In this document: in pieces, positions 1 to 64,000 of the stretch
Position numbering within the stretch: position 1 is the stretch's first letter
Layout: the number at the start of each line of letters is the position of its first letter
From: Candidatus Parcubacteria bacterium
Lineage (GTDB): Bacteria > Patescibacteriota > Minisyncoccia > UBA6257 > HR35
Reading direction: 5' to 3'
Assembly: GCA_026004495.1 (NCBI GenBank)
Contig: BPJG01000001.1
Location: 208,750-272,749 of the forward strand
DNA: 64,000 nt
Position numbers and translations under genes: made by a program
Notes under the pieces: generated by a model
The model's input: only the letters and a program-made list of their open reading frames with translations
Databases searched by the model: none
What the model was told of the DNA's origin: nothing

Positions 1-141
1 CTAAATTGCCAAAATATTGATGTGAAATTTCAAATCTACCAATACCGCCTAAATAATTAATACAATTATTATCAGCATTAACAAAAGAAAGGTTTGGATG
101 AACAATAATTAGAAAAAATAAAATTAAAAAATATCTCATGG

Positions 142-564
142 TTATTCAATTTTTATCCCCATGCTTTTAGCCGTACCCTCAATTATTTTAATAGCTTGAT
201 CTAAATTATCAGTATTTAAATCAGGTAATTTTTCTTCAGCTATCTTTCTAACATCATCTGAGGTTAATCTACCTATAGTTTTTTTCCCTGGCAGCGAACT
301 TCCCTTTTCAATTTTTAGATATTTTTTGATTAAAGAGCTAACTGGAGGTTTTTTAAAAATTAATTCGAAAGATCTATCTTCATAAATTTTAATAATTACA
401 GGTATTTGCATTCCCCTAAAATCTTTTGTCATTTCATTAAACTTAGAACAAAATTCACCAATATTAATACCATGAGGAGCTAATGAGGGCCCAATAGGAG
501 GCGCTGGGGTTGCTTCACCTGCATTAATAATTAATTTAACCTCTGATTTTAATTTTTTAGCCAT
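142..564 (-). CDS. rplK: 50S ribosomal protein L11
   Basis: 140 aa; conserved L11 N-terminus (AGEATPAPPIGP...) and length; start-stop coupled with nusG upstream. Confidence 0.92.
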   Translation of the reverse strand: MAKKLKSEVKLIINAGEATPAPPIGPSLAPHGINIGEFCSKFNEMTKDFRGMQIPVIIKIYEDRSFELIFKKPPVSSLIKKYLKIEKGSSLPGKKTIGRLTSDDVRKIAEEKLPDLNTDNLDQAIKIIEGTAKSMGIKIE

Positions 565-1113
565 TTAAGAAATTTTTTTAACTTGTAAAATATCGACCTC
601 AACAGGTGTTTCTCGATTAAAAATAGAAACAATAATTTTTAATTTACCTTTCTCTTTATCTATATCTGCTACCTTGCCTTGCATACCCTTGAAAACTCCT
701 TGAGTTATTTGAACAAGATCATTAATATTAATATTCGTTTCATAAGTTAATTCTTCCTTATTAATTTTCTTTAATAATTCTTCAATTTCTTCTTTATTAA
801 CAGGAACTGGAGTTGTGCCAGTACCAATAAATCCTAAAACTTTTGGAGTATTTCTTACTAAATACCAAGAGTCATCAGTTACAATCATATCAATAAAAAC
901 ATAACCTGGATAAATTTTCTTTTCAATTAATTCTCTTTTGCCACCTCTAATCTCCCATATCTTTTCTTTAGGCACTAAAACATTAAAAATTTTATCTTTC
1001 ATATCAAAAGCTTCTGTTCGTTTCATAATAGATTCAGCAACTATATCTTCAAATCCTATAACTGTATGGATAGCATACCAAGATCTACCTAAAAATAATT
1101 TTTGCTTTGGCAT
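565..1113 (-). CDS. nusG: Transcription termination/antitermination factor NusG
   Basis: 182 aa; NGN domain plus C-terminal KOW motif (GxVxI, KGKxxV); classic nusG-rplK adjacency. Confidence 0.88.
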   Translation of the reverse strand: MPKQKLFLGRSWYAIHTVIGFEDIVAESIMKRTEAFDMKDKIFNVLVPKEKIWEIRGGKRELIEKKIYPGYVFIDMIVTDDSWYLVRNTPKVLGFIGTGTTPVPVNKEEIEELLKKINKEELTYETNININDLVQITQGVFKGMQGKVADIDKEKGKLKIIVSIFNRETPVEVDILQVKKIS

Positions 1114-1224
1114 TGTTTTACCAATTAAATTATAAATAAATATAAATTTAAATAAAAAATAATTTATTTAAAAATTATAAAATAAAAATTATTTTTAGGC
1201 AATAATTTGATTTTAAATAAAACC

Positions 1225-3660
1225 TTAAGCAAAACTAGAAATATATTTATAACGAGCCTCTATTTCTTTTTCTATTTCTTCCTTGGATTTTCCATATTTT
1301 AACAATGAATATTCAATCATTTTTCGAGTTAGTTCAAAATTAGGTGATGATGGTTTAATTGTTTTTATGCTAAAAGCATCAGAAACATAACCATCTATTA
1401 ATAATTTAATATAAAGATGGTAATTAGGAATATTTACAAGGTCAATTTTAGAAAAAATTGGATAAAATTGTTTTTCTAAAAATTCAGCATCTTCACTACC
1501 AACCCTAAAGACAGTAATTGTACCAACATTACCAAATACAGCCGATGATATTTCTTCTGGTAATTGTTTGATATATTGATGAGCTAAAGTTAAAGATAGC
1601 CTATATTTTCGAGCTTCAGATAAAATAGAGGCTATACCCTTAAAGGCAAAATTTTGAAACTCATCAAGAAAAAGGTAAAAATCTTTTCTTTGTTCTTCGG
1701 GTAAATCAACCCTTGAAAAAGCAGCTGATAAAATTTTAGCTACTAAAATCATACCTAAAAGATAAGCACTGGTATCGCCAATTTTACCCTTCGAAAGATT
1801 AACTATCAAAATTTTTCTATTATCCATAAGATCACGAAAGTTAATTACTGACTTAGATTGAGCAATTATAGGTCTTACAAAATCATTAGTTATAAAAGGA
1901 TTTAACTTAGAGGTTATCCAAGTAATCATATTTTCTAAAGATAATTCACCACCGACAACTACAGCTTGCTTAGTCCAAAATTCAACTACAGGATAATTAG
2001 TACATTTAAGCAAAAGTTCACGTCTAAATTTTTCATCAACAAAAACTCTAGAAACTTCCATTAAGGTAAAACCCCAATCAGGGTTATCCATTATCAATAA
2101 AAGTGCGTTTCTTAAATATTGTTCAAACATTGGACCACCAGTTAAACTTAAGTTATATAACTTATCGATAATTTCAATTAAAGTATTAATGATAAAGGTT
2201 TTTTGCTCAGGAAAATTTTTATCATACTCTAAAATATTTAAACCTAAAGGACGAGAGATATCTCCAGGACTAAAATAAATTACATCATCTATTCTTTCTT
2301 TAGGTATTAAACCCATAATTTCTTGAGCAACATCACCATGAGGATCAATAAAGCAAATACCATCACCATTTTTTATATCTTGTTCAGCAATATTTTTTAA
2401 AAGAGTAGTTTTACCTGTTCCTGTTTGCCCAATCAGATAAATATGCCTTCGACGATCATTCTTTTTGATTCTTACTAACGCTCTAGCACCTTGGTAAATA
2501 CTTTCTCCTAAAATTGTTCCCTCAGAGGGTAAATTTGGTGGTGGGGGTGCGGTTCGAGCCAAAAGCCAATGGATAATAGGCGATTTGGTATAAGAGGTTG
2601 GCAAATGAATAATTGAGGCAATTTCTTCTGAATTTAAAATAATTTTTTGACTTCTATTAAAAATTCGAAACGAAAATTCATAAATAAATCTTAACATCTT
2701 TCCTCTTTTTACACGATGAATAATAAATTCATTTAATTGAGGATTTATATACTGATGAAAGGCTGATTCAGCTGTTGTTAATAATTCTTCAGCATCAAAA
2801 ATTGTATTCGAAGAAACACATAGTCTAATATTTACATCAAAAAATGGTTTCGTCATTTTATTTTCTAATTTTTTAATTAAATAATCATCAATAGGTTTTT
2901 GTCTTTCTTCTATTTCTTTTTTTTCTTTAGCCTCTTTCGAAGAAAATATATCGTGCAAAGAACTAAAGGGATTCTCCTTAAAATCTTTACCTTGTTTTAA
3001 TTTATCAATAATTTTTTTTATTTTCTTTGAATATTTAGTTCCTTTAGGGTAAATAATTACTTGATAAGACATACCCTCACCAACTTTTTTAAGTTTATTA
3101 AAAGAAGCCAAAAAACTATCTAGGGGATCATTAGTTCCTTGAGCAATTTCTTGATATGTTTTTATTGGCTTAAAATTATTATCCTTTAAATTAATATAAG
3201 AACCTAATGTTATTCCTTGAGGATTAAAAATATTATAATCTTCTTCTACCAATCTTGCTTCAGAACCAGGCCAAAAAGCTTTAATTGCCTTCTGAATAGG
3301 ATCAAAATACTTTTTAGGAATAGATATATAAAAAAATATTTCTTCGCCGTAGTGTGGCGTGGCAATTTCAAAAACAATAGGATATTTAAGCCTTGATAGG
3401 GTATTAAGGAAATTTTCAAAATTATTTATTTCATCAATTAATCTTGAAGTATGAGATTCAGTTTTAGGCAAGTAATGATATTTAGGTAGTTCAATTAAAA
3501 TCAGAGAGTAATTTAATGATAGCCTTACTCTTTTTAATTCTGAAAATTTTTTAAGATAAAGGACCGTTAAATAAATCACAAATAAACCAAGAATACCAAC
3601 AATTATAGCTGAAAAATAAACCACCGATAAAGAAAAGCTATAATTTTCTAAAAAACTCAT
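1225..3660 (-). CDS. Membrane-anchored P-loop ATPase, type IV coupling protein-like (VirD4/TraD/TraG family)
   Basis: 811 aa. N-terminal TM helix. Walker A 'LIGQTGTGKTT' followed by 'IDPHGD'. Walker B 'LFLDEFQNF' (DEFxN is characteristic of T4CPs). Family assignment from motif recall only. Confidence 0.5.
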   Translation of the reverse strand: MSFLENYSFSLSVVYFSAIIVGILGLFVIYLTVLYLKKFSELKRVRLSLNYSLILIELPKYHYLPKTESHTSRLIDEINNFENFLNTLSRLKYPIVFEIATPHYGEEIFFYISIPKKYFDPIQKAIKAFWPGSEARLVEEDYNIFNPQGITLGSYINLKDNNFKPIKTYQEIAQGTNDPLDSFLASFNKLKKVGEGMSYQVIIYPKGTKYSKKIKKIIDKLKQGKDFKENPFSSLHDIFSSKEAKEKKEIEERQKPIDDYLIKKLENKMTKPFFDVNIRLCVSSNTIFDAEELLTTAESAFHQYINPQLNEFIIHRVKRGKMLRFIYEFSFRIFNRSQKIILNSEEIASIIHLPTSYTKSPIIHWLLARTAPPPPNLPSEGTILGESIYQGARALVRIKKNDRRRHIYLIGQTGTGKTTLLKNIAEQDIKNGDGICFIDPHGDVAQEIMGLIPKERIDDVIYFSPGDISRPLGLNILEYDKNFPEQKTFIINTLIEIIDKLYNLSLTGGPMFEQYLRNALLLIMDNPDWGFTLMEVSRVFVDEKFRRELLLKCTNYPVVEFWTKQAVVVGGELSLENMITWITSKLNPFITNDFVRPIIAQSKSVINFRDLMDNRKILIVNLSKGKIGDTSAYLLGMILVAKILSAAFSRVDLPEEQRKDFYLFLDEFQNFAFKGIASILSEARKYRLSLTLAHQYIKQLPEEISSAVFGNVGTITVFRVGSEDAEFLEKQFYPIFSKIDLVNIPNYHLYIKLLIDGYVSDAFSIKTIKPSSPNFELTRKMIEYSLLKYGKSKEEIEKEIEARYKYISSFA

Positions 3661-3669
3661 TTTGCTATT

Positions 3670-4050
3670 TTATATTATTTTTATTTTATTTTTTTTAACT
3701 AAAAATTTAAAGAAATGTCCTGCAAGTAAATCATGAAAGGTATCTATTAAATAAGGATTTTTTGTAGCAGCAATATACTGTAAACCATCAAAAATTCCTT
3801 TTTCTAAGACCAATTTTAATCCTGTTGATAAAACATTAGAAATTTCTTCAACTGACTGATGATGAATTTCTGCTTCTTTTTTAATTTCAGGCAATTCCTC
3901 AATTTCTTGATGGAGTTGTTTAATAAATTCCTTAAGTGAAGAATGAGCTTCCTCCTTTGTTAAATATTTCTTTTCTCTTAATTCTGATAATTTATGATGC
4001 TCTTCGAAATGTTTTAAAAATTCCTGTTCGCCTAAAAATTTCTCAACCAT
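3670..4050 (-). CDS. Hypothetical protein (charged, helical)
   Basis: 126 aa ORF in operon orientation between the T4CP-like gene and trmD; no recognisable motif. Confidence 0.45.
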   Translation of the reverse strand: MVEKFLGEQEFLKHFEEHHKLSELREKKYLTKEEAHSSLKEFIKQLHQEIEELPEIKKEAEIHHQSVEEISNVLSTGLKLVLEKGIFDGLQYIAATKNPYLIDTFHDLLAGHFFKFLVKKNKIKII

Positions 4051-4086
4051 TAAAAAATTATAAAGCCAGTTATAAAAATTTGTATT

Positions 4087-4752
4087 CTAAAATATTTTTT
4101 TGGCTTTTTTCATTCTCCAATTATTGATTTCTTTATGATTTCCAGAAAGAAGAATTTTAGGAACTTTTAATATTTTACCTTCTTTAGTTTTAAATATAGC
4201 CGGTCGAGTATAAACTGGCATACTATATAAACCAGGCAATCTTTTATCTTCTAAAGATAATGGATTTTTCAAAAAACCAGGTATATATCTTGAAATAGCA
4301 TCTACGATTATCATTGCTGGCAATTCTCCCCCTGTTAATATATAAGGACCAATATTAATAGACAAATCAACAATTTCTTTAACTCTTTCATCAACCCCTT
4401 CGTAATGACCACAAATTATTATGAAATGTTTATAGAAAATTAGTTTTTTAATTAGAGTATAGTTAAATTTTTTTCCTCTTAAATCTGTTAAGATAATTAT
4501 TTTAGGTTTAAGTTTTGATTTTTTTTTAAGAGATTCAATGGCTTTATATATAGGTTCAATTTTCAAAACCATTCCTGGACCTCCACCATAAGGATAGTCA
4601 TCTGTAATTTTAAATTTATTGTCGACAAAATCTCTCAAATTTACCAAATTTATTTTTATAATTCTATTTTTCTGAGCTTTTTTAAATAGAGAGGAATTAA
4701 AATAAGAAAATGCTTCAGGAAATAAAGTAATAATGTCAAATCTTACCATCAA
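4087..4752 (-). CDS. trmD: tRNA (guanine37-N1)-methyltransferase
   Basis: Motifs DIITLFPE, YPYGGGPGMV, CGHYEGVDERV and GGELPA typical of TrmD (SPOUT). Confidence 0.9.
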   Translation of the reverse strand: MMVRFDIITLFPEAFSYFNSSLFKKAQKNRIIKINLVNLRDFVDNKFKITDDYPYGGGPGMVLKIEPIYKAIESLKKKSKLKPKIIILTDLRGKKFNYTLIKKLIFYKHFIIICGHYEGVDERVKEIVDLSINIGPYILTGGELPAMIIVDAISRYIPGFLKNPLSLEDKRLPGLYSMPVYTRPAIFKTKEGKILKVPKILLSGNHKEINNWRMKKAKKIF

Positions 4753-4764
4753 AATTTATGGCTT

Positions 4765-5070
4765 TTAATTTTTTAGTTCTTCAATAATTTGATCACTTTT
4801 TGTTTTTAATTGCTCAATTTTATCTGGTTCTTCTAATTTTATATTTAATCGAGCATGATTTTTTAAGCCTATGGCTTTCATTATTGTTTTAATGGCTTTT
4901 ATCATTTCTCCCCTACGACCAATAATTAGACCCATATCTTGAGGATGAGTTTTGATTTTTAAAAGAACACCTAGTTCATCGAGATGGCGAGTTATTTTAA
5001 CATAATCTGGGTTATTGACCAATGATTTTATTATAAACTCTAAAACAGTAATGTATTGTTGCTTATCCAT
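4765..5070 (-). CDS. KH-domain RNA-binding protein (YlqC/UPF0109 family)
   Basis: 101 aa; KH GxxG motif (IGRRGEMIKAIK); adjacent to trmD as in the rpsP-KH-rimM-trmD cluster. Confidence 0.7.
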   Translation of the reverse strand: MDKQQYITVLEFIIKSLVNNPDYVKITRHLDELGVLLKIKTHPQDMGLIIGRRGEMIKAIKTIMKAIGLKNHARLNIKLEEPDKIEQLKTKSDQIIEELKN

Positions 5071-5115
5071 TTCTCTCTCTTTCTAATATTTAATATCGAC
5101 ACTATATTTTCTTTT

Positions 5116-6618
5116 TTATTTTATTTTAACATTTATCTTAGAAATATCAAGAGGTAATTTATTTAACCAAGGAGGGAAAATTAATAATTCAGCTTTTTCG
5201 ATTGAACTATATTTATCAAGATAATTTTTAACACCCTTAACATCTTGACCGGCAATTTCAGCAGTTAATTTTTTAACATCTATATCTCCCTTAACCTCAA
5301 CTTCGCCACTCAAGGAAACTGTCATTTCTTTATTTTTTAAGAAATTAAAATTATCATTTATAGTAACTGAATTAATTTTCAAATTAACAATTTTAAAATT
5401 TATATCCTGCCTTAAATTTTGTTTTGAAATAATATCTTTTAAATACTCTTTAAGGTCATTCTCTTTAATCCCAATAGTTTTTAAAGTGCCAATTCCTGTA
5501 AAAATAATTTCATCAGCTTGTTGTCCTACATTATGCGAAACATTAACAATTTTAAAATCAAAAATACCTAAATCTTCAGGAAAAATATAATTAGAATACT
5601 TTATCTTTAGCTCTTGTTTGAGTATTTCACTAATTTGTTTTTCTAAATTTAGCTTACCATCGGTTATATCATCTAAAGAAACAATACGAACGCTTCCTTC
5701 TCCACCGGTAATTGGTTCTAATATCTTAACTTCAATTTTATTTTCCCAACTACTACCCTTAAGCCCAGGAATAGTAAAAGTAGTATTTAAATCTGTTAAA
5801 TAATATTTAGGATCATTTTTTTCAGCAAATATAGTTACTTCTTGATTTCCGCCTTTTTCTAAATTTACTCTTTCTAAGGTACGATAAATATTTCCTTCAC
5901 CTGTTTGAATTCTTGTACCCGGAACTAAAGAAATAGAATTTTCTAAATCTTTATTAATAAATTTGACTTTTCCTCGCAAAGAATTGCTGCCTGATTTTAA
6001 TCCTGAAGCTTTTTGTCTAATAGAATGATTCTTTATTATTTCAATATATTCAGCTGGAAATATTAAATTTTCCAAATCTGGCTTAACAACATTAGCGGAT
6101 AAAGTTATTGTTTCTTCTATAGGTTGTTTTTCTGTTTTAAGAATTATATTTAAATTAAAATAGGCTAAATATTTTACCAAAATAAAATAACCACCCAAAA
6201 TTATTAAAATTATAAAAATTCCCACTAGAGTTAAATTTTTATTATTTTTTTTATTTTTATTAACAGCTTGATCATAATTTTTTATGTTTTTAACAACAGG
6301 CTTAGATTTCTGCGGTGGTAAAATATCAGTAACAATTTTAGTTGCTTCATCGGGCCCGTAATCACTTAAAAATATATCTAAGCCATTAGCCCTAGCTAAA
6401 GAATTTATTCTTTCATCATCGCTATCAATATAAATTTTTTTTCGCAATTTATTTATTTCACTCCTCAATATAGAGATATTAGTAGAGTTTAAAAAACATT
6501 TAGTATTTCGGGGCACAACAATAATAATTTCTTTAGCCTGAATTTCTTTAAGAGCATCAATAACTTCACCCAATTCTTCTGTACCCTTTAAATAGATATA
6601 ATCTCTTTCCTCTGTCAT
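5116..6618 (-). CDS. Hypothetical membrane protein
   Basis: 500 aa; cytoplasmic N-domain, one TM segment (~aa 135-160), large extracytoplasmic region; no motif recognised. Confidence 0.5.
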   Translation of the reverse strand: MTEERDYIYLKGTEELGEVIDALKEIQAKEIIIVVPRNTKCFLNSTNISILRSEINKLRKKIYIDSDDERINSLARANGLDIFLSDYGPDEATKIVTDILPPQKSKPVVKNIKNYDQAVNKNKKNNKNLTLVGIFIILIILGGYFILVKYLAYFNLNIILKTEKQPIEETITLSANVVKPDLENLIFPAEYIEIIKNHSIRQKASGLKSGSNSLRGKVKFINKDLENSISLVPGTRIQTGEGNIYRTLERVNLEKGGNQEVTIFAEKNDPKYYLTDLNTTFTIPGLKGSSWENKIEVKILEPITGGEGSVRIVSLDDITDGKLNLEKQISEILKQELKIKYSNYIFPEDLGIFDFKIVNVSHNVGQQADEIIFTGIGTLKTIGIKENDLKEYLKDIISKQNLRQDINFKIVNLKINSVTINDNFNFLKNKEMTVSLSGEVEVKGDIDVKKLTAEIAGQDVKGVKNYLDKYSSIEKAELLIFPPWLNKLPLDISKINVKIK

Positions 6619-7892
6619 TATAATCCCCTAGAAACTTGTTGATGTTTTTTAAATAATTCTTCAAAAAATAATATGTCTTTTTCGGTTAAAAATATATTTC
6701 TTTCTCTTAAAATTTCTAAAGAAATATCTAACGGCAGACCATAAGAAGTATACATCATAAATAATTTTTCAACTAATTCTTTATTATCGTTATATTTAAC
6801 AATCTTATCAAATTTATCTAATCCTCTTATAAGTGTTTTTTCAAATCCTTTAAATTCAGTAAAGATTACATTAATAATTTTATCATAATTATTAAGATTT
6901 TCATATAAGGAAGAAAATTTATTTTTAATATCTAAAACAAAGCTTTCTATATAGTTAATTAAATTATTTTTTATTAATTTTAGCATTAATCTTCTTAATA
7001 TTCTTCTAAGTATATAACCTCTATCTAAATTACTGGGATAAATACCATCAGCGATTAAAAATACGCTACCTCTTAAATGATCAAGAATAATTCTTAAATC
7101 TCGAATAGAAATATCTGGTTTTTTAGAGATAATATCTGATCTTAGGGGTTCAAAAAGATCGGTTTCAAAAATAGTTTCTGTATTTTGGACAATTTTCATT
7201 AATCTTTCAAATCCCATTCCGGTATCAACTCCTGGCAATTCTAATTTATTTAATTTACCTTCTTGATTTTGATAATATTCATTGAATACCAAATTCCAAA
7301 CCTCAAGATTATTAATATAAATTTCAGTTGTTGGTCCACAGGGTCCTTCTTTACCAGTGGGCCCCCAAAAATTATCTTCACGCCCAAATGCTTTAATATT
7401 TTTATCATCAAAGCCTATCTTTTTCCAAATTTGATAAGAAGTATCATCATAGGGAATTTTATTTTCGCCCTTAAAAATTGTTACATAATCTATTCTTAGC
7501 CCTAATTCTTTATTTAAAAATTCATAGGCCCAAAAAATTGCTGAATTCTTAAAATAACCTGAAAAAGAATAATCACTTGGATCATCGCTACCGAGAGGTC
7601 CAAAAGAAAAATTGCCTAACATTTCAAAAAAAGTTAAATGTCTTTCATCACCAATTTCATCAATATCCGTAGTTCGAAAACATTTTTGAATGCTAATTAA
7701 TCTTCGAGTGCCAAAATCATTAAGGGCATCTTTCTTGCCAATAAAATAATCCTTAAATTGTTGCATTCCAGCAGTAGTTAAAAGAACTGAGGAATCATTT
7801 TCAGGAATTAAAGATGACGAAGGAACCCACCTATGTCCCCTATTTTGAAAAAAATTAATGAATATTTTTCTAATTTCTTCTGAATTTATCAT
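6618..7892 (-). CDS. alaS: Alanyl-tRNA synthetase, aminoacylation plus tRNA-recognition domains only
   Basis: 424 aa. Collinear with E. coli AlaRS residues ~1-455 (TTAGMQQFK, FFEMLGNFSFG, GPCGPTTEIY, VDTGMGFERL, RGYILRRILRR). Ends where the editing domain would begin; no editing/C-Ala coding downstream. Confidence 0.85.
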   Translation of the reverse strand: MINSEEIRKIFINFFQNRGHRWVPSSSLIPENDSSVLLTTAGMQQFKDYFIGKKDALNDFGTRRLISIQKCFRTTDIDEIGDERHLTFFEMLGNFSFGPLGSDDPSDYSFSGYFKNSAIFWAYEFLNKELGLRIDYVTIFKGENKIPYDDTSYQIWKKIGFDDKNIKAFGREDNFWGPTGKEGPCGPTTEIYINNLEVWNLVFNEYYQNQEGKLNKLELPGVDTGMGFERLMKIVQNTETIFETDLFEPLRSDIISKKPDISIRDLRIILDHLRGSVFLIADGIYPSNLDRGYILRRILRRLMLKLIKNNLINYIESFVLDIKNKFSSLYENLNNYDKIINVIFTEFKGFEKTLIRGLDKFDKIVKYNDNKELVEKLFMMYTSYGLPLDISLEILRERNIFLTEKDILFFEELFKKHQQVSRGL

Positions 7893-7899
7893 TATCTAT

Positions 7900-8988
7900 T
7901 TAAAAAAATTTATTTTTTATTATTCCCCCACCTAATAAAATAATGTGATTTTTTAATGAATTATCAACCTGATCGCCATTAATATAAAAAACTGAACTTT
8001 GACCCAGGGCTATACCTTTTATTTTTTTGCTAAAAATAACACTCTTATCTTCTAAATTTAAAATTCCTGAAACAAGTGGTTGACGGTAACGACAACGAAC
8101 AAAAATATTAATTTTATTATTTTTACATATTTTTGAAATAATTTTTTCCCCAATCAATAAGTTTAATGATTTAAGCCTTATTCTGGATGTGAAAAGTATT
8201 TCTTCATTTTCTTTAGCTACTATCAATTTATTATTTTTAATATCCTTTAAGGCAACATAATAAGGACCACCACCTGTTTTAATATCTAATCCATGCCTTT
8301 GCCCCTCAGTAAAGAAATAATAACCCGAATGATAACCTAAGATATTATTCTGACTATCTACTATTGTACCTGAATATATCGGCAAATATTCTTCAAGAAA
8401 ATTTCTTAGTCTTATCTTTCCCAAAAAACATATTCCCTGGCTATCTTTTTTACAAGCATTAGACAAATTATTTTCTATTGCTAGTTGTCTAACTTCTGAT
8501 TTTAAATAATCTCCTAGCGGGAAAATAATATTTTTTAGATAATTTTTATTTATTTGCCACAAAAAATAGGTTTGATCCTTATTGGTATCTTTAGGAATGG
8601 CAATGAAATAATTATTTTCTAATTTAATAATCTTAGCATAATGACCACTGGCAATAAATTTAATATTAATTCTTCTTAAAAAATCTAATACATAACCAAA
8701 TTTTATTTGGCTATTACAAAGAACATCAGGATTAGGAGTAAAACCTCGACTATATTCTTTAATCATCTCTAAGGCAATTGTTTTTTGATAATCTTCACTA
8801 ATATCCAAAGTATAAATTGGAAAATCTAATTTTTCAGCTACCAAACGAGCATCTAATTCATCTTGAGGGTTACAAAACTTAGATATTTTTAAATGAATAC
8901 CAATCACCTCATAGTTTAGACCCTTTAATAGTAAAGCAGAAACTGAGGAATCTACTCCACCTGACATTAAGATGGCAATTTTTTTCAT
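7900..8988 (-). CDS. mnmA: tRNA-specific 2-thiouridylase
   Basis: PP-loop SGGVDSSV; TPNPDVLCNSQIKF motif; 362 aa. Confidence 0.88.
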   Translation of the reverse strand: MKKIAILMSGGVDSSVSALLLKGLNYEVIGIHLKISKFCNPQDELDARLVAEKLDFPIYTLDISEDYQKTIALEMIKEYSRGFTPNPDVLCNSQIKFGYVLDFLRRINIKFIASGHYAKIIKLENNYFIAIPKDTNKDQTYFLWQINKNYLKNIIFPLGDYLKSEVRQLAIENNLSNACKKDSQGICFLGKIRLRNFLEEYLPIYSGTIVDSQNNILGYHSGYYFFTEGQRHGLDIKTGGGPYYVALKDIKNNKLIVAKENEEILFTSRIRLKSLNLLIGEKIISKICKNNKINIFVRCRYRQPLVSGILNLEDKSVIFSKKIKGIALGQSSVFYINGDQVDNSLKNHIILLGGGIIKNKFF

Positions 8989-9093
8989 TTTATCTATTAT
9001 TTAATATTAATATTCTTTTAAGGTTAAAATTTTAATTAAATAATTATAATTAAAAATTGAACAATTTTAAAGTTGTTTAATAACTAAACAAAA

Positions 9094-10671
9094 ATGAATT
9101 TAATGATAGTTGAATCACCTAAAAAAGCAAAAACTATAAAAAAATTTTTAGGCAAAGATTTTACAGTTATAGCTTCCTTTGGTCATATTTTAGATTTACC
9201 TTCAAAAAAATTTGGCCTTTATTTAAAAAATAATAAATTGGAATACACTTACCAAATAATAAATTGGAAATTCATTAAAAAATTAAAATCACTTATAAAT
9301 AAATTTCAGGAAATATATTTAGCTACTGATCCTGATCGTGAAGGTGAATTTATAGCTTGGAGCATTAGTAAATATTTAGGAAATAAAAAATTCTATCGAA
9401 TTCGTTTTTACGAAATTACCTCATCGACAATTTTAAATTCATTAAAAAATAAAGATAAGATAAACAATAATCTTGTGGCTAGCCAAAAAGGTAGAAGATT
9501 TTTAGATAGAATTGTTGGTTATACAATTTCACCTATTTTATGGAAAAATAAAATTGGTAAATCTGCTGGTCGAGTTCAATCATCAGCCTTAAGATTGATA
9601 GTTGAAAGAGAAGAAGAAATTATAAATTTTAAATCTGAAAAATATTATCATTTGGAAATAGTCTTTTCAAATTTTAAAGCTTATCTTTTAAATGAAAAAA
9701 AGTCGTATCAATTTAGAAGCGACAAAAAAGAATATTTAGAACAGCTCAAAGAAAAATTAAAAAATGAAAAATTTATAATTAAAAAAATAATTAAAACTGA
9801 AAAATTAATTTCTAAACCAACAACTATTGATACTGCCCTTCTTCAAAGAATAGCTTTTTTAAAACATCGCTTCTCCTCTTCCCTAAGTATGTTTTTAGCC
9901 CAATCACTTTATGAAAAAGGATTAATCACTTATCATCGAACCGATAGCTTTAATTTAGCCACAGAATTTTTAGTTAAGATTAAAAATTACCTTAAAGAAG
10001 ACTATGAACCACCTAGAAAAATAAAAAAAACATTTAGTCAAGAAGCACACGAAGCAATTAGGCCAGTTTATTTAAAAAAAGATTTAAATTTAGAAAAAAA
10101 AGAAAAATTACTCTATGAACTAATTTTCAATTACACTCTCTCTGCTTGTAGTAAAAATGCTAAAGTCGAAAAAACCAAATATATTTTAACTCCCCCAAAA
10201 TATCCTCACTTAATCTTTGAAGCTGAAGGTGAGAAATTATTAGTTTTAGGTTTTTTAAAATATTATCCCTTTAAACTGTCATTCAAAGAAATTCCTGAAT
10301 TAAATAAAAATGAAATTTTACAACCGTCAGCTATAAATATTATTGAAAAACAAACCAAACCGCCTAATAGATATACCGAATCAACTTTAATCAAAAAATT
10401 AAAAGAATTAAATATTGGCAGACCCTCAACTTATGCTGAAATCATTAAAACTCTATTTCGAAGAAAATATATTGAAAGATATAAAAATACCCTAAAGCCC
10501 ACAGAATTAGGCAAAAAAGTAATCCATTTTCTTAAAAAAAATTATCCTTCAATTATTGATTTAAAATTTACTATTAAGATGGAGACTGATTTAGATAAAA
10601 TTGCTCAAGGCAAATTAGATTACGAAAAATTTATAATTAATTTTTGGCAAGAATTAAAAAATATTTTATAA
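9094..10671 (+). CDS. topA: DNA topoisomerase I (type IA), compact form lacking C-terminal Zn-ribbon domains
   Basis: N-terminal Toprim (VESPKKAKTI...ASFGHILDLP); active-site Tyr context 'ITYHRTDS'; 525 aa. Confidence 0.85.
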   Translation: MNLMIVESPKKAKTIKKFLGKDFTVIASFGHILDLPSKKFGLYLKNNKLEYTYQIINWKFIKKLKSLINKFQEIYLATDPDREGEFIAWSISKYLGNKKFYRIRFYEITSSTILNSLKNKDKINNNLVASQKGRRFLDRIVGYTISPILWKNKIGKSAGRVQSSALRLIVEREEEIINFKSEKYYHLEIVFSNFKAYLLNEKKSYQFRSDKKEYLEQLKEKLKNEKFIIKKIIKTEKLISKPTTIDTALLQRIAFLKHRFSSSLSMFLAQSLYEKGLITYHRTDSFNLATEFLVKIKNYLKEDYEPPRKIKKTFSQEAHEAIRPVYLKKDLNLEKKEKLLYELIFNYTLSACSKNAKVEKTKYILTPPKYPHLIFEAEGEKLLVLGFLKYYPFKLSFKEIPELNKNEILQPSAINIIEKQTKPPNRYTESTLIKKLKELNIGRPSTYAEIIKTLFRRKYIERYKNTLKPTELGKKVIHFLKKNYPSIIDLKFTIKMETDLDKIAQGKLDYEKFIINFWQELKNIL

Positions 10672-10680
10672 TTTAATCTA

Positions 10681-11034
10681 ATGGTTAGAGTCAAAAGGGG
10701 TAAAATAAAAACTAAAAAAAGAAAGAAAATTTTAAAATTAGCCAAGGGTTACAAGTGGAGTAGAAAATCAAAAGAAAAATTTGCCAAAGAAGCAATTTTG
10801 CATGCTGGCGTAAAAGCTTATCGTGGACGCAAAGAAAAAAAGAGGAATTTTAGAAAATTATGGCAAGTTCAACTTAATGCCTTTCTTAGATCTCGTGGCT
10901 TGAAATATAGTACTTTTATTCATCAATTAAAAGAAAATAATATCATCTTAAATAGAAAAATTTTAGCCGAATTGGCTAATAATTATCCTCAAATTTTAGA
11001 TAATATTATCGAAGAATTAAATTTAAAAAGTTAG
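10681..11034 (+). CDS. rplT: 50S ribosomal protein L20
   Basis: MVRVKRG..., basic N-terminus, NRKILAELA motif; 117 aa. No infC/rpmI upstream; topA sits there instead. Confidence 0.9.
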   Translation: MVRVKRGKIKTKKRKKILKLAKGYKWSRKSKEKFAKEAILHAGVKAYRGRKEKKRNFRKLWQVQLNAFLRSRGLKYSTFIHQLKENNIILNRKILAELANNYPQILDNIIEELNLKS

Positions 11035-14000
11035 CTAAATTATTCTTAAAGGAATCAATTATTTTATTACTAAATCCAAGCTGAGAACATCCCAAGCAAT
11101 CACCTTCATAACTAACCTTTAACAGCCAGCCACCCTTAAGAGCACCATTATAACCCCCAATTAAATAACCAGCATTATCTGCCTCAACAATCGATGAGCC
11201 AAAGCTTATTTCATCTCTACTCTGCCCTCCATAATATTTTACCCAAACTAAATTAAAATTTTTATCAACCTTCATTAACGCTAAAGACCAATCAGAGAAA
11301 TTATTTCCATCTTGCGTTAAGGGTAAATAACCGGTTATCAAAAAATTATTATCGTAATCTAAAATAATATCATTTCCGTAAAAATAATCATTACTAATTA
11401 ATTTTTCTTGAATAACTTCGCCATCATCAGGATTAATTTTTCTTAAAATTAATTTATATCTATTATCATCGGGGTCAAACATATTAGTTAAAGCAATAAT
11501 ATTACCATCATCAGCAAAAATAATCTTTTTAATTGTTTCTCGGCTACCAATTTTTAAAATATATTCTTTTTGCCAACGATAACTAAGATCAGCTTTTACT
11601 TTTACCAAGTAAGATTGATTATTTATTTCTCCACCCGCAAATATAAAAACATTAGTTTGATTTAAGACTGAATTAAATTGACTACTTAAGGCAAAATTAA
11701 TTGAAGAAATGTCCTTTAAAGTAGTAGAAGTAATTAACCAAATTTTTCCATAATTATTATTTGTTCTACCAACAACTATATAATTTATACCATCATAAGT
11801 TATATCACTAAAATAAGATGAATCAAAAGAGTTATCCATAATTAATTTAAGCGAACTATCAAATTGAGCCAAATAACCAGAATTAGCAACAGGATCGTTC
11901 TGATAATAATTACCTAAGGTCACAAAATAATTGCCATCATAAATAACTGATCGAAATTGATGACTAATATAACTTGGATCCATTAAACTACTTGAGCTAA
12001 CTATAATATTACCATTAATATCAAATTTGGCTATCCAGAAAGATGAAGTATTAATAAGTAAATCTTCACCAACAGCAACATAACCATCATCTGCTCTAAT
12101 TAACTTATTAATTTTTTTATTTTTGCCAATATTTTTTGAAAAATAATTATCGCATTGATTGACTAAAATCTTTTGATTTGGCTTGATAACCCTTGAAGTT
12201 AAAGATAGAGGTGTACTAGTAAGGTTGTAATTAGATGTACTAAAGCTTGAAATATCTGAAACAGGGGACGAAATTGTACTAAAGCTAAAAATATTAGTGG
12301 TCGTTATGTTATAAAGATTATTTTTAAGATAAAATAAATTTTTATCAGAAACAAATCTAATTAAATTGAAATAATACTTTGTTATAAATCCAAACCAAAA
12401 CTCTTCAGGCTTTAAATCATCTCCGAATGCTTCTATTATTTTAGTTATTTTTTTTAAATAAGCAATAAAAGGACTATCATCGATAAAACTACCAATTAAT
12501 AAATAACTATTATCATCTAATTGTAAAAAATTATTAAATACTAATCGATCATTAGAAGATAAAGCAGTTATTTTATATTCAGTTAATTTATCAAAGTTTT
12601 GATTTAATTTAATTAAATAATTTTCGCTACTACTATTGACTACTAACCAAAAATTATTTTTTTTATCCTGAAATATTCTTCTAATATCTATAGTTGAATA
12701 ATCGCCAGTATATTTTTTTATCCAGGCTAAATTACCCTGATAATCAGTTTTTACAAAAATATAACTGGTAGCATTTAAAGATTTATCATACATTGCATTA
12801 AAAAAATATCCTCCATCATTAGTTTGAAAAAGATAATTATTTCTTGGAGAATCCATGCTGAAATAAGAAGAAAATGCTATATTATCATATTGCTTTATCC
12901 ACTCAATTTTATTTTGATTATCAAATTTAGCCAAAAAAGCAGGTGGTACAGCCATATAGCCATAACTTCCTAACAAAATAAAGCCATCATCTTGTGTTTT
13001 ATTGCCAGCATATATTCTTCCAAATGTAATCTGATAATAATAATCTCCACCGCTTAAAATATCTCCGGTTGAACTTGAAATTTCAACTAATTGAAAGCCA
13101 GAATAATATCCTATGTTTCTGATTAGATTTATATTGCCTGAAAAATTATTATTAATAAATACCAATTTTTGGACAGCACTACAATCACTACCACTACAAT
13201 AAAGTCTTGACCATTGGGGATTAAAATCTTTATCAGTTTTTATTAGAATAGATTTATCGCTTAGATTATAACCTAAAACATAGCTTTCATCAGGTAATTG
13301 ATGAATGTAATTTAAATCGAGAGGAGATGAAGTATTTAAATAAATTGTTTTGATAAATTTAGGATTGCCGAATTTATCTAAAAAAATAGCTAGAAACGAC
13401 GAAGTGTTAGATGATAAATAATTATTACCAATAACTAAATAATCACCAGCTTTATTTCGAAAAACATAATTTCTAGTTGGATAAAAATTAAATAATTTAT
13501 TCCAACAAATATCCTGGCCCATTAGATTACCATAATTTATACCGAAGTTTAATTTCAAAGCTTGACAAGAACTTAGAGTAGTAGTTCCATAAATAATTGA
13601 TCCTGAGGTGCCAAAAGCAATTAAACATTTATTATTGCCAACCTCTAAAATCTCTTCATCACTACCACCATCAGTTAAAGCGGAAAATTGATTTTTTGTT
13701 TCTTTAAATACTCTTGATTCTAAATTAGCATTAACTTCAAATTGTCGAGCATCGCGCCTAAAAACATAAAGATAAAAATAATTTTTAATTGGTTGACTAT
13801 TATTAATAATATTTAAGGGATCAACTGGCAATTGGGGCAAAATTTGATTATTTTCATTAAAATTTATTGGCAACCAACCTTCACCATTGGGATTAAAAAC
13901 ATTAGTTGCTGATGAATTTTGTTTAATTTGCCAAAGATTGCCATAAGCATCAGTAATAGTTGAAAAATTAAAGGTTGATTGATCAACTGGAATTGAAATA

Positions 14001-14248
14001 TAAATTGACGAATTATCTTCATCTAAACCAGTTAAATCATATAAAGGACCATCCAAATCAGGATTTTTTGCCAGGTTTAAATAGTTATTAATAGCTATTT
14101 CTAAAGCTTGTAAATCTCTTATTCTTTGTAAATCTCTATTTCTTTTGGCTACTTCAATAGGATTAACTAAATAAACAAACAAAGAGGTTAAAATAGCAAT
14201 CAAAGTTATAATAACTAAAATTTCAATTAAAGTAAAACCTTTTTTCAT
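11006..14248 (-). CDS. Giant pseudopilin-fusion surface protein (prepilin N-terminus, GspG-like domain, beta-propeller repeats)
   Basis: 1080 aa. N-terminus MKKGFTLIEILVIITLIAIL = class III signal peptide/prepilin motif (G|FTLIE). ~180 aa GspG-like domain shared with the neighbouring gene (NPDLDGP, GWLPINF, LPVDP, KNYFY). Remainder: repeated ~40 aa G/D/Y-rich propeller-like units. Confidence 0.75.
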   Translation of the reverse strand: MKKGFTLIEILVIITLIAILTSLFVYLVNPIEVAKRNRDLQRIRDLQALEIAINNYLNLAKNPDLDGPLYDLTGLDEDNSSIYISIPVDQSTFNFSTITDAYGNLWQIKQNSSATNVFNPNGEGWLPINFNENNQILPQLPVDPLNIINNSQPIKNYFYLYVFRRDARQFEVNANLESRVFKETKNQFSALTDGGSDEEILEVGNNKCLIAFGTSGSIIYGTTTLSSCQALKLNFGINYGNLMGQDICWNKLFNFYPTRNYVFRNKAGDYLVIGNNYLSSNTSSFLAIFLDKFGNPKFIKTIYLNTSSPLDLNYIHQLPDESYVLGYNLSDKSILIKTDKDFNPQWSRLYCSGSDCSAVQKLVFINNNFSGNINLIRNIGYYSGFQLVEISSSTGDILSGGDYYYQITFGRIYAGNKTQDDGFILLGSYGYMAVPPAFLAKFDNQNKIEWIKQYDNIAFSSYFSMDSPRNNYLFQTNDGGYFFNAMYDKSLNATSYIFVKTDYQGNLAWIKKYTGDYSTIDIRRIFQDKKNNFWLVVNSSSENYLIKLNQNFDKLTEYKITALSSNDRLVFNNFLQLDDNSYLLIGSFIDDSPFIAYLKKITKIIEAFGDDLKPEEFWFGFITKYYFNLIRFVSDKNLFYLKNNLYNITTTNIFSFSTISSPVSDISSFSTSNYNLTSTPLSLTSRVIKPNQKILVNQCDNYFSKNIGKNKKINKLIRADDGYVAVGEDLLINTSSFWIAKFDINGNIIVSSSSLMDPSYISHQFRSVIYDGNYFVTLGNYYQNDPVANSGYLAQFDSSLKLIMDNSFDSSYFSDITYDGINYIVVGRTNNNYGKIWLITSTTLKDISSINFALSSQFNSVLNQTNVFIFAGGEINNQSYLVKVKADLSYRWQKEYILKIGSRETIKKIIFADDGNIIALTNMFDPDDNRYKLILRKINPDDGEVIQEKLISNDYFYGNDIILDYDNNFLITGYLPLTQDGNNFSDWSLALMKVDKNFNLVWVKYYGGQSRDEISFGSSIVEADNAGYLIGGYNGALKGGWLLKVSYEGDCLGCSQLGFSNKIIDSFKNNLANFLNLILR

Positions 14249-17200
14249 TGATTAATTGTTATTGAATTAATTGTAATTGTAGGAATTTGAGATTCGTCCA
14301 GTCTAGGATCCCATTTAAGAATTATAAACATTTTAGAGCAAATTAGATTCAAATTATACAAACGATTTGATCCTTTTTGTAAATTATATTCTTTATCATC
14401 GCAAATAAATTTATATTCTTTTATTTTATCTTGATTATTATTCGTACTAGCATTAATATCAACAACATTAATAAACTTGGGAGGATCAATTACTTCAATA
14501 TAAATAGCATAATTTCTTGCTTTTTTACCTGTTTCTTTGCTACCCAAGAGGGTACTAGTAAAAGTTTCTCCTATCTCAAAAATTTGATTATCAGTAGTAA
14601 TTTTATAATACTTAAATTTTGCTTGTTTATTATACTTATCACCAACACCATCAATCGGCGTTGATGTTCCTTCACCTATCTCATTAATTGCTGAAATTGT
14701 ATAAGTTGCAGAGGTTGCTAAACTCATTAAATCAATATAATTTAAATTGTCTGGTGAATTGGTAGCAAGTAAAATATAATTACTTGAAGTTGCTCTATAA
14801 ATTCGGTATTCTTTTATTTTACCAAAACCAGCTTTGGAGGAATAATTTTCAATTTTATCAATTACTAACCAAGCACCAAAAGTTCCGGTTTGTCTAATTG
14901 AAAAACTTGGTTGGGGTAGTGTCAGAGCAGTTGTACAAATTTCATTACTTGGTAAACTTTCTCCATTAGGATAATTAGCTTTAACCACATAACAATAACT
15001 TTCGCCAGCTAAAAGATTATTATCAGTAAAAGAAAGAGTAGATGTATTTGTTGTTGCATATGGTGAATTACCATAACTACTTCCTTTAATTTTTCGATAA
15101 ATTGAATAATTTAACAATACGCTTTCACCAGCTGAAGCCCAATTAAGAGTAATAGAATTATTCCCTAAAGTATACCTTACATTTTGAGGCGGCAATTTAA
15201 AATAAAAACCAATAGAGTTATTACCTGAAGTTATTAAGGTACTTTGATTATTTATTGCTTTTATGAGATAGTTATTATTAGGTTTACTTTCGTAATTGTA
15301 ATCAATATAAGAAGTAGCGGTAGTGGTAACAATCTTGATTCCATTCCGATAGACAACATAATAATTAACACCGCTTACACCATTCCAAATTAGTTGAATT
15401 CCTGAATCGGAAGTATAACTAAGATTAGGAGAAATGGTTGACAATACACCCGAAAACAATGCTTGACACTTAACTAAGCTTTTATCACTTTCGCCAATTG
15501 AATTAAGTGCGGTAACATAATAACAATAATTAATTCCTTCACTTACCGAATTATCAGTATAAGAAGTAGCTGTTGTTGCAGCAATAAGAATAAAATTATT
15601 TATCTCATTAGTTGAGGTTGATCTATAAATTTTATAATACTGAATATTCTCACCACCATTATATTGAGGAAGTTGCCATTCAAGTACAATAGATAATGAA
15701 CCAGTCGAAATGCTTAAATCTACAGGAGGTGTTGGTCGTAATTTATCAGATGTTGTTGCTGAACAAAATTCATTGGAAAAATTACTAACAAAGAAAAATA
15801 AATGCAAACCACTTCGATAACAATTTTTACCAGATAAAGGACTAGTATCAGTTGCATAATTGCCAAAAATATTTGTTATGTAATTATAATTATCAGATGA
15901 AGTAGCCCGGTAAATATATACAAGAAAACTAGAAAGACTTCTTAAATAATCCAAAAAATTATCAATAGAGAGATAGTTATAATTAGCACCCGATCTTGAA
16001 AAAAGAGTATATCTTTTATCTATTAAATTAAATTCTGTAAAAAAAGATTTTTTAAATAAATCATTCACATTACAAACATTAGCTAAATTTTCATAATCAG
16101 GTAAAATTTTGGAAACGAAATTTAAACTATAATTTAAAACTTGAATATCGGGTGAATTGATTTTTAAATTCGATGAATAATGGAAAAAATTAGATGATAA
16201 AGCTGATGGACTGATAATATTAATTAAAAATCTTTGTTGGATATTACCTTTGTTAAATATATTAAAGACTGGATCACTACTTGAACTAATATTTAGTGCT
16301 AATTGTCTATAAGAAGATGGACCCGTTGTAAAATAATGAGAATTACCAACTATGAAATAATAATCATTAGAAGATATTTCTAAACCATAAAAATTATCAT
16401 TATTATACCAACCAATATTTTTAGCAAAAATTATCTCGCCTGTTGTCGAATTAATTTTCATTACCAAACCGTCATAATTTAGATTATTATATGAATTTGA
16501 TTTACCGATAATAATATAATTACCATCGTAATCTTTTTTAACCTTATAAAGATAGTCATCACCACCAGCTGAATATCTTTTTTGCCAAAGAATTTGACCT
16601 TGATTATCAATTGCAATAGCAAAAGGGTCGTAATGGTTAGCATCAAATTGACTATAGCCAAAAATTAAATAACCAGAAGAGGAGGTCGCGATTGCCATAC
16701 CAAAATCATTACCACCACTATCATAAATTTTTTGCCAAATTAATTTTCCTTCTCTATCTACTTTAATTAAAATCACATCATAATCTTTTCGAAAAGAATT
16801 GCTATAACCTACAATAATATATCCATTATCATTAGCTTTAATTAATCCTTGACCAACATCATTCTTTAGACCACCAAATGTTTTAAAAACTTTTATTACA
16901 CCATTATTATTAAAAAGCGAAAAAATAATATCGTTATCACCTTGACCAAAACTCGAAGAATAACCAGTAAGAATAATTTCATCGCCATCTAAAATTCCAG
17001 CAAATATTTTTTCATCTTTTTTACCACCAATTTTCTTTGACCAAACAGTATCAAATGTCGTCGAAGATATTCTTACCAACAGACCATCATAATTATTACC
17101 AGATTTTACTTGACCTCCCAAGATGAAATAACTGGATGAAGCAAGAATAAAATTAAAACTACTCTCATTGGTTGTACTTGAAATTTTAATAGCTTGAGGA

Positions 17201-20067
17201 TTGCCTAAAGAATCTAATTGATACAAAACACCATTGTAATTTTGATTATTCCATTCCCAACCAACAGTTAAATATTGATTATTGTTTTTAACAACATCAT
17301 TGAAATTATTATTTTTATTATTAGGAAGATAGATTTTAGCAAAACATTGCGAATTATAACGACCAACTATATTACTCTTAAAACCAAAACCATTTGCATT
17401 TTTAGCCTTAACATAATAGTAAATAGGTGTAGAAGCTGAATTATCTTGGTCAAGGTAGGTTAGTCCTGTTGTTGTAGCAAGTAATTGATAGGTAGATGTT
17501 GGTGTTGATGTTGCTTTATAAAGATAATATTCAGTGGTGGCTGCTCCTTCATCAGATATCGGTGGTTGCCAGTTAAGTTGAGTGTAGCTTTCTTGGGTTT
17601 CCCGAAAGTCCAAAGATAAAGGAAAAAGTGGTGTTGAATTCGGACTACCCATAACATAATTTGAAGGAATAGATTCTAAATCACAAAAATCGCCTGATAT
17701 TTTAGTAACATAATAATAATAATTCTTTCCATTGATTAAACCAGTTCGAGTAAAACTATTTGCTGGAGTTGTTCCAATAAGTTGATATTCATCGCCAGTT
17801 GACTCATAAATTGCAAAGGAGGGCTTAGTATCTTTAGCATCACCATCTTCCCAACTAAGACTAATTTTATTGACTAAAGATTGGAGACTTAAATTATTAG
17901 GAGATATACATTGGGTTCCAGGAGATGAACAATTTCCATAACAACCACTTTCAATATTACTTCTTTTGCTTTCGCCAATTGAATTAACAGCAGTAATATA
18001 GTAATAATAAGTAGTTTTAGAAGCAGTGGATAAATCATTATAGCTAGTAGCAGTAGTCGAAGCAATAAAAATATATTGAGAAGAAGTTGCTCGATAAATA
18101 TTGTAATAACTAACAGCTGAACCTTCATTAGAAAGAGGTGGTTCCCAAGTAAGACGAATACCATTAGCTAACGCTGAAGTCTGAAGTTTGCCGGGTGGTA
18201 TAGGATAACCTCGGGGAGTCGCAGAAACAGTAGTAGCATAATTAGAAACACCAAATTGATTTTTTGCTTGAATAGTATATTCATAAGTTTGTCCGTTAAT
18301 TAAATCTTGATGAGTGAATTGATAGCTATTTGTTGGAATAGCAGGAAATTCAAAAAGATAACGCCAATTATTTTCTCCGCTTAACCTGTAATAAAGTAAA
18401 TAAGAATCAATAACTGAACCACCATCATTGTTGGGATATTGCCAAGATAGGTTTATAGTTTTATTACCTGAAAAAGCTGAAAAATTAATTGGTGGTGAAG
18501 GATTTGTACCAGGGACAATGCATCGTTGTTGGCTAAAATTACTACTACCTACTTTATTAACAGCTTTAATTTTATAGCAATATTTTTGACCATTATTAAG
18601 ATTGGAATGTTGATAAACTAAAATATTATAACTTGTAGTTGCAATCAAGTTATCATTGTCATTATATATTTCATATCTAATTATTTCGCTACCACCATCA
18701 TCATCTGGTTTTAACCAAGTTATTACAATTTGCCCATCTCCAGGACTTAATTTATCAATAATAGGTGGTGAAGAGGTAGCAGTTATTTTAACATACACAG
18801 GTATAGTTATAGTTGAATCAGATTCAACTAAATAAATATTTTGCTTACAATAAAAATCTTGTTTAAATGATTTTAGCATTAAAGTAAATATTAAAGAAGT
18901 AGAAGAATAAGGATTTACGATAAAACTAGTTGGAGTGGAAATAACATAAGAAGGACAAGTCGTAGTTGTCTCTTTATAAAAAAAATCACGTAATTCAACT
19001 GATAGCTTTGAATCACCATTATTATAAATGATCAATTCATGGCTTACAGAGCTATCGGTTGTTTTTGCTTCTAAAATAGCAGTTGGGGGGTTAATTCTAT
19101 ATATTGGCGCGGCCGAAAAATTACAAGTTATATTTATTGAGTATGGATTGACTTTTTTAGGATCATTGTGCCAAATAAATAATATTGTTTCTGTTGTGGT
19201 TGCTGAAGTCAATGATCTACCATCACAAGTTAAAATAAGGGTTGTAGTATTATTGGGAGCAATAACAAAATTATTTTTATTTATTTTAAGCAATGAATTC
19301 TGGTTTGATTGAGTAATTTGATTAATTAATAAATAAGCTGTACCGGTATTATAAATATAAAGATAAGTAGAGGATGATTGAGAAATAGGGGCAGTTAAGA
19401 CTAAGGAGGTGGTATTAGTATTTAAAGACGGAAATGAAAGTTGATATTTACTATAACCATAAATTACTGGTGGAATAATATTTAAATCTGTTCCAACTTC
19501 AAAGGATTCGCTATCACCTCCATCACTTTTGGCAATTTCAATAAATTTAGGACATTCAAATTTAGCATTTAATTCATAAGATTTAGCTGATTTTTTAAAA
19601 GCATAAGAATAAAAATAATTTTTATTAAAAGAATTAATTGGATCTACTGGTAAAAGATTAATTGCTTTTTTTGATAAAGATAAAAAATTTATTGGTAACC
19701 AACCTTGGCCATTAATAAGCGAAGAAAGGGCAGTCGAAGAAGGTTGAATTATTAACCAATTTTTTCCTTCGAAACTAAATGAAGTTGAGGTTGATTCTTT
19801 ATCTTTAGGAATACTTATAAATATTGAGGAGCTTGATTCATCAAATCCAGAATTAGAAAAATAAGGACCATCTAAATCAGGATTATTTGTTTCCGAGAAG
19901 TAATGAGCAATCGCTGAATTTAATGAATTAAGGTCATTTATTCTCTGGGTATCTCGAGAGCATTTGATAATATCTAAAGGTTTAATTAAATTAATAACAA
20001 AAGTTGAAATTATACCCAAAGCTGATAAAACAGCAATTAATTCAATTAAAGTAAAACCTTTTTTCAT
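14245..20067 (-). CDS. Giant pseudopilin-fusion surface protein (prepilin N-terminus, multiple FN3 domains, beta-propeller repeats)
   Basis: 1940 aa. MKKGFTLIELIAVLSALGII prepilin N-terminus; paralogous GspG-like domain. At least 4-5 FN3-like modules (e.g. PSPPINFSAFSGNKTINLSWQYPNNDGGS...YEYTIQAKN). ~45 aa repeats (GG.NDxG..I...DGYII.GYS.S) typical of SBBP/DUF5122-like propellers. Overlaps the downstream paralog by 4 nt. Confidence 0.75.
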   Translation of the reverse strand: MKKGFTLIELIAVLSALGIISTFVINLIKPLDIIKCSRDTQRINDLNSLNSAIAHYFSETNNPDLDGPYFSNSGFDESSSSIFISIPKDKESTSTSFSFEGKNWLIIQPSSTALSSLINGQGWLPINFLSLSKKAINLLPVDPINSFNKNYFYSYAFKKSAKSYELNAKFECPKFIEIAKSDGGDSESFEVGTDLNIIPPVIYGYSKYQLSFPSLNTNTTSLVLTAPISQSSSTYLYIYNTGTAYLLINQITQSNQNSLLKINKNNFVIAPNNTTTLILTCDGRSLTSATTTETILFIWHNDPKKVNPYSINITCNFSAAPIYRINPPTAILEAKTTDSSVSHELIIYNNGDSKLSVELRDFFYKETTTTCPSYVISTPTSFIVNPYSSTSLIFTLMLKSFKQDFYCKQNIYLVESDSTITIPVYVKITATSSPPIIDKLSPGDGQIVITWLKPDDDGGSEIIRYEIYNDNDNLIATTSYNILVYQHSNLNNGQKYCYKIKAVNKVGSSNFSQQRCIVPGTNPSPPINFSAFSGNKTINLSWQYPNNDGGSVIDSYLLYYRLSGENNWRYLFEFPAIPTNSYQFTHQDLINGQTYEYTIQAKNQFGVSNYATTVSATPRGYPIPPGKLQTSALANGIRLTWEPPLSNEGSAVSYYNIYRATSSQYIFIASTTATSYNDLSTASKTTYYYYITAVNSIGESKRSNIESGCYGNCSSPGTQCISPNNLSLQSLVNKISLSWEDGDAKDTKPSFAIYESTGDEYQLIGTTPANSFTRTGLINGKNYYYYVTKISGDFCDLESIPSNYVMGSPNSTPLFPLSLDFRETQESYTQLNWQPPISDEGAATTEYYLYKATSTPTSTYQLLATTTGLTYLDQDNSASTPIYYYVKAKNANGFGFKSNIVGRYNSQCFAKIYLPNNKNNNFNDVVKNNNQYLTVGWEWNNQNYNGVLYQLDSLGNPQAIKISSTTNESSFNFILASSSYFILGGQVKSGNNYDGLLVRISSTTFDTVWSKKIGGKKDEKIFAGILDGDEIILTGYSSSFGQGDNDIIFSLFNNNGVIKVFKTFGGLKNDVGQGLIKANDNGYIIVGYSNSFRKDYDVILIKVDREGKLIWQKIYDSGGNDFGMAIATSSSGYLIFGYSQFDANHYDPFAIAIDNQGQILWQKRYSAGGDDYLYKVKKDYDGNYIIIGKSNSYNNLNYDGLVMKINSTTGEIIFAKNIGWYNNDNFYGLEISSNDYYFIVGNSHYFTTGPSSYRQLALNISSSSDPVFNIFNKGNIQQRFLINIISPSALSSNFFHYSSNLKINSPDIQVLNYSLNFVSKILPDYENLANVCNVNDLFKKSFFTEFNLIDKRYTLFSRSGANYNYLSIDNFLDYLRSLSSFLVYIYRATSSDNYNYITNIFGNYATDTSPLSGKNCYRSGLHLFFFVSNFSNEFCSATTSDKLRPTPPVDLSISTGSLSIVLEWQLPQYNGGENIQYYKIYRSTSTNEINNFILIAATTATSYTDNSVSEGINYCYYVTALNSIGESDKSLVKCQALFSGVLSTISPNLSYTSDSGIQLIWNGVSGVNYYVVYRNGIKIVTTTATSYIDYNYESKPNNNYLIKAINNQSTLITSGNNSIGFYFKLPPQNVRYTLGNNSITLNWASAGESVLLNYSIYRKIKGSSYGNSPYATTNTSTLSFTDNNLLAGESYCYVVKANYPNGESLPSNEICTTALTLPQPSFSIRQTGTFGAWLVIDKIENYSSKAGFGKIKEYRIYRATSSNYILLATNSPDNLNYIDLMSLATSATYTISAINEIGEGTSTPIDGVGDKYNKQAKFKYYKITTDNQIFEIGETFTSTLLGSKETGKKARNYAIYIEVIDPPKFINVVDINASTNNNQDKIKEYKFICDDKEYNLQKGSNRLYNLNLICSKMFIILKWDPRLDESQIPTITINSITINQ

Positions 20068-20126
20068 TTATTTAGAAATAAAACTTTAATATTTTTATAA
20101 TATAATTTAATTTTATCATAACTTAA

Positions 20127-20198
20127 GCCGCCATCGTCTAATGGCAAGGACACCGCTTTCTCAAGGCGGAAATACGGGTTCGACTCCCGTTGGCGGCA
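20127..20198 (+). tRNA. tRNA-Glu (anticodon CUC)
   Basis: Cloverleaf: acceptor GCCGCCA/TGGCGGC + A, D-arm TCGTCTAATGGCAAGGAC, anticodon stem CCGCT/GGCGG with loop TTCTCAA, T-arm GGGTTCGACTCCC. Collinear with E. coli tRNA-Glu. Confidence 0.8.
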
Positions 20199-21632
20199 AT
20201 GAGATATCTAATTACAACCTCTATACCTTATGTAAATGATAATCCTCATATAGGACATCTTTATGAATATATTTTAGCAGACATTTTTGCCCGTTATTTT
20301 AGAAATAAAAATGATATCTTCTTTTTATCAGGAGTGGACGAAAATGGAATAAAAATAGCAAAATCTGCTATTGAAAATAATAAGAAAATAAAAGATTTTG
20401 TTGATGAAAAATATCTAAGTTTTTATTCTCTGAAGGATAAATTTTATTTATCTTTTGATAATTTTATTAGAACAAGTAGTGAAAATCATAAATGGGGAGT
20501 TTATAAATTTTGGCAATTATGCCAAGATGATATTTATATAGATAAATATTGTGGTTATTATTGTTATAGTTGCGAAGCCTATTATGAAGAGAACGAAGTT
20601 GAAAATTTAATTTGCCCTCTTCACAAAAAGAAATTAGAAAAAATTGAAGAAAAGAATTATTTTTTCAGACTCACAAAATATTTAGATCAAATTAAATTAT
20701 TAATTGAAAAAGAAAAAATAAAAATTTATCCTCAAGAAAAAAAAATAGAAATTTTAAATATTTTGAAAGAAAAAAAGATTAAAGATTTAAGTATTTCTCG
20801 TGATATCAACAGAAGCTATGGTTGGGGTATAACAACTCCTAATGATAATTCTCAGGTAATTTATGTCTGGTTTGATGCTTTAATAAATTATTTGTCTGGC
20901 TTAGGTTTTGGTAGTGATAATGAAACAAATTTTAAAAAATATTGGCACGAAGGAGAAGTTATTCATTTTATAGGTAAAGATATAGTTAAATTTCATGCTA
21001 TTTATTGGCCAGCAATGTTATTATCTGCTAAAATAAAGGTTCCCGATAAAATAGTTGTTCATTATTTTATCAATATACGAGGAGAAAAAATGTCAAAAAC
21101 AATTGGCAATGTAATTGGACCCAACGATTTATTAAATAACAATTTAGAACCAGATGTTATTAGAGCTTATTTCGCTTATCAAAATATATTTAACGATTGG
21201 GACTTTAATTTTCAAAATATAGTTAATTTTCGAGAAGGTATTTTAAAAAAAGAATTGGGTAATCTAATATTAAGAATTTATGGCCTTTTTAGAAAATACA
21301 ATAGGGATATTAAATTACAAAAAAATTTATTAAAAAAGGAAAATCTTACTACCTTAAATAATTATTCAAAATATATGGCTGATTTTGAAATAAATATAGC
21401 TTATCAAAATATATTTAATTTAGTAAAAGAACTAAATCAATTTATTGATAAAGAAAAAATTTGGCAAAATTTAAGTGAAGAAAATATTTCTACCTTGGCT
21501 TACAATCTTATTGATATTCTAAATGTTTATCAATTTTTAATGCCTGAAAAATTAAATCGAGTAAAAAATAATTTAAAAATTCAAGATGATTTTCTTATAA
21601 ATAAAGATTTGGAATTAAAACCTATCTTTTAA
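20199..21632 (+). CDS. metG: Methionyl-tRNA synthetase (compact)
   Basis: HIGH motif (PYVNDNPHIGH), KMSKS (KMSKTIG), Zn-knuckle cysteines; start codon placed immediately after the tRNA-Glu 3' end (track start 20190 overlaps the tRNA). Confidence 0.88.
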   Translation: MRYLITTSIPYVNDNPHIGHLYEYILADIFARYFRNKNDIFFLSGVDENGIKIAKSAIENNKKIKDFVDEKYLSFYSLKDKFYLSFDNFIRTSSENHKWGVYKFWQLCQDDIYIDKYCGYYCYSCEAYYEENEVENLICPLHKKKLEKIEEKNYFFRLTKYLDQIKLLIEKEKIKIYPQEKKIEILNILKEKKIKDLSISRDINRSYGWGITTPNDNSQVIYVWFDALINYLSGLGFGSDNETNFKKYWHEGEVIHFIGKDIVKFHAIYWPAMLLSAKIKVPDKIVVHYFINIRGEKMSKTIGNVIGPNDLLNNNLEPDVIRAYFAYQNIFNDWDFNFQNIVNFREGILKKELGNLILRIYGLFRKYNRDIKLQKNLLKKENLTTLNNYSKYMADFEINIAYQNIFNLVKELNQFIDKEKIWQNLSEENISTLAYNLIDILNVYQFLMPEKLNRVKNNLKIQDDFLINKDLELKPIF

Positions 21633-22952
21633 TAATTCTTGAGTTAATTTATAGGCATCTCCTGCACCCATAATTAAACAAATGTCTCCTCTTTTCAAGT
21701 TATTTTTTAAAAAATCTATAGCCTTAGAAAAAGATTCAAGATAAAAAACATTATACTTATGTTTGCTTATTTCACTAACTAATTTTTTAGAATTTATTAA
21801 ACTCATAATTTTTTTATTTTCTCTACCAGCAACAGTATAAATATCTAAAATACCTACATAATCAGCAAGATCAAAGGCGTGAATGAATTCTGAGAAATGA
21901 TAATAGGTTCGATAATATTGATGAGGCTGAAAAATAATAAATAATCTTCCACCTTTAGATAATATTTCCTTACCCGCCTGAAGAGTAGCTTTTATTTCAG
22001 TTGGATGATGGCCATAATCATCAAAAATTTTAGCACCATTTACTTTACCTTTATATTCAAATCTACGCCAAATTCCTTTAAACCTTTTTAGAGCCTTGAG
22101 AGAAATTTTTTTATTAATATTTAAAATTTCAGCAACCTTTAGGGCAGCTAAAGCATTACTTATATTATGCCTTCCCGCAACACTTAATTCAATTTTTTCT
22201 CTATTATTTTTTAAGCTATAAGTTAATAAATTAATTTTATTTTCTTTAATAATGTTTTTAATTTCTCTAATAAATATTTGGCACCCCTTATCGTCTTTAT
22301 TAATAATTAAATATTTTTTATCGCCAGTCAAATTAAATATAAATTTTTTAAATGTCTTTAAAATGTTTTCGAAATTTTTATAGTAATCCAAATGTTCGGC
22401 TTCAATATTAGTAATTATTAAAATAGAGGGGTGGTGATTTAAAAAGCCAGCTTTATATTCATCAGCTTCAATAATTAAATATTTACTCCTACCATAACGA
22501 AAATTAGATTCTTCACCTTGAGAACCGAAATTTTTTACCTTTGAACCAATAATAACAGTTGGATCCAATTTAGCTTCAATAAAAATTTGCGCTACCATAG
22601 CAGTAGTAGTGCTTTTTCCATGCATACCAGCAATAGCAATCGTAAAATAATTTTTAGTTAATTTGCCTAATGCTTGAGGATAACTTAGGTTTGGAATTTT
22701 TATTTTTTTTGCTTCTAATAATTCTGGGTTGTCTTTTTTAATCGCTAAAGAATAAATTACTAAATCTATATTTTTATTAATATTTTTTTTACTATGATTT
22801 AAGAAAAATTTTATTTTAGTTAATTCATCCTTAGAAAAAACATCTCTTGGATAAACAAAATCGCTACCTGAAATTTTATTGCCTTGATATAAATAATATT
22901 TAGCCAAGGCACTAATTCCTATACCACCTATACCAATAAAGTGAATTTTCAT
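21615..22952 (-). CDS. murC: UDP-N-acetylmuramate--L-alanine ligase
   Basis: N-terminal HFIGIGGIGISALA, Mur ligase P-loop (GMHGKSTTT). Confidence 0.88.
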   Translation of the reverse strand: MKIHFIGIGGIGISALAKYYLYQGNKISGSDFVYPRDVFSKDELTKIKFFLNHSKKNINKNIDLVIYSLAIKKDNPELLEAKKIKIPNLSYPQALGKLTKNYFTIAIAGMHGKSTTTAMVAQIFIEAKLDPTVIIGSKVKNFGSQGEESNFRYGRSKYLIIEADEYKAGFLNHHPSILIITNIEAEHLDYYKNFENILKTFKKFIFNLTGDKKYLIINKDDKGCQIFIREIKNIIKENKINLLTYSLKNNREKIELSVAGRHNISNALAALKVAEILNINKKISLKALKRFKGIWRRFEYKGKVNGAKIFDDYGHHPTEIKATLQAGKEILSKGGRLFIIFQPHQYYRTYYHFSEFIHAFDLADYVGILDIYTVAGRENKKIMSLINSKKLVSEISKHKYNVFYLESFSKAIDFLKNNLKRGDICLIMGAGDAYKLTQELLKDRF

Positions 22953-23016
22953 CTTTAATTTAAAATTTTTTCATTTAATTTTTTAATTATTTACATATAA
23001 TATAATAAATATTATA

Positions 23017-23769
23017 ATGAACAGAAGATTAAAAAAACAAATAATTTATGCAATCATTATTTTGTCCTTAATGACAATCCTTGTTGTTGGCTTATGGTTT
23101 ATTTTTAGACCAGCTCCTTCTTGTTTTGATAATAAAAAAAATGGGCAAGAAGAAGGAATTGACTGTGGTGGACCATGTTTGCCTTGCGAAATAGTTAATT
23201 TAAACTTAAGGGTTGAAAAACCTAGAACTATCATTTATCCTGATAATACCTTAGATATTATAACTATCATCAAAAATCCATCTGATAAGTATGGCTTAAG
23301 AAAATTTAATTATAAGTTTATTTTAAAAGGAGATAATAATATAAAAGCTGAATTAAGTGGAGAAAGCTTTATTATGCCCCTTCAAACAAAATACTTAACA
23401 GCAGTTAATATTAAAAAGCCAGATTTTAATATTATTTCAGCTGATATTGAAATTAATTTTGATAAAAAAGATTGGCTAATAATTGATCAGAATGAAACAA
23501 AAATTGAAATGTTAAATTACGAAATAAAAGATAATAAATTATTAGCAGAAATAATTAATAATGACACAATACCTTATAATGATTTGGAAATAAATTTTTT
23601 AGTTTATGATATTTTAGGAAATATAATTGGAGTTTTAAAAACAAAAATTGATTATTTAGAGCCATTAGAAAGAAGAAATATTAGCTTAACCCTTCCTCCT
23701 ATATCTCAAGAAATTAATAAGATAGATATTTTATCTTATTACAATTTTTTCTATCAAAATGAAAATTAA
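23017..23769 (+). CDS. Hypothetical membrane-anchored protein (possibly division-associated)
   Basis: 250 aa; single N-terminal TM; directly upstream of and 11 nt overlapping ftsW/rodA; no motif recognised. Confidence 0.45.
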   Translation: MNRRLKKQIIYAIIILSLMTILVVGLWFIFRPAPSCFDNKKNGQEEGIDCGGPCLPCEIVNLNLRVEKPRTIIYPDNTLDIITIIKNPSDKYGLRKFNYKFILKGDNNIKAELSGESFIMPLQTKYLTAVNIKKPDFNIISADIEINFDKKDWLIIDQNETKIEMLNYEIKDNKLLAEIINNDTIPYNDLEINFLVYDILGNIIGVLKTKIDYLEPLERRNISLTLPPISQEINKIDILSYYNFFYQNEN

Positions 23770-24799
23770 TATATTTATCTTGATTTCTCTTATATTGTGT
23801 ATGTTTTTTTCTGTTTCAACTCTTATTTCTATAAACAAAAAGGATGAATTTTTTAAATCAATAATATTTTGGTTAATATCTTTCTTAATTCTATTTTCTT
23901 CCCTTTATCTTAGATACAACAATATTTTTTATTATCCCTATTTTCAGGCCTTTTATGCCTTAACTATTATTTCTCTTCTACTTTTATTTATCTTACCATC
24001 AAAACAAAGAATGTGGTTTTCTTTAGGAGGCTTATCTTTACAACCTTCGGAATTTGCCAGGATTATTCTTCTTGTAAGCTTAACTATATTTTTGAGCAAA
24101 TATTATAATTTTCTTAAAAATAATTTATATCTTGGATTTAGTTTTTTAATTATTTTACCTCTAATACTTTTAATCGCTCTCCAACCAGATTTAGGTATGA
24201 CTTTATTATTTTTACTTACTTGGTTTTTTTCAATAATAATATTTCTAAGGAAACAGCAGATTGTTTTTTTGATAATTTTATTTTTAATATTAGGAGCTAT
24301 TGGATGGCAATTTGTTTTAAAGGATTATCAGAAAGAGAGAATTTTGACTTTTATTAATCCAGAAAGAGATCCATTGGGTTCAGGTTATAATATTAAACAA
24401 CTAAAAATAACTATTGGCTCAGCTGGCTTTTGGGGTAAAGGCCTAGGACAGGGAACTCAAGCGAAATTAGGCTTTTTGCCTTCAGCTGAAACAGATTTTA
24501 TTTTAGCTAGTTTTATTGAAGAAAGAGGATTTTTAGGATTTTTGATATATTCATTTTTAATCTTTATTATCTTAAAAACAATTCTATTTGAATCAAGTTT
24601 TATTAAAAACCCAATTGGCAAAGTTTATTCTAATATTTTGGTAATTCATTTAGCTATAAAATTTTTACTAACAACTGCTATAAATTTAGGCTTTTTCCCT
24701 ATTATTGGCTTAGCCGTACCCTTTATGAGTTATGGGGGATCCCATTTATTGTCAGATTTTATACTTATTAGTATTTGGCATAACTTTAGAAATATTTAA
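23759..24799 (+). CDS. ftsW: SEDS-family peptidoglycan glycosyltransferase (FtsW/RodA)
   Basis: Multi-TM; conserved LPSAETDFILASFIEERGFLG motif. Confidence 0.82.
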   Translation: MKINIFILISLILCMFFSVSTLISINKKDEFFKSIIFWLISFLILFSSLYLRYNNIFYYPYFQAFYALTIISLLLLFILPSKQRMWFSLGGLSLQPSEFARIILLVSLTIFLSKYYNFLKNNLYLGFSFLIILPLILLIALQPDLGMTLLFLLTWFFSIIIFLRKQQIVFLIILFLILGAIGWQFVLKDYQKERILTFINPERDPLGSGYNIKQLKITIGSAGFWGKGLGQGTQAKLGFLPSAETDFILASFIEERGFLGFLIYSFLIFIILKTILFESSFIKNPIGKVYSNILVIHLAIKFLLTTAINLGFFPIIGLAVPFMSYGGSHLLSDFILISIWHNFRNI

Positions 24800-24849
24800 A
24801 TTTGTTTTATAATATTATTTGTAATATTCCTAATTTTAATTAAACTACA

Positions 24850-25485
24850 ATGGGCCTTTTGTTTAAATTATCAATAATAATATTTATCTTAGCCTTAATA
24901 ACTTTTGCTTTTAGTTATTATTTTAAAAATTATTATAACTTAAATGAAACATATATTTTAGATTCAAAATTACCTAATAGTAAATCTACTAATACTATTC
25001 AACAAACATCAATAGAAAGTAATAATCAAATAACAAATACAACTGAAACTAATCAGAGTGATTTATTAAATATTCAAAATAATGTAAAAGTATTGGTTCC
25101 AATTGAAGATAAAAACAAAAAAATAAATTCTAATCAAAATAATGATAATTTAAATTCAAGTAATAATTTAACCTCAACAGAAGAAAATATTTCTTATGAA
25201 TATAAAGGTGAAGTTATAATTAAGGCAAGCGAATTTAAGTTTGAACCAAATATTTTTAGAGTTAAGGAAGGTCAAAAAGTAAAATTAATTATAAAAAACG
25301 AAGGTAAAATTCCTCATAACTTAAAAATAGAGAAAGAAAATATTGTTTTTCAAACATCACTAATAGGTCCTAATGAAGAATCGATATTAGAATTTACTAC
25401 TCCTCCTAAGGGTGAATATGATTTTTATTGTACCTTAGATGACCATAAGCTAAGGGGTATGTTTGGTAAAATGATAGTCGAATGA
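24850..25485 (+). CDS. Membrane-anchored cupredoxin (type-1 blue copper protein)
   Basis: 211 aa. N-terminal TM, N/S/T-rich linker, C-terminal ~100 aa cupredoxin with full ligand set in canonical spacing: His (IPHNL), Cys-x2-Asp-x-His (YCTLDDH), Met (GMFG). Confidence 0.65.
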   Translation: MGLLFKLSIIIFILALITFAFSYYFKNYYNLNETYILDSKLPNSKSTNTIQQTSIESNNQITNTTETNQSDLLNIQNNVKVLVPIEDKNKKINSNQNNDNLNSSNNLTSTEENISYEYKGEVIIKASEFKFEPNIFRVKEGQKVKLIIKNEGKIPHNLKIEKENIVFQTSLIGPNEESILEFTTPPKGEYDFYCTLDDHKLRGMFGKMIVE

Positions 25486-25488
25486 ATT

Positions 25489-25561
25489 TGCCTCGGGTGG
25501 GAGTCGAACCCACGACCTAGCGCTTATGAGACGCTCGCTCTAACCACTGAGCTACCGAGGC
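25489..25561 (-). tRNA. tRNA-Met or tRNA-Ile2 (anticodon CAU), elongator-type
   Basis: Reverse complement gives GCCTCGGTAGCTCAGTGGTTAGAGC...loop CTCATAA...GGTTCGACTCCCAC CCGAGGC A. G1:C72 paired and no 3xGC anticodon stem, so not an initiator. Confidence 0.8.
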
Positions 25562-25584
25562 ATAATTTAATTAGCTATTAAATT

Positions 25585-26268
25585 TTAATTTATTTTCATC
25601 TTTTTTAAGGCTTTATTAGCAGCATCAATTTCTGCCTCTTGTTTACTACTTCCCTCTCCCACACTTATTAACCTTTTTTCAAGATATAAACCTACGAAAA
25701 ATTTTTTTTGATGCTCTGGGCCTTCTGTTCTAATTATATCATATTCGGGTAAAAGTTTATATTTCTCTTGACAATATTCTTGTAATTTACTTTTAGGATC
25801 TTTATACAATCTTTTTTTTACAACTTCATCTATATCTTGATTTAATTTTTCGATTAAAAATCTATAAGTGATATCTAAATTATTATCTAAAAAAATAGCA
25901 GCAATTAAAGCTTCTAATCCATCGCTCAAAATAGTTTTTAATCCCTTCTCTCCTATTTTTGGGTTATAAAACATAAATTTATCTAAATCCAAATCAAGAG
26001 AAATCATTGACAGTCTTTCTCTATTTACTAAAGCAGATCTTATAAGGGTCATTTCACCCTCTGATAAATTTGGAAATTTTACAAAAAGGTAATGAGAAAT
26101 AATAAATTCAATAATAGTATCACCTAAAAATTCCAATCTTTCATTATCTTTATAGGGATGTTTAGTATTAATATATAAATAACTCTTATGGGTTAAGGCC
26201 TCGCAAAAAAGAAATTTATTTTTAATTTTTATCTTTATCTTATTTTCTAATTTAGCCAAATCTATCAT
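25585..26268 (-). CDS. rnc: Ribonuclease III
   Basis: RNase III signature ERLEFLGD; C-terminal dsRBD. Confidence 0.9.
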   Translation of the reverse strand: MIDLAKLENKIKIKIKNKFLFCEALTHKSYLYINTKHPYKDNERLEFLGDTIIEFIISHYLFVKFPNLSEGEMTLIRSALVNRERLSMISLDLDLDKFMFYNPKIGEKGLKTILSDGLEALIAAIFLDNNLDITYRFLIEKLNQDIDEVVKKRLYKDPKSKLQEYCQEKYKLLPEYDIIRTEGPEHQKKFFVGLYLEKRLISVGEGSSKQEAEIDAANKALKKMKIN

Positions 26269-26693
26269 TGTTCAATCTTAGCTATATTTTCATAGACTGT
26301 AGCTAAAACTCCATTGATAAATTTAGAAGTAGCTTTAGTGCCAAAATTTTTAGCTAATTCTATTGCTTCATTGATTATTACTTTATATGGTATTTCAGGA
26401 TAATTATATAACAGTTCATAAGTTGCCAGCCTTAAAATACTTTTTTCTAATAATGGAACTTGTTCATAGGGTAAAGATTTAATAGACAAAGATAGAATTC
26501 TATCAATTTTTTCTAAGTTATTAATTACTCCACTAATTAATTTTGTACTAAATTCTGGTTCGTCTATATCTTGACCAAATTCTAATAAATTTCTATTAAA
26601 AATTTCTAAGGCTTTATCTTGAGAATAATTATTAAATTGCCACTCATAAAGAGATTGCATCACAATTATTCTTGAAAGATGCCTTGTAGCCAT
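26265..26693 (-). CDS. nusB: Transcription antitermination factor NusB
   Basis: 142 aa; ARxxAxQxLY N-terminal signature; overlaps rnc by 4 nt. Confidence 0.8.
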   Translation of the reverse strand: MATRHLSRIIVMQSLYEWQFNNYSQDKALEIFNRNLLEFGQDIDEPEFSTKLISGVINNLEKIDRILSLSIKSLPYEQVPLLEKSILRLATYELLYNYPEIPYKVIINEAIELAKNFGTKATSKFINGVLATVYENIAKIEQ

Positions 26694-26715
26694 TTATTTT
26701 AAATTTATTTTAAAA

Positions 26716-26931
26716 TTATTTAGTAGAGCTTTTATTTTTTTTACTTTTAGCTGATTTATCATCAATATATTTTTTACCATTATAAAAACCACATTCGATA
26801 CATACTCTATGTGGTAATGTTAAAGCCTTACAATTTTTGCACCCTACCAGCTTAACTGGCTTTAATATTTCCTTCTGAAATCTTCTTTTTCTTGAGCGAG
26901 AATAAGAAAGTCTTTTAGCTGGAACTACCAT
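26716..26931 (-). CDS. rpmF: 50S ribosomal protein L32
   Basis: MVVPAKRLSYSRSRKRR N-terminus; CxxC...CxxC zinc ribbon. Confidence 0.8.
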   Translation of the reverse strand: MVVPAKRLSYSRSRKRRFQKEILKPVKLVGCKNCKALTLPHRVCIECGFYNGKKYIDDKSAKSKKNKSSTK

Positions 26932-27028
26932 TGGATATTGACATAATCTTATTAATTATATTTACCGATTTAAAAAAAATTAATTTATTTAGAAGATAAT
27001 ATTATAACATAAAAATTAAAAAATAAAT

Positions 27029-27613
27029 TTAATCAATTAATTCATCTTTTCTAAACCAAATTTTAAGTTCATATTGAGCTTCTTTAATATTTCCGGAAGC
27101 ATGAATTAGGTTTTTTATAGCTCTTTTTTCTAAATTAGCCACAATTGGTGAGTCGATAGCAAAATCACCCCTAATTGTCCCTGGTGGAGCTTTATAGGGC
27201 AATGTTGGACCGACAATTTTTCTCACTACTTCAACTGCATGATTTCCCTCGATGGCTATTTTTACTATAGGACCAGAACACATAAAATCTATAAGCCATT
27301 TTCTTACTAATAAGCCTAAATTATAAACATCATTAACTCCGAAATCTTTTTTTAAATCATATTTAATATTATTTTCTTGACAAGTTTTTATGAAATTATT
27401 ACCTAAATTTTCTATCCACTCCCTTGTTTTGGGATAATGTTTGTCAATTAAATTTTTTGTTGCTCTTACTATTCCTAAGCCAACAATTTTTAATCCTGCC
27501 CTTTCAAAACGAGAAATTATTTCACCAATTAAACCTCTTTCAATTCCGTCAGGCTTTATTAATACTAAGGTTCTTTCTTTTTTAAATTTTTTAAGATTAT
27601 TATTAATATCCAT
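27029..27613 (-). CDS. ndk: Nucleoside diphosphate kinase
   Basis: ERTLVLIKPDG, NLIHASG motifs. Start reassigned to internal Met (MDINNN...) because the track's N-terminal extension (to 27694) overlaps the RNase P RNA. Confidence 0.8.
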   Translation of the reverse strand: MDINNNLKKFKKERTLVLIKPDGIERGLIGEIISRFERAGLKIVGLGIVRATKNLIDKHYPKTREWIENLGNNFIKTCQENNIKYDLKKDFGVNDVYNLGLLVRKWLIDFMCSGPIVKIAIEGNHAVEVVRKIVGPTLPYKAPPGTIRGDFAIDSPIVANLEKRAIKNLIHASGNIKEAQYELKIWFRKDELID

Positions 27614-27640
27614 TTTCTTTTTTATCAAAAATGAATAAAT

Positions 27641-28011
27641 AATCTTGGTAAGATTATAAGCCGGATTCTGTATCCTTAAAATTAAGGACAGCAATCATTT
27701 ATCTGGAACTTAGATTACTCAAAGTTTCAAGCGGTACTCCCAAATTAAATTGGGCACGACCTTGCACCCGGAAAAGAAGGAAACAATTTTCTGAATTACT
27801 TCAGAAAATAATGGAGTAGCCTAAAAATGACTTTTTAGACACCTCCATTCTTTTCACCTTTCTCCGATTTGAAAACTAGATAGTATAGTCTCTGTGCTTC
27901 CTTCTTAGGGCTTACGCCCTAGCTCCATTTCGGAGCTTTCCTTTTTAGGGTGTCCGGACTTTCCTCTCTTTAATATAAGAATTAAAGAGTGATTGCTTAT
28001 CCTACCAAGAT
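27641..28011 (-). ncRNA. rnpB: RNase P RNA (bacterial type A-like)
   Basis: Minus-strand sequence carries P4 5' strand AGGAAAGUCCGGAC and P4 3' strand ACAGAAUCCGGCUUA. P3 hairpin CUCUUUAAU...AUUAAAGAG. 5'/3' ends pair as a long P1 (AUCUUGGUAGGAUAAGC / GCUUAUAAUCUUACCAAGAU). ~370 nt, GC-enriched, ORF-free. Confidence 0.85.
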
Positions 28012-28142
28012 TATGATATAATTATAAAATATTTTTATCTAAAATTAAAATTTTATAGAATAAAAATTTTAATTAAATATTAAAAAAATAAAATAGAATT
28101 AAAAAATTATTAAAAATGGTATTAATTTAAAGTTTTAAAAAG

Positions 28143-28517
28143 ATGGAATTTCTAAGAAAAATATTTAAAAAAGAACAATCGCCAACCGAAAAAGATAAAG
28201 AAGATAAAGTCGAGCAACCAAAAAAAGAAATTAACTTAATTTTTTCAGAAATCCAGAAAGACCCAGAACAAATTTATTTTACAATTAGTGGAGATAACCT
28301 CACATCAATTCAATTAATGGAATTAAAAAAAATTTATTTAGAAGTTACACCAAGAATTCGTAAAAATTTTGGCATTCAAATAGAAAATAGTGAAAACGGG
28401 ATTATTCTAAAATTTGTTTTTTATACTCGAGATAATCAAGAGATAGAAAATTTTGAAGAGATAGGGGAAAAATTACTTACTAAAATAAAATCTGACTTAG
28501 AGTCAAAATTTAAATAA
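28143..28517 (+). CDS. Hypothetical acidic protein
   Basis: 124 aa ORF with clean intergenic upstream; no motif recognised. Confidence 0.4.
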   Translation: MEFLRKIFKKEQSPTEKDKEDKVEQPKKEINLIFSEIQKDPEQIYFTISGDNLTSIQLMELKKIYLEVTPRIRKNFGIQIENSENGIILKFVFYTRDNQEIENFEEIGEKLLTKIKSDLESKFK

Positions 28518-28528
28518 AATATAATTTA

Positions 28529-30097
28529 CTATTTTACGATAACTTTCAACTCAGATTTTTTTACATTACTTAAAGGCCAATAAGACTCAATAACAAAACT
28601 TTCATCGGTAGTAAATTCTACTTTTGTACTCTGACCCGGTTTTATGGGTTCAGTTTTAAACTTTTTACTTCTAAAATCTAAGCCACCATAATAAACATTT
28701 TGATTCTTGACAATTAAATAAAGAATAACTTTTGTATTTCGAGGAACTTTAATACTTGCTGGATAAAAACCATAATCATCTGCCTCCACTTTTAATTCTT
28801 TGATATTATTTAAAGAAACTGTTGATTGGGTTGTTGTGGTTAAGCTTATTGAACATTTATTTGTCCTTATCCAGCCCTCAGGAACATCGCAAGGTGTTGG
28901 AAATTCTTTACATTCAGAAGGATTTTGAGGATTATAGGCTGGAGCGATTACTTGAATACAGCTTTCTGGTTTTTCAGGCGCCAAAGAACTTTTAGGAATA
29001 ATTTCAAATGGTTTATCGCTCATATCACTTTCTTTTGATTGATCACCAATAATTTCAATCAGATAATAACCCCAATCTAAAGTTTTGTCTTGTAGGGTAG
29101 TTTGACCTTGCCATTGATATTCACCAGTATTAGGAATATTTTCGGCAATAATTATTAGCATTAGTTCAGGCATTGAACAAGCTGGTTGTGTGTAAAGACA
29201 AGCAATATAGGGTTTTAAATAAATACTTACTGTTTTATCTTTTGGTGCTACCCATTTTATTTTTTGATAAGAATCAATTGGCCAAACTTCTCCACCATTG
29301 GGTGAAATAACTCTTAATTTTGCTTCTTTTGGTGGTTGCGATGTTGAGATAATTTTTCTTACAATCAAAGCCTCAATGCCATAATTATCTTTGTCCATAA
29401 ATCCATAAACATTTATCTTGTCACCAACATTAAAATCATCTAATCCTGATCTTTGTCTATTTCTTTGAAGTAAAATTGTGTCATCTGTAATTTTAATTGT
29501 TAATTCTTTAAATAAAATTTGTCTCCTTAAATCTAAAGCACAAGGAAGGGAGATCTCACTATCTTCTGATTCAAACATTAAACATTTCCAGCTAATATCT
29601 CTAACTGCAAAAAGGATTGCTTTTGTATTTTCAATTCCTGGTTCTTTAATAATTCTTGTTATCCTTAAATTATTTAACTGGACAATAGCATCATCTTCTC
29701 TAATTTCATCAGGCAAAATTTTTTGAAAGATGTTGGGAGTTAGGGGAGTTTGAGTTGCTGGAATAACTGGTTGAATTCCCTTAGGTAAATTTTTTGGTGC
29801 TGGTATTGGAAGAAGCTTTTCTATTTCTGTTATTTGTTTTTCTTGAATTTCTTCTATTTCAATTGGCGGCTGTGTCTGATTAATCGAATATTGCTGAATT
29901 AATTTTTGTAAGATATCCAAAAAATTTATGGAAGCTTGTTTCTCTTGAATAGCTTGTTGATTAATCGAATATTGCTGACTTAATTTTTGTAAGATGTCCC
30001 CAATTTGATTTAAAAGATTTTGATCGACTTGAGTTGTCTGGGCAGAAACAAAACTAATGCCTATAAAAATTATTAGAAATAAAGCATATTTTTTCAT
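28529..30097 (-). CDS. Secreted repeat protein with C-terminal cupredoxin-like (copper-ligand-less) domain
   Basis: 522 aa. Signal peptide MKKYALFLIIFIGISFVSAQT. Duplicated peptide (ILQKL.QQYSINQ) encoded by an 81-bp tandem DNA repeat. C-terminal ~90 aa resembles the 24850..25485 cupredoxin fold (F.P..I.V....V.L..KN...EFTT) but lacks His/Cys/Met ligands. Confidence 0.55.
   Translation of the reverse strand: MKKYALFLIIFIGISFVSAQTTQVDQNLLNQIGDILQKLSQQYSINQQAIQEKQASINFLDILQKLIQQYSINQTQPPIEIEEIQEKQITEIEKLLPIPAPKNLPKGIQPVIPATQTPLTPNIFQKILPDEIREDDAIVQLNNLRITRIIKEPGIENTKAILFAVRDISWKCLMFESEDSEISLPCALDLRRQILFKELTIKITDDTILLQRNRQRSGLDDFNVGDKINVYGFMDKDNYGIEALIVRKIISTSQPPKEAKLRVISPNGGEVWPIDSYQKIKWVAPKDKTVSIYLKPYIACLYTQPACSMPELMLIIIAENIPNTGEYQWQGQTTLQDKTLDWGYYLIEIIGDQSKESDMSDKPFEIIPKSSLAPEKPESCIQVIAPAYNPQNPSECKEFPTPCDVPEGWIRTNKCSISLTTTTQSTVSLNNIKELKVEADDYGFYPASIKVPRNTKVILYLIVKNQNVYYGGLDFRSKKFKTEPIKPGQSTKVEFTTDESFVIESYWPLSNVKKSELKVIVK
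29876..29999. repeat. Intragenic tandem direct repeat, 2 copies of ~43 bp conserved core at 81-bp period
   Basis: ctgattaatcgaatattgctgaattaatttttgtaagatatcc / ttgattaatcgaatattgctgacttaatttttgtaagatgtcc; encodes the duplicated peptide in 28529..30097. Confidence 0.8.
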
Positions 30098-30140
30098 TTT
30101 TTTAAAATTAGATCTAATTTCGACTCTTTATTTTATTATA

Positions 30141-31037
30141 TCAAATATTTTTACAGATTTCTATTCCCTCTTCTAAGCTAATTTTTGGTTTCCACCCTAA
30201 AATTTTTCGTGCCAAGGAATTATCACCCAAAGTATGCCGTGGTTCTCCTTTTCTTTTTGGTAAATAATTTTTTTTGCCACCAATTAATTTAGCAACATAA
30301 TTGATTGAATGATTTTTACCATAACAAATATTAATTACTTCTCCTTTGCCAACCCTTTTACTTTTCATTGCTAAAATATTTGCTTCAATAACATCATCAA
30401 TATAAGTAAAATCTCTTGTTTGTTTGCCATCGCCATAAATTGTTAATGGCTTTCCTTCTTTTTTAAGTTTTAAAAATCTTCCAATAACCAAAGCATAGGG
30501 ACCTTCTGGATCCATTCTTGGACCATAAACATTAAAATATCTTAGAGAAACAGTTTCTAAATCATATAAACTTGAAAATAATTTGCAATAATATTCACCC
30601 ACTAATTTTTGTAAGGCATAAGGAGAAAGCGGATTAGGAACCATCGATTCTCTTAAGGGCAAGTTTTTTTGTTCTCCATAAACCGAAGAACTTGAAGAAT
30701 AAATTACTCTTTTAGCTTTATTTTTATCACTAGCATAAAGAACATTTAAGGTGCCATCAATATTGACTCTATGAGTTTCAATTGGTTTATCAATTGAAAG
30801 ATGTACTCTTGGCAAAGCGGCTGTATGGAAAACATAATCAACTCCTTTAAATAAAGGTAAAATTTTATCCAAATTACAAATATCAACTTTATAAAAAATA
30901 GCTTTAGGATTTAAATTTTCTTTTTTACCACCAGAAAGATTATCAATCACGATAACTTTATATCCTTCTTTAATCAATCTATCAACTAAATGACTGCCAA
31001 TAAATCCTGCTCCACCCGTAACTAAAATCTTTGCCAT
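30141..31037 (-). CDS. NAD-dependent nucleotide-sugar epimerase/dehydratase (GalE/WbpP-like SDR)
   Basis: TGGAGFIGSH Rossmann motif; catalytic YxxxK (YALQK); 298 aa. Confidence 0.8.
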   Translation of the reverse strand: MAKILVTGGAGFIGSHLVDRLIKEGYKVIVIDNLSGGKKENLNPKAIFYKVDICNLDKILPLFKGVDYVFHTAALPRVHLSIDKPIETHRVNIDGTLNVLYASDKNKAKRVIYSSSSSVYGEQKNLPLRESMVPNPLSPYALQKLVGEYYCKLFSSLYDLETVSLRYFNVYGPRMDPEGPYALVIGRFLKLKKEGKPLTIYGDGKQTRDFTYIDDVIEANILAMKSKRVGKGEVINICYGKNHSINYVAKLIGGKKNYLPKRKGEPRHTLGDNSLARKILGWKPKISLEEGIEICKNI

Positions 31038-31080
31038 AATTAAATTATAATATATCTTGCTATTTTGATAAAATTAAATT

Positions 31081-32163
31081 ATGAAAGTTTTAATTGTGAT
31101 CACACAAGGAGTAGTCGGAGGAGCGACAAATTCTGTTTATTTTTTAGCAAAAGGCTTAAAAGAAAAAAACATTGATGTTAAAGTTGGTTTTGGCGAAGGA
31201 GAATATTTGAAAGAAAAATTAGAAAAAGAAAATATTCCTTATATAAATTTTAAATGGCTGAAAAGAACCCATAATCCTTTAGCAAATTTATTTTTTATTT
31301 TTGAAATAAAAAGATTTTTAGATAAAAAAAAATTTGATGTTGTTCATTTTAATTCAACCAATGCTTTATTTGGATCTATTGGAGCAAAATTTTCTAAATC
31401 AAAACCAAAAACAATTTTTACTTTTCGCGGACTTTCAATTTTAGATCCTTATTATCAAAAAAATAAAATTTTAAAAACTATTTATTGGTGTATTTTTAAA
31501 TTTTTGCTTTTATTTATTGATGTTCCTGTCTTTGTCTCAAATCATAATTTAGAAATAACCAAAAAAATGAAATTAACTAATAAGGGAGTCGTAATTTATA
31601 ATGGAATTCCTGAGCCAGAATTTTTGGATAAAGAAACCTCAAAAAAATTTTTTGAAGAAAAATTAAAAATACCACTTGCAAATAAATTTATAATTGGATC
31701 AATTGGAAGGTTAGATTATCAAAAAAATTATGAATTTTTAATCCAAATTTTTCCTGAAATTCTAAAAACAAAAGAAAATGCAATTGCTATTATTATTGGC
31801 GAAGGAGAAGAAAGAAAAAAATATGAAAACTTAATTAAAAAACATAATTTACAAGATAAATTCTTTTTAATTGGCGAAATAAAAGATGCTTCAAGATATT
31901 TAAAAGCTTTTGATTCATTTGTTTTACCTTCTCGCTATGAAGGAATGTCAATAACTTTAATTGAAGCCTTATTTGCCCAAATTCCAATTTTAGCATCAGA
32001 TGTTGGAGGAAATAAAGAAATTATAGGAGAAAAATGTATATATGAATTTAATAATCAAAATGAATTTTTAACTAAATCTAAAAATCCCCAAATTCCACCA
32101 AAAGAAAAAATAAATGATTTTGAGATTAAAAACACAATTGATAATTATTTAAAAATTTACTAA
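31081..32163 (+). CDS. Glycosyltransferase family 1 (GT4-type)
   Basis: C-terminal EGMSITLIEALFAQIPILASDVGGNKEII (EX7E-type motif). Confidence 0.75.
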   Translation: MKVLIVITQGVVGGATNSVYFLAKGLKEKNIDVKVGFGEGEYLKEKLEKENIPYINFKWLKRTHNPLANLFFIFEIKRFLDKKKFDVVHFNSTNALFGSIGAKFSKSKPKTIFTFRGLSILDPYYQKNKILKTIYWCIFKFLLLFIDVPVFVSNHNLEITKKMKLTNKGVVIYNGIPEPEFLDKETSKKFFEEKLKIPLANKFIIGSIGRLDYQKNYEFLIQIFPEILKTKENAIAIIIGEGEERKKYENLIKKHNLQDKFFLIGEIKDASRYLKAFDSFVLPSRYEGMSITLIEALFAQIPILASDVGGNKEIIGEKCIYEFNNQNEFLTKSKNPQIPPKEKINDFEIKNTIDNYLKIY

Positions 32164-34043
32164 AGATAACGATTAGCCCATAATTGGAACATCAATAAAA
32201 ACCAAATTTTATTACTATTTTCCTTCCCTAAATAAAAATTTGTTTTTAGCTTATCAATAAAATCATAATTTAAAACATTATTTTGCTTGATAATATCTCT
32301 AGTTGTTAATTCATCTAATAACTTCTTAAGCTCAATTTTCAACCATTCATCTTGCGGAATTCCAAAGCCATGCTTTGGTCTTTCAAAAAGTTCTCTGGGG
32401 AGATATTTTGCTAAAAGTTTTTTCAATATATATTTGCCTGAATTTTTAGTAAATTTATATTTTAGCGGCAATGGTGCGACAAATTCTAAAATTTTATGAT
32501 CTAATAAGGGTTCTCTTGTCTCTAGAGCAACTGCCATACTCGCTCGATCAACTTTTACTAAAATATCTTCTGATAAGTAATATTTAGCATCAATCAACAT
32601 CCATTGCATTAATTTTGGCAACTTGGTTAATTTATTGTTTTCAATTGAAAAATTTATTTCACTACTTATTCTAAAATCAGGATTAACTAATTGGTTATAA
32701 TCATCTAAAAAATAGCTTGAAATATAAGAAAATCCCTCGTTAATATTTTTATATCTTAATAATTTCGAAGATTTTTCAATTCGATGTTGATTTTCACCTT
32801 TAACTTTCAAAATAAGCCTCCAAAATGGTTCTAAAAATTTATTAAAAACTAATCTATTTTCAAAAACAATTCTAAATATCCAATAACGATCATAACCACC
32901 AAAAAATTCATCTCCGCCATCACCACTTAAAATAACTTTAACTTTCTCACGAGCGATTTTTGAAACTAAATGAGTTGGAATGGCTGAAGAATCACCAAAT
33001 GGTTCATCATAAATTTCAGGTAATTTAGGAATAATTTCTAAAGCTTCATTAATTGAACAAAACATTTCAGTATGATCTGTACCTAAATATTCAGCAATTT
33101 TTTTAGCCCATTTGCTTTCATCATATTTTGTTTCATAAAAGCCAATCGTAAATGTTTTTAATTTTTGGGATATATTTCTTTGAAGTAAAGCAGTAACAGT
33201 TGAAGAATCAATACCTCCACTTAAAAATACACCAACAGGGACATCTGAAACCAATCTTAATTTAAAAGATTCAATTAAGATTTGCTCTAAATTTTCAATT
33301 AATTCATTTTCATCAAAATTTTTATCTTTGATCTCAAAATATTTTTCATAAACTTTACCTAAATCCCAATATTTTTCTTTTTTGAGATTTTTATTTTTAT
33401 CAATAATTAAATAACTGCCTGTTTCTAACTTATAAACATTCTGCCAAATCGAATAAGGATAAAAAATATAACCATATCTAAAAAATAAAAACAAACCCTC
33501 TTTACTAATTTCTTTTTTAAATTTGGGGTGCTTTAAAAATGCCTTAGTTTCAGAAGCGAACATAAAAAGTCCATTCGAAAAATAATAATATAATGGTTTC
33601 ACTCCAATTCTATCTCTAATTAAAATTAGTTCTTCCCTTCTCTTATCCCAAATAGCAATCGCAAACATGCCTCTAAATTTTGAAAGACAATCTAATCTCC
33701 AATGCTTATAAGCATAAATAATTACTTCCGTATCAGAATTAGACTTAAATTTATAACCAAAACCTTCTAATTCTTTTTTTATTTCTTGAAAATTATAAAT
33801 TTCGCCATTAAACACTACAACAATTTCATTTTTATCATCAATCATTGGCTGATGGCCTAAGGGCGACAAATCTAAAATTGAAAGTCTTCTATTTGCCAAT
33901 CCTAAACCTAAATCTTTTTCAAGATAATTTCCAGCATCATCAGGTCCTCCATGTTTTAAAACATCTCTCATTTGAGTCAAAACATTATCTAAATCATATT
34001 CTCCCTTATAATTAAAATCCCAAAATCCTGTTATACGGCACAT
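32160..34043 (-). CDS. asnB: Asparagine synthetase (glutamine-hydrolysing)-family amidotransferase
   Basis: N-terminal Cys nucleophile (MCRITG), PP-loop LSGGIDSSTV; 627 aa; glycan-cluster context suggests sugar/uronate amidation. Confidence 0.8.
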   Translation of the reverse strand: MCRITGFWDFNYKGEYDLDNVLTQMRDVLKHGGPDDAGNYLEKDLGLGLANRRLSILDLSPLGHQPMIDDKNEIVVVFNGEIYNFQEIKKELEGFGYKFKSNSDTEVIIYAYKHWRLDCLSKFRGMFAIAIWDKRREELILIRDRIGVKPLYYYFSNGLFMFASETKAFLKHPKFKKEISKEGLFLFFRYGYIFYPYSIWQNVYKLETGSYLIIDKNKNLKKEKYWDLGKVYEKYFEIKDKNFDENELIENLEQILIESFKLRLVSDVPVGVFLSGGIDSSTVTALLQRNISQKLKTFTIGFYETKYDESKWAKKIAEYLGTDHTEMFCSINEALEIIPKLPEIYDEPFGDSSAIPTHLVSKIAREKVKVILSGDGGDEFFGGYDRYWIFRIVFENRLVFNKFLEPFWRLILKVKGENQHRIEKSSKLLRYKNINEGFSYISSYFLDDYNQLVNPDFRISSEINFSIENNKLTKLPKLMQWMLIDAKYYLSEDILVKVDRASMAVALETREPLLDHKILEFVAPLPLKYKFTKNSGKYILKKLLAKYLPRELFERPKHGFGIPQDEWLKIELKKLLDELTTRDIIKQNNVLNYDFIDKLKTNFYLGKENSNKIWFLLMFQLWANRYL

Positions 34044-34083
34044 GAATACATTATACTTTTTATTTTTTCAAAATACTTTTTCC

Positions 34084-35280
34084 CTATATTATCTCCTTCC
34101 ATTTTAAAATAATATTTTTAATATCAAAATCTTTTGCTCTTTCAATGCTTAAATTTTTATACTTTTCAACTAAATAATTATTATTTAAAACTTTTTTGAG
34201 TGTTTCGATCCACATTTTTTCTTCGATTGTTAAATCATCTTTATGGTTTAAAAATCTATTTTGAAAAATAGGCATTAAAATTCCATACTGAGCAAATTCT
34301 GGTTCTTTAGTTTGAAAATTAAAATCAGTATCAGGAGCCAAAATCTCTCTTGGACCTGTACGACAATCAGAAGAAACTACCGGAACGCCATAAGCCATTG
34401 TTTCTACTAAAGCATTGGGGAAACCCTCAAATAAACTTGGAAAAATAAAAGCTTTAGAGTGAGCAATAAATTTATAAGGATTATTTTGAAAGCCTAAGAA
34501 ATAGACATCATAATCTTTAGTTAAATCATTTCTATCCCAAACAAAAGTTTTTAAATTAAGTCTTTGAGATAACTCAACTAAATAATTTTTTAATTCTCCT
34601 TCGCCTAAAATCACAAGTTTCAAATTAGGGAATTCTTTTTTAACTTCTTTAAAAATCCTTAATAAATACCATTGACCTTTTTGCTTAGTTAATCTACCTA
34701 CATTAATTAAGACTTCTTTTTGAAAAATAATCTCATATTCATCTAAAGGTTCTTTTATTTTTTCTTGAATTTCATTAAAGAAGATTGGATTATATATTAC
34801 CTTAATTTTTTCGGATGAAATGCTGAATGTTTTTATTAATTCATCTTTTATACCTTCTGAAACTGCTACAATTAAATTTGCTTTAGGATATAAAAATTTC
34901 GAAAGCAAATTATAAGGATGCAATTTAAATCTACCAAAAATTTGAGACATCCGAATTGAAACAATAGTTTTGTGCTTAGTAATTAAAGAAGTTAAAATAT
35001 TAACATAATTGCTTCTCTCTAAAAAAGAAATAATTACATCATCTGGATTAAGATATTTTTTAAGTCTTAAAGAATGAATAGGGATAAATAAAGTTTTCAA
35101 AATAGCATTTGTTTTGTAATTGTGTTTTAATAAAAAAACTACTTTTTCCTTAGGCACTTCATATTTTATATCTTTTTCTAAAAGAAATATTTTGTCAAAA
35201 TCTAAAGTTCGGAATAAATTAAAAGCAACTTTTTCTGCCCCACCGCCATAAAGTGAATTTATTAAAATAAATTTTTTCAT
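34084..35280 (-). CDS. Glycosyltransferase family 1 (GT4-type)
   Basis: EGFPNALVETMAYGVPVVSSD motif; 398 aa. Confidence 0.75.
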   Translation of the reverse strand: MKKFILINSLYGGGAEKVAFNLFRTLDFDKIFLLEKDIKYEVPKEKVVFLLKHNYKTNAILKTLFIPIHSLRLKKYLNPDDVIISFLERSNYVNILTSLITKHKTIVSIRMSQIFGRFKLHPYNLLSKFLYPKANLIVAVSEGIKDELIKTFSISSEKIKVIYNPIFFNEIQEKIKEPLDEYEIIFQKEVLINVGRLTKQKGQWYLLRIFKEVKKEFPNLKLVILGEGELKNYLVELSQRLNLKTFVWDRNDLTKDYDVYFLGFQNNPYKFIAHSKAFIFPSLFEGFPNALVETMAYGVPVVSSDCRTGPREILAPDTDFNFQTKEPEFAQYGILMPIFQNRFLNHKDDLTIEEKMWIETLKKVLNNNYLVEKYKNLSIERAKDFDIKNIILKWKEII

Positions 35281-36227
35281 TTAATTTTACCTTGAAAATA
35301 AATATGAGCACCTTGAATAAAAGGATAAATAAAAAGTGAAATCGGGATTAGAAAAAGGGTCCTAAAAAATTTTAAAGTTTTAATAAGATTATTTTTAAAA
35401 AGCTTATTCTTATTGTTTTTGTTTAAATAAATTTTTTCTCTTAATTTCTTTTTTAAATTAAAAGTATATTTACCAAATAACCAAATTTCTATAAGAGTTG
35501 CGATTTCAGTCAAACTTTTAGTATCGCTAATTTCGACAGAAAATCCCTGATGTTCAAAAAAATTTTTCAAAACCTTTTTAGAAAATCTCAAGAAATGATG
35601 AGGTGGTAAATCTGTTTTGTCATATTTACCTTGATATAAATTAATAAAAACTGACTCTCTATTAGGCACTGTTCCAACAATATAACCCTCTGGTTTTAAT
35701 AATATTTTTATTTGTTCTAAAAATTCTTTAGGTTTATCTTGATGTTCTAAAACTTCAAAAAATGTGATAACATCAAATTTCAAATCTTTTTCTTTAGCCA
35801 AATCAACAAATTCTTCTAAGCTCATCGGAAATACATTTTTTAAACCAAATTTATTTTTTGCCACTTCAATACTTTTTTTATCAAAATCAATGCCCCAGAC
35901 TTCAAATCCTAATTTTTGAGCCTCTTTTATAAAAACTCCATCACCACAACCTATATCTAATAACCTACCTTGATTTAAGAAAAATTTTTTGAAAAATGGG
36001 ATATGCCATTCTTGAATGTTTCTAATACCTGCATGATATAAATCATAAGCAATTTCACCTTCCTCTTCATAAAATTCTGGAATAATTTTTAAAGGCTCCC
36101 ACCATTCTCCGTCGCAATTTAGGCAATGATAAAGTTTATATTCTTGATTATTAAAATCAGAAATATATTTTTCTAAATATTTATCTGAATTTATTTCAAA
36201 ATCACATAATGGACATTTGTATTTCAT
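35277..36227 (-). CDS. Class I SAM-dependent methyltransferase with N-terminal Zn-ribbon
   Basis: CPLC...CLNC cysteines; motif I LLDIGCGDGVF; 316 aa. Confidence 0.7.
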   Translation of the reverse strand: MKYKCPLCDFEINSDKYLEKYISDFNNQEYKLYHCLNCDGEWWEPLKIIPEFYEEEGEIAYDLYHAGIRNIQEWHIPFFKKFFLNQGRLLDIGCGDGVFIKEAQKLGFEVWGIDFDKKSIEVAKNKFGLKNVFPMSLEEFVDLAKEKDLKFDVITFFEVLEHQDKPKEFLEQIKILLKPEGYIVGTVPNRESVFINLYQGKYDKTDLPPHHFLRFSKKVLKNFFEHQGFSVEISDTKSLTEIATLIEIWLFGKYTFNLKKKLREKIYLNKNNKNKLFKNNLIKTLKFFRTLFLIPISLFIYPFIQGAHIYFQGKIK

Positions 36228-37000
36228 TTTTGAAAAAAACTTAATGTTTTATAAGTCATAATTTTTATGATTGTCGAAATTAATTTGAAAGGACAATTTT
36301 TAAATAAATCTTTATAAAAATTTTTAAAAAATAAATAATGAACTGTTGCTAATCTTTTATAGTTTTTACTTTTAACCGATAATCTGTCTTCTAATTTATT
36401 ATTGTAAATTCTTGCAATTTTATTAGAAAAATAAGCTCTATATCCTCTTTTTAGAATTTTAATCCAAGTAATAGCTTCTCCTCCTTTTATGTTTTCTATA
36501 AATTTTTCTTCTAAAAAAACTTCTTTTTTAATTATAGGCAGAGCCTCGCCTTTAATTTTACATATAAAATCTTTATAAGTTAAATAGCCTTCATAATTTT
36601 TAATATTTATAGGTATATTACCATCTAAATCTTTGCAAGCAAAAATAAAAAAAGAAACATCAGGCAATTTTTGGATATAACTATAAATAATTTCTAAAGC
36701 ATCGACTGTTAATTCATCATCTGAATCTAAAAAAATTAACCAATCACCAATCGCTTTTTCTGAGCCAAAATTACGGGCAACATTAGGGCTTGAATTCCTT
36801 TCTAATTTAAAATATTTTATTTTTGATGATTGTTGTAAATATTTCTGCACCACATCCTTAGTATTATCTATTGATCCATCGTCAACAATTATCATTTCCC
36901 AATTATCAAAATTTTGTCTTAAGACACTTTCAATCGATTTATTAATTATGTAAACTCGATTATAAGTAGGGGTAATGATACTAAAAAATGCTCTATTCAT
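36224..37000 (-). CDS. Glycosyltransferase family 2
   Basis: FSIITPTYNR...IIVDDGSIDNT...DSDD (DXD) motifs. Confidence 0.8.
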   Translation of the reverse strand: MNRAFFSIITPTYNRVYIINKSIESVLRQNFDNWEMIIVDDGSIDNTKDVVQKYLQQSSKIKYFKLERNSSPNVARNFGSEKAIGDWLIFLDSDDELTVDALEIIYSYIQKLPDVSFFIFACKDLDGNIPINIKNYEGYLTYKDFICKIKGEALPIIKKEVFLEEKFIENIKGGEAITWIKILKRGYRAYFSNKIARIYNNKLEDRLSVKSKNYKRLATVHYLFFKNFYKDLFKNCPFKLISTIIKIMTYKTLSFFQK

Positions 37001-37917
37001 TATTTTAAAAAAATAAAATTATCAAAACCATTGGTGATCAAAGATAAATCCCCATATTTTTCTTCTAATTCTCCATCTTTAGTAATGAAATAAGATTTAT
37101 AGTTCCAATCTCTTAATAAATTCACTGCTCTCATTGATAATTCACCATTATTATCTTTACCCCATACTTCTAAACAAATCATTGGAGAATTGTTTTTAAG
37201 AAATTTTTCTGCTCCTTTTAAAACTTCGTACTCTGCTCCCTCTACATCAATTTTTAAAAAAGTTGGCAGAGTGTGTTTTTCTTCGTAAATATATTTATCT
37301 AATGTGGTTGAAAATACCTCTTTTATGGTCAAATTTTTAAAATGTAAAATATTTGACTTAATAGAACTTAATCCATATAAATCACCAGGTATGTAAAGTT
37401 TTAGTAAGCCCTCTTTGCCTGATAAAGCAACTTCATTTATAAAAACATTATTTTTATCTTTTAAATTTAATCTTAGGCTTTCTATACATTCTTTTATTGG
37501 CTCAAAACTATGAACTTCTTTACAAAATTCTAAAGCTAAATACGTATAATAGCCAAAATTTGCTCCGATATCATAAAATACATCTTCTGATTTAAGATTT
37601 CTAATTAAAAATTTGGTTAATTTCAATTCATTCGAATCTCTTAAAAATCCAAAATACAACATCGAGCTACTCGAATTTCCTCCTTTCAAAATAATATCTT
37701 TTAATTTCAGAATTTTAATTTTCTTTTTAATTGGAAATAGTCTGAAGATTAAAAAAGAGAAAGTAGAAAAAGGAGAATACAAAAATCTTAATAAGTTTCT
37801 TTTAAAACGAGAAAATAAATCTATTCCCTGCCAGCCTTCTTTATTCCATTCCTGAAAAAACTTTTCAAAATTATCAATTTCTTTTAATAAAAATTTTCTT
37901 TTTTGATCCAAATACAT
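37000..37917 (-). CDS. FkbM-family methyltransferase
   Basis: FYDIGANFGYYTYLA motif; paralog of 38939..39919. Confidence 0.7.
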   Translation of the reverse strand: MYLDQKRKFLLKEIDNFEKFFQEWNKEGWQGIDLFSRFKRNLLRFLYSPFSTFSFLIFRLFPIKKKIKILKLKDIILKGGNSSSSMLYFGFLRDSNELKLTKFLIRNLKSEDVFYDIGANFGYYTYLALEFCKEVHSFEPIKECIESLRLNLKDKNNVFINEVALSGKEGLLKLYIPGDLYGLSSIKSNILHFKNLTIKEVFSTTLDKYIYEEKHTLPTFLKIDVEGAEYEVLKGAEKFLKNNSPMICLEVWGKDNNGELSMRAVNLLRDWNYKSYFITKDGELEEKYGDLSLITNGFDNFIFLK

Positions 37918-37929
37918 TTTTTAATTTTA

Positions 37930-38967
37930 TCAAAAAACATACCACTGAACAAAGTATTTATTTTGAAAATAGCCCTTTTTATCCTTGTAATAATCCCAAT
38001 CTATATTTTTAGAAATTAAAATTAATGGAATATCTCCTAGGGCTGAAGCTAAAATACTAAAACTACTTTGACAACCCAAAATTATACTAGTTTTTGATAA
38101 AAGCCATAAATCTTCTACTGGATTTTTAGTCAATGGCTTATAAATATTAAAACCAGAAAACTTTACTAGATCAACATCGCCATTAGAACAAATAACAAAA
38201 CAAACTTTATCAAGATTAAGGTTTATAAATTTACAAATTTCATTAAATGACTTTATTAATGTTTCGTAATCATTTATAGAAAAATAAAACAAAGGGTCAT
38301 TTTCATATTTCCAATCACCATCTAATAAATGTTCTTTTTGTCTTAAATGAACACCAATTAAATAATCATATTGTGTTCCTAATTCATTGATTATTTCATT
38401 TACTTTATTTATATATTTTTCTTTAGGTTTAAAGAATTCTAAAATCTCTTGGCGATATTTTTTTATACCTTCAGGATTACGAAATAGCCAACCAGAAAAA
38501 TAAATAATTTTTACTTTAGGATCATTCTCTAATTCTAATAGTTTGCCTTCCGATGGTTTTGTCGGTGGTAAAAGATATACATCTAATGGTGACCGAGGAA
38601 TAAGCCCAGCATAAATAAAATTTTTTCCCTTTACTATTTCTAAAATGAAATAAAAAATCAAATAAAGAAGTTTAAAAATTTTTCTGATTATATAAAAGCC
38701 TAATCGTCTTTTTCTAAAATTTAATGGTTCTAATATATCAGAAAAAAAATTAAAGCCTTTATAAAATACTAAGTCAATAAAAAAGTTCTTTATCTTAAAA
38801 TCAAAATATTTTGTATACTCATAAAATTTATAACTATCAAATTCATAGCCTTTCTCTAAGGCATAAGCCAGTAATGAAATATGAACCCAAAGCTGATTAG
38901 CTAATTGAGAATCATTATGTTTAACTAAAATAACTTTTTTACAGACGTGGGGTTTTTGTGAAAACAT
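37930..38967 (-). CDS. Hypothetical protein, possible glycosyltransferase
   Basis: 345 aa ORF inside the glycan cluster; no confident family motif. Confidence 0.4.
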   Translation of the reverse strand: MFSQKPHVCKKVILVKHNDSQLANQLWVHISLLAYALEKGYEFDSYKFYEYTKYFDFKIKNFFIDLVFYKGFNFFSDILEPLNFRKRRLGFYIIRKIFKLLYLIFYFILEIVKGKNFIYAGLIPRSPLDVYLLPPTKPSEGKLLELENDPKVKIIYFSGWLFRNPEGIKKYRQEILEFFKPKEKYINKVNEIINELGTQYDYLIGVHLRQKEHLLDGDWKYENDPLFYFSINDYETLIKSFNEICKFINLNLDKVCFVICSNGDVDLVKFSGFNIYKPLTKNPVEDLWLLSKTSIILGCQSSFSILASALGDIPLILISKNIDWDYYKDKKGYFQNKYFVQWYVF

Positions 38968-39919
38968 AGTTTAAATCATTATATTCCTTTAAATAGATTA
39001 TTTTTTTATCAACCTGTTCTAATTCTCCATCTAGATTAATTTTATAAACAAATTTAAATCCTAAATTTTCTAATATTTCCACTGCTTTATATGAAAGATT
39101 TTCTTTATCGCTCCATACTTCCATAATAATCAGCAAAGAAGATTCTGAACTTTCCAGAAAATTTTTAGCTCCTTTTAAAACTATACTTTCTGCACCTTCA
39201 ACATCTAATTTAATAATAGTAGGAGGATGATGATTTTCTAAATATCTATCTAAAGTTATTGTTTTAATTTTAATCGGTTCTTTTCTAAATATAGCCTTAC
39301 AGCTATCATAGACATTATTTACAATTGTAGAAGCTCCAGTGCCATATTTACCAACATAAATATTTGTATAACCTTCATTATCAGACAATGCGAGATTGTT
39401 TAAAAAACAGTTTGAATCATTAGCTAAATTTTCTTTAATATATTCAAAAATAAATGGGAGGGGTTCAAAAATATGCACTTCTTTACAAAAAATAGAGGCT
39501 AAATAGCTATAATAACCAATGTTTGCTCCGATATCATAAAATATATCTTCTGATTGTAGATTTTTTACTAAAAATTTAGTAAGTTTTATATCGGGTAGAG
39601 ATGGAGGGCATCCAAAATGTATAAGTAATAAGCTACTTAAATCGTCTAAAGGTAACTGGATTTCTTTCATATTAAAAATATGAGTATGTAGGCTTTTATT
39701 TCGTAAAATAAATTTAGGTATAATTCTATTCAAAATATTGATAATTAAGGCAGGTAAATAGAATTGAGGACAATTTAGTAGCTTTAATAATCTGTCTTTA
39801 ATCCTATAACTTCTTAAAGTTACTATCTTTTTTAAACAATCTGTATCTACTTTCTTTTGTAAATAATTTAGAATTAATTTTCTCTTATCTTCTATTTCCA
39901 TGATAAATTTCTCCAACAA
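38939..39919 (-). CDS. FkbM-family methyltransferase (second copy)
   Basis: FYDIGANIGYYSYLASIFCKEVHIFEP, near-identical motif block to 37000..37917. Confidence 0.7.
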   Translation of the reverse strand: MLEKFIMEIEDKRKLILNYLQKKVDTDCLKKIVTLRSYRIKDRLLKLLNCPQFYLPALIINILNRIIPKFILRNKSLHTHIFNMKEIQLPLDDLSSLLLIHFGCPPSLPDIKLTKFLVKNLQSEDIFYDIGANIGYYSYLASIFCKEVHIFEPLPFIFEYIKENLANDSNCFLNNLALSDNEGYTNIYVGKYGTGASTIVNNVYDSCKAIFRKEPIKIKTITLDRYLENHHPPTIIKLDVEGAESIVLKGAKNFLESSESSLLIIMEVWSDKENLSYKAVEILENLGFKFVYKINLDGELEQVDKKIIYLKEYNDLNYVFTKTPRL

Positions 39920-41166
39920 TTAATTATTATTTTATTTTGGGGTAATTTTGATTTTATAATTTTATCTGGCAACATTAGAATTATAAGCTTGTTTTTTATA
40001 GCTGATTCTAGGTTATAAGCATAATCTATATCATTACTAAAAATTTTCTTCGTTTCTTCGGTGGCAAGTTCTATTGGATCATAAACTGTGATTTTGAGGT
40101 TTTTATTTTTCTTTAATAAATATTTTATCAAATTTATCGAAGCTGACTCTTCAATAACATAAGTTTTTGGTTTATAAGCTAAACCGATTATGGTTAAAGA
40201 TTTTAATTTATTTTCTTTTAAGATGCTTAAAATTTTGTCTCCTAAAAATTTTGTCTGAAACTCATTGATTTTATGCGCTGCCATAGGAATTAAGGCATCA
40301 ATTTTAGAAAATCTTTTAGCAAAATTATTGAAAGCTTTATTATCTCGAGGAAAGCAAGGACCGCCATAAGCAGTTCCATATCGAAAATAATAAGGGCCAA
40401 TTCTTTTATCTTTCCCCATCGCTTCAGTAATTTTATCAATTTCAGCACCAGGAATTCTTTCACAAATATTACCAAGCATATTAGCAAAACTAATTCTTGT
40501 TGTAATGTATGAATTAATTGCTATTTTTGTAATTTCAGCGCTAACAATTGACATTCGAGCTATAAATGGATTATTTAAACAAACTTTTTTCCATAAACTT
40601 TCAATAATATCACCTGCTTGTTTATTATTTTCTCCGATTAGAACTAAATCAGGTTCTAAAATTCCTTTGATAATATCTCCAATAGCAATAAAAGTCGGGT
40701 TATAAATAACAGTGAAATCTTGATTAAATTTTTTACCCGATAATTTTTCAATAAAAGGAATTATTTCATTTTGAGTTGAAAGTGGGCTTACAGTTGAAGT
40801 GATAGCAAAAATTTTAAATTGTTTAGCTTGTTTTAGATTGTCAGCTAATTGTTTGATTGCTTTTTTTAAATATTCATTAGAAAAACTTCCGTCTTTATTT
40901 GAAGGAGTTGGTACAATAAAAAAATAAATATCTGAAAAATTAAAAACTTCTTTAGGATCAGTCGTAGCCCTTAGTTTATTTTTAGATTTATCAATTAATC
41001 CTTGCAGGTTTGGTTCTAAAAATGGTGCCTGGTGATTATTTATTTTATTTACAATATTCTCATTAATATCACAACCTAAAACATTAAAACCGCGATAAGC
41101 AAAACAAGTGGCAAAACAACTTCCTAATTTTCCTAAACCGAATACTCCGATATTTTTTACTTTCAT
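39892..41166 (-). CDS. Nucleotide-sugar dehydrogenase (UDP-glucose/GDP-mannose dehydrogenase family), full length
   Basis: N-terminal GxGxxG (IGVFGLGKLGS); catalytic Cys motif GGPCFPRD; 424 aa. Confidence 0.8.
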   Translation of the reverse strand: MKVKNIGVFGLGKLGSCFATCFAYRGFNVLGCDINENIVNKINNHQAPFLEPNLQGLIDKSKNKLRATTDPKEVFNFSDIYFFIVPTPSNKDGSFSNEYLKKAIKQLADNLKQAKQFKIFAITSTVSPLSTQNEIIPFIEKLSGKKFNQDFTVIYNPTFIAIGDIIKGILEPDLVLIGENNKQAGDIIESLWKKVCLNNPFIARMSIVSAEITKIAINSYITTRISFANMLGNICERIPGAEIDKITEAMGKDKRIGPYYFRYGTAYGGPCFPRDNKAFNNFAKRFSKIDALIPMAAHKINEFQTKFLGDKILSILKENKLKSLTIIGLAYKPKTYVIEESASINLIKYLLKKNKNLKITVYDPIELATEETKKIFSNDIDYAYNLESAIKNKLIILMLPDKIIKSKLPQNKIIINCWRNLSWK

Positions 41167-42140
41167 ATTCTTCTTTGTTTTTTAAGTTGCTCTGCGATCC
41201 AGTGATAAGTTTTTTCAATGCCTTGTCTTAAAGAAATTTTTGGTTCCCAGTTTATTTTTTGACGAGCCAAAGTTAAATCTGCATTTCGACCGCGAACTCC
41301 AGTTGGGCCAGAAATGTGTTTTAATTTTAAATTCTTACCAGCAATTTCCATTATCATTTTAGCTAAACTATTAATTGAAATCAATTCTTCTGAGCCAATA
41401 TTAATTGGTCCTAAAAAATCTGAATCCATTAATTTTCTTACGCCCTCTAAAGCATCGTCAATATAAAGAAAACTTCTTGTCTGTTCGCCATCACCCCAAA
41501 TTTCAATTTCCTCTCCATCTTTAGCTAAAGCAACCTTACGACAAAGAGCTGCCGGTGCTTTTTCTCTTCCACCTTCATAAGTACCTTCTGGTCCAAAAAT
41601 ATTATGAAAACGAGCAATACGAACATTAATTCGATAATTTCTATTAAATGCTAAATACATTCTTTCTGAAAAAAGTTTTTCCCAACCATATTCAGAATCA
41701 GGTCCGGCTGGATAAGCATCTGATTCTTTTAATCCCGGATTATTTGGATCTGTTTGCTTATATTCCGGATAAATACAAGCTGATGAAGAATAAAAAACTT
41801 TACCCTTGAATTTTATTTCTTTTAGATAATAAAGACAGTTTAAATTAATTAAAGCTGAATTATGCATAATATCAGCATCATTTTCACCAGTAAAGACAAA
41901 TCCAGCTCCGCCCATATCTGCTGCCAATTGATAAACTTCATCAAAATCTCTATCTAAAATTTTTACCCAAACATTTGGGTCTCTTAAATCCCCAATAACA
42001 AAATCATCAACCTCATCTTTTGCAGAATATTCGGGATATTTTAAATCAACAGATCTAACCCAATAACCTTCATTTTTTAATCGACGAGCAAGATGATGCC
42101 CAATAAAACCACCACCTCCACAAACTAATGCTTTTTTCAT
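41163..42140 (-). CDS. GDP-mannose 3,5-epimerase-like SDR
   Basis: Collinear with plant GME: GGGGFIGHH, LAADMGGAGF (GME LAADMGGMGF), SSACIYPEYKQ, RFHNIFGPEGTYEGGREKAPAALCRK (GME RFHNIYGPFGTWKGGREKAPAAFCRK), IWGDGEQTRSF, GPTGVRGRNAD. Confidence 0.75.
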   Translation of the reverse strand: MKKALVCGGGGFIGHHLARRLKNEGYWVRSVDLKYPEYSAKDEVDDFVIGDLRDPNVWVKILDRDFDEVYQLAADMGGAGFVFTGENDADIMHNSALINLNCLYYLKEIKFKGKVFYSSSACIYPEYKQTDPNNPGLKESDAYPAGPDSEYGWEKLFSERMYLAFNRNYRINVRIARFHNIFGPEGTYEGGREKAPAALCRKVALAKDGEEIEIWGDGEQTRSFLYIDDALEGVRKLMDSDFLGPINIGSEELISINSLAKMIMEIAGKNLKLKHISGPTGVRGRNADLTLARQKINWEPKISLRQGIEKTYHWIAEQLKKQRRI

Positions 42141-42186
42141 AATAAATAAAAAATTAATTTCGGCTCTTATGATAATTATATCATAA

Positions 42187-43014
42187 TTAGCTCTTATTAT
42201 TTAACCAGTCTTGTTGTAATTTTTTAATAAGTTTTTGGTTTTTTAGATATTTATAATTCAATTTCCAGACAAATTGGAAAAGTTCAGGGTTTATTTTTAA
42301 TTTTTTATATAAATATATCAGGGCATTTAAATCTTTAGGTAAACATTTACCACCAAAACCTCGATAACCTTCATAAAAAACTTTAAGATGAGTTTTACCC
42401 AGTCTTGGTTCATTTTCCAAGATTTCTCTTAATTCATCGTAGTTTATTTTTAGTTTTTGGCACAAATCATAAACTTGATTAGCAAAGATAACTTTTAAAG
42501 CTAAGAAATCATTAATTGTCAATTTTGCTAATTCAGAAATTTTTGAGTCAACAATTTTTGTATAAGAGGCTTTAGGCAGAAGTTGAAGAATTTTTTCAGC
42601 TAAATTTTTTGATTTTTGAGTATAGCCGACTAACTGGATAACTGGCTTGACGAAATCTTCATACGGATATTTTTCTCTTAAAAATTCAGGATTATGAAGA
42701 AATTGATGAATTTTATACTTTTTTTGAAAATATTCGATTGTGCCAGGAAGGAGTGTTGATTTAACAATGAATACTTTTGGAGTTTTGAAATATTTAATGT
42801 TTTCTTCTAAGGCTGATAAATCATAACCTGTTTTTGGGCTGTAAGGAGTTGGCAAGCAAAGAAAAATAATTTTTGCTTTATTAACTTCTTCTAAGCTACC
42901 AATATTTTTAAATTTATCATAACCATAAACTTCAAATTTTTCCTTTTTCAGCCAATCAAATAAAGTTTGGCCAACAATACCTAAGCCAATTATTCCAATT
43001 TTTTGTTGTTTCAT
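42187..43014 (-). CDS. Truncated nucleotide-sugar dehydrogenase-family protein (NAD-binding + central domain only)
   Basis: IGIIGLGIVG Rossmann; GGKCLPKD catalytic-Cys motif; 275 aa, no C-terminal UDP/GDP-binding domain. Confidence 0.6.
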   Translation of the reverse strand: MKQQKIGIIGLGIVGQTLFDWLKKEKFEVYGYDKFKNIGSLEEVNKAKIIFLCLPTPYSPKTGYDLSALEENIKYFKTPKVFIVKSTLLPGTIEYFQKKYKIHQFLHNPEFLREKYPYEDFVKPVIQLVGYTQKSKNLAEKILQLLPKASYTKIVDSKISELAKLTINDFLALKVIFANQVYDLCQKLKINYDELREILENEPRLGKTHLKVFYEGYRGFGGKCLPKDLNALIYLYKKLKINPELFQFVWKLNYKYLKNQKLIKKLQQDWLNNKS

Positions 43015-43280
43015 TTTAGAAGTTTATAAATCCAGTTATGATGACCGATTAAATGAAAAATGGCTTTTTTATTTCCTGCAAAAGAAAAAATAATCCTGTA
43101 TTTTCTATCTACTCGAAACGACCATAAATTTTTTAGAGAATGCAATTTTTCTACTTTTAAAATCGGATTAAACGGTTGTCTTTCAAATAATCTAATCTTT
43201 TTAAAAGTCTTCTTTTTTATTGAATCTGGCAATATATCAAAAGTTTTCTCAAATTTTCTAGTATAAATAATTTCTATCAT
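43011..43280 (-). CDS. Type II toxin, RelE/ParE (YoeB-like) family
   Basis: 89 aa; KFEKTF...WSFRV..YRIIF...IGHH pattern; start overlaps upstream antitoxin stop (ATGA). Confidence 0.7.
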   Translation of the reverse strand: MIEIIYTRKFEKTFDILPDSIKKKTFKKIRLFERQPFNPILKVEKLHSLKNLWSFRVDRKYRIIFSFAGNKKAIFHLIGHHNWIYKLLK

Positions 43281-43513
43281 TAAATCAAATTCTTATATTT
43301 TCTATAAAGTTCTTTAATATTTTTCACTCTACCCTTTTTATAATCGTTAATTGATTCTTTAAGAGATTCTAAAAAATCTGGATTATAAAAACCAAATAAA
43401 TCTGCCAATTGTTCAAACTTCTCAGCATCAATTTTTATTATATATTTATCCTTAGTTTTTTTAATTTCCACTTGTAATTGAGGCATTATTTGATAAATTT
43501 TTAATTTTGACAA
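43280..43513 (-). CDS. Antitoxin partner of RelE-like toxin
   Basis: 77 aa ORF immediately upstream and translationally coupled to the toxin. Confidence 0.55.
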   Translation of the reverse strand: MSKLKIYQIMPQLQVEIKKTKDKYIIKIDAEKFEQLADLFGFYNPDFLESLKESINDYKKGRVKNIKELYRKYKNLI

Positions 43514-43735
43514 TCTTGAAATAAATTGTTTTTTTCATTTTAAAATTATAACACAGAATGAAATTTTAATTTCCCTGGGTTTATGCCTCTTTTCTCAAAG
43601 CTTTTTCTTATATCTTATAATCTTTGTTTTTATCTTAGTTTTATTTTAACATAAAAATTTATCTAACTAATACTGAGTAGATAAAAATACTATCATATTC
43701 CCGAGAATATAAGAATGTTTTCCCCTGTTTTTATT

Positions 43736-44127
43736 TTAAAAATCGTTTATTTTTAAAAATCTTTTATTTAAAAAATCGAGTAATTGAATTTCTTTAACCT
43801 TTTTAAAATCTGTTATATCTTTAGTAACCAATATTTGTTTGTAATAAATAGCAGTTGCTGCGATTATCGCATCTCCTATTTTTAAATTGTATCTCCTTTT
43901 TAATTCGGCAGCTAATTCGCTAATATCATCGTTGATATAAATTTTGCTAAATTTATTTAAAAAATTTTTGATTACTAAAATATCTCCGTCTTTTAATTTA
44001 GGATAAGATAAAATTTCAATAAAAGATATGAATGAAATAAATAATGGCGTATTTTTATACCATAAATTTTCCAATAATCTTACTATCTATTTTTTTGTTT
44101 TGGAGATAATAAATTAAGATGTTACTA
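43736..44127 (-). pseudogene. PIN-domain (VapC-like) toxin, frameshifted
   Basis: N-terminus MLIDSNILIYYL (PIN D-x-N signature) in one frame starting at an ATG overlapping the antitoxin stop. Remainder (….GDAIIAATAIYYKQILVTKDITDF) in another frame; shift near 44040-44060. Confidence 0.55.
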
Positions 44128-44299
44128 TCAATAAGCATATTCTTTTAGAATTTTTCTTTGATATTTAAAAGGATCAATTTTATCAGGCCAAATGCCCTTA
44201 GCTAAAATCCATTTGTACGGAATTCTCTCTACTTTCAATATTTTTTAATCTTTTTGTTCGTTGAGCTTTTTTAATTTTTTTGCAACCTGATTTCTCATT
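44117..44299 (-). pseudogene. VapB-like antitoxin remnant, two frameshifts in poly-A tracts
   Basis: Three-frame reconstruction MRNQVAKKLKK / KAQRTKRLKNIESRE / VERIPYKWILAKGIWPDKIDPFKYQRKILKEYAY*; breaks at A7 and A5/A6 runs. Confidence 0.4.
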
Positions 44300-44383
44300 A
44301 GACTAATTATAACAAAAAATTTATAACTAAATTAAATTCTTGTTTTTTATAAAGTCCATTAATATTTTTTGTTCTTCCCTCTT

Positions 44384-44517
44384 TATAATCTCTCTATCAC
44401 TTTTACACTTTTAATAAAATCTTCATTATATAAACCTAAGGCGTTCATCAGCCTTTCTCATTTATTTATATCAATAACTATTTTATTTTTATTAATTTTT
44501 ATATCTAAAGTTGCCAT
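44384..44517 (-). pseudogene. AbrB/MazE (SpoVT-AbrB fold)-like antitoxin with in-frame TGA
   Basis: MATLDIKINKNKIVIDINK-TGA-ERLMNALGLYNEDFIKSVKVIERL*; TGA at 44458..44460; other genes in the window use TGA as stop. Confidence 0.35.
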
Positions 44518-44519
44518 TA

Positions 44520-44800
44520 TTTAATTATATCACTTTTTAACTAAAAGAAACATTTGCTCAGGTTCCCAGATAGATTTATAATTTCGATTTTATAATTTTT
44601 TGATTCAAGAAAATTGATTACTTTTTTGAGTTCATCAGCAGCAACACGAGTTAAAAAAATTAACTCCTTCAAAATCTAAATCAATTTTAAAATTTCATCT
44701 CTTAATTTGATTATCAGAACTCATAAAAATATTTGCTGATCTAAAATTTTTTAAAACCCTTATAATCATTTTATAAATTAGAGGAAATTAAATTTTAAGT
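44520..44800 (-). pseudogene. Further short frame-disrupted ORF fragments (TA-module debris)
   Basis: Only 30-40 aa fragments in several frames (e.g. LTRVAADELKKVINFLESKNYKIEIINLSGN); ~800 bp without an intact ORF in an otherwise gene-dense genome. Confidence 0.3.
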
Positions 44801-44869
44801 TTTTTTGTTAAATTTTATCCTTGTATTTTAATTTTAGCAAAATTTGAAAAAATTTTATTTAGAAGAAAT

Positions 44870-45187
44870 ATGAGATATAATATTATTGCTATGAGAAAAT
44901 TCGGGGTATTTTTATTAATTTTAACCTTGTTGGTTAGTTTTTTGTATTTAAATTTTTCTAATTTTTATAACCTTATCTTTGCTCTTGACCAAGATAATTT
45001 TGATGTTTTGGATTATGTTTGGACCGTAAGCGATAGCTCGTTTTTATCTATTCTTATTGGTTTTGTACTTATTAACATTTTTACTTTTCTCTTTTTAACA
45101 AGGCTAAAAATTATCATTGAATCTCTTTTACTAAAAAATAATCATAACTATCCTAAAATAGCTTGTCGATCTCCGCCTTTAAATTAG
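44870..45187 (+). CDS. Hypothetical small membrane protein
   Basis: 105 aa, two hydrophobic segments. Confidence 0.35.
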   Translation: MRYNIIAMRKFGVFLLILTLLVSFLYLNFSNFYNLIFALDQDNFDVLDYVWTVSDSSFLSILIGFVLINIFTFLFLTRLKIIIESLLLKNNHNYPKIACRSPPLN

Positions 45188-45241
45188 TCTCTGGTTTAAT
45201 CTTTATTATCAATAGTCGCTCTTAAAACCTAATTAATTAAA

Positions 45242-45685
45242 ATGAAAAAATTAACCTTTGTCTTATTAACTTTAGTTCTTCTTACATCATTAACATTAGC
45301 TCAAACTACAACAACTTCAACTTCAACAATATCAACTCCTAAACATAAACCTGTTGTACCAGTTAAGAAAGGTGTGGTAAAGAAAGAAAAGGTTAAAAAA
45401 CTCTCATCTTATCAAGGTTGTGTTGGACAGAAAGTGAGAGAATTAACTAAAGAGATGCAAAGTAAGAAAAAAGAGGCTTTGAATAATTATCGAAATGAAA
45501 TTAAAAATGCAACCTCAACTACTGCTAGTCGTGAAGTAAGAAAAAATTATATTCCAGTCATTAGAGATATTAACAAATGGTACAACAGTGAATTAAGAAA
45601 AATCAAACAGGAGTGTAAAATAGCAACCACTACCCCAACATCAACTCCAACTACTTCCAATTCAACTGCAACCTCAACTCAATAA
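45242..45685 (+). CDS. Secreted Thr-rich hypothetical protein
   Basis: Signal peptide MKKLTFVLLTLVLLTSLTLAQT; T/S-rich termini; followed by a strong terminator. Confidence 0.5.
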   Translation: MKKLTFVLLTLVLLTSLTLAQTTTTSTSTISTPKHKPVVPVKKGVVKKEKVKKLSSYQGCVGQKVRELTKEMQSKKKEALNNYRNEIKNATSTTASREVRKNYIPVIRDINKWYNSELRKIKQECKIATTTPTSTPTTSNSTATSTQ

Positions 45686-45710
45686 TTAGGTCGAATTTAA
45701 TCACAACCCA

Positions 45711-45747
45711 AATCACCCCCATTTCGGGGGTGATTTAATTTATTTTA
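45711..45747. terminator. Rho-independent terminator (bidirectional)
   Basis: AATCACCCCC-ATTTC-GGGGGTGATT perfect 10-bp stem followed by TTAATTTATTTT; sits between convergent genes. Confidence 0.75.
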
Positions 45748-46117
45748 ATTTTTCAAAAAGATCTTTTAGATATTTTAAAATTTTTGGAAGTTTTTGATAG
45801 ATTTTGTCAGCTAATTCTTCGCTATAAATATGAGCAGTTTGATTCCTAAAATCTATTATTTTTAACCAATATTCGTCATAATCAATAATGCCTTCTTGAT
45901 AAGCAGAGCGAAAACAACTTTTAGGAGAATGACATTCAATTTTTTGATATTCCAATAGATATGCTTTTAATGTTTCCCAAGCTAAATCAAAGCAAATTTC
46001 AAATCTCTTTATTGCTGAATTGCGAGTTATTTCATTTTTCTCTTTATTAAGAATTTCTTAAAAACGCCTTAGTGATTTTTCAAATTTTTGAAGCAAATCT
46101 TCGAATATTTAATCATT
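45740..46117 (-). pseudogene. HepT-like toxin (nucleotidyltransferase substrate-binding family), disrupted
   Basis: Rx4HxY motif (RNQTAHIY); upstream in-frame segment IFEDLLQKFEKSLRRF-TAA-EILNKEKNEITRNSAIKRFEICFDLAWETLKAYL matches the HepT N-terminus but is interrupted by TAA (46059..46061). The only ATG (46115..46117) is in a different frame. Confidence 0.6.
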
Positions 46118-46422
46118 TAATTTAGATATTCAATCTTCTTTTTAGCAATTTTTTTAAATTCTTCATCAACATTATTAAAATCAACAAAATCTATTTTGTA
46201 AAGAATGGGTAAATTTTCTAATTCTTCTTCAATTTTAAATTTTATCTCTACTGGAATTTCTGGATCTTCTATCCCAACATCAATATCGCCTCGGTCATCA
46301 AAATTTTCATAAACTCTTTAACCAAAGAAAAAAACTTTATATTTACTTAGATCTAAATATCTGTTTAAAATATTCAGGATATCATTTTTCAGCTTGTTAG
46401 CTGGATAATGTCTAAGCTCCAT
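46118..46422 (-). pseudogene. MNT-like nucleotidyltransferase antitoxin with premature stop
   Basis: MELRHYPANKLKNDILNILNRYLDLSKYKVFFFG-TAA-RVYENFDDRGDIDVGIEDPE...; stop (46318..46320) replaces the conserved Ser of the GS motif (TCA->TAA); hG[GS]...D.D signature otherwise intact. Confidence 0.6.
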
Positions 46423-46444
46423 CAATTAAATTATACTAAATTAA

Positions 46445-46955
46445 TTATTTAACCACAATTTCTCCTGTAAATGATGGGTTTAAATGATCATGATAATACC
46501 ATTCACCAACTTCATTAAAAACAAAAAACCAACTTTCTCCTTTATTTAAACCTCGGCAGACATCAAAAATTTTAGCTTGCTCTGGAGTGCCACATTTTTC
46601 AATACCTGAACTGGGATAAACACGATGAGTTGGATGAACAGCCGATGCTGGCCAAGAAGGTTTAGAAGATTCATTAACCCAAGTAACTTTTGTTCCTTTA
46701 GTTATTTCAACTTCTTTTGGCTCAAAGCCATTATTAGTTATTCTGATAATGACTTCAGAAGTAGTTACTTTGGATGAAGGTGTTTCTGTTGATATTGTCG
46801 GCGTTGTTGGTGTAGAAGGTATTTCTAAAGAAGGTGAGGCTGGAGACCGAGACAATTTTGGCGTTAAAGATGGAGTTCTGTATTTATTAAAAAATAATAA
46901 CCGATTCCTAATAAAAAGGCTAAAATAAATACAGTAGTTATTAAATTCTTTCCAT
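46445..46955 (-). CDS. Cupredoxin-like domain protein, N-terminal signal anchor out of frame (possible pseudogene or assembly indel)
   Basis: Mature domain (FEPKEVEITKGTKVTWVNES...HPTH...C...C...YYHDH) in one frame; upstream ATG (46953..46955) and TM helix (NLITTVFILAFLLGIGYYFL) lie in other frames; breaks at A-run and T6 homopolymers. Confidence 0.45.
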
Positions 46956-47048
46956 TGAAAATTAATTATGTAATTAACATAAACAGTTCGGATATATTAT
47001 TTTGTTTTGTTTACTCCGTCCGTGTATAGCCTGTATTCAGCTTTTATA

Positions 47049-47666
47049 TTATATGGCCTTTTTATAATTTTCCTCTATTTTTTCCCAATTAACAACATTC
47101 CACCAACTTTGGATATATTCATTTCTGCGATTTTGATATTTTAAATAATAAGCATGTTCCCAAACATCAAGGCCCATAATTGGTAGATCTCCATTCATTA
47201 AAGGATTATCTTGATTTGGCAAAGAATAAACTTTTAATTTTCTATCTGAACTTACCACTAACCAAGCCCAACCAGAACCAAAATGTTTTAATGCTGTTTC
47301 TGAAAATAAATTTTTAAAATTCTCAAAAGAGCCAAAATTTTCTTCAAGCGCCTTTTTTAATTCTCCGATTGGTTCACTTCCACCATTTGGTTTCATTATT
47401 TCCCAAAAGAGTGAATGATTATAATGTCCACCACCATTATTTCTAACAACTGTTCTTATATCCTCAGGAAGTTGGTCTAAATTTTTCAATATTTCTTCAA
47501 GTTCTACATTTTGCCATTCAGGATATTTTTCTAAGGCTGAATTTAAATTATTAATATAAGTCTGATGATGTTTAGTGTGATGAATTTTCATTGTCATCTC
47601 ATCAATGTAAGGCTCTAGGGCATCATAATAGTAAGGCAATTTTGTTAAATTATAAGGATAATTCAT
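47049..47666 (-). CDS. sodA: Fe/Mn-family superoxide dismutase
   Basis: [18 protein letters not shown] metal-ligand motifs; 205 aa. Confidence 0.9.
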
Positions 47667-47739
47667 TTTATTTTTTATTATTTTAATATTAAAAACGACC
47701 TAAATAAAGATAAAAATTTTTAAAAGTATTTATTATATT

Positions 47740-47830
47740 GTATTATATTATTTATTATTTATTTATATATATTATTTTTATTATATTTTATTATATTATA
47801 TTATATTATATTAATATTTATTTTATTTAT
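47740..47830. repeat. AT-only microsatellite-like low-complexity tract
   Basis: Runs of (TTATA)n/(ATTAT)n in a 430-bp ORF-free spacer upstream of sodA. Confidence 0.6.
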
Positions 47831-48096
47831 TCAAATATATAAAAATGAAAAATTTTTATTTGAGGATTTTTATTAATTTCACTAATATTATCAGAATTTT
47901 TTACTCTAGTCAAAAAAAGAACTTAAGTAATCTGGTTTAGATTATCTAACTAAAAAATCAATAGTAAAATAATAACTTGTAATTTGTAGCAGGAAATAAA
48001 AAATTTAAAAAATTAAAAAGAAGAATACAAAAAGAGTCTGATATAAGTATAGAATAAATTTTGATAGTGAATTAATTTTAATTTTAATTTTAAGCT

Positions 48097-49077
48097 TTAG
48101 GGTGTTGCTAAAGCCTCTTTATCTTTATAAAAAGATGTTCCAATTTTTATTTTTTTATTTGAAATTTTGATATTTTTAATTTTTTCAATTCGAATAAAAG
48201 AAGAAAGGTACCAATTATAATTAGCTTTAGTTTTAATTATTTTACTTATAGGTAATTTTTCTTCAAAAGATTTCCAAGATATTTCATCTTCTACTATTGG
48301 ATAAACACTAAATTTTCTTTTAATATCAGTTATAACAAAACCATTTTTTAAGATAAATTTTTCTATATTAAACCATTTAGCTAAGCTTGACTCGGATGTT
48401 GTTAAGCCGAAATAACCACTACCATTTTTATTTAACGACAAAAATCCTCTTAAAAGAAATAATTTTAATCCTCTCTCGGTTTCAACTGGATCTGTAACAA
48501 ATACATCAAATTTATTAATAAGACTTTTGGGTAATGGTTCTCTAACATCGTATTCTAAAGTTTTAATGTTAAGATTAAGCTTTTTAGATATTTTATTTAT
48601 AAAATCAGTTAATCTTTGATCGATTTCAATTATATATACAGATTGGGGTAATTTTGTTAAAGCTAAGGCAAGACTTAATAGATCGTCATCACCGATAACT
48701 AAAATTTTTGAATTTAATAAATCGCCTCGCTGATAAATAAATTCAACTCTTTTTATAACATCTTCAGCTTTAATAAATGCTTGGTCAAATTTATCTAGTG
48801 CAGGAGGTCTATTTTTTATTATCGTTTTGAATTTAATTAAAATATCATTAAATAAGCCATCTATAATCAATCCTCTGCCCTCGCATATAGAACAATTTAA
48901 ATCATTAATTTTTTTAATAATATTTATTTTATTTTTATTTATCTTTAATTTAGATTTACTTTTATTAATTTCTAAAAATTTTAATAAATGAGCATCGTTT
49001 TCCTCAATAAGATTCCAAATGCTTTTATTTTTATTACTAATTAAACTTTGAATTAATTGTTTTTGAAATCTATTCAT
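48097..49077 (-). CDS. DUF43-family protein (BpsA-like aminopropyltransferase/methyltransferase fold)
   Basis: 326 aa; conserved GDDDL(L/T)S motif (KILVIGDDDLLSLALAL) recalled for BpsA/DUF43; Rossmann-like layout. Confidence 0.4.
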   Translation of the reverse strand: MNRFQKQLIQSLISNKNKSIWNLIEENDAHLLKFLEINKSKSKLKINKNKINIIKKINDLNCSICEGRGLIIDGLFNDILIKFKTIIKNRPPALDKFDQAFIKAEDVIKRVEFIYQRGDLLNSKILVIGDDDLLSLALALTKLPQSVYIIEIDQRLTDFINKISKKLNLNIKTLEYDVREPLPKSLINKFDVFVTDPVETERGLKLFLLRGFLSLNKNGSGYFGLTTSESSLAKWFNIEKFILKNGFVITDIKRKFSVYPIVEDEISWKSFEEKLPISKIIKTKANYNWYLSSFIRIEKIKNIKISNKKIKIGTSFYKDKEALATP

Positions 49078-49169
49078 CTTTAATTAAATTTTTAATTTAA
49101 TTTAATTTAATTTTTAGTTAATACAAAAAAATTTTAAAATAAATATTAAAATATTTTAAAATAAAATTT

Positions 49170-50162
49170 TTAGAAGTAATCTTTTATTATTTTAAAAATT
49201 GTCTTACTAATTTTTTTAGGATCGTGTTTAAGATAAATATCTTTTTCATTGATAAAATTCCCAGAATATATTTTTATGCCTATTTTTTTTATTTTATCTA
49301 CATCAGGTAAAACCATTTTTTTATTTTCATTTTTTAAAATAGAAATTTTATTAGCTGGCAATTTTTTTGTATTAACAATACAAATATCAACTTTAGGTAA
49401 TTTAGAAATTCTTAAAAATTCTGATAAATGATCGAAGGCAGTAAAATTATCTGTTTCTCCAGGTTGGGTTAATAAATTAATCATAAATATTCTTAGGGCT
49501 TTAGAGTTAATTACTGCTCTTCTGATATCATTTATTAATAAATTAGGTAAAATGCTAGTATACAAACTTCCAGGTGAAAAAATAATAATATCTGCAGCCC
49601 TTATTCTTTTAATTACTTGAGGCGGAGATTTAATATTTTGAGGTTTAATTTTTAATTCTTTAATTCTTAATTTTTTACTAATTCCATACTTAACAATATT
49701 TTCTTCACCAACTATAGTTTTACCATTTTCAAATCTAGCAACTAAATCTATTTTTTCTAAACAGGAAGGCATTATTTCACCATTAATTTTCAAAATTTTT
49801 GATGCCTTTTTTATAGCTCTTAAAAAATCACCTTCGTTTTCAATTAAAGAAACTAAAAATAAATTTCCTAATGGATGTCCTTTTAGTCCATTTCCTTTAG
49901 AAAATCTTTTTTGAAAAATTTCCTTAAAATAATTTTCAATATTAGATAAAGCTAATAAACAATTTCTAATATCGCCAATGGCTGGAATGTCAAAAATTTT
50001 TTTAAGATAACCAGAACTGCCACCTGAATCGGCAACAGTGACAATAGCAGTTAATTTTTTAATTATTTTATCGTAATCATCTTTTAAAGCAGTAAGAACA
50101 TTAGATAATCCAGTTCCCCCTCCTAAAATTACTAATTTAATATTTTTATTTTTTAATATCAT
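49170..50162 (-). CDS. YvcK/CofD-family (UPF0052) protein
   Basis: LVILGGGTGLS and VTVADSGGSSG motifs. Confidence 0.75.
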   Translation of the reverse strand: MILKNKNIKLVILGGGTGLSNVLTALKDDYDKIIKKLTAIVTVADSGGSSGYLKKIFDIPAIGDIRNCLLALSNIENYFKEIFQKRFSKGNGLKGHPLGNLFLVSLIENEGDFLRAIKKASKILKINGEIMPSCLEKIDLVARFENGKTIVGEENIVKYGISKKLRIKELKIKPQNIKSPPQVIKRIRAADIIIFSPGSLYTSILPNLLINDIRRAVINSKALRIFMINLLTQPGETDNFTAFDHLSEFLRISKLPKVDICIVNTKKLPANKISILKNENKKMVLPDVDKIKKIGIKIYSGNFINEKDIYLKHDPKKISKTIFKIIKDYF

Positions 50163-50215
50163 TAATTTTAAATTATAATATTAATAATAAAATAAATATT
50201 TTAAAAAAACAAAAA

Positions 50216-51430
50216 ATGAAAAGTAGGAGAGCACAAATTACATCTCAATTAGAAATAATCAAAAAAAATACCGAAAAAATAATTACCGAAAAAGAACTAG
50301 AAGAAAGGATAAAATTATCAATTGAAAAAAATAAACCATTAAGAGTTAAATTAGGAATTGATCCAACTGCCCAAGATATTCACTTGGGCTTTGTTTTGGT
50401 TTTGAAGAAATTAAGAGATTTTCAACAATTGGGCCATAAAGTTATTTTAGTAATTGGTGATTTCACGGCTAAAATTGGTGATCCAACTGGTAGAAATATA
50501 TCTCGGCCACCATTATCAGATAAAGAAATAAAAACAAATATGAAATCTTATTTTAAACAAATATTTAAAGTAATAGATAGTAAAAATTTAGAAGTAAGAT
50601 ATAATTCAGAATGGTTGACTAAATTAAATTTTAAAGATATTATAGAAATTTTTTCAAAAATAACACTACAAAAAATTACTGAACGAGAAGATTTTCAAAA
50701 AAGATTAAGGGAAAATAATCCTATTTTTTTGAATGAAATAATATATCCTATACTTCAGGCCTATGATAGCCTTTACCTCAAATCTGATATTGAAATTGGT
50801 GGAGTTGACCAAGAACTAAATTGCTTAATGGGACGAGAATTACAGCAAAAATTTAATCAGCAACCACAAATTATCATTCTTATGCCACTTTTAATTGGTT
50901 TAGATGGGAAAAATAAAATGAGTAAAAGTTTAAAAAATTATATTGGCATAAGTGAACCACCAGATGAAATATTTGGCAAAGTAATGAGTATTCCCGATTC
51001 TCTTCTTAATCAATGGCTCAATTTAACTACCAACCTAACAGATCAGGAAATAAAAAAATTATTAACTAAACATCCAATGGAAATTAAAAAAGAATTGGGC
51101 CATGAAATTATTAAACAATATTATAATGAAAATAAGGCAAAATTGGCTGCTAAAAAATTTGAAGCTACATTTCAAAGAAAAGATTACTCTTCTTTAGCAA
51201 AGGAGGTAGTGATACCAAAGGAAATAATAGATATGCCATTAGCTGAAGTATTAGTTAATTTAAATTTCGTCAATTCAAAATCAGAGGCAAAGCGATTAAT
51301 TCAGCAAGGTGGTATTGAAATTAATGGTCAAAAAATAATATCTGATGATCCAAAATTTGTGATGAATATAAATGATGGCGATCTTATAAGAATAGGTAAA
51401 AAGAAATTTTTTAAATTAATTAAAGATTAA
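50216..51430 (+). CDS. tyrS: Tyrosyl-tRNA synthetase
   Basis: GIDPTAQDIHLGF (HIGH-like), KMSKS (KMSKSLKN), C-terminal S4 domain; 404 aa. Confidence 0.88.
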   Translation: MKSRRAQITSQLEIIKKNTEKIITEKELEERIKLSIEKNKPLRVKLGIDPTAQDIHLGFVLVLKKLRDFQQLGHKVILVIGDFTAKIGDPTGRNISRPPLSDKEIKTNMKSYFKQIFKVIDSKNLEVRYNSEWLTKLNFKDIIEIFSKITLQKITEREDFQKRLRENNPIFLNEIIYPILQAYDSLYLKSDIEIGGVDQELNCLMGRELQQKFNQQPQIIILMPLLIGLDGKNKMSKSLKNYIGISEPPDEIFGKVMSIPDSLLNQWLNLTTNLTDQEIKKLLTKHPMEIKKELGHEIIKQYYNENKAKLAAKKFEATFQRKDYSSLAKEVVIPKEIIDMPLAEVLVNLNFVNSKSEAKRLIQQGGIEINGQKIISDDPKFVMNINDGDLIRIGKKKFFKLIKD

Positions 51431-51431
51431 A

Positions 51432-52202
51432 TTATTGATCGCCTTTTAGACCAAAATTATTTAAAGCTAAGCTTAGATCTCTATCATCTACAATCCCATC
51501 TAGGTTAAGGTCTGGCCTTTCAGTTGTTGAAGTTGAATAATTCCAATCTTGATTATGATTAAATAATATAGTTAAAACATCAGCATCGTCAACTAAATCA
51601 TTACCATCAACATCACCTGCTTTAAAAGTAATTTCTTGGGGATTATTTTGTGAAGTACTAGTTAAATTAGTTCGTAAATTAAGCCAATGTCTAACTTGTA
51701 ATAACACAGATGGATTATTGCAGTCATTAGAAATTGTTATTTGAGTAATATCATAAGAATAAACATTTCTACCTCTAATTCCACCTCTTAATTGATTATC
51801 ACAGTATAAATTACCATCTAAGTATTGGGGCGGAACTGAGGTGGCTCTTTCTCTTTCAATTCCTTCTAAAATTACCCTTAAATAATAAATAGAGCTAGAT
51901 GAATTTCCTCCAGCCACTTCAAAATCGCCATCGTTATAATCACTTTGATTATTGGAAATATTTTGTTGATTTTCTTCATTAAAGTTTTCACTTATATTTT
52001 CTCTATCTTGGGTGTAAATAAATTCATTACTTTGATTAATTATTTGATTACTAATATTATTATTTTCATTAATTAAATTGTTTAAATTATTATTAAAATT
52101 ATTATTATTAAAATTATTGTGAGTTATATTATTGACTACATTATTATTTGAAACAAGACTCGACAATAAAATAAGCAAGGCTATTATTAGCTGTGAATTC
52201 AT
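51432..52202 (-). CDS. Secreted N/Q-rich protein with C-terminal dockerin-like repeat pair
   Basis: Signal peptide; poly-N low complexity; dockerin type I-like Ca-binding repeats GDVDGNDLVDDADVLTILFN and DLNLDGIVDDRDLSLALNNFG. Confidence 0.6.
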   Translation of the reverse strand: MNSQLIIALLILLSSLVSNNNVVNNITHNNFNNNNFNNNLNNLINENNNISNQIINQSNEFIYTQDRENISENFNEENQQNISNNQSDYNDGDFEVAGGNSSSSIYYLRVILEGIERERATSVPPQYLDGNLYCDNQLRGGIRGRNVYSYDITQITISNDCNNPSVLLQVRHWLNLRTNLTSTSQNNPQEITFKAGDVDGNDLVDDADVLTILFNHNQDWNYSTSTTERPDLNLDGIVDDRDLSLALNNFGLKGDQ

Positions 52203-52419
52203 TTAAGTTGACTTAAATTTTAATCAAACACTTTGTTGATTAAAATTAAAAAATTTTATTTTACTTATTTTAAATATTATTTAATATTATAACATAATTA
52301 ACAATAATTAAAGATATTTAAAATTTAATTTGACTTTATAGAATAAATTATATAAAATTTAATATATTTTAATATATTAAAATTTAGTCGTAATTAAATA
52401 AAAATTTAAAAATAATAAA

Positions 52420-53586
52420 ATGGACTTATCTACCTTTGCAACATTGTTATTACTTTTATTTAACTTTTTACAAGCTACTCAGCAAATTAACATAGAACAA
52501 ACGCAAATTGAACAACCGCAAATTGAACAATCGCAAATTCCTCAGCAAATTAACATAAATCAACAAAATAATCAAGGAGGTAGTATTTTCCCAGCTGGAG
52601 GAGGAAATATATCTTCTACGGGAACAAATTATATTTATGTAATTGAACCATATATATTAGGTCCAACCGAAAATACTGGACTTGATTTGTCTCAGTTAAG
52701 AAATACACCCCTTAATTTAGAAGCAAATTATTACTGTTTAAATGGCTATCAGGGTTATATAAATAAAAATAATATTTATCTCTATAGAACTGAAACCTTA
52801 AGTGTTAATTGTCCTAACCCCTGGGTAGAGTTAAGATTAAATGGTTTTCTTTCTCGATATGTAAGATTAAAAAATTCTTCTACAATTGATCCTCAAGGAA
52901 TTGAATTTGTTTTAGGAGATACTAATAAAGACAATATAATAGATGATGCAGATTTGTTAAAAATATTATTTAGTCTTGATACAAGTATAGATGATTCTAA
53001 GTATGATCCTACAGCAGATTTGGACCAAAATGGAAAAATAACTCAGGATGAGCTATCTTGGCTTCAAAGATTTTTTGGTTATAAGGGAGAAACAAAGCCT
53101 TCCTTCTCTATTGAACCAATTTATTATTTAAGGCTAAATTTAGATGGCGTGGGTAATACAATTAATAGAGATATAAATATTAATTATCGCTGGCAGTGCG
53201 AAAATAGAAGGCTAGAAGGAAATGAAAATGGTTTAATTAACATTAGAACAAATTCTTATGTTTTTAATTTTAATTATTCTTCACTTAATTTATATGATTG
53301 TTATAGGCCAACAATACATTTTAGTGGATCTCCTTTCCTTCTTACCGAGGATAAGATATTATCTTCTATGGATCCCAATAATCCTGATAATATAACTTTA
53401 ATAAATGGCGATATAGATGGTAATAGTATTATCGATGATGCTGATCTTTTAAAGGTTTTATTCAATTATGGGAATAATAATGATGATGCCTTAGAAGCTG
53501 ATATAAATTTTGATGGTATGGTTAATGACGAAGATTTAGAAATAATAAGAAGAAATTTTGGCAAAGGAGTTTTGGGAAGAGGATAA
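52420..53586 (+). CDS. Secreted Q-rich protein with two dockerin-like repeat pairs
   Basis: Signal peptide; QIEQPQIEQSQ repeats; GDTNKDNIIDDADLLKILFS / DLDQNGKITQDELSWLQRFFG and GDIDGNSIIDDADLLKVLFN / DINFDGMVNDEDLEIIRRNFG; shares YYLR..L.G block with the divergent neighbour. Confidence 0.6.
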   Translation: MDLSTFATLLLLLFNFLQATQQINIEQTQIEQPQIEQSQIPQQININQQNNQGGSIFPAGGGNISSTGTNYIYVIEPYILGPTENTGLDLSQLRNTPLNLEANYYCLNGYQGYINKNNIYLYRTETLSVNCPNPWVELRLNGFLSRYVRLKNSSTIDPQGIEFVLGDTNKDNIIDDADLLKILFSLDTSIDDSKYDPTADLDQNGKITQDELSWLQRFFGYKGETKPSFSIEPIYYLRLNLDGVGNTINRDININYRWQCENRRLEGNENGLINIRTNSYVFNFNYSSLNLYDCYRPTIHFSGSPFLLTEDKILSSMDPNNPDNITLINGDIDGNSIIDDADLLKVLFNYGNNNDDALEADINFDGMVNDEDLEIIRRNFGKGVLGRG

Positions 53587-53591
53587 ATTTT

Positions 53592-55367
53592 TTAAACCTT
53601 AATTATCACAGGTATTACCACTGGTCTTCTTTGGGTTTTTCGATATAGAAATTGCGAAATTTCCTCCTTTAATGAATATTTAATTTGTTCTTCTTGAATA
53701 ATAGGTGCTTCATCTCCTAAATGTTTAGTATTTTTAATAACTATATTTTTAGCTAAAGTTCTTACTTCATTTAATAAATCTTTTGATTCCTTAAGAAAAA
53801 CAAAGCCACGAGATATTATATCGGGACTAGTTTTAATTTCTCCAGTTTGAGAATTTAAGGTAATAATAATTACAAACATACCTTCTTCAGCTAATGCTTT
53901 TCTATCTCTTAAAACTAAATCGCCAACACTACCTAAGCCTAAGCCATCAACATAAACTAAATTAGCAGGAATTTTTTCATCTGTTAATTCTATTTTATCA
54001 TTAAACATTTTAACCACTTGACCATTAGAAGCAATGATAATTTTTTCTTTGGGTATACCTAAATCTATGCCAATTTCTTCAATTGCCTTCATCATAAAGT
54101 AATGTCCATGGACGGGCATGATATAATTTGGTTTAGATAAATTAATAAATAGCCTAATATCATCAGCAAAGGCATGACCGGAGGCATGAATATCCATCAT
54201 TTGATAATGAAATATTTTAGCTCCCTGTTTTGTTAAGATATCTTTTAAATTTTGGATAATTCTTTCATTGCCAGGAATAACTGAGGAAGAAAAAATTACT
54301 GAATCATTATTAATTATTTTAAAATAACGATGCTCTTTATTAGCAATTCTCATTAAAGCTGAACCTTCTTCAGCTTGAGAACCAGTACAAATAATTAAAA
54401 CTCTATGAGGTGGTAATTTAAAAGATTCTTCGGGTCTAATAAAAATACCTTTATTATATTTTAAATAACCAAGTCTTTTAGCTACCTCAACATTAATTCT
54501 CATCGTATGTCCATCAATAACAACTCTTCTTCCATATAGACCAGCTAAATAAATTAATTGTTGAATCCTTTCTAAAAGAGAAGCAAAGGTAGAAGCAATA
54601 ATTCTTCCTTTAGCTTTTTTAAATACCTCCTCAAGATTTTCCATTATTTTTCTCTCAGAAATAATGTGTCCCGATTCTGGAGCATTAGTTGAGTCAATCA
54701 TTAATAAATCAACACCTTCATGGGACAATTTAACTATTCTTGATAAATCAGCAGGTTTATCAAAAAAGGGAGTAAAGTCTATTTTGAAATCACCAGTATG
54801 GAGAATATTTCCTATAGGAGTTTTGATAAAAAACCCAATAGAATCTGGTATATTATGATTAACATGGAAATAATCGATCATAAAATCTCCTAACTTAAAT
54901 GGAGTATAGTTTTCTTTTTTTATTTCATAGATTTCTAATTTTTGCAATCTAGGGAAATCTTCCTGTCTTTTTATAATCAATCCCTTGGTTAGAGGAGTAG
55001 TATATATTGGAGGATAATTAAGTTTATCAATAATATAAGGAATAGCTCCGATATGGTCGTAATGACCATGGGTTATTAATATCCCCAAAATTTTATCTTT
55101 TTTTTCCTCCAGATATTCTATATTAGGAATAATATAATCAACCCCTAACATATTTTCCGATTCTGGATAACCTAAACCAGCATCTAAAATTACTATTTGT
55201 TCTCTACCTTTATCAGGACACCATTCAAAAACCGTCATATTTCTTCCTACTTCTTCTAAGCCTCCTAATGGTATTATTTTTAAAGAACCATTAACCGTTT
55301 CTTTTTTTATTTTTTTAGGATTTCTTTTAATTAAAATTTTTTGCTCAACGTTTATTTTGCTATTCAT
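53592..55367 (-). CDS. rnj: Ribonuclease J
   Basis: Metallo-beta-lactamase HxHxDH (THGHYDHIGA), beta-CASP layout, 591 aa. Confidence 0.85.
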   Translation of the reverse strand: MNSKINVEQKILIKRNPKKIKKETVNGSLKIIPLGGLEEVGRNMTVFEWCPDKGREQIVILDAGLGYPESENMLGVDYIIPNIEYLEEKKDKILGILITHGHYDHIGAIPYIIDKLNYPPIYTTPLTKGLIIKRQEDFPRLQKLEIYEIKKENYTPFKLGDFMIDYFHVNHNIPDSIGFFIKTPIGNILHTGDFKIDFTPFFDKPADLSRIVKLSHEGVDLLMIDSTNAPESGHIISERKIMENLEEVFKKAKGRIIASTFASLLERIQQLIYLAGLYGRRVVIDGHTMRINVEVAKRLGYLKYNKGIFIRPEESFKLPPHRVLIICTGSQAEEGSALMRIANKEHRYFKIINNDSVIFSSSVIPGNERIIQNLKDILTKQGAKIFHYQMMDIHASGHAFADDIRLFINLSKPNYIMPVHGHYFMMKAIEEIGIDLGIPKEKIIIASNGQVVKMFNDKIELTDEKIPANLVYVDGLGLGSVGDLVLRDRKALAEEGMFVIIITLNSQTGEIKTSPDIISRGFVFLKESKDLLNEVRTLAKNIVIKNTKHLGDEAPIIQEEQIKYSLKEEISQFLYRKTQRRPVVIPVIIKV

Positions 55368-55406
55368 TTTTTATATTTTGACAATATATACTTAACGACC
55401 TTTATT

Positions 55407-55493
55407 TGCCGAGGGCCGGATTCGAACCGACACGGACTTATAAAATCCATAAGTTTCTGAAACTTATGCGTCTACCAATTTCGCCACCTCGGC
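55407..55493 (-). tRNA. tRNA-Leu (anticodon CAG)
   Basis: Reverse complement GCCGAGGTGGCGAAATTGGTAGACGC...anticodon loop TTCAGAA...long variable arm...GGTTCGAATCCGGCCCTCGGC A; 87 nt class II tRNA. Confidence 0.8.
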
Positions 55494-55512
55494 TAATTAA
55501 AATTATTTAACA

Positions 55513-55917
55513 TTAATCAAGAATAAAAATTCTTAAGTTTTGTAGGTTTTGATTATTTTTCTCTACCTGAAAATTAAATCTTAATTCAAATGGTTGATTT
55601 ATAAACTTGCTAACAATATTACCAGAAATATTTCTGCTTTCAGGATTAATTTCATTTAAGCTAAAAAAAGAGTTTATATCATTAATAATAAAAGATTTAT
55701 TTGTTGGTTGTAAATAATCATTTAAAAAAATTTCTTGAAGTGCCATATTAAGAATTGATAATTGTGAATATAGTAATCGTGCATTACTAACAATAGATTT
55801 AGAAAAATTATTTTCTTTAACTAAAATTATCCCAAATAGAATTAAAATGCTAAAACTTAATAAAAAAATAACAATTATAAAAACGAATGTTGCTTGACCT
55901 TTATTTAAAAACTCCAT
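55513..55917 (-). CDS. Small pilin-like membrane protein
   Basis: 134 aa; N-terminal KGQATFVFIIVIFLL hydrophobic segment after Gly; last of three consecutive small N-terminally hydrophobic genes. Confidence 0.4.
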   Translation of the reverse strand: MEFLNKGQATFVFIIVIFLLSFSILILFGIILVKENNFSKSIVSNARLLYSQLSILNMALQEIFLNDYLQPTNKSFIINDINSFFSLNEINPESRNISGNIVSKFINQPFELRFNFQVEKNNQNLQNLRIFILD

Positions 55918-56366
55918 AAATATAAAGTAGATGTTAAATTTAATGTTTGATTATTATTTGAATTTGATATCTTAATAAAAACATTATAAAAATCTGAATT
56001 AGATGAAACATCAAAATTATTAACTTTAATATTATCAGAGGTAAATTTTGTCGAAGTTACTTCATTTTCTAAATAAATTTTTTCATTTAATAGATATAAT
56101 TTTTCATAACCTTCAGGATAAAAATTAAATTTTATACTACTTGAAGTTATTTCTGTTGAAATGGCTGAAATTGAATTAAAATAAAGTCTATTTATAATTC
56201 TAAAAACATCATTTCTTAAATTTAGTTTATCCAAATATATAGAAGAATAAAATGTTATACCATAAAAAATTATCGTTGTCAAAACACCCAAAATACTAAT
56301 TATTGAAATATAAATAATTAATTCTATTAAAGTAAAAGATTTATTGTGATAATTCAATTTGGCCAT
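55905..56366 (-). CDS. Pseudopilin (type IV pilin-like), start trimmed to internal Met
   Basis: MAKLNYHNKSFTLIELIIYISIISILG: prepilin-type motif (xFTLIEL with Glu at +5). Confidence 0.55.
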   Translation of the reverse strand: MAKLNYHNKSFTLIELIIYISIISILGVLTTIIFYGITFYSSIYLDKLNLRNDVFRIINRLYFNSISAISTEITSSSIKFNFYPEGYEKLYLLNEKIYLENEVTSTKFTSDNIKVNNFDVSSNSDFYNVFIKISNSNNNQTLNLTSTLYLWSF

Positions 56367-56856
56367 TAATTTTAATATTCTCAGATTTATTATTGTATTG
56401 ATTAATAATTCCACTTGAGGCGTCGACAATGCTATCGGTAGCCACCTCCCAACTATCTTGAATAAAAATCAACTCCTTAATATTTGTAATTTTCAAAGGA
56501 AAGCTATAAATATCTTTAGATGTTTGAATATAAACATTTAAGCTATCATCAGTTATTTCAAACCAACGGTAATAACCATTAAGATAATTATCTTTACCGA
56601 CTTTAATTTCATAATTATTATCAAAATAATAGGGTTGATTTTTTAATAAATTTTCAAATTGTGAATAATTTTTCCTTGCTATACCTAAAACAATACTTTG
56701 ATAAGATAAGGCTGAATTATAAATAATAATAGATTTATCAGCATTTTCAATTGATTGGGGAATTATATTAAAAATTAAAAATATTATCAAAGAAAGAAAA
56801 GATAAGATAAGAATACCTGTTAAAACTTCAAGTAATAATTGTCCATTATTTTGCAT
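56341..56856 (-). CDS. Pseudopilin (type IV pilin-like)
   Basis: MQNNGQLLLEVLTGILIL: Gly then hydrophobic helix with Glu at +5. Confidence 0.55.
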   Translation of the reverse strand: MQNNGQLLLEVLTGILILSFLSLIIFLIFNIIPQSIENADKSIIIYNSALSYQSIVLGIARKNYSQFENLLKNQPYYFDNNYEIKVGKDNYLNGYYRWFEITDDSLNVYIQTSKDIYSFPLKITNIKELIFIQDSWEVATDSIVDASSGIINQYNNKSENIKINGQIELSQ

Positions 56857-56860
56857 AAAT

Positions 56861-58990
56861 TTATTTTTTTATTCCCTGTTTATTGCTAATAATATTATCA
56901 AAAAGATATTGAGGTACTTCTTGATAATTGTAAAATTCCATATAACTAAAACCTCTACCTTGGGTAAGAGATCTCAAAATTGTAACGTAGCCAAACATTT
57001 CAGCTAGAGGAACTTTAGCTAAAATTTTCTTAAGTTCACCTACATCTAAAACTTCTTCTATTTTTGCTCTTCGACTTGCTAAATCGCCAGTAATATCACC
57101 TAGAAATTCTTGTGGAGTAAAAACTTCTAATTTCATTATTGGTTCTAAAAAGATAGGATTTGCCTTTTTAACTGCATCTTTAAGAGCTATTTCAGCCGCA
57201 ATTTTAAAAGCTAAATCAGAAGAGTCGACCTCATGAAATGATCCATCAAAAAGAGTAATTTTAATATCTGTTAGGGGATAATTAGCTATAACTCCTTTTT
57301 CTATTGTTTCCCTTAATCCCTTTTCTATAGCTGGTATAAAATTATCTGGAATAATTCCACCCTTAATAGCATTAACAAACTCAAAACCTTTATTTCTTTC
57401 TAATGGATCAACCTTAATAACTACATGGCCATATTGTCCCCTACCTCCACTTTGTCTAATGTATTTTCCTTCTGCTTCTACTGTTTTAGTAATTGTTTCT
57501 CTATAAGCTACCTGAGGCATACCCACATTTGTTTCTACCCTAAATTCTCTTCTTAATCTATCAACCATAATTTCTAAATGTAATTCTCCCATTCCGCCAA
57601 TAAGAGTATCGCCTGTTTCTGGATCAACTTTAATTTTAAAAGTAGGATCTTCATCGGTTAAAGCTTTTAGGTAAATACCCATCTTTTCTTGATCTTGTTT
57701 AGTTTTAGGTTCAATTTTTAACCAAATTACAGGTTCATTGAATTTTATTGATTCGAACATAATAGGTGTTTTGGGATCGCAAATAGTATCACCGGTTTTT
57801 AAATTTTTAACTCCAACTATAGCTCCTATGTCTCCAGCAAATAATTCTTCTATTTCCTCTCGTTGATTAGCATGCATTACAACCAATCTTCCAACCCTAA
57901 ATGATTCATTTGTCCTAGTATTTAAAATTACATCACCTCTTTTTAGAACTCCAGAATAAACCCTAACATATGTTAGGGTTCCTACAAATTGATCAATTGC
58001 CAATTTAAAAATAAGAGCAGAAAATGGTTCATTGTCTGATGGTTTTAGAATTATTTCGCTATTAGTTTTAGGATCAAATCCTCTAACCTCTTCTAAATCT
58101 AGGGGTGAAGGTAAAAAATCAACTACGCCATCTAAAACCAATTGAACTCCTTTATTTTTTAAAGAAGAGCCACAATAAACAGGTATAAATTGATACTTTA
58201 TACAAGATTGCCTGATAGCTGAGCGTATATCAGATTCAGTAAAATTATCTTCTAGGTATTTATTCATAAATTCTTCATCCACTTCAGACAATTTTTCTAA
58301 CATTAATTTTCTATATTTTTCTGCTTCACTAATTAAATTATCTGGAATGGGCTTTCTAATAACAATTTCTCCTTTTTCCCCTTGAAAATCAACAATTTCC
58401 ATTCTGATTAAATCAATTAAACTACTAAAGTTTTCTTCTATGCCAACCGGAATAACTACTGGAATTGCATTTTTAGTTAACCTCTCATTGATAGACTTCA
58501 AAGAATCTTCAAAACTAGCACCCATTCTGTCAAGTTTATTAATAAAACATATTCGAGGAACATTGTATTTATCTGCTTGATGCCAAACAGTTTCTGATTG
58601 AGCTTCAACTCCTTGAACACCATCGAAAACTACAACTGCACCATCAAGAACCCTAAGAGATCTCTCAACTTCAGCTGTAAAATCTACATGTCCTGGTGTA
58701 TCTATAATATTAATCTTATATTCTTTTTGAATATTTTCTTCCTTAGTTTTAGACTTTTCCAAATAGCTTGGCGACCAAAAACAGGTTACCGAAGCTGCAG
58801 TAATTGTAATACCTCTTTCTCTTTCTTGGGGCATCCAGTCTGTTATAGTTGTTCCTTCATGAACTTCTCCAATCTTATGAGAAACTCCAGTATAATATAA
58901 AACTCTCTCAGTTGTCGTAGTTTTACCTGCATCAATATGAGCGATAATTCCAATATTTCTCGTTTTTTCAAGAGGATATAATCTTCCCAT
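56861..58990 (-). CDS. fusA: Elongation factor G
   Basis: G-domain AHIDAGKTTTTER, DTPGHVDF, NKLD; 709 aa; str operon context. Confidence 0.93.
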   Translation of the reverse strand: MGRLYPLEKTRNIGIIAHIDAGKTTTTERVLYYTGVSHKIGEVHEGTTITDWMPQERERGITITAASVTCFWSPSYLEKSKTKEENIQKEYKINIIDTPGHVDFTAEVERSLRVLDGAVVVFDGVQGVEAQSETVWHQADKYNVPRICFINKLDRMGASFEDSLKSINERLTKNAIPVVIPVGIEENFSSLIDLIRMEIVDFQGEKGEIVIRKPIPDNLISEAEKYRKLMLEKLSEVDEEFMNKYLEDNFTESDIRSAIRQSCIKYQFIPVYCGSSLKNKGVQLVLDGVVDFLPSPLDLEEVRGFDPKTNSEIILKPSDNEPFSALIFKLAIDQFVGTLTYVRVYSGVLKRGDVILNTRTNESFRVGRLVVMHANQREEIEELFAGDIGAIVGVKNLKTGDTICDPKTPIMFESIKFNEPVIWLKIEPKTKQDQEKMGIYLKALTDEDPTFKIKVDPETGDTLIGGMGELHLEIMVDRLRREFRVETNVGMPQVAYRETITKTVEAEGKYIRQSGGRGQYGHVVIKVDPLERNKGFEFVNAIKGGIIPDNFIPAIEKGLRETIEKGVIANYPLTDIKITLFDGSFHEVDSSDLAFKIAAEIALKDAVKKANPIFLEPIMKLEVFTPQEFLGDITGDLASRRAKIEEVLDVGELKKILAKVPLAEMFGYVTILRSLTQGRGFSYMEFYNYQEVPQYLFDNIISNKQGIKK

Positions 58991-58999
58991 TTTTATTAT

Positions 59000-59500
59000 T
59001 TAGTTTATTTTTTTCTTAGATTTACGACCCCACCAGGCAAAATGAGCAAAAGCTTTATTGTTTTCAGCTTGTTTTTGAATCTCTATTTTTCTTTTAATGG
59101 CATCGCCTTCATTATTATATGCAGCAATAATTTCTTCACCTAATCTAACATACATAGGTTTGCCCTTTTTATTTCTAGCTGATTCAACAATCCACTTAAC
59201 AGCTTTATAAAAACGCCTATCTGGATTAACAACCCTAGGAACCAAATAGCTAGCACCTGCTATTTTTCTTGGCCAAACTTCTACTACAGGCATAACATTT
59301 TTTAATGCCTGTTGAAAAACCTTAAAGCCATCTGAACCTGTTTTTTCTTGAATATAATTTATGGATGAATAGAAAATCTTCTGAGCTTTTATTTTTTTAC
59401 CATCTTTCATTATATTATTTACAAATCTAGTTGCAGCAATGCTATTATATATAGGATCAGCTTGCCACTTTTTTTTAATAGTTATTCTTCGTCGAGGCAT
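59000..59500 (-). CDS. rpsG: 30S ribosomal protein S7
   Basis: 166 aa; MPRRR N-terminus; str operon order S12-S7-EF-G. Confidence 0.9.
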   Translation of the reverse strand: MPRRRITIKKKWQADPIYNSIAATRFVNNIMKDGKKIKAQKIFYSSINYIQEKTGSDGFKVFQQALKNVMPVVEVWPRKIAGASYLVPRVVNPDRRFYKAVKWIVESARNKKGKPMYVRLGEEIIAAYNNEGDAIKRKIEIQKQAENNKAFAHFAWWGRKSKKKIN

Positions 59501-59910
59501 TATTTTTCTTTTTTAGTGCCATATAATGAGCGTCCCTGTTTTCTTCCTTCTACTCCCTGAGTATCATAAACACCCCTAACAATATGATAACGAACACCTG
59601 GTAAATCTTTTACCCTACCTCCTCTAACTAAAACAATTGAGTGCTCTTGTAAATTATGACCAATTCCGGGAATATAAGCAGTTACTTCTTTGCCATTACT
59701 TAATCTAACTTTAGCAACTTTTCTTAAGGCAGAATTTGGTTTTTTAGGGGTCATTGTGTAAACTCGAACACAAACTCCTCTTTTAAATGAAGAAGGTCTA
59801 TATTTTTCTTTTTTTTTCAAAGAATTAAATATATACAAAAATGCAGTAGCTCTCTTTTTAAAAACTCTTTTTTGTCTTCCTTTTCTGATTAATTGATTAA
59901 TTGTCGGCAT
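59500..59910 (-). CDS. rpsL: 30S ribosomal protein S12
   Basis: [14 protein letters not shown]-terminus; 136 aa; start-stop overlap with rpsG. Confidence 0.92.
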
Positions 59911-60071
59911 ATTTTAAAAAAATTTTTTTATATAACAATAAAAAATTGTCAAATTTTAAAGACATTTTTTTATTTTTAAAATTGAAAGTCTTTAATTTTT
60001 ATAAACTTTCTTAAGTTCTTTAATTTATTTATTATAAATAAAGAAAAATAAAAAATCAAGAATTCTATATT

Positions 60072-61319
60072 TTAAATATTTTTTAATAAATATTTAAAGG
60101 CACTTAAACTAGTTGAGATTATTAAATAATTTTTATATATTGTCCATATTATCTTGTAATCATTATCAAAGTAAAAAATTTTATAATCTACATTTTCAAT
60201 TTTTTCGGTTAAAGAAAAATTCCTGATTAAATTTCCTTGGGGTAAAAATGAAAATATTGTTTTAATTAAATCTTTAGCTAATGTTTCTTTGTCCCATAAT
60301 CTCATAAAGGTAACTATCTGAAAATCATTAGTTATTTTGAATAATAATAAGGGAAATTTTCTAGTATGAGTATAATAAATTAAAATATAACAATCATTAT
60401 CACTTAAACTACTTTTAAAGCTATCAATAAATTTTTCTTCAATAAAAGAAGGTTTTAAAAAGTAATTTTTAATAAAAAAACAGCTTAGTGGTTCATTATT
60501 GAATAAAAAATTAATTTTATAAATCTCACCAGCTCTTTTTTGATAATTAAATAATTGTTTAAAAGATTGAGTTAAGCTTTCGTCATTAAGTTCCTTAAGA
60601 TTTACTTCTAATTCAAGAAAATTTAAATAGATAAAGCCATGGTCCTTATTTTGATTAGTTATTTCTTTTATGCCTACATCTAAAATTTGATTTTTATTAG
60701 GAGAAGCAACTTCGTTAGTTGAAGTATCCTGAGTAGAATTTATTTCGGACGAGGTAACTTGACCAACAACAGAGGATGTATTTTTATTATCATTTTTAAA
60801 AAATACGGTAATTAAATTAAGTTCATTTGAGTTTGTTGTTTTATTTTCTAATAATGTATTGGTATTAGATATTGTATTAGTTGATATCGTGGATGTAACT
60901 AATTGTTGATTTGATAAATTATTTTGTGATTGAGTATTAGTATTAGAAATAGTCAAGTTGGCAGAGGCAGTATTAAAATCTAAGGTTGATGTCTCAATAT
61001 AAGAAACCTTAAGATCTTTGGTAAAAATCTCATAAATATCTTTTCTATCATCTTTATCAGCATTTAATCTATCTGATTTATTATTTTTATAAATTAAAAA
61101 ATAATAAACCGATGATAGGCCACCTATAATGAAAATTAAGCCCAAAATAATAATAAAATAAAACTTAGGATTCTTTATTAATTTACCTTTGGTTTTTTTT
61201 ATATTTTCCTTTTCTATATTTTCCAATAGAATATTAGGGCTTTTTTCTTTATCTTGTTTTGAATCTTTTTTCAAGCCAGAGCTTATGATTTTAAATTTTA
61301 AATTTTCATTATCTTCCAT
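60072..61319 (-). CDS. Hypothetical membrane protein (S/T/N-rich extracytoplasmic region)
   Basis: 415 aa; basic N-terminus, one TM, T/S/N-rich low-complexity middle, C-terminal globular part. Confidence 0.5.
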   Translation of the reverse strand: MEDNENLKFKIISSGLKKDSKQDKEKSPNILLENIEKENIKKTKGKLIKNPKFYFIIILGLIFIIGGLSSVYYFLIYKNNKSDRLNADKDDRKDIYEIFTKDLKVSYIETSTLDFNTASANLTISNTNTQSQNNLSNQQLVTSTISTNTISNTNTLLENKTTNSNELNLITVFFKNDNKNTSSVVGQVTSSEINSTQDTSTNEVASPNKNQILDVGIKEITNQNKDHGFIYLNFLELEVNLKELNDESLTQSFKQLFNYQKRAGEIYKINFLFNNEPLSCFFIKNYFLKPSFIEEKFIDSFKSSLSDNDCYILIYYTHTRKFPLLLFKITNDFQIVTFMRLWDKETLAKDLIKTIFSFLPQGNLIRNFSLTEKIENVDYKIFYFDNDYKIIWTIYKNYLIISTSLSAFKYLLKNI

Positions 61320-61347
61320 TTATATAAATTTTTAAAAGATATTTTTT

Positions 61348-63396
61348 TTATTCATTTACTAAACTAACATATAATCTACCATCTTCATTAATTTTTTTAA
61401 TCCTTACCTTAACTATTTTGTCAATCGTATAATTATTAACTTCATTTTTAGGAATATCAGAAATATGAAGTAGGGCGGTTTTATTTAAACCTAAATCAAT
61501 TATAAAACCAAAATCTAATATTTTAACAATCTTACCCTCAAAAACATCATTGATTTTAGTATTATTAGTTGATAATTTTATTAGATTAATTGTTTTTTCA
61601 AGAGAATTTTGATCAATTGCTGTTATATAGACAGTTCCATCTTGTTTAATTTCAATTTTACTATTAGTTAAAGATATTATTTCATTTATATTCCTTCCAC
61701 CCGGTCCAATTAATAAACCAATATTATCAGGATTAACCTGATAAATCATAGCCCTAGGAACATTATCTTTCAATTCTTTTCTTGGCTCTTTAATTACTTC
61801 ATTAAATTTTTCCAAGATGAATAATCTAGCTAATTTTGCTCTTTCCAAACTTTGTTTAATAATTTCTATATTTAAACCTTCAATCTTAACATCTAGCTGA
61901 ATAGCTGTAATTCCCTTTGAAGTGCCAGCAACCTTAAAATCCATTCCTCCCCAAAAATCTTCAACCCCTTGAATATCAGTTAATAACTCATAATTTTGAT
62001 CATTTTGATAAACAATTCCTATACTAATACCTGCACACTTATTTTTTAGGGGCACTCCAGCATCTAATAAAGCTAAAGTTGAAGAACAAATACTACCCAT
62101 TGAGGTTGAACCATTAGAGGAAAGTATATCAGAAACTACTCTTATAGTATAAGGAAAATCTATTTCACTAGGTATTAAATTTTTAAGAGCCTTCTCAACC
62201 AAATTACCATGACCTATTTCTCTTCGCGATGGTGACCTAAGTGGTCCTATTTCACCAGTTGAATAAGGAGGAAAATTATAATGGTGTAAAAATCTTTTGG
62301 TACCTTCGAATTCTATTTCTCTAATTAATAAATCATCAGATGGAGAACCTAGGGTAACTGTTGATAAAACATGAGTTAGGCCTCTTTTAAAAATTGCTGA
62401 ACCATGAGCCTTGGGTAAAATATTAATATCAAAATCTATTTTTCTAATTTCATCACTTTTTCTACCATCTGGTCTAATTTTTAACTTTAAGATATTATTT
62501 TGAAAAATTAAATTAATTTTCTCTAAAACTCCTTTATAGACATAATCGAAGTTTTCAATGTTATCCCTTTCAGTTTCTAATATTTTAAAGATTTCATCAA
62601 TATTTGGCTTTTCTTTGTTGTTAAATATAAAATCTTCCAAATTAATATTAAATTTTTCTATAAACTTTTCTCCATAAGACAAGTAAGATTCTAAAAATTC
62701 TTCCTCTAAAGTAGGTTGGTATTTATTTTTAAATAAGCTAGATATCCTTTTATAAAGTTGATTTATCTTATCAATTGCTAAACTTAATGATTTAATAACA
62801 TCGTCTTCTAAAATTTCTAAGCCTTCAAATTCTATCATATTAATTTTATTTTCGATACCAGAGACGAAAATATTAAAATCACTAAATTTTTTTTCACTTT
62901 CCCTGGGATAAAAAATAAATCTATCTTCAAGCTTACAAATCTTTACCGGAATAACTGGTCCTAACCATTTATAACCTAAAAGATGAAAACCAATCGAAGA
63001 GCCTAAAAAGGCTAAAATATCAGGATCAAATTCAGGATCAAGAGATAAAACAGTATTAACAATTTGAATTTCATAGGGAAACTTTTTGATTGCCGATCTA
63101 AGACCTCTGTCAATTAATCTTGAATTTAAAATAGCTGTTTCTGAAGGCTTACCTTCTCGCCTAAAAAATCGACTCCCATAAATCTTACCCGCAGCATAAT
63201 ATTTTTCATCATAATCAACTGTTAAGGGAACAAAATCTATATTTTGTTTTTTTTCTCCAATAACAATCGTAGTTAAAACTAAGCTATCAAGACATTTTGT
63301 TAATAATGAAATATTAGCTCTTTGAGCCCAGTCATTAATTTCTAATTCAATATCAATTTTCCTAGATTCATCAAGGGTTATTAAAAATTTTTCCAT
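61348..63396 (-). CDS. pnp: Polyribonucleotide nucleotidyltransferase (PNPase)
   Basis: 682 aa; two RNase PH-like cores, KH (GxxG: IGPGGRNINEI) and C-terminal S1 domain. Confidence 0.88.
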   Translation of the reverse strand: MEKFLITLDESRKIDIELEINDWAQRANISLLTKCLDSLVLTTIVIGEKKQNIDFVPLTVDYDEKYYAAGKIYGSRFFRREGKPSETAILNSRLIDRGLRSAIKKFPYEIQIVNTVLSLDPEFDPDILAFLGSSIGFHLLGYKWLGPVIPVKICKLEDRFIFYPRESEKKFSDFNIFVSGIENKINMIEFEGLEILEDDVIKSLSLAIDKINQLYKRISSLFKNKYQPTLEEEFLESYLSYGEKFIEKFNINLEDFIFNNKEKPNIDEIFKILETERDNIENFDYVYKGVLEKINLIFQNNILKLKIRPDGRKSDEIRKIDFDINILPKAHGSAIFKRGLTHVLSTVTLGSPSDDLLIREIEFEGTKRFLHHYNFPPYSTGEIGPLRSPSRREIGHGNLVEKALKNLIPSEIDFPYTIRVVSDILSSNGSTSMGSICSSTLALLDAGVPLKNKCAGISIGIVYQNDQNYELLTDIQGVEDFWGGMDFKVAGTSKGITAIQLDVKIEGLNIEIIKQSLERAKLARLFILEKFNEVIKEPRKELKDNVPRAMIYQVNPDNIGLLIGPGGRNINEIISLTNSKIEIKQDGTVYITAIDQNSLEKTINLIKLSTNNTKINDVFEGKIVKILDFGFIIDLGLNKTALLHISDIPKNEVNNYTIDKIVKVRIKKINEDGRLYVSLVNE

Positions 63397-63412
63397 GTTA
63401 AATTGATAAAAA

Positions 63413-63919
63413 TTAAGAAATTAAAATATATTTCTTAAATTCTTCTAAATTGTAAAAATAATCAGCTAATTCTTTTAATTTTATTGATGTATTTTTAGAA
63501 AAACCAGCAATCTCAATAATATTACCCTGATTTTTAAGATATTCCACTAAGGGAACAAAATCTCCATCTCCAGTAACTAAAATAATTGTATCTGCAAATC
63601 TAGATATTCTAATGGCATCAACGGTAATACCTACATCCCAGTCAGCCTTTTTTTCGCCATCTGGCAGATGTATCATTTCTTTAATCCTTAATTCAATTCC
63701 TTTTTGAATTAATGTCTCAAAAAAAGAAATTTCTTTAGGGCTAAGATTAGATTTAACAACATAAGCTATAGCTCGAATTAAACTCCTTTCTCCTGTTAAT
63801 AATTTCACAAGGTTGGCGAAATCTATTTTTTTATTATAGAAATTTCTTGCTGAATGATATATGTTTTGAGTGTCAATAAATATAGCCACCCGTTGATTTT
63901 GATAATGAAGAGGGTTCAT
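63413..63919 (-). CDS. NYN-domain (LabA-like, PIN-related) protein
   Basis: VAIFIDTQN...ILVTGDGDF motif pattern of NYN domains; 168 aa. Confidence 0.7.
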   Translation of the reverse strand: MNPLHYQNQRVAIFIDTQNIYHSARNFYNKKIDFANLVKLLTGERSLIRAIAYVVKSNLSPKEISFFETLIQKGIELRIKEMIHLPDGEKKADWDVGITVDAIRISRFADTIILVTGDGDFVPLVEYLKNQGNIIEIAGFSKNTSIKLKELADYFYNLEEFKKYILIS

Positions 63920-64000
63920 ATTTTCAATCTTTTTTTTATTAACCTATAGCTTTCTACAGATTTTTTCTCTAAATACTTCAAAAGCCTTCTTCTTTTAACA

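Follow-up and report, generated by a model that had tools for sequence, protein, structure and literature searches.

The window analysed here is the whole stretch of DNA under study, 64 kb out of a 634-kb contig, and its sequence is part of an already deposited MAG. Between positions 30141 and 43014 it carries 12 closely spaced genes for the synthesis of nucleotide sugars and a glycan, all but one of them on the minus strand (Table 1), and their open reading frames were found exactly where a preliminary description of this DNA had placed them. The only plus-strand gene among the 12 encodes a GT4 glycosyltransferase and is convergent with the AsnB-type gene. From 43513 to 32160, thirteen co-directional genes (two of a toxin-antitoxin pair and 11 of the 12 genes of the region) overlap or are separated by gaps of at most 46 bp; the toxin-antitoxin pair is the head of this operon, and the end of the toxin gene and the beginning of the short dehydrogenase gene share 4 bp. 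Housekeeping genes flank the cluster on both sides.

Table 1. Genes of the glycan cluster and its toxin-antitoxin border (positions in the window).
Feature	Position	Strand	Support
GalE/WbpP/TviC-like NDP-sugar 4-epimerase	30141-31037	-	Pfam Epimerase 1e-66
GT4 glycosyltransferase	31081-32163	+	Glycos_transf_1 1.2e-31, Glyco_transf_4 1.4e-17
AsnB-type glutamine amidotransferase	32160-34043	-	Asn_synthase 4.7e-95, GATase_7 1.4e-46
GT4 glycosyltransferase	34084-35280	-	Glycos_transf_1 9.6e-27
Class I SAM methyltransferase, N-terminal CxxC...CxxC zinc ribbon	35277-36227	-	Methyltransf_23 6.6e-25
GT2 glycosyltransferase	36224-37000	-	PF00535 9.6e-35
FkbM-family methyltransferase 1	37000-37917	-	PF05050 1.3e-20; TIGR01444 101 bits
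Divergent GT11-like glycosyltransferase, fucosyltransferase fold, 345 aa	37930-38967	-	homologues, AF2 model, Foldseek, hhalign
FkbM-family methyltransferase 2, paralogue of FkbM 1	38939-39919	-	TIGR01444 88 bits
Three-domain nucleotide-sugar 6-dehydrogenase, 424 aa	39892-41166	-	Pfam N, central and C domains
GDP-mannose 3,5-epimerase (GME/GM35E) orthologue, 325 aa	41163-42140	-	PDB phmmer, residues, tree
Short two-domain UGDH-family protein, 275 aa	42187-43014	-	Pfam N and central domains
RelE/ParE-type toxin	43011-43280	-	ParE_like 25.7 bits (cut-off 24.4), ParE_toxin 24.9 (cut-off 23)
Putative antitoxin, 77 aa, upstream of the RelE/ParE-like toxin	43280-43513	-	ORF layout
PIN-domain (VapC-like) protein, N-terminally short	43736-44074	-	PF01850 2e-12, match from profile position 29

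Gene families were assigned with Pfam and NCBIfam profiles, and these agree with the two GT4, one GT2, two FkbM, class I methyltransferase, AsnB and GalE-like families named previously; the cysteine pairs of the methyltransferase ribbon are visible in the translation. Likewise, the toxin-antitoxin cluster reported at the end of the region is present, with the RelE/ParE-like toxin, the 77-aa ORF and the PIN protein. The earlier inventory covered 11 of the 12 ORFs and left the twelfth unnamed, so that its three glycosyltransferases are correct as far as they go and a fourth, with a fucosyltransferase fold, had been overlooked. Of the two nucleotide-sugar dehydrogenases listed, both belong to the family; nevertheless, the shorter one lacks the entire C-terminal nucleotide-sugar-binding domain while keeping the NPEFLRE and GGKCLPKD motifs. 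This short form is typical of its family, since the best 150 of 309 representatives collected at E <= 1e-30 are mostly of approx. 245-295 aa. Homologues of the short protein are present in three other GME loci (L003, L006 and L007), and they form a clade with 100% bootstrap.

The best match in the PDB (phmmer) of the protein previously likened to GDP-mannose 3,5-epimerase was the Arabidopsis enzyme 2c59, with 322 bits (E = 4.6e-95) and 48% identity over 314 aa, and the next family, UDP-glucuronate decarboxylase, reached 108 bits. The motifs quoted in support of this likeness are present, and the similarity is far above chance. All eight fingerprint residues listed for GME (PMC8787198) are kept, i.e., S120, C122, Y151, K155, N180, K194, R222 and R285, which are equivalent to S143, C145, Y174, K178, N203, K217, R243 and R306 of the Arabidopsis protein. 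A neighbour-joining tree was built with the GalE-like SDR of the window and 34 further SDRs of the loci compared, and the GME clade including both proteins was recovered in 100 of 100 bootstraps. This phylogeny had been chosen beforehand as a check, and since the protein falls within the GME clade and not with decarboxylases or dehydratases, the original identification stands. Assignment as a UDP-glucuronate decarboxylase or a dTDP-glucose dehydratase was discarded on the scores, the residues and the placement in the tree. Judged by its sequence, this protein is a genuine GME orthologue with a complete catalytic apparatus. It shares with the Arabidopsis enzyme and with MfGM35E of Methylacidiphilum fumariolicum (approx. 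50% identical to AtGME and from a thermophile; PMC6678494) the extended-SDR fold, the GxxGxxG motif, the S/Y/K triad, the Cys/Lys acid-base pair, the Cys-acidifying and diphosphate-binding Arg residues and the conserved Asn. In contrast with the plant enzyme, it lacks the N- and C-terminal extensions (325 versus 377 aa), and its context is a dehydrogenase-coupled glycan operon of a CPR bacterium instead of an ascorbate pathway or LPS synthesis. The KatS3mg... labels and a branched-polyamine synthase gene of the MAG point to a hot environment. The statement that this enzyme is rare in bacteria was too strong: a GME of bacterial origin had already been characterised in 2019 (PMC6678494), and a scan of species-representative genomes gave at least 585 with confirmed close relatives, the best 80 of which are 63-70% identical; among the matches listed are Patescibacteria, Bacteroidota, Planctomycetota, Acidobacteriota, Chloroflexota, Proteobacteria, Thermotogae and archaea.

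Translational coupling links GME to the three-domain nucleotide-sugar 6-dehydrogenase, and the 5' end of the dehydrogenase gene shares 4 bp with the 3' end of the GME gene. The same overlap is seen in L027 (Planctomycetia) and L040 (Chloroflexi); the two genes are adjacent in L008, L064 and L094, and one to three genes apart in L036, L038, L068 and L077. The dehydrogenase is about equidistant from AlgD and from UDP-glucose dehydrogenases. Its PDB scores were 200 bits for 3gg2, 177 for the GDP-mannose dehydrogenase AlgD and 173 for a UDP-glucose dehydrogenase, and it scored 300-440 bits against the GME-adjoining dehydrogenases of other phyla. With AlgD and the bacterial UDP-glucose 6-dehydrogenases it has in common the three-domain layout and the catalytic Cys, Lys, Asn and Asp; however, identity to them is only 30-35%, and the GME-linked proteins form a separate clade (100% bootstrap). 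In this clade the NPEFL[KR]EG motif of AlgD and UDP-glucose dehydrogenases is changed to YNP[ET]FIA[LI]G (YNPTFIAIG in the window protein, for NPEFLKEG), and its first Glu, aligned with a catalytic Glu of UDP-glucose dehydrogenases, is Thr in the subclade of the window protein. The clade is distinct and uncharacterised, and it recurs beside GME in several phyla; GME adjoins one of the four members sampled outside the GME-selected set.

The previously unnamed ORF had no match in Pfam, and PF01531 was not reached even at E <= 10. Its homologues with 35-42% identity do match this family, and some of them are named alpha-1,2-fucosyltransferase. An AF2 model of the protein (pLDDT 90) gave AtFUT1, FUT8, POFUT1 and NodZ as the best Foldseek matches in the PDB (probability 1.0, TM approx. 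0.48), and hhalign against a Pfam-positive GT11 protein gave 89% probability over a stretch that spans the HxRRGDY and SxFSWWA motifs. The GT11 family includes alpha-1,2-fucosyltransferases such as H. pylori FutC and E. coli WbsJ, with which the window protein shares the GT-B-like fucosyltransferase fold, a C-terminal SSFxxxA, and the invariant H207 and R209 that correspond to the HxRRGD motif. It differs from them in that this motif reads H-L-R-Q followed by a six-residue insertion before G-D-W, in a long hydrophobic helix inserted at residues 89-116 of the model, and in its probable donor, which would be GDP-L-Gal or GDP-L-Gul rather than GDP-L-Fuc.

The GT11-like gene is flanked on both sides by genes for FkbM methyltransferases, both well above the TIGR01444 cut-off of 37.7 bits. 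The two paralogues are 46% identical, and their genes share a 125-nt DNA repeat with 82% identity. In rhizobial Nod factors, the fucose added in NodZ/NoeI-type fucosylation is then O-methylated by an FkbM-family enzyme. The pairing of a fucosyltransferase-fold enzyme, with NodZ among its structural matches, and FkbM methyltransferases recalls this system; nevertheless, the acceptor and the biological context differ, and there are two FkbM paralogues here.

The AsnB-type protein starts with Met-Cys, and the Cys2 nucleophile is present. It scored 480 bits against TIGR01536 (cut-off 267), and its best NCBIfam match was TIGR03108, the XrtA/PEP-CTERM amidotransferase, with 556 bits, short of its cut-off of 817, and a PEP-CTERM/exosortase system was not seen. 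As in O-antigen and EPS clusters with AsnB-like amidotransferases, e.g., that of WbpS (P. aeruginosa O6), a glutamine-dependent AsnB homologue lies here amid glycosyltransferases and uronic-acid genes; in contrast to these clusters, the one described here belongs to a CPR bacterium that is monoderm and has no LPS. For the GalE-like SDR, the best PDB matches were the T. maritima UDP-Glc 4-epimerase (238 bits), WbpP (202) and the UDP-GlcA 4-epimerase 6zl6 (189).

The region had been described as a horizontally exchanged island, and the checks proposed for this idea, i.e., composition and synteny, speak against it. The GC content of the region, 0.24-0.30, equals that of its flanks; the tetranucleotide correlation with the remaining window is 0.982, slightly under most of the window but within the range of other 12.9-kb segments (0.975-0.997), and the native giant-pilin region at 10-20 kb deviates more strongly. 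No integrase, adjacent tRNA or flanking direct (att-like) repeats were found at the region. In the related Parcubacteria contig L008 the order is GME, dehydrogenase, GT11-like, FkbM, GT2, methyltransferase, AsnB and GT4, followed by a GT4 gene on the opposite strand, and L010, another such contig, has an identical order; the closest homologues of the GME, the dehydrogenase and the GT11-like protein all belong to Parcubacteria or Minisyncoccia. A superoxide dismutase (SOD) gene lies near the cluster, and in L007 one is located upstream of the short dehydrogenase and GME genes. A recent acquisition of an island bounded by toxin-antitoxin modules would account for the toxin-antitoxin genes at one end and for the greatly varying content of the glycan loci of relatives (L001-L006), and the identity of the best GME relatives across distant phyla would fit an earlier lateral spread of this gene; with the evidence above, we regard such an acquisition as quite improbable.

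How the products are used can be read in more than one way. GME and its coupled dehydrogenase could form a single GDP-sugar pathway to a GDP-L-hexuronic acid amidated by the AsnB-like enzyme, in which case the dehydrogenase would not be a UDP-glucose dehydrogenase. Oxidation at C6 could turn GDP-L-Gal or GDP-L-Gul into GDP-L-galacturonate or GDP-L-guluronate; alternatively, GDP-mannuronate might be made first and epimerised afterwards. The distinct clade (100% bootstrap) adjoins GME in at least eight lineages, with the 4-bp overlap in three unrelated phyla; it groups with AlgD-type enzymes in 62% of replicates, against 7% for UDP-glucose dehydrogenases, and shares with AlgD a Y-Y/F-x-R motif before the catalytic Cys; also, the 90 GME loci contain 11 proteins of this clade and six canonical UDP-glucose dehydrogenases. 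Nevertheless, the sister relationship with AlgD is moderately supported in a small neighbour-joining tree, of four clade members chosen without regard to GME, three have no GME within 6 kb, one sitting with a GalE-like SDR instead, and automatic public annotation calls the clade UDP-glucose 6-dehydrogenase. Furthermore, a literature search found no description of such a nucleotide sugar, and oxidation of a uronate at C4 by an SDR risks decarboxylation, as in UXS-type chemistry. On balance, a common GDP-L-hexuronate route seems unlikely.

It is also conceivable, and we hold it as a tentative alternative, that the GT11-like protein is an ordinary alpha-1,2-fucosyltransferase using GDP-L-fucose made elsewhere, with the GME product passing to one of the GT4 or GT2 enzymes or serving another purpose. 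The annotation and PF01531 matches of its homologues agree with this, as do a related Paceibacterota cluster that has a GT11 gene and no GME within 7 kb, and the tally of genes immediately next to GME, in which GT4 ranks first (6 of 61). Remoter homologues are found at loci that have no GME close by (L095 and L096), so that the donor of the window protein could be GDP-L-fucose made elsewhere. However, neither the cluster nor the 64-kb window has a gene for GDP-fucose synthesis, and the only maker of a GDP-L-sugar nearby is GME. GME is directly followed by a Pfam GT11 gene in L002 and, in L003, by a gene whose product is homologous to the window protein (35% identity, E = 2e-65); of the 61 genes immediately downstream of GME, four belong to GT11. 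There is published evidence that fucosyltransferases can use GDP-L-galactose (PMC8787198). The GT11-like protein is likely an L-galactose transferase.

The gene families support the reading of a glycan-biosynthesis cluster, and the gene set can reasonably be read as one for a methylated, amidated glycan with uronic acid and L-hexose, as predicted previously. GME, an enzyme type that makes rare L-sugars, would convert GDP-D-mannose to GDP-L-galactose and/or GDP-L-gulose, and the GT11-like enzyme may transfer this L-hexose, a 6-hydroxy analogue of L-fucose, which, or a neighbouring sugar, would be O-methylated by the FkbM enzymes. The dehydrogenase would be the source of a hexuronic acid, on which the GalE-like SDR possibly acts as a 4-epimerase, the AsnB-like enzyme would turn the uronate carboxyl into an amide, and the GT2 and GT4 enzymes would add the remaining residues. 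Pilins or an S-layer had been proposed as the target and would be putative acceptors. No initiating phosphoglycosyltransferase, flippase, polymerase or oligosaccharyltransferase lies within the cluster; the carrier and the final acceptor (a lipid-linked polymer, a wall glycopolymer, pilin or another secreted protein) would be encoded elsewhere. We find it reasonably probable that the segment is a native, largely single-operon cluster whose products make the precursors of a small modified heteroglycan of the cell surface and assemble it. These look like real and fairly ordinary sugar-coat genes of a tiny CPR (Parcubacteria) bacterium, arranged in what looks like a conserved native operon.

Every ORF that the preliminary description listed for the glycan cluster was found in its place, and the family assignments were upheld by Pfam and NCBIfam searches: two GT4 and one GT2 glycosyltransferases, two FkbM methyltransferases (101 and 88 bits, both above the TIGR01444 cut-off of 37.7), a class I methyltransferase with an N-terminal CxxC...CxxC ribbon, an AsnB-type amidotransferase, a GalE-like SDR, and two nucleotide-sugar dehydrogenases, one full-length and the other short. 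The count of three glycosyltransferases was correct for the two GT4 and the GT2 enzymes, but incomplete, given that a fourth is predicted for the GT11-like ORF that stands between the two FkbM genes. Between positions 43513 and 32160 the minus strand has thirteen genes, i.e., two toxin-antitoxin genes and 11 of the 12 genes of the cluster, that are separated by gaps of at most 46 bp or overlap by 1–29 bp, as in a single operon; promoter and terminator scans of the AT-rich DNA of the window gave no excess over shuffled sequences. The FkbM proteins are paralogues with 46% identity, and a direct repeat of 125 nt (82% identity) lies inside both genes, indicating a fairly recent duplication; a related Parcubacteria locus on a JGI contig (L008) has a single FkbM gene versus the two of the window. 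The GME, the 345-aa ORF and the 424-aa dehydrogenase each match, at 100% identity, a protein of a Candidatus Parcubacteria MAG (634-kb contig, locus tags KatS3mg094). To the left of the cluster are housekeeping genes (RNase P RNA, nucleoside-diphosphate kinase, NusB, RNase III, Mur ligase and FtsW), and to the right those for superoxide dismutase, a branched-polyamine synthase, a CofD-like protein, TyrRS, RNase J and EF-G. The RNase P RNA overlaps the 5' end of the NDK-domain ORF, whose annotated start is probably too far upstream. Branched-chain polyamine synthases are a family known mainly from thermophiles.

Coordinates of features in the window
Feature	Position	Strand	Remarks
TrwB/VirD4-like coupling ATPase	1225-3660	-	
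Giant pilin-like protein	11006-14248	-	1080 aa
Giant pilin-like protein	14245-20067	-	1940 aa
Protein with Thr/Ser/Pro-rich linker	24850-25485	+	
NDK-domain ORF	27029-27694	-	221 aa, TTG start
RNase P RNA	27641-28008	-	170 bits
Protein with Thr/Ser/Pro-rich linker	28529-30097	-	
GalE-like gene	30141-31037	-	set apart after the thirteen-gene run
GT4 gene	31081-32163	+	sole plus-strand gene of the cluster
FkbM gene	37000-37917	-	
Repeat inside FkbM gene	37499-37623		125 nt
GT11-like ORF	37930-38967	-	345 aa
FkbM gene	38939-39919	-	
Repeat inside FkbM gene	39462-39586		125 nt
Full-length dehydrogenase	39892-41166	-	424 aa
GME	41163-42140	-	325 aa
Short dehydrogenase	42187-43014	-	275 aa
Repeat, putative antitoxin gene	43298-43345		48 nt
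Repeat, second copy	44343-44390		48 nt
Protein with Thr/Ser/Pro-rich linker	45242-45685	+	
Protein with Thr/Ser/Pro-rich linker	46445-46855	-	
Branched-chain polyamine synthase	48097-49077	-	BpsA_C, 1.2e-81
Pseudopilin-like ORF, smaller	55905-56429		

The central enzyme of the cluster had been described as a homologue of GDP-mannose 3,5-epimerase (GME, also GM35E). In a PDB search the top five matches of this protein were all plant GDP-mannose 3,5-epimerases, with 316–322 bits (322 for the Arabidopsis enzyme, AtGME, to which it is 48% identical across 314 residues). The next family, UDP-glucuronate decarboxylase, reached 108 bits, with GalE, GDP-fucose synthase and dTDP-glucose dehydratases below. 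It has been reported that GM35E is told from GalE and GDP-fucose synthase by the S/Y/K triad, a Cys/Lys acid-base pair and three further residues, and from GDP-fucose synthase (GMER) in particular by a Lys base instead of His and by an Arg instead of Lys that acidifies the Cys (PMC8787198). The catalytic residues S120, Y151, K155, C122, K194 and R285 correspond to S143, Y174, K178, C145, K217 and R306 of AtGME, and the diphosphate-binding R222 and the conserved N180 are kept too. A neighbour-joining tree was built with 18 prokaryotic GMEs, the Arabidopsis enzyme, 34 other SDRs of the fetched loci and the GalE-like SDR of the window; the GME clade was recovered in 100 of 100 replicates and includes the protein, which therefore groups neither with UDP-glucuronate decarboxylases nor with dTDP-glucose dehydratases, and the scores of a GME HMM were bimodal (GMEs above 480 bits, the remaining SDRs at 132 bits or less). 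Because the PDB scores, the fingerprint residues and the tree all agree, the protein is, as judged from its sequence, a GME.

This enzyme had been called rare in bacteria, and it is indeed a minority gene in prokaryotes; yet it is widespread, and it was already known there. The first bacterial GM35E was characterised in 2019, when UniProt held only 18 bacterial candidates (PMC6678494). When one genome was scanned for each GTDB species, at least 585 confirmed relatives were obtained; the best 80 of them (63–70% identical) span over a dozen phyla and include cultured Marinoscillum, Emticicia and Bradyrhizobium. In a homologue search, the best 120 clusters among the matches listed were all at least 69% identical; Patescibacteria, an Asgard archaeon and Deinococcus ruber are represented among them.

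The ORF between the FkbM genes matched no Pfam family at E ≤ 10, PF01531 included, and no NCBIfam family; only its homologues, a modelled structure and the comparison of profiles revealed its family. Homologues with 35–42% identity carry PF01531 (GT11), and some of them are named alpha-1,2-fucosyltransferase. The AlphaFold model, obtained with 37 homologues, has a pLDDT of 90, and its 50 best PDB matches with Foldseek were all GDP-fucose-dependent transferases (AtFUT1, FUT8, POFUT1 and NodZ). With hhalign, the family profile was aligned to a Pfam-positive GT11 protein with 89% probability (E = 2.4e-6) over a region that spans the donor motifs HxRRGDY and C-terminal SxFSWWA; H207 and R209 are invariant in the family. 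From these homologues, the matches to a fucosyltransferase-type GT-B fold and the profile alignment, the ORF is assigned as the fourth glycosyltransferase of the cluster, a predicted member of the fucosyltransferase superfamily. Since fucosyltransferases are reported to accept GDP-L-galactose (PMC8787198), no GDP-fucose genes occur within the 64-kb window, and a GT11 or GT11-like gene immediately follows GME in two GME loci (L002 and L003), it is most economical to suppose that the product of GME would be transferred by this enzyme. A profile of the GT11-like subfamily (A1) proved to be narrow, given that it detected the family in only a few of 90 loci with GME and failed to pick up the GT11 gene that Pfam recognises in L002, and it was therefore replaced by a Pfam scan of all the immediate downstream neighbours of GME; GT11 accounts for 4 of these 61 neighbours. 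A related GT11-like gene was also found without GME nearby, and the idea of a universal GME-GT11 pair was dropped, the link being only partial by reverse sampling. A 313-aa protein whose gene comes after GME in L001 and L004 was ruled out as a GT11-like homologue (hhalign probability of 0.1%).

The gene of the 424-aa dehydrogenase overlaps the stop codon of GME by 4 bp. The protein has the N-terminal, central and C-terminal domains and keeps the catalytic Cys, Lys, Asn and Asp. Its best PDB matches were an uncharacterised Porphyromonas enzyme (200 bits), the GDP-mannose dehydrogenase AlgD (177 bits) and UDP-glucose dehydrogenases (around 173 bits); neither PDB nor NCBIfam scores separate UDP from GDP specificity, and the candidate substrates are UDP-glucose, GDP-mannose and a GDP-L-hexose. 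Scores of 300–440 bits were obtained against GME-adjacent dehydrogenases of Planctomycetia, Chloroflexi, Omnitrophota, Gammaproteobacteria, Desulfobacterales and Bacteroidota, and the GME-linked dehydrogenases form a clade with 100% bootstrap, for which 62% of the replicates gave a grouping with AlgD and 7% one with UDP-glucose dehydrogenases. The canonical motif NPEFL[KR]EG, the first Glu of which is the water-activating one of UDP-glucose dehydrogenases, is YNPEFIALG in the wider clade. In the subclade of the window's enzyme (34 sequence clusters at 71% identity or more) it reads YNPTFIAIG, with the first Glu lost and a conserved Thr (residues ~150–158). When four members of the clade were picked regardless of GME, only one (L094) had GME adjacent, and another lies beside a GalE-like SDR that is 40% identical to that of the window; in three of the four the dehydrogenase is followed by a class I methyltransferase gene. 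A universal GME-dehydrogenase pair was accordingly discarded, the link being only partial. In these loci, which are from other phyla, the methyltransferase gene (Methyltransf_23) overlaps the stop codon of the dehydrogenase, namely in L091 (7298–8125), L093 (7319–8092) and L094 (7331–9046), and the L093 locus adjoins flagellin genes. A literature search returned nothing relevant on a GDP-L-uronate pathway or on GME-dehydrogenase coupling. We consider it improbable that GME and this clade form a conserved two-enzyme route to GDP-L-hexuronic acids (GDP-L-galacturonate or GDP-L-guluronate), with the L-sugars then installed by a natural GT11-fold L-galactosyl or L-gulosyl transferase and methylated or amidated, and with the Glu-to-Thr change of the dehydrogenase marking an altered catalytic step.

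In the shorter UGDH-like protein only the NAD-binding N-terminal and the central domains were found with Pfam, without the C-terminal nucleotide-sugar-binding domain. A truncated pseudogene was considered and rejected, since short length is the norm in its two-domain family: among the best 150 of the 309 representatives detected at E ≤ 1e-30, most have about 245–295 residues. Rare members are fused to GT2, a sugar nucleotidyltransferase (NTP_transferase), an SDR, APS kinase or D-Ala-D-Ala ligase, and two contain inteins. The short dehydrogenase recurs in the Patescibacteria GME loci L003, L006 and L007.

The proposal that the cluster is a horizontally exchanged island was not supported. GC content is about 0.26 along the entire window, and the GC and tetranucleotide usage of the cluster, on which a difference had been anticipated, stay inside the window's own range. 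Among the ORFs scanned against Pfam and NCBIfam in and around the cluster there was no integrase, no tRNA lies beside it (the nearest are at 25489 and 55407), and a repeat search revealed no convincing att-like or flanking direct repeats. Gene order is kept in the two relatives compared for presence: L008, whose GME is 87% identical, has GME, dehydrogenase, GT11-like, FkbM, GT2, methyltransferase, AsnB, GT4 and an opposite-strand GT4, with flanks unlike those of the window, and the sibling MAG L010 (KatS3mg093) shows the order of L008 with several genes fragmented. In L010 the short dehydrogenase, GME, FkbM and GT4 are split (697–2039, 4309–5251 and 10842–11989), which could be due either to assembly frameshifts or to decay of the locus. 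The window and L007 have in common superoxide dismutase followed by the short dehydrogenase and GME. More distant Patescibacteria have other glycan genes around GME, often Wzy_C, Bac_transf and Wzx, all of them absent from the window's cluster. The usual picture would apply, that of a lineage-specific, slowly diversifying glycan locus and not of a recent insertion. As for the toxin-antitoxin cluster said to end the island, the type II pair is confirmed and stands first in the operon (the toxin scores 25.7 bits with ParE_like versus a cut-off of 24.4, and a 77-aa upstream ORF ends at its start), while the PIN gene looks truncated. Part of the putative antitoxin gene is repeated with 83% identity about 1 kb away, beside the truncated PIN gene, which points to the remains of another toxin-antitoxin module.

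[quoted passage not shown] A hexuronate would be provided by the dehydrogenase, possibly followed by the 4-epimerase of the cluster, and amidated by the AsnB-like enzyme, with the GT2 and GT4 enzymes building the remainder of the glycan. All of these substrates, and the acceptor, are those that we infer. Candidate acceptors in the window include two giant proteins that resemble pilins and several secreted ones whose linkers are rich in Thr/Ser, although nothing ties them to the cluster. The giant proteins have a type IV prepilin-like start (MKKGFTLIE) and no Pfam match. The linker proteins flank the cluster; three of them have cupredoxin-like domains and the fourth is small and secreted. Their Thr/Ser/Pro-rich linkers (e.g., TTTTSTSTISTP) look like O-glycosylation tracts.

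The observation of a GME-containing glycan cluster in Parcubacteria is thus confirmed, with gene families, catalytic residues and synteny all demonstrated, and the interpretation first given to it is partly supported. Current understanding is not overturned: each of the enzyme families is well known, and GenBank already has the MAG under generic annotations. The GME-linked dehydrogenase clade and the short dehydrogenase family are side issues. A review of GM35E has asked for new stable prokaryotic enzymes, and also for transferases whose natural donors are the products of these enzymes (PMC8787198). Leads for glyco-engineering are the GME, probably from a hot-spring organism, the GT11-like transferase genetically tied to it, and the GME-linked dehydrogenase clade. 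CPR/Patescibacteria have a life attached to other microbes, and their surface glycans are barely known; pili glycosylation in Saccharibacteria has been called unexplored (PMC11623550). For Parcubacteria, the cluster offers a conserved and concrete candidate for the pathway to a glycan that contains an L-hexose and is methylated and amidated.

Follow-up and report, generated by a model that had tools for sequence, protein, structure and literature searches.

We find that a cluster of toxin–antitoxin (TA) modules lies at the edge of a glycan gene cluster in a Patescibacteria genome and that it is mostly pseudogenised. The cluster occupies 3.9 kb (43011..46955 of the window, by which we mean the whole 64,000-nucleotide stretch analysed) and holds one intact pair, of RelE/ParE type, and several broken modules: VapBC, an orphan antitoxin, a DUF4325/STAS-like gene, a HicB-like stub, an MNT/HI0074 (HepT-like, type VII) pair and a frameshifted cupredoxin-like gene. 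Most probably, this is a TA/defence hotspot between a conserved core and a swappable glycan cluster that has recently decayed by ordinary mutation; such decay is an ordinary kind of event, and all the gene families were already known. The source is the PacBio HiFi MAG KatS3mg094, assembled with metaFlye (PMC9671151), a member of a hot-spring Parcubacteria lineage with a genome of ~0.63 Mb. Coding density in the window outside the island is 94%, and the window's three tRNAs are all ordinary. The cluster comprises the following features, with the basis of each call in brackets.

43011..43280, minus strand: RelE/ParE-superfamily toxin, intact, 89 aa (ORF and Pfam)
43280..43486, minus strand: antitoxin of the RelE pair, intact, 68 aa from the ATG at 43486 (ORF; HR35 ortholog)
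43512..43572, minus strand: HicB/UPF0150-like antitoxin stub and upstream region (HR35 comparison)
43736..44138, minus strand: VapC (PIN) pseudogene (two ORFs in different frames; PIN match when joined)
44128..44298, minus strand: VapB pseudogene (tblastn and gapless DNA alignment)
44327..44517, minus strand: orphan antitoxin pseudogene, no toxin partner left (DNA alignment with HR35)
44541..44769, minus strand: DUF4325/STAS-like pseudogene (HR35 and L011 comparison)
44870..45187, plus strand: predicted membrane protein, 105 aa, intact, not a TA gene (ORF)
45242..45685, plus strand: secreted Thr-rich protein, 147 aa, intact, not a TA gene (ORF)
45708..45738, no strand: bidirectional terminator-like hairpin (11–14 pairs, 6 G-C, T tail on the plus strand)
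45740..46116, minus strand: HI0074-family (HepT-like HEPN) toxin pseudogene (HR35 ortholog, Pfam, TIGR01987)
46117..46422, minus strand: MNT (minimal nucleotidyltransferase) antitoxin pseudogene (HR35 ortholog; Pfam Polbeta 33.3 bits)
46445..46955, minus strand: cupredoxin-like gene with damaged 5' end (HR35 comparison)

The original prediction described a mostly decayed TA island at 43011-46422. The cluster is real, most of it is pseudogenised and a glycan gene cluster adjoins it as foreseen, but several lesion and family details were wrong, and the decay continues through the cupredoxin-like gene to 46955. Also overlooked were the DUF4325/STAS-like pseudogene (44541..44769), the HicB-like stub (about 43512..43538) and the two intact plus-strand genes in mid-cluster (44870..45685). 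Two of the checks that it proposed were made: orthologous loci were compared, and bacterium HR35 keeps intact MNT, HI0074, DUF4325-like and cupredoxin genes; a Pfam scan of reconstructed ORFs recovered PIN (63.3 bits, joined VapC), NTase_sub_bind (92.2 bits, repaired HI0074) and Polbeta.

The RelE pair (43011..43513), predicted to be intact, is full length in both genes in the window and in HR35. As in type II RelE/ParE/YoeB systems, the antitoxin gene lies upstream, its stop overlapping the toxin start by 1 nt, and the 89-aa toxin passes the Pfam cut-offs for ParE_like (25.7 bits; cut-off 24.4) and ParE_toxin (24.9; cut-off 23). The HR35 toxin is also 89 aa long, with 94% nucleotide identity and no indel, and the antitoxin, whose ORF reaches upstream to a TTG at 43513, has a dN/dS of 0.09. 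Unlike in the known systems, the toxin is not assignable to RelE, ParE or YoeB, scoring below threshold for YoeB (24.2 bits versus 27) and TIGR02116 (26 versus 51.8) with YoeB and RelK as its nearest, weakly similar solved sequences, and the antitoxin has only sub-threshold similarity to DUF2683 (23.1 bits; cut-off 27). The adjacent HicB-like stub retains about nine codons (MKKTIYFKI); its HR35 counterpart is a 50-aa fragment with a below-cut-off UPF0150 match (19.1 bits), 116 bp of which are missing from the window.

In VapC, the N-terminus (MLIDSN..., 44138..44055) and the body (44074..43736) stand in different frames, as predicted for the D-x-N start and the PIN body, and the frameshift comes from the tandem duplication of 4 bp (ATAGATAG, 44090..44083). 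A poly-A slip was rejected as its cause, since no length change of the A7 run repairs the frame and each still runs into a TAG. The joined sequence covers PIN profile positions 1–118 of 120, and its closest intact homolog, P0027, is 63% identical; the region is missing from the orthologous locus of HR35. VapB had been thought to need two frame changes at poly-A tracts. A gapless DNA alignment with L008, the closest intact VapB, instead runs in a single frame from the ATG at 44298 to the stop at 44128 and needs only one in-frame TAA (44247..44245, opposite GAG in L008); in tblastn, 34 residues align at 65% identity with the VapB beside P0027. The pair resembles type II VapBC systems in its full-length PIN match after removal of the duplication, in the readable acidic residues D4, E (FIEIL), D (GDAII) and D (TKDIT), and in the short upstream partner gene whose stop overlaps the toxin start. 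It differs in the shift of frame that follows codon 16 of the toxin and in the antitoxin's early TAA, in that the short VapB family (50–56 aa) matches no Pfam or NCBIfam model, and in that VapC equivalog models are far off (38 bits versus 140). Because there is no close intact ortholog (best 63%), we infer the ancestral state and the age of the VapBC lesions only from the retained motifs.

The orphan antitoxin does carry the predicted in-frame TGA, which stands at 44460..44458 opposite TGG in HR35. It has also lost 6 bp in frame and its C-terminus is frame-shifted; the HR35 copy is itself truncated at the C-terminus. Its labelling as SpoVT/AbrB-like found no support: there is no Pfam hit, and blastn and tblastn show it to be paralogous to the RelE-linked antitoxin, with a weak resemblance to DUF2683. 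The neighbouring DUF4325/STAS-like gene has lesions of +1 (44756), -16 (at 44680) and +1 (44661) and a -1/+1 pair (44565/44557). It is intact in HR35 (80 aa; DUF4325 22.9 bits versus a cut-off of 23) and across the 67 codons present on L011, and in L022 a DUF4325 homolog (29.4 bits) is paired with a HATPase_c gene. Further along, the 105-aa membrane-protein gene is missing from HR35 and L011 and the 147-aa Thr-rich gene from HR35, and a distant homolog of the latter lies beside the L002 cupredoxin gene (30% identity, E 2e-14). The terminator-like hairpin separates the 147-aa gene from the convergent HI0074 pseudogene.

Both genes of the MNT/HI0074 pair are broken at the sites predicted. In MNT, TCA of the intact HR35 ortholog has become TAA at 46320..46318, the Ser of the G-S catalytic motif. 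In HI0074, TAA replaces the GAA of HR35 at 46060..46058, and the gene's only ATG (46116..46114) is out of frame: it is followed by an imperfect tandem duplication of 8 nt, so that the body frame has ATA at 46108..46106. The HR35 HI0074 is intact (122 aa, 89% amino acid identity). The toxin had been labelled HepT; it belongs more exactly to the HI0074 family (TIGR01987 82.9 bits), with TTHA0048 (1WTY) as nearest solved sequence (E 7e-28). The closest known system is thus the HI0073/HI0074 branch of type VII HepT/MntA (Shewanella SO_3165/3166, Legionella HEPN-MNT, Thermus TTHA0048), with which the window pair shares its gene order (a small MNT nucleotidyltransferase gene immediately followed by that for a HEPN-type protein of ~120 aa), above-cut-off matches to TIGR01987 and PF08780, the retained Rx4H motif (RNQTAH) followed by xY, and the G-S...DxD layout of the MNT ortholog. 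In characterised members, MntA AMPylates the toxin (PMC7641770, PMC11586414), whereas both genes of the window pair appear inactivated, MNT by Ser to stop and HI0074 by a displaced start and Glu to stop. Scores against the HepT and MntA equivalog models stay at 25 and 30 bits, below the cut-offs of 60. Truncated ORFs, such as a 71-aa HEPN half and, in VapC, a 112-aa PIN body, might still be expressed.

Decay reaches beyond the TA genes: the cupredoxin-like gene is damaged as well. Two 1-bp deletions, at 46952 directly behind the ATG and at 46894 within a T run, put its membrane-anchor segment out of frame, leaving a 136-aa TTG-started ORF; the HR35 gene is intact (172 aa, with an N-terminal hydrophobic segment), and the gene is fragmented also in L011/L035 and L038.

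Were the stops and frameshifts consensus or assembly errors, the modules would actually be intact. The assembly is long-read-based, and up to about six 1-bp indels in or next to homopolymers (for example, those at 46894, 44756 and 44661) could individually be consensus errors. Most lesions, however, are not homopolymer slips: five base substitutions to stops and events of 4, 8, 16 and 116 bp are atypical of a HiFi consensus, and no change in A7 length repairs VapC. None of the 359 A/T runs of at least 6 nt in the window's other ORFs is frameshifted; the island has 27 such runs, and an error rate of even 4 in 27 would predict about 50 broken frames among the others. Over 4168 bp the window is matched at 100% identity by Logan contig DRR290133_226866, a re-assembly based on k-mers, but this may share the MAG's sequencing run and so adds another assembler, not an independent sample. 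The HR35 ortholog (L005) has TCA, GAA and TGG at the window's TAA, TAA and TGA and is without the window's indels, and relatives from other metagenomes carry analogous but different lesions in MNT-HI0074. Together, the kinds of lesion, the homopolymer control, the agreement with another assembly and the intact orthologs make an artefact very unlikely. We give even less credence to recoding, in which the interruptions would be bypassed, by decoding of TGA as Trp or Gly, by read-through of stops or by programmed frameshifting, and the genes expressed. TGA is reassigned in some candidate phyla, and the orphan antitoxin's TGA falls exactly on the ortholog's Trp codon; yet the window's long ORFs use all three stops (TAA 33, TGA 7, TAG 5), reading TGA as sense hardly lengthens ORFs, four of the five stop-creating substitutions yield TAA, the frameshifts differ in size and context with no shared slippery motif, and the same genes also have deletions removing conserved residues.

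The broken genes have a dN/dS of about 0.1 relative to HR35 (MNT 0.11, HI0074 0.09, DUF4325-like 0.09; SOD 0.10), and decay is therefore recent. Window-specific substitutions are not commoner than in SOD (15/309 and 9/185 versus 42/618), and catalytic motifs are still readable; polarised N:S ratios on the window branch rise only modestly, on small numbers (HI0074 7:8 and DUF4325 6:3, versus SOD 18:24). Sequence comparison documents the lesions, their absence from the orthologs and their recency. Loss could also have been selected, if knocking out resident RNase toxins and partners were advantageous, for example through cost or self-toxicity after a change in host or phage pressure. Selection would account for so many disabling changes where divergence is otherwise slight (at least 12 lesions at an overall dN/dS of about 0.1) and for repeated loss in sister lineages, MNT and/or HI0074 being independently damaged in 9 of 37 and adjacent HI0074 codons, 17 and 18, having acquired independent nonsense changes (window and L024). 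We nevertheless consider it unlikely. With 8–9% of random substitutions disabling in these AT-rich genes, about five stop or start losses need ~3% neutral divergence over ~1.7 kb, compatible with the observed 5% branch divergence; frequent indels at runs are expected; the non-TA cupredoxin-like gene is damaged too; N:S is also raised in SOD on this branch, pointing to generally weak selection; and the pair is intact in three-quarters of lineages. The number of stops fits neutral decay, and every stop-creating substitution (TAA/TGA) is a loss of G or C where the ortholog gives the earlier codon.

The island had also been described as an accretion zone under erosion. ‘Accretion zone’ is a fair description, because relatives carry other TA/defence modules at the same place (AbiEii+DUF6922, HATPase_c+DUF4325, PIN, DUF433/DUF5615, HicAB), but MNT/HI0074 is no recent accretion: across 37 related lineages it is an old, vertically kept resident beside SOD and glycan genes, in many of them next to SOD and UDP-glucose-dehydrogenase. 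Its members are damaged in about nine of the 37, each by a different lesion. Opinions may differ on whether decay is ‘unexpected’ in so compact a genome; about a quarter of the lineages have damage in this module. A search for an integrase, a transposase or flanking repeats found none. Like TA/defence islands in reduced genomes, it groups several unrelated modules at a variable-region boundary, varies in module content among relatives and contains orphan antitoxins and truncated toxins; it differs in its ~0.63-Mb Patescibacteria host and in the long-standing vertical residence of MNT-HI0074.

In the preferred reading of recent decay by ordinary mutation, the hotspot would lie between a conserved core (SOD and the cupredoxin-like gene) and a swappable glycan-synthesis cluster, which differs from window position about 42973 onwards. 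Nearly the whole stretch in KatS3mg094 would have lost function through stop substitutions, 4- and 8-nt tandem duplications, 16-bp and 116-bp deletions and a few 1-bp indels. VapB, VapC, MNT, the HI0074/HepT-like toxin, the orphan antitoxin and the STAS-like gene would be dead, as probably would the cupredoxin-like gene, leaving intact the RelE/ParE-type pair and the two small, unrelated plus-strand genes. The modules may formerly have been RNase toxins restrained by their partners, and their loss would have been neutral or nearly so, because selection was relaxed or because the population was small and subject to drift.

The window is AT-rich (GC about 0.21–0.33). Outside the island, ORFs of at least 90 aa cover 94% of the sequence, and 43015..47048 is the one long stretch that lacks them. 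Two further gaps of >300 bp without a long ORF lie at 47667..48096 and 26694..27028, the RNase P RNA gene (27641..28008) aside. Protein matches identified the source genome as Candidatus Parcubacteria MAG KatS3mg094 (contig of 634 kb), obtained with PacBio HiFi and metaFlye in a study of sediment from the Katase hot spring that places mg094 under Patescibacteria (PMC9671151). The original prediction had described a mostly decayed toxin-antitoxin (TA) cluster at 43011-46422; both the cluster and its decay proved real, with corrections to VapB, to the cause of the VapC break and to the identity of the orphan antitoxin, and its range should extend to 46955 to include a damaged cupredoxin-like gene.

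Features of the island and its glycan flank (window positions).
32160..43014, minus strand: glycan cluster downstream of the island, with UDP-glucose/GDP-mannose dehydrogenase family genes, an epimerase, FkbM methyltransferases, and GT2 and GT1/GT4 glycosyltransferases
43011..43280, minus strand: RelE/ParE-type toxin gene, intact 89-aa ORF (ParE_like 25.7, cut-off 24.4; ParE_toxin 24.9, cut-off 23)
43280..43486, minus strand: RelE-linked antitoxin gene, 68 aa, intact, upstream of the toxin gene and overlapping it
43512..43538, minus strand: stub of about 9 codons, putative remnant of a HicB/UPF0150-like antitoxin gene
43736..44138, minus strand: VapC pseudogene, N-terminus (MLIDSNILIYYLQNKK) and body in different frames
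44128..44298, minus strand: putative VapB pseudogene with a TAA at 44247..44245, overlapping VapC
44327..44517, minus strand: orphan antitoxin pseudogene, TGA at 44460..44458, C-terminus frame-shifted
44541..44769, minus strand: DUF4325/STAS-like pseudogene, broken by five indels
44870..45685, plus strand: two intact ORFs, for a 105-aa membrane protein and a 147-aa secreted protein
45708..45738, no strand assigned: bidirectional hairpin at the end of the two plus-strand genes
45740..46116, minus strand: HI0074-family HEPN pseudogene, ATG out of frame through an 8-nt imperfect duplication, TAA at 46060..46058 (codon 17)
46117..46422, minus strand: MNT pseudogene, TAA at 46320..46318 within the G-S motif
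46445..46955, minus strand: cupredoxin-like gene, damaged; two 1-bp deletions relative to HR35 and to L035, a locus of a third lineage, bracket the N-terminal membrane-anchor segment, now out of frame

The decisive comparison was with the orthologous HR35 locus (BEIL01000001, L005), reached through the intact HI0074 protein P0001, which is 89% identical. HR35 carries, in order, SOD, cupredoxin (172 aa), MNT (102 aa), HI0074 (122 aa), a DUF4325-like gene (80 aa), the orphan antitoxin (55 aa), a HicB-like fragment (50 aa), an antitoxin, RelE and then glycan genes. This comparison with related loci, which the original prediction had proposed as a check, found HR35 intact at the MNT, HI0074 and orphan-antitoxin stops: codon by codon, the window has TAA for TCA in MNT and TAA for GAA in HI0074, and in the orphan antitoxin TGA for TGG. 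At the start of HI0074, HR35 reads ATG-TTC and the window ATG-ATTAAATA-TTC, and none of the window DUF4325 indels, a 16-bp deletion included, occurs in HR35. In the third lineage (L011/L035), the DUF4325-like gene is intact over the part covered, MNT is deleted, HI0074 truncated and the cupredoxin gene broken.

HR35 has no counterpart of VapBC (window about 43572..44400) or of the two plus-strand genes (about 44845..45733). A repeat search of 43400..47100 gave nothing beyond short AT-rich chance matches: neither target-site duplications nor terminal inverted repeats flank these segments, which may therefore reflect either insertion in the window lineage or deletion in HR35. The adjoining glycan cluster has been swapped, with a precise breakpoint at window position about 42973, because after RelE HR35 retains no more than the initial 14 codons of the UDP-glucose-dehydrogenase-like gene (L005 11669-11710), followed by an unrelated glycan gene set. 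The upstream side of the island is formed by the cupredoxin-like gene and an Fe/Mn SOD. Between these two lies a fairly GC-rich segment of ~76 bp (about 46972..47047) that is missing in HR35 and L035 and has no match in Rfam. An Rfam search of the island likewise gave no match, and a promoter scan was uninformative (25 sites vs 26.6 expected in shuffles).

The RelE pair, with its model scores above cut-off, intact toxin ORF and upstream antitoxin, is conserved in HR35, and on sequence we assign the putative toxin to the RelE/ParE superfamily as a whole rather than to RelE, ParE or YoeB. The RelE gene has a dS of 0.18 relative to HR35, far below that of its neighbours (about 0.5–0.6), and a 68-aa ORF antisense to it (43060..43266, plus strand) is conserved in HR35 (L005 11413..11619); recent recombination or added constraint could account for this. 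The HicB-like fragment of HR35 scores 19.1 against a HicB/UPF0150 cut-off of 27.3, with only the short stub kept in the window.

The VapC gene yields a PIN score of 63.3 bits across the whole profile only once a 4-bp duplication is removed; as the sequence stands, D4 lies in another frame than the remaining acidic residues. Its closest intact relative (P0027) is only 63% identical. VapB had been thought to need two frame changes, and has instead one in-frame TAA: the VapB partner of P0027 aligns to it without gaps, with GAG opposite the TAA, and over the C-terminal 34 residues the two share 65% identity, in a family for which there is no curated model. The SpoVT/AbrB-like (MazE-type) identity proposed for the orphan antitoxin was rejected, as the sequence repaired across its lesions matches no Pfam family and the HR35 ortholog matches only DUF2683 (16.5 bits); the gene is a paralogue of the RelE-linked antitoxin.

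Once repaired, the HEPN gene is recognized by its family models (PF08780, 92.2 bits, cut-off 31.8; PF01934, 26.5, cut-off 23.5; TIGR01987, 82.9, cut-off 55.8), although it does not reach the narrower HepT_toxin equivalog NF047751 (25.2 vs 60), and it lacks an uninterrupted frame with a start codon. Direct translation recovers its Rx4-6H RNase motif (RNQTAH then IY), which is kept in all aligned HI0074 homologs but the decayed L011 copy (K for R). MNT adjoins the HEPN gene and scores 33.3 bits with Polbeta (cut-off 26.9), but its G-S Ser codon is TAA, so that the window copy lacks the complete MntA-type motif, and its MntA equivalog score is 30.1 vs 60. Since the cupredoxin-like gene is hit too, decay is not confined to TA genes. 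This gene is also fragmented in L011/L035 and in the related locus L038.

Scanning metagenomes with the HI0074 alignment yielded 52 loci, which together with the window and other related loci form 37 lineages (≥97% nucleotide identity). The MNT-HI0074 pair is an old resident of the SOD/glycan neighbourhood rather than a recent arrival, because it adjoins SOD and/or a UDP-glucose-dehydrogenase-like gene in many lineages (L022, L024, L026, L027, L029, L030, L038, L041 and L044). It is damaged in 9 of the 37, window included, and each lesion is different: an MNT stop (L009/10), HI0074 E18 to stop (L024/26/27), an internal MNT deletion with an HI0074 stop (L028), an MNT stop with an HI0074 deletion (L038), deletions in MNT-HI0074 (L011/35, L056, L058) and an MNT frameshift (L062). 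Modules beside the pair in relatives include AbiEii with DUF6922, HATPase_c with DUF4325, PIN, DUF433/DUF5615, HicAB and AAA_14/DUF4143. Because relatives carry HATPase_c with DUF4325 beside MNT-HI0074, the comparison suggests that one half of such a pair survives, as a remnant, in the STAS-like gene of the window. Its intact HR35 ortholog falls just below the cut-offs (PF14213, 22.9 vs 23; STAS, 21.3 vs 22.6) and the copy in the window is too degraded for scoring; a relative in L022, which sits after a HATPase_c gene, scores 29.4.

In L009 (7632-8381) and L010, MNT ends at a premature stop beside an intact, extended HI0074 (131 aa); the toxin would then have lost its antitoxin, unless it is itself inactive or the MNT stop arose as an error in assembly. 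In L012-L020, a group of relatives from hot-spring metagenomes (for example, L012:5632-6381), MNT and HI0074 are fused into one ORF of 249–257 aa, joined by a linker of about 22 residues; fused MNT-HEPN systems have been described recently (PMC13000451). On the same flank in MAG 03V1_S199 (L002:1803-3278 and 4371-5199; 71%-related), there are DUF433/DUF5615 and HicB/HicA-like genes, with HicA seemingly truncated, and a split antitoxin-like ORF. The dehydrogenase-like gene of L002 is split into two ORFs, on a contig whose name gives a low coverage of about 3x, which leaves room for errors.

Consensus error is contradicted on several counts. Five lesions are substitutions to stop codons and others are 4-, 8-, 16- and 116-bp events. 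The VapC break is no slip at the adjacent A7 run: lengthening or shortening that run never restores the frame, since a TAG follows in the body frame, and only removal of one copy of an ATAG duplication does so. Long ORFs elsewhere in the window contain 359 A/T runs of at least 6 nt (113 of at least 7) without a single frame break; the island holds 27 such runs. The Logan assembly of run DRR290133 contains a 4168-bp contig 100% identical to 42986..47153, which counts as a second assembler and not as a second sample, as the run may be the same HiFi data set; exact-protein look-ups of the RelE, 147-aa, 136-aa and 275-aa proteins for the same strain in other samples gave only that one Logan contig or nothing. 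Recoding of the interrupted genes is unlikely, because each of TAA, TGA and TAG is in use as the stop of long ORFs in the window (33, 7 and 5, respectively); reading TGA as sense gains little, and an alternative code was rejected in favour of code 11. The lesions can be relied on as biological changes.

Pairwise dN/dS relative to HR35 is as low in the broken genes (MNT 0.11, HI0074 0.09, DUF4325-like 0.09) as in SOD (0.10) and the intact antitoxin (0.09). With L011/L035 as third lineage, window-specific substitutions number 15/309 in HI0074, 9/185 in DUF4325 and 42/618 in SOD, with window-branch N:S of 7:8, 6:3 and 18:24, respectively; in the long-dead L011 copy of HI0074 the ratio is 16:6 and the catalytic Arg is gone. 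These ratios and counts show that the broken genes were under purifying selection for nearly the whole time since the HR35 split and were disabled recently, and the catalytic motifs still readable in the window (PIN acidic residues, RNQTAH, DID) agree. In these AT-rich genes 8–9% of random substitutions disable, and therefore a few percent of neutral divergence is enough to give about five stop/start losses in about 1.7 kb. There is no need for selection for loss to explain the lesions, and positive selection on inactivation, proposed from an excess of disabling lesions, was dropped as the main reading, the disabling rate and branch divergence being compatible with the damage. We regard as improbable, against plain drift, a reading in which selection against resident RNase toxins or a regional event (for example, transcriptional silencing) lies behind the repeated loss, in about a quarter of lineages, of an ancient MNT-HI0074 module kept by purifying selection in a clade of hot-spring Parcubacteria, and behind the near-simultaneous loss of the window block. 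The original picture of an eroding accretion zone is broadly right, except that the largest of its modules is ancestral, erosion set in recently and extends to a non-TA gene, and similar erosion is common in relatives.

All families involved are known (type II VapBC and RelE/ParE; type VII HEPN/MNT, PMC7641770, PMC11586414), and nothing in the island points to a system of a new kind. That a variable region collects TA pseudogenes and orphan antitoxins is familiar; a literature search on TA pseudogenes in Patescibacteria gave no directly relevant paper. For annotation, seven or so ORF fragments of this MAG are pseudogenes of named families and not ‘hypothetical proteins’, for example, KatS3mg094_240 (PIN fragment) and KatS3mg094_243 (HI0074 fragment). 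The locus provides a clean, dated case of ongoing gene loss in an ultra-small Patescibacteria genome, with an intact HR35 locus and many metagenomic relatives for comparison. The glycan-cluster boundary is a turnover zone for TA modules, in which a long-kept type VII module has repeatedly been dispensable.

Follow-up and report, generated by a model that had tools for sequence, protein, structure and literature searches.

The locus considered here raises a simple question: are two adjacent reading frames, a minimal nucleotidyltransferase (MNT) antitoxin gene followed by a HEPN toxin gene, each interrupted by a TAA codon, the remains of dead genes, genes that still work, or a misreading of intact ones, and if they are dead, when and in what order did they fail? 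The two frames lie on the minus strand from 46422 to 45740 of the window, i.e., the whole 64-kb stretch of DNA that was analysed, which has a G+C content of 26.4% and is occupied by long open reading frames (ORFs) over 92% of its length. It belongs to the metagenome-assembled genome (MAG) mg094 from Katase hot-spring sediment at 52 °C, classed as Patescibacteria (PMC9671151). Publicly, the locus appears solely as KatS3mg094_243 (Candidatus Parcubacteria bacterium; 634-kb contig), a 71-aa 'hypothetical protein' that matches, at 99% identity and from end to end, a residual ORF at the end of the toxin frame, the one mismatch being the TTG start codon, which is Met in the gene call and Leu in the reading-frame query. 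It should rather be annotated as two pseudogenes. With a probability of roughly 0.9, the locus is read as a class I HEPN/MNT (type VII, HI0073/HI0074-like) toxin-antitoxin operon that became pseudogenised recently on the chromosome of MAG KatS3mg094. Its parts, in the order of transcription, are as follows.

46117..46422, minus strand: MNT (MntA-like minimal nucleotidyltransferase) antitoxin pseudogene, 101 codons plus TAA stop (PF18765, HRbin35_00241, HI0073)
46279..46323, minus strand: relic of the GSX10DXD motif, namely G34, a stop at 35, RVYENFDDRG, and D46-I-D48
46318..46320, minus strand: in-frame TAA at MNT codon 35, the Ser of GSX10DXD (TCA in bacterium HR35)
46114..46116, minus strand: ancestral HepT ATG, placed by alignment to HR35; it adjoins the MNT stop (TAA-ATG) and no longer shares a frame with the HepT body
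46106..46113, minus strand: 8-bp insertion ATTAAATA directly after the ancestral HepT ATG, opposite an 8-column gap in HR35, L002, and L003
45740..46108, minus strand: HI0074/HepT-like HEPN toxin pseudogene body, 122 codon positions plus stop (PF08780, PF01934, TIGR01987)
46058..46060, minus strand: in-frame TAA at HepT codon 17 (GAA, Glu, in HR35)
45740..45955, minus strand: residual 71-aa ORF with a TTG start, the only piece annotated publicly (KatS3mg094_243)
45824..45847, minus strand: intact RX4HXY motif, RNQTAHIY, codons 88-95, from the translation

For the family assignment, profile scans were run on frame-repaired proteins bearing an X at each stop. The repaired HepT matches PF08780 (NTase_sub_bind) over profile positions 3-125 of 126 (E=3e-26; 92.3 bits against a cut-off of 31.8) and TIGR01987, the HI0074 family, over positions 2-121 of 123 (81.8 bits against a cut-off of 55.8), thereby passing the curated full-length cut-offs of both profiles; it also matches PF01934 (HepT-like; E=5.6e-6), while the repaired MNT matches PF18765 (Pol-beta nucleotidyltransferase; E=4.2e-6). 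The assignment is thus far beyond chance. The NCBIfam equivalog cut-off of 60 bits is missed by both proteins (24.2 bits for NF047751 HepT_toxin and 24.4 bits for NF047752 MntA_antitoxin), which places them in a distant subfamily rather than among equivalogs of the Shewanella-type HepT/MntA. On these profile matches, the pair is assigned to the HI0073/HI0074 (PF08780) branch of class I HEPN/MNT pairs. Among proteins of known structure, the repaired HepT aligns end to end with TTHA0048 from Thermus thermophilus (PDB 1WTY; E=6.6e-28) and with HI0074 from Haemophilus influenzae (PDB 1JOG; E=3.7e-5), and the repaired MNT aligns with HI0073 from H. influenzae (PDB 1NO5; E=1e-3). Identity between the window proteins and these solved structures of the 'nucleotidyltransferase substrate-binding' HEPN family (HI0073/HI0074/TTHA0048) is modest, and the window copy can make neither protein.

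Class I HEPN/MNT (type VII) pairs are defined by two motifs, RX4HXY in the toxin and GSX10DXD in the antitoxin (Yao et al. 2020, PMC7641770), and the Pfam pair of the window, PF08780 with clan CL0260, falls inside the class I definition of that paper. The type VII HepT/MntA pair of Shewanella oneidensis (SO_3166/SO_3165) has the same architecture, with the MNT gene 5' of the HEPN gene, and the likeness extends to both motifs, since the window toxin has RX4HXY and the window antitoxin has the spacing of GSX10DXD; unlike in Shewanella, the codon for the Ser of the GS motif is a stop. In characterised relatives, the toxicity of the HEPN RNase is neutralised through oligo-AMPylation by the MNT of the motif Tyr, RX4HXY being both the RNase active site and the carrier of the Tyr AMPylated by MntA (PMC7641770). 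By homology, the ancestral pair of the window would have had the same AMPylation and RNase activities. Same-strand adjacent genes with the MNT directly upstream of the HEPN gene are found in the window, as well as in bacterium HR35 and in contigs L006 and L007. In the window, however, neither toxin nor antitoxin has an intact ORF, each gene carrying a TAA and the HepT start being displaced, so that the locus is filed as a pseudogenised relic and not as a working member of the class.

Scanning GTDB species representatives with the HR35 HepT returned HR35 itself, a Candidatus Calescibacterium MAG, and a distant match in Desulfosporosinus, but not the genome of the window, and thus brought in no close relatives. 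In the Calescibacterium MAG (contig L009), MNT and HepT form one 249-aa ORF (2632-3381) with a linker of ~25 aa. Fused MNT-HEPN toxin-antitoxin proteins have been described (PMC13000451, 2026); whereas the Calescibacterium fusion is a single ORF in another phylum and another context, the window has the two-gene form, broken. The fusion is 80% identical to the HR35 HepT, and Calescibacterium likewise comes from hot springs; such identity across phyla suggests horizontal transfer of the module between them. A second intact pair, on L006 (2249-2951) and L007 (1451-2153), has an MNT 84% identical to that of the window. It sits in a wholly different neighbourhood (PIN_3, DUF2229, CAP, sortase), which shows the module to be mobile.

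The state from which the window locus departed can be read from bacterium HR35 (GCA_002898235.1, BEIL01000001.1), whose sequence is available in three assemblies, with L002 and L003 carrying it identically. Here the two genes are intact and adjacent, and they are the best hits for the two window proteins: HRbin35_00241 (101 aa) is 86% identical to the repaired MNT and HRbin35_00240 (122 aa) is 89% identical to the repaired HepT, and nucleotide identity is 88%. The gene order is that of the window (Fe/Mn superoxide dismutase [SOD], cupredoxin-like gene, MNT, HepT), hence the locus is orthologous; the TAA-ATG junction between MNT and HepT and the motifs are also the same. Nucleotide alignment to HR35 reveals three differences that matter, at MNT codon 35, at HepT codon 17, and in the 8-bp insertion: TCA in HR35 is TAA in the window (Ser35), GAA is TAA (Glu17), and an in-frame ATG is ATA. 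With HR35 and the intact pair of L006 as references, all lesions map to the window branch.

In the MNT gene, the frame from 46422 to 46117 reads MELRHYPANKLKNDILNILNRYLDLSKYKVFFFG, the internal stop, and then RVYENFDDRGDIDVG; in a longer reading, it runs from MELRHYPANKLKNDILNILNRYLDLSKYKVFFFG and the stop through RVYENFDDRGDIDVGIEDPEIPVEIKF to KKKIEYLN and the terminal stop. The corresponding GSX10DXD stretch of the HR35 orthologue is GSRVYGNFDDRGDVD, and in the window its spacing and all its other residues are there, TAA alone replacing the Ser codon. The motif would thus describe the ancestral state of the gene and not its present sequence. Within 66 codons 3' of the internal stop, no ATG, GTG, or TTG start was found.

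In the HepT gene, the body reads (I)FEDLLQKFEKSLRRF, the internal stop, EILNKEKNEITRNS, and on through RNQTAHIY to EKLK and the terminal stop, with IIDFRNQTAHIYSEELADKIYQKLPKILKYLKDLFEKLK as the C-terminal end of the frame and ATA as the first in-frame codon. The MNT stop (46119..46117) directly adjoins the ancestral HepT ATG (46116..46114). The insertion that follows, ATTAAATA, repeats the preceding ATTAAATG in tandem but imperfectly, the two octamers differing at one base, and its last three bases, ATA, fill the position of the in-frame first codon. Most simply, the octamer would have been duplicated in tandem, which alone would have done no harm, and a later G to A change in the second copy would have turned ATG into ATA. 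Starting HepT at the TTG of codon 5, where no frame problem arises, was considered and is possible, but translation would still halt at codon 17. Nor was this TTG retained as the original start, since the orthologue reveals the ATG and the history of the 8-bp insertion. The sole HepT ORF left is the 71-aa C-terminal fragment, which lacks the first two helices.

Most of this had been anticipated in the sequence-only reading. It had placed the pair in the HepT/MNT family, which the matches to PF08780, TIGR01987, and PF18765 bear out, although the name is now sharpened to the HI0073/HI0074 type. Its proposal that the MNT signature is kept except for a TAA at codon 35 in place of a TCA Ser codon agrees with the TCA of HR35, and the HepT motif RNQTAHIY that it had recognised is indeed there. 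The TAA that it saw near the start of HepT is real and lies at codon 17, but at 46058-46060, one base away from the 46059-46061 given originally, and what it called a frame change corresponds, in the HR35 alignment, to the 8-bp insertion after the ancestral ATG. The reconstructed frames are conserved in the codon-aware alignment that it had proposed, made with the intact syntenic homologue of HR35.

Before such lesions are taken at face value, it can be asked whether the genes are in reality intact, the stops and the insertion having come from faulty sequencing, consensus calling, or assembly. HiFi data carry homopolymer indel errors. The MAG was assembled with metaFlye 2.8.3 from PacBio HiFi reads of a single SMRT cell, and no polishing step is mentioned (PMC9671151). 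However, the lesions do not resemble the HiFi error profile, two of them being base substitutions and the other an insertion of 8 bp away from homopolymers. In addition, a k-mer based Logan re-assembly of run DRR290133 (4168 nt) is 100% identical to 42986..47153 of the window; as the same run underlies both, the assembly is independent but the sample is the same. Over the remaining 90% of the window, long ORFs run without a break, among them genes of 1940, 1080, and 811 aa; every housekeeping gene that was examined there is uninterrupted, and the lesions cluster only in an accessory tract. An origin of the lesions in the data is therefore very improbable. A search of JGI metagenome contigs for an exact pattern spanning the MNT stop, in which the mutated base was left as N, gave no match.

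Alternatively, the pair might still be functional if the TAA codons were translated, whether through programmed read-through, suppression by a tRNA, or codon reassignment. Both internal stops are indeed the same codon, and both genes otherwise look constrained, but TAA serves as the regular stop in 40 of the 55 long ORFs in the window, and the three tRNAs encoded in these 64 kb, Glu(CTC), Met(CAT), and Leu(CAG), include no suppressor. Read-through would also leave the displaced HepT start unrepaired, and the broken neighbouring genes carry TGA stops and indels instead. As for the apparent constraint, low dN/dS is accounted for by the recency of the loss. Together, the identical second assembly and the use of TAA to end 40 of the 55 long ORFs make both error and recoding unlikely, recoding being scarcely credible, and pseudogenisation is retained as the reading of the locus.

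The age of the damage can be estimated from dN/dS between the window and HR35, calculated according to Nei-Gojobori for the two pseudogenes and their neighbours.

MNT: dS 0.53, dN/dS 0.113
HepT: dS 0.62, dN/dS 0.094
SOD (neighbour): dS 0.59, dN/dS 0.098
Cupredoxin-like gene (neighbour): dS 0.58, dN/dS 0.224

On the window branch, MNT and HepT together have accumulated 28 synonymous, 13 missense, and 2 nonsense changes. The neutral spectrum for these genes would instead be 18% synonymous, 74% missense, and 7-9% nonsense, i.e., ~4 missense changes per synonymous one. The low share of missense changes and a dN/dS like that of the SOD imply purifying selection over nearly the whole branch, followed by a recent inactivation; judged by these substitution counts, the knock-out of MNT and HepT is recent. 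The earlier suggestion of a recent inactivation with very few substitutions is thus borne out, the values of 0.113 and 0.094 standing beside 0.098 for the SOD at a dS of ~0.55. Two nonsense changes among at most 15 non-synonymous events are compatible with a random nonsense fraction of 7-9%. Being statistically unremarkable, they are compatible with selection for loss without requiring it.

A further state of the same locus can be found in two unrelated metagenomes, in contigs L005 (300-760; Logan assembly of SRR27730013) and L011 (1048-1367; JGI Ga0105162_1024747, the one contig matched by a conserved 50-nt HepT pattern), which represent a lineage sister to the window for this region. In both, the cupredoxin-like gene ends in a stop codon that runs straight into HepT codon 21, the entire MNT gene and HepT codons 1-20 having been removed. 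The junction falls in similar short sequences, GAAATT..TTAA(A)TAA, which identifies the deletion, from its sequence, as of the microhomology type. The HepT remnant carries a TAA at codon 31 and R88K in the catalytic motif and has lost its stop codon; in L011, the cupredoxin-like gene is interrupted as well. Over HepT codons 21-122, three-taxon counts assign 10 synonymous and 5 non-synonymous changes to the window branch versus 6 and 14 to the L005 branch (Fisher p=0.044, on small counts), in keeping with neutral evolution of the L005/L011 remnant. As the L005 branch looks neutral whereas the window branch is constrained, HepT was still constrained in their common ancestor, and the two lineages lost the module independently. 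By these counts, HepT/MntA was removed independently at least two times within one small hot-spring Parcubacteria clade, while it survives in HR35.

The C-terminal HepT fragment (71-78 aa) starts at one and the same TTG in the window and in the L005/L011 lineage, with the RX4HXY motif intact in the former and altered by R88K in the latter. It might be retained as a small protein, but this is even less likely than the active selection against the module that is discussed below.

The pair does not decay alone. The following features lie downstream of HepT in the same tract (43.5-46.4 kb) or at its edge.

43011-43513, minus strand: intact ParE/RelE-like toxin of 89 aa, preceded by a DUF2683-like partner (68-77 aa)
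43736-44138, minus strand: PIN (VapC-like) toxin with a frameshift near 44073 (PF01850); region absent from HR35
44359-44517, minus strand: DUF2683-like antitoxin paralogue with two in-frame stops and a 6-bp in-frame deletion
44541-44769, minus strand: STAS/DUF4325-like ORF broken by +1, -16, and +1 indels; the HR35 orthologue has 80 aa (L001 8477-8719)
45708..45738, both strands: G+C-rich hairpin AATCACCCCC...GGGGGTGATT between HepT and a convergent 147-aa ORF

In the PIN gene, the N-terminal 22 codons, MLIDSNILIYYLQNKKIDSKII (44138..~44073), are in another frame than the ORF 44074..43736; repairing the frame extends the match to PF01850 from positions 29-118 (E=2e-12) to positions 1-118 of 120 (E=1.1e-17). 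One of the two stops of the DUF2683-like gene, a paralogue of the small partner of the ParE-like toxin, is a TGA where HR35 has TGG (Trp), and the STAS/DUF4325-like ORF remains as fragments of 24 and 43 aa. The ParE-like module, with the toxin itself at 43280..43011, is the sole toxin-antitoxin module in the tract that is still whole, toxin and partner being 92% identical to HR35 at the nucleotide level. Between these genes and HepT, ~0.9 kb (44846-45735) is absent from HR35 and from L005 and would therefore be a lineage-specific insertion adjoining the dead HepT; it holds two plus-strand ORFs, one hydrophobic, of 105 aa (44870-45187), and one of 147 aa (45242-45685) with a signal-peptide-like start and Thr-rich ends. 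This segment also contains the hairpin, a strong one, which looks like a bidirectional terminator: 3 terminator-like sites were found versus 0.6 expected in shuffles, the hairpin site being found on both strands. The tract is a variable accessory region of a tiny genome in which toxin-antitoxin genes are gained and eroded, a streamlined genome of ~0.6 Mb from the CPR having, in this one tract, a broken PIN toxin, antitoxin paralogue, and STAS-like ORF.

From these elements, a course of events can be proposed. In the ancestral operon, the upstream MNT would have AMPylated Tyr95 of the RX4HXY motif in the downstream HEPN RNase, keeping it inactive. The operon then took three or four small hits, nearly all from G/C to A/T, as is typical of a genome with 26% G+C: TCA to TAA at MNT codon 35, GAA to TAA at HepT codon 17, and the 8-bp imperfect tandem duplication at the HepT start, such that a full-length protein would be impossible from either gene. 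Regarding their order, loss of the antitoxin in the presence of an active toxin should be deleterious, which makes it most likely that the toxin failed first or simultaneously. The toxin, or its translation, would have had to fail no later than the antitoxin. Translation of HepT was probably coupled to that of MNT through the TAA-ATG junction, and a premature stop in MNT would uncouple it. The tally of lesions is two independent ones in HepT and one in MNT. Loss of the pair forms part of the wider erosion of accessory genes in the tract.

Whether this loss was neutral or favoured can be discussed in the light of the same data. It can be hypothesized that an active HepT/MntA was selected against in this clade, e.g., owing to the cost of an RNase toxin in the tiny genome of an episymbiont, and that disabling hits were fixed fast and independently, which would refine the pseudogene reading rather than exclude it. 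Three or four disabling lesions on an otherwise fully constrained background, together with the independent L005/L011 deletion at a time when the window branch was still under purifying selection, would fit such a scenario. However, two nonsense changes among at most 15 non-synonymous ones are not unusual where 7-9% of random mutations give stops, as in these AT-rich, Lys/Glu-rich genes; the binomial probability is ~0.07 to 0.4, depending on the number of missense changes placed after the first hit. Furthermore, any hit after the first is neutral, and unrelated accessory neighbours decay too, fitting a general relaxation of selection on the tract. An adaptive loss in this clade is therefore viewed as unlikely, and it is quite doubtful that the independent removals reflect active selection against the type VII module in ultra-small episymbiont genomes rather than neutral erosion. 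The locus is a case of routine decay of accessory toxin-antitoxin genes, real but ordinary. Decayed toxin-antitoxin modules are common and the locus belongs to the most abundant predicted family, so that taken alone it matters little. Its only mildly interesting aspect is that three sister lineages present the intact, the freshly point-inactivated, and the largely deleted state of one syntenic module, a clean and datable series.

Some further observations concern other parts of the window. A mechanical scan for stops flanked by long open stretches returned many chance matches in non-coding frames and is not diagnostic in a sequence with 26% G+C. On the minus strand, a 221-aa nucleoside diphosphate kinase ORF (27029-27694) matches its profile (135 positions) in two separate stretches, which indicates an unusual extension or insertion. 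At 11006-20067, also on the minus strand, two adjacent and very large genes encode proteins of 1940 aa, with five fibronectin-III repeats, and 1080 aa, with an N-terminal type IV pilin N-methylation motif, and may form a giant pilin-like pair of surface proteins of the putative episymbiont. The overlapping ORFs 55905-56429 and 56341-56856 were examined as a possible frameshift, which was rejected, the overlap being due to an over-extended start; of the two, 55905-56429 alone carries, at residues 29-50, the N-methylation motif of type IV pilins.

Follow-up and report, generated by a model that had tools for sequence, protein, structure and literature searches.

The analysed DNA, referred to throughout as the window, is a 64-kb stretch (64,000 nucleotides) of the 634-kb genome of a Parcubacterium, a reduced and probably symbiotic bacterium; the source of KatS3mg094 is a hot spring. 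The original prediction described two divergently transcribed genes, here termed P1 and P2, and both open reading frames are present exactly where it placed them (51432-52202 and 52420-53586), in divergent orientation and with a 217-bp spacer between them (Table 1). Scanning this spacer for promoters and terminators returned promoter-like and terminator matches no commoner than those in shuffled sequence. The tyrS gene (50216-51430) lies convergent with P1, and PADLOC defence models gave no match. An 8.8-kb Logan contig duplicates the P1/P2 region. P1 consists of a hydrophobic N-terminus, an N-rich linker and a single X-like module followed by a dockerin, while P2 combines a hydrophobic N-terminus and a Q/N-rich linker with a tandem pair of such units, each made of a ~100-aa beta module and a ~60-aa dockerin. 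The two proteins are paralogous: when P1 was compared by BLASTP with each half of P2, the E values were 6e-21 and 2e-20, and the homology covers the dockerin (E 1e-20).

Table 1. Coordinates of the genes and their predicted parts within the window.
Feature	Position	Strand	Details
P1 gene	51432..52202	-	256 aa; GIW65730.1, KatS3mg094_249; annotated 'hypothetical protein'
P1 N-terminal hydrophobic segment, residues 1-18	52149..52202	-	MNSQLIIALLILLSSLVS; direct reading; no basic n-region
P1 Asn-rich low-complexity linker, residues 19-100	51903..52148	-	sequence composition
P1 X-like beta-sandwich module, residues 101-195	51618..51902	-	seven strands in model, two invariant Cys; opens with IYYLRVILEG strand
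P1 dockerin, residues 196-256	51435..51617	-	Ca loops and Pfam/PDB profile; helix after each loop
P1 Ca loops	residues 197-208 = 51579-51614; residues 231-242 = 51477-51512	-	motif pattern
P1/P2 divergent intergenic region	52203..52419	.	217 bp, AT-rich
P2 gene	52420..53586	+	388 aa; GIW65731.1, KatS3mg094_250; annotated 'hypothetical protein'
P2 N-terminal hydrophobic segment, residues 1-20	52420..52479	+	MDLSTFATLLLLLFNFLQAT; modelled helix, residues 3-17
P2 Gln/Asn-rich linker with QIEQ repeat, residues 21-67	52480..52620	+	disordered in model
P2 first X-like beta module, residues 68-165	52621..52914	+	pLDDT about 75-85 in full-length model
P2 first dockerin, residues 166-225	52915..53094	+	best Pfam Dockerin_1 stretch, residues 165-218
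P2 first-dockerin Ca loops	residues 167-178 = 52918-52953; residues 200-211 = 53017-53052	+	motif pattern
P2 second X-like beta module, residues 230-329	53107..53406	+	opens with PIYYLRLNLDG
P2 second dockerin, residues 330-388	53407..53583	+	Dockerin_1 and motif pattern
P2 second-dockerin Ca loops	residues 331-342 = 53410-53445; residues 361-372 = 53500-53535	+	motif pattern

At both N-termini, a hydrophobic stretch of 13-15 residues gives way to a small residue and N/Q. Neither Lys nor Arg occurs in the n-regions; two other exported proteins of the window show classical MKK... signal peptides. Of the signal peptides originally proposed, the hydrophobic segment, part of which is modelled as a helix, is thus present and the basic n-region is absent, and judging from sequence the segment may be either a cleaved signal peptide or an uncleaved membrane (signal) anchor. 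The N- and Q-rich low-complexity regions were found as described, at about residues 19-100 of P1 and 21-67 of P2, with residues 18-67 of P2 disordered in the AlphaFold model. Together, the hydrophobic N-terminus, a conserved Cys pair and the Ca-dependent fold point to a location outside the cell.

Calcium-binding loops were located with a relaxed pattern, D.[DN].[DN]..[IVLM][DNTS]..[DE], applied to the entire window translated in six frames. It matched six times, in every case within P1 (starting at residues 197 and 231) and P2 (167, 200, 331 and 361), and composition-preserving shuffles yielded means of 0.02 and 0.014 matches per protein. The 12-residue loops form three pairs, whose members are spaced 30-34 residues apart, and in the models every loop leads into a helix, in agreement with the one repeat pair predicted for P1 and the two predicted for P2. 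This is the layout of a dockerin, in which two ~22-residue segments stand in tandem, with Asp/Asn at loop positions 1, 3, 5 and 9 and Asp/Glu at position 12. The literal motif, with Gly at loop position 6, holds for the second loop of each pair and fails in the first, where D, N or S stands instead.

Against the Pfam Dockerin_1 profile (PF00404, gathering cutoff 22.9 bits), P2 scored 24.9 bits (E 2.4e-5, in two stretches), whereas P1 remained below the cutoff at 15.8 bits, with a match covering positions 1-51 of the 57 in the profile. Two relatives scored above the cutoff (P0078, 30.7 bits; P0079, 25.4 bits), the orthologue at locus L006 scored below it (20.6 bits), and relative P0080 gave no Dockerin_1 match. 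In a PDB sequence search with the family profile, solved dockerins were recovered at E 3e-8 to 1e-4, the top matches being 2y3n_B (E 3e-8) and the XDoc chain of CipA, 2b59_B (E 4.5e-7), and calmodulin followed at about 7e-3 or weaker. The sole NCBIfam match, CelK, was confined to the dockerin region. With P2 passing Dockerin_1, P1 below the cutoff yet a clear homologue of P2, and solved dockerins ahead of calmodulin, the profile evidence supports the identification of the repeat pairs as dockerins. Two genes annotated 'hypothetical protein' thereby receive a well-supported domain assignment.

The beta module preceding each dockerin includes the shared YYLR..L.G core noted before, which is real and kept in relatives. 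It matches no Pfam family, and no resemblance of its sequence to known X modules could be detected. AlphaFold2 folded residues 95-256 of P1 into seven strands and two helices with a pLDDT of 84.4 and a pTM of 0.77, in a single model built from a five-row alignment, whose X-module-dockerin (XDoc) arrangement may echo training data. In this model, a seven-stranded sandwich of ~100 aa sits directly N-terminal to the dockerin and appears packed on it as in XDoc. A Foldseek search with the modelled P1 dyad returned XDoc type II chains in all of its top ten places (E 1e-6 to 1e-4), and its two modules together superpose on the XDoc dyads by which clostridial scaffoldins are tied to cell-surface type II cohesins; since type II dyads are the best match, the label 'type I-like' used at first is not the most fitting one. 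Complementarily, a fold search with full-length P2 also ranked XDoc chains first, but because that model is poor (pLDDT 54.6) the ranking adds little weight. The PDB profile alignments to XDoc chains start at the last strand of the module (profile position 89), with the exception of 5k39_B, which aligns from position 57. The published XDoc pairs a 98-aa, seven-stranded X module with a 66-aa dockerin, which the X module stabilises (PMC5141474), and these dimensions match those of the P1/P2 dyads.

Outside the locus, an exhaustive HMMER search found the beta module in only 5 protein clusters among 1.84 billion, all five of which belong to the P1/P2 family, and every such cluster with a named source comes from Patescibacteria, the group including Parcubacteria. 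Orthologues of the same architecture occur in other Patescibacteria, and the family is kept in at least five related genomes with its Cys pair and Ca ligands invariant, which rules out spurious open reading frames. In all four relatives whose surroundings were read, the dyad gene adjoins tyrS, a position kept at loci L002-L006. A profile search restricted to the dockerin returned only 24 short fragment proteins. Other CPR proteins (L028, L022) likewise have a C-terminal beta-rich region followed by Dockerin_1. Profile-profile comparison found no similarity between the P1/P2 beta module and the beta regions before those dockerins (probability 0.3%), so we do not claim a broader 'CPR XDoc family' from sequence.

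Cohesins were sought by a Pfam scan that took in all window open reading frames from 90 aa upwards with two exceptions (63413-63919 and the immediate neighbours of P1/P2). Neither Cohesin (PF00963) nor SLH matched any of the frames scanned, and in P1 and P2 themselves Pfam found no cohesin and no domain besides the dockerin. Four surface proteins of the window gave no cohesin in PDB sequence searches, so the initial observation that none is visible in the window holds for these proteins and for the frames scanned; ten further open reading frames flanking the L006 orthologue yielded none either. The pilin-like giant proteins, put forward as possible anchors, carry fn3 domains and pilin leaders only and could be ruled out as cohesin carriers, as they gave no cohesin signal by Pfam or PDB sequence search. 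Apart from those of P1 and P2, the 64-kb window contains no dockerin, and none is borne by an enzyme. As no matching cohesin was found in these frames or in the L006 flanks, the suggestion of a cellulosome-like surface assembly is not supported, and P1 and P2 are not evidence of a cellulosome-like machine. Many organisms have dockerins without cohesins, and cohesin binding by P1 and P2 is therefore not guaranteed.

We favour, with a probability of about 0.55, the reading that P1 and P2 have no catalytic role, are exported or tethered to the surface, and contain as their only folded parts one or two XDoc-like dyads carried on an Asn/Gln-rich stalk, and that they presumably engage in cohesin-type docking. 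The N-terminal hydrophobic segment would lead into the flexible stalk and this, in turn, into the dyad or dyads, in which the sandwich may brace the dockerin in the manner of an X module. With Ca2+ present, the dockerin would bind a cohesin or cohesin-like receptor encoded outside the 64-kb window. P1 would then act as a monovalent plug, while P2 and the two-dyad orthologues could serve as bivalent connectors that bridge two receptor-bearing molecules, whether both sit in the envelope or pili of the bacterium itself or one sits on the symbiont and the other on a different cell. Little is known about how the ultra-small, host-dependent CPR/Patescibacteria assemble an envelope and attach to other cells, and very few of their surface proteins show a fold that can be interpreted; the only known setting of the XDoc dyad is the end by which clostridial scaffoldins are anchored to the cell. 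If P1 and P2 prove to be docking plugs that stand alone, depend on Ca and bind with high affinity, with one of the two bivalent, they would offer a concrete, testable handle, with the dyads as bait for a receptor from the organism or its community, and the XDoc dyad would extend beyond cellulolytic Firmicutes.

A clearly less probable, although possible, alternative retains the dockerin fold and dispenses with the cohesin: P1 and P2 would be Ca2+-stabilised adhesion or structural modules binding glycans, peptidoglycan or another component of a cell or host surface. The lack of cohesin matches in the window frames scanned and in the flanks of the L006 orthologue would fit such a role, as would the position of the dyad gene in two relatives, directly 3' of a YkuD/M23 cell-wall enzyme gene; this neighbour, however, is absent from the 64-kb window. 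Similar speculation exists for dockerin proteins elsewhere among reduced or episymbiotic bacteria: in the Saccharibacterium Southlakia, an envelope protein that is essential and has a dockerin domain was taken to target glycans of the host (PMC10633639), and the non-cellulosomal dockerins of Omnitrophota were proposed to be adhesins (PMC10066038). Yet cohesin binding is the one function that experiments have established for the dockerin fold, and for XDoc in particular (PMC5141474), and Pfam detected no carbohydrate-binding family in P1 or P2.

We consider it unlikely that the dockerins are host-docking plugs that mimic dockerins found at the C-termini of proteins from co-occurring Fimbriimonadales (Armatimonadota) and attach to a cohesin-type surface display of that host. 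The closest sequences to the P1/P2 dockerins are indeed those borne by secreted proteases of Fimbriimonadales; here the dockerins of P1 and P2b reach 48-59% identity, compared with 29-33% for other CPR and 24-34% for clostridial dockerins, and this exceeds the identity between P1 and P2b; these matches, however, came from searches biased by exact-word and pattern prefilters, and both groups may simply lie near the dockerin consensus. The likeness is limited to helix 1, with helix 3 differing. About half of the dockerin-only genome matches are Armatimonadota, and the Katase sediment sample from which this Parcubacterium comes also yielded Fimbriimonadia genomes (PMC9671151). On the other side, no cohesin is known for Fimbriimonadales and no host association for this Parcubacterium. 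Equally improbable is the wider notion that standalone mono- and bivalent XDoc proteins are episymbiont attachment hardware, plugging into a Fimbriimonadales cohesin-type display or bridging host and symbiont receptors. Were host docking real, it would represent a dockerin-mimicry mechanism for CPR cell-cell attachment.

Finally, the reading of the repeats as generic EF-hand or thrombospondin-type-3-like loops, or as chance motifs in Asp/Asn-rich low-complexity sequence, is disfavoured and very improbable: it can draw on weak EF-hand Pfam matches to one P2 loop (E 0.008-3), on calmodulin among the PDB profile matches and on the high Asn and Asp content of both proteins, but the EF-hand models all score far under their cutoffs (8-17 bits against 25-30) whereas P2 passes Dockerin_1, TSP_3 is not among the Pfam matches listed at E<=10 for P1 and P2, solved dockerins precede calmodulin by five orders of magnitude, same-composition shuffles almost never yield the Ca-loop motif, and the loop-helix pairs have dockerin spacing and, in the model, the dockerin fold. 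The outcome named beforehand as fatal to the prediction, a failure in dockerin profile searches with EF-hand or thrombospondin type 3 matches in their place, therefore did not occur.

Returning to the favoured reading of P1 and P2 as free-standing XDoc-like proteins, the closest known system is the XDoc of C. thermocellum CipA/ScaA and CipB and of A. cellulolyticus ScaA (PDB 2b59, 3kcp, 5g5d, 5k39, 5m0y, 4wi0). Like it, the P1/P2 unit spans about 160 residues and consists of an Ig-like sandwich of ~100 aa and seven strands joined directly to a dockerin with two loops, the family's dockerin sequence aligns with it at E 4.5e-7 to 4e-5, and a direct reading of the sequence shows between the two dockerin helices the asymmetry known from type II dockerins. 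In contrast, the X part of P1 and P2 is without detectable sequence homology to the clostridial one and bears a conserved Cys pair; the dyads do not end a cohesin-bearing scaffoldin but make up the whole protein, in tandem duplicate in P2 and orthologues, with neither cohesins nor SLH anchors nor glycoside hydrolases in the vicinity, and the organism is a reduced Parcubacterium rather than a cellulolytic Firmicute. Transthyretin-like/carboxypeptidase-D regulatory Ig-like domains and CnaB-type pilin domains scored much below the full XDoc dyad, and in P1 and P2 neither CarboxypepD_reg nor Cna_B matched in Pfam and no isopeptide or sortase features were found. Dockerin-domain proteins had been reported from CPR before, in Southlakia (PMC10633639), and cohesin and dockerin genes were reported to be expressed in one Shapirobacterales CPR bacterium, which weakens the novelty first implied. 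P1 and P2 represent a modest variant of the known dockerin theme in CPR. They share Dockerin_1 without a cellulosome with the non-cellulosomal PF00404 proteins of CPR/Patescibacteria, Omnitrophota and Fimbriimonadales; in those, the dockerin is usually a C-terminal tag on a larger protein (protease, PAN or other), whereas P1 and P2 carry nothing else.

Both ORFs of the divergent pair originally predicted to encode secreted dockerin-repeat proteins, P1 and P2, were recovered with exactly the predicted coordinates and arrangement. An AT-rich spacer of 217 bp separates them in a window of about 26% G+C, and their records lie on a 634-kb contig of a metagenome-assembled Candidatus Parcubacteria genome (mg094) from Katase hot-spring sediment at 52 °C, placed in Patescibacteria (PMC9671151). 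A relaxed calcium-loop pattern had six matches across all six translated frames of the 64-kb window, always within P1 (two loops) or P2 (four), with 30–34 residues between pair members, as compared with 0.01–0.02 matches in shuffled P1/P2 sequences; the predicted one and two repeat pairs are thereby confirmed.

Features discussed in the text; P1 and P2 records were obtained by exact-sequence look-up, and positions refer to the window or, where named, to related loci L028 and L022
Feature	Position	Strand	Description
P1	51432-52202	minus	256 aa; GIW65730.1, KatS3mg094_249, 'hypothetical protein'
P2	52420-53586	plus	388 aa; GIW65731.1, KatS3mg094_250, 'hypothetical protein'
Coupling ATPase	1225-3660	minus	VirD4/TraG-like, type IV secretion; 811 aa
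ORF abutting AlaRS downstream	5116-6618	minus	500 aa; transmembrane; no Pfam match
AlaRS	6618-7892	minus	424 aa; catalytic core; Pfam tRNA-synt_2c positions 1-426 of 552
Giant pilin-leader protein	11006-14248	minus	1080 aa; type IV pilin N-terminal methylation leader, otherwise unannotated
Giant pilin-leader protein	14245-20067	minus	1940 aa; type IV pilin N-terminal methylation leader, five fn3 domains
tRNA-Glu	20127-20198		
MetRS	20190-21632	plus	TTG start listed
Cupredoxin-like, exported	24850-25485	plus	above Cupredoxin_1 and Copper-bind cutoffs
Nucleoside diphosphate kinase	27029-27694	minus	221 aa, unusually long; two stretches match Pfam NDK
Cupredoxin-like, exported	28529-30097	minus	just under cutoffs
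Surface-glycan biosynthesis cluster	30141-43014		large; GT4 and GT2 glycosyltransferases, two FkbM-type methyltransferases, asparagine-synthase-like enzyme, epimerases, two UDP-glucose dehydrogenase ORFs
UDP-glucose dehydrogenase	42187-43014		275 aa; looks truncated
Cupredoxin-like, exported	46445-46855	minus	just under cutoffs
Fe/Mn superoxide dismutase	47049-47666	minus	beside BpsA-like synthase
BpsA-like branched-chain polyamine synthase	48097-49077	minus	beside superoxide dismutase
Three small pilin-like ORFs	55513-56856	minus	just past RNase J; N_methyl match in 55905-56429
L028 proteins	7877-10246; 10356-11705		unclassified Patescibacteria member
L022 protein	1520-2833		Roizmanbacteria

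The Pfam Dockerin_1 profile, proposed as a check, was passed by P2 (24.9 bits, cutoff 22.9) and missed by P1 (15.8 bits, profile positions 1–51 of 57 matched). When a profile of five repeat units was searched against all PDB sequences, the top matches were dockerins (2y3n_B, E = 3e-8; the CipA XDoc 2b59_B, 4.5e-7), with 5k39_B (2.8e-5) as a further dockerin and calmodulins first appearing at about 7e-3. Generic EF-hand or thrombospondin type 3 repeats, named in advance as the contrary outcome, were rejected: EF-hand models from Pfam reached 8–17 bits against cutoffs of 25–30, and the Pfam scan of P1 and P2 listed no thrombospondin type 3 match. Because dockerins lead the PDB search and the contrary outcome was absent, the repeat-pair modules of both proteins are, as judged by sequence, dockerins.

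Both proteins start with a hydrophobic segment of 13–15 residues, and next comes the predicted Asn- or Gln-rich low-complexity stretch, a flexible stalk. A unit of about 160 residues, comprising a beta-rich module (~100 aa) and a dockerin-like module (~60 aa), occurs once in P1 and twice in P2 (P2a and P2b); P1 is homologous to each P2 half (BLASTP, E = 6e-21 and 2e-20), and neither protein carries a catalytic or other extra domain. The 'YYLR..L.G core' noted originally corresponds to strand one of the beta module, in which two cysteines are invariant in every copy and relative. No Pfam or NCBIfam family matched this module, and an exhaustive HMMER search of 1.84 billion cluster representatives with a five-copy profile matched only five proteins, including P2, all with a hydrophobic N terminus, a linker rich in N/Q and either one unit or two.

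AlphaFold2 confidently modeled P1 residues 95–256 as seven strands and, after them, two dockerin helices (pLDDT 84.4, pTM 0.77), albeit from a shallow, five-row alignment. The ten best Foldseek matches of this model were all XDoc type II chains (X module plus type II dockerin) from C. thermocellum or A. cellulolyticus (E = 1e-6 to 1e-4, TM 0.55–0.65). The full-length P2 model was poor (pLDDT 54.6), with an N-terminal helix (residues 3–17) and a disordered linker (18–67); the strand-and-helix pattern still appeared twice, and XDoc chains again ranked first. The published XDoc, 164 residues long, joins an X module of 98 aa, seven-stranded and resembling the Ig-like domain of carboxypeptidase D, to a dockerin of 66 aa that has two F-hands; its X module stabilizes the dockerin and can contact cohesin, and the dyad attaches scaffoldins to type II cohesins on the cell surface (PMC5141474). 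As model and fold matches point to XDoc chains, the unit is best described as a predicted XDoc-like dyad rather than a bare type I dockerin, so that the original call stands as to dockerin and changes as to type. The likeness to real X modules is one of predicted fold, without homology demonstrable by sequence. The structural assignment is firm enough to justify re-annotating the two hypothetical proteins.

Five relatives were recovered, four with two dyads (P0002, 361 aa; P0078, 357 aa; P0079, 386 aa, labeled 'Patescibacteria group bacterium' at NCBI; and the protein of locus L006, 379 aa) and one with a single dyad (P0080, 212 aa, sister genome KatS3mg095). At loci L002–L004, L005 and L006 the two-dyad gene and tyrS converge, as do P1 and tyrS in the window; in L005 and L006 the two-dyad gene comes after a YkuD/M23 cell-wall enzyme gene. 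P1, which shares 51–69% identity with the first dyads of the two-dyad relatives, is orthologous to them; P2b falls in a loose group with their second dyads (34–38%), and P2a is the most divergent copy. The window lineage therefore holds a one-dyad orthologue and a fast-evolving two-dyad paralogue. In a scan of one genome per GTDB species, a single locus held a full-length family member, and at the 22 others the match lay chiefly in the dockerin part.

We infer that P1 and P2 would be exported or membrane-tethered and fold with Ca2+, the sandwich of each dyad bracing its dockerin, and that each dyad would bind a cohesin-like receptor. On this reading P1 would be a monovalent plug, whereas P2, like the two-dyad orthologues, would be a bivalent connector. 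A Pfam scan of all window ORFs of 90 aa or more, both giant pilin-leader proteins among them, apart from 63413-63919 and the three genes flanking P1/P2 (CofD, tyrS and RNase J), gave no Cohesin or SLH match at E ≤ 0.01, and PDB sequence searches with four surface proteins of the window returned fn3, titin, pilin-type or nothing relevant, bearing out the prediction that no cohesin is visible. Ten more ORFs flanking the L006 orthologue also lacked cohesin. The suggested pilin-fusion anchors found no backing, as neither giant nor the small pilin-like cluster gave a cohesin signal. The lack of a cohesin match holds for the window, not the organism, and a cellulosome-like reading stays unsupported until a receptor is found.

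The main rival to receptor binding is adhesion without cohesin, with glycans or the cell wall as possible targets. Such a role has been put forward as speculation for dockerin arrays of Omnitrophota (PMC10066038) and for the Saccharibacterium Southlakia, in which one dockerin-domain protein of the envelope is essential (PMC10633639). Far less probable is transfer or mimicry, with dockerins docking onto a Fimbriimonadales host: P1 and P2b dockerins share 48–59% identity with C-terminal dockerins of hot-spring Fimbriimonadales proteases, some from the same Katase project, versus 29–33% with other CPR and 24–34% with clostridial dockerins, and Armatimonadota provide about half of the dockerin-only genome matches, but exact-word and pattern prefilters, or a closeness to the dockerin consensus shared by both sets, could equally produce this likeness. 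Separately, near-consensus C-terminal dockerins (…DDADLLxVLFNFGxGC) occur on matrixin and S8 proteases and many unannotated proteins of hot-spring Fimbriimonadales/Armatimonadota (proteins P0003-P0076; loci L007-L013, L015-L017, L019, L020), mostly unflagged in precomputed Pfam annotation; Armatimonadota may hold an undescribed non-cellulosomal dockerin system.

Elsewhere in the window, AlaRS may be truncated or split, and the true MetRS start is probably further downstream, since the listed one overlaps tRNA-Glu. Three cupredoxin-like exported proteins occur in this reduced genome. Branched-chain polyamine synthase is a thermophile-associated trait, which fits the source temperature.

Non-cellulosomal dockerins are widespread. 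Pfam also places Dockerin_1, above cutoff, at the C termini of other CPR proteins, namely Cys-rich or PAN-domain secreted proteins of L028 and L022 with a C-terminal beta-rich region; their likeness to the P1/P2 dyad is superficial, with no sequence homology detected in the beta part. Expression of cohesin- and dockerin-domain genes has been reported for a Shapirobacterales CPR (PMC9123182). Given these Pfam matches and this report, it is not new for a CPR organism to have a dockerin. What appears new in the literature searched is a tiny, Parcubacteria-restricted family made solely of predicted XDoc-like dyads, together with duplication of the dyad in tandem and, if the model holds, an XDoc-like arrangement beyond cellulolytic Firmicutes.
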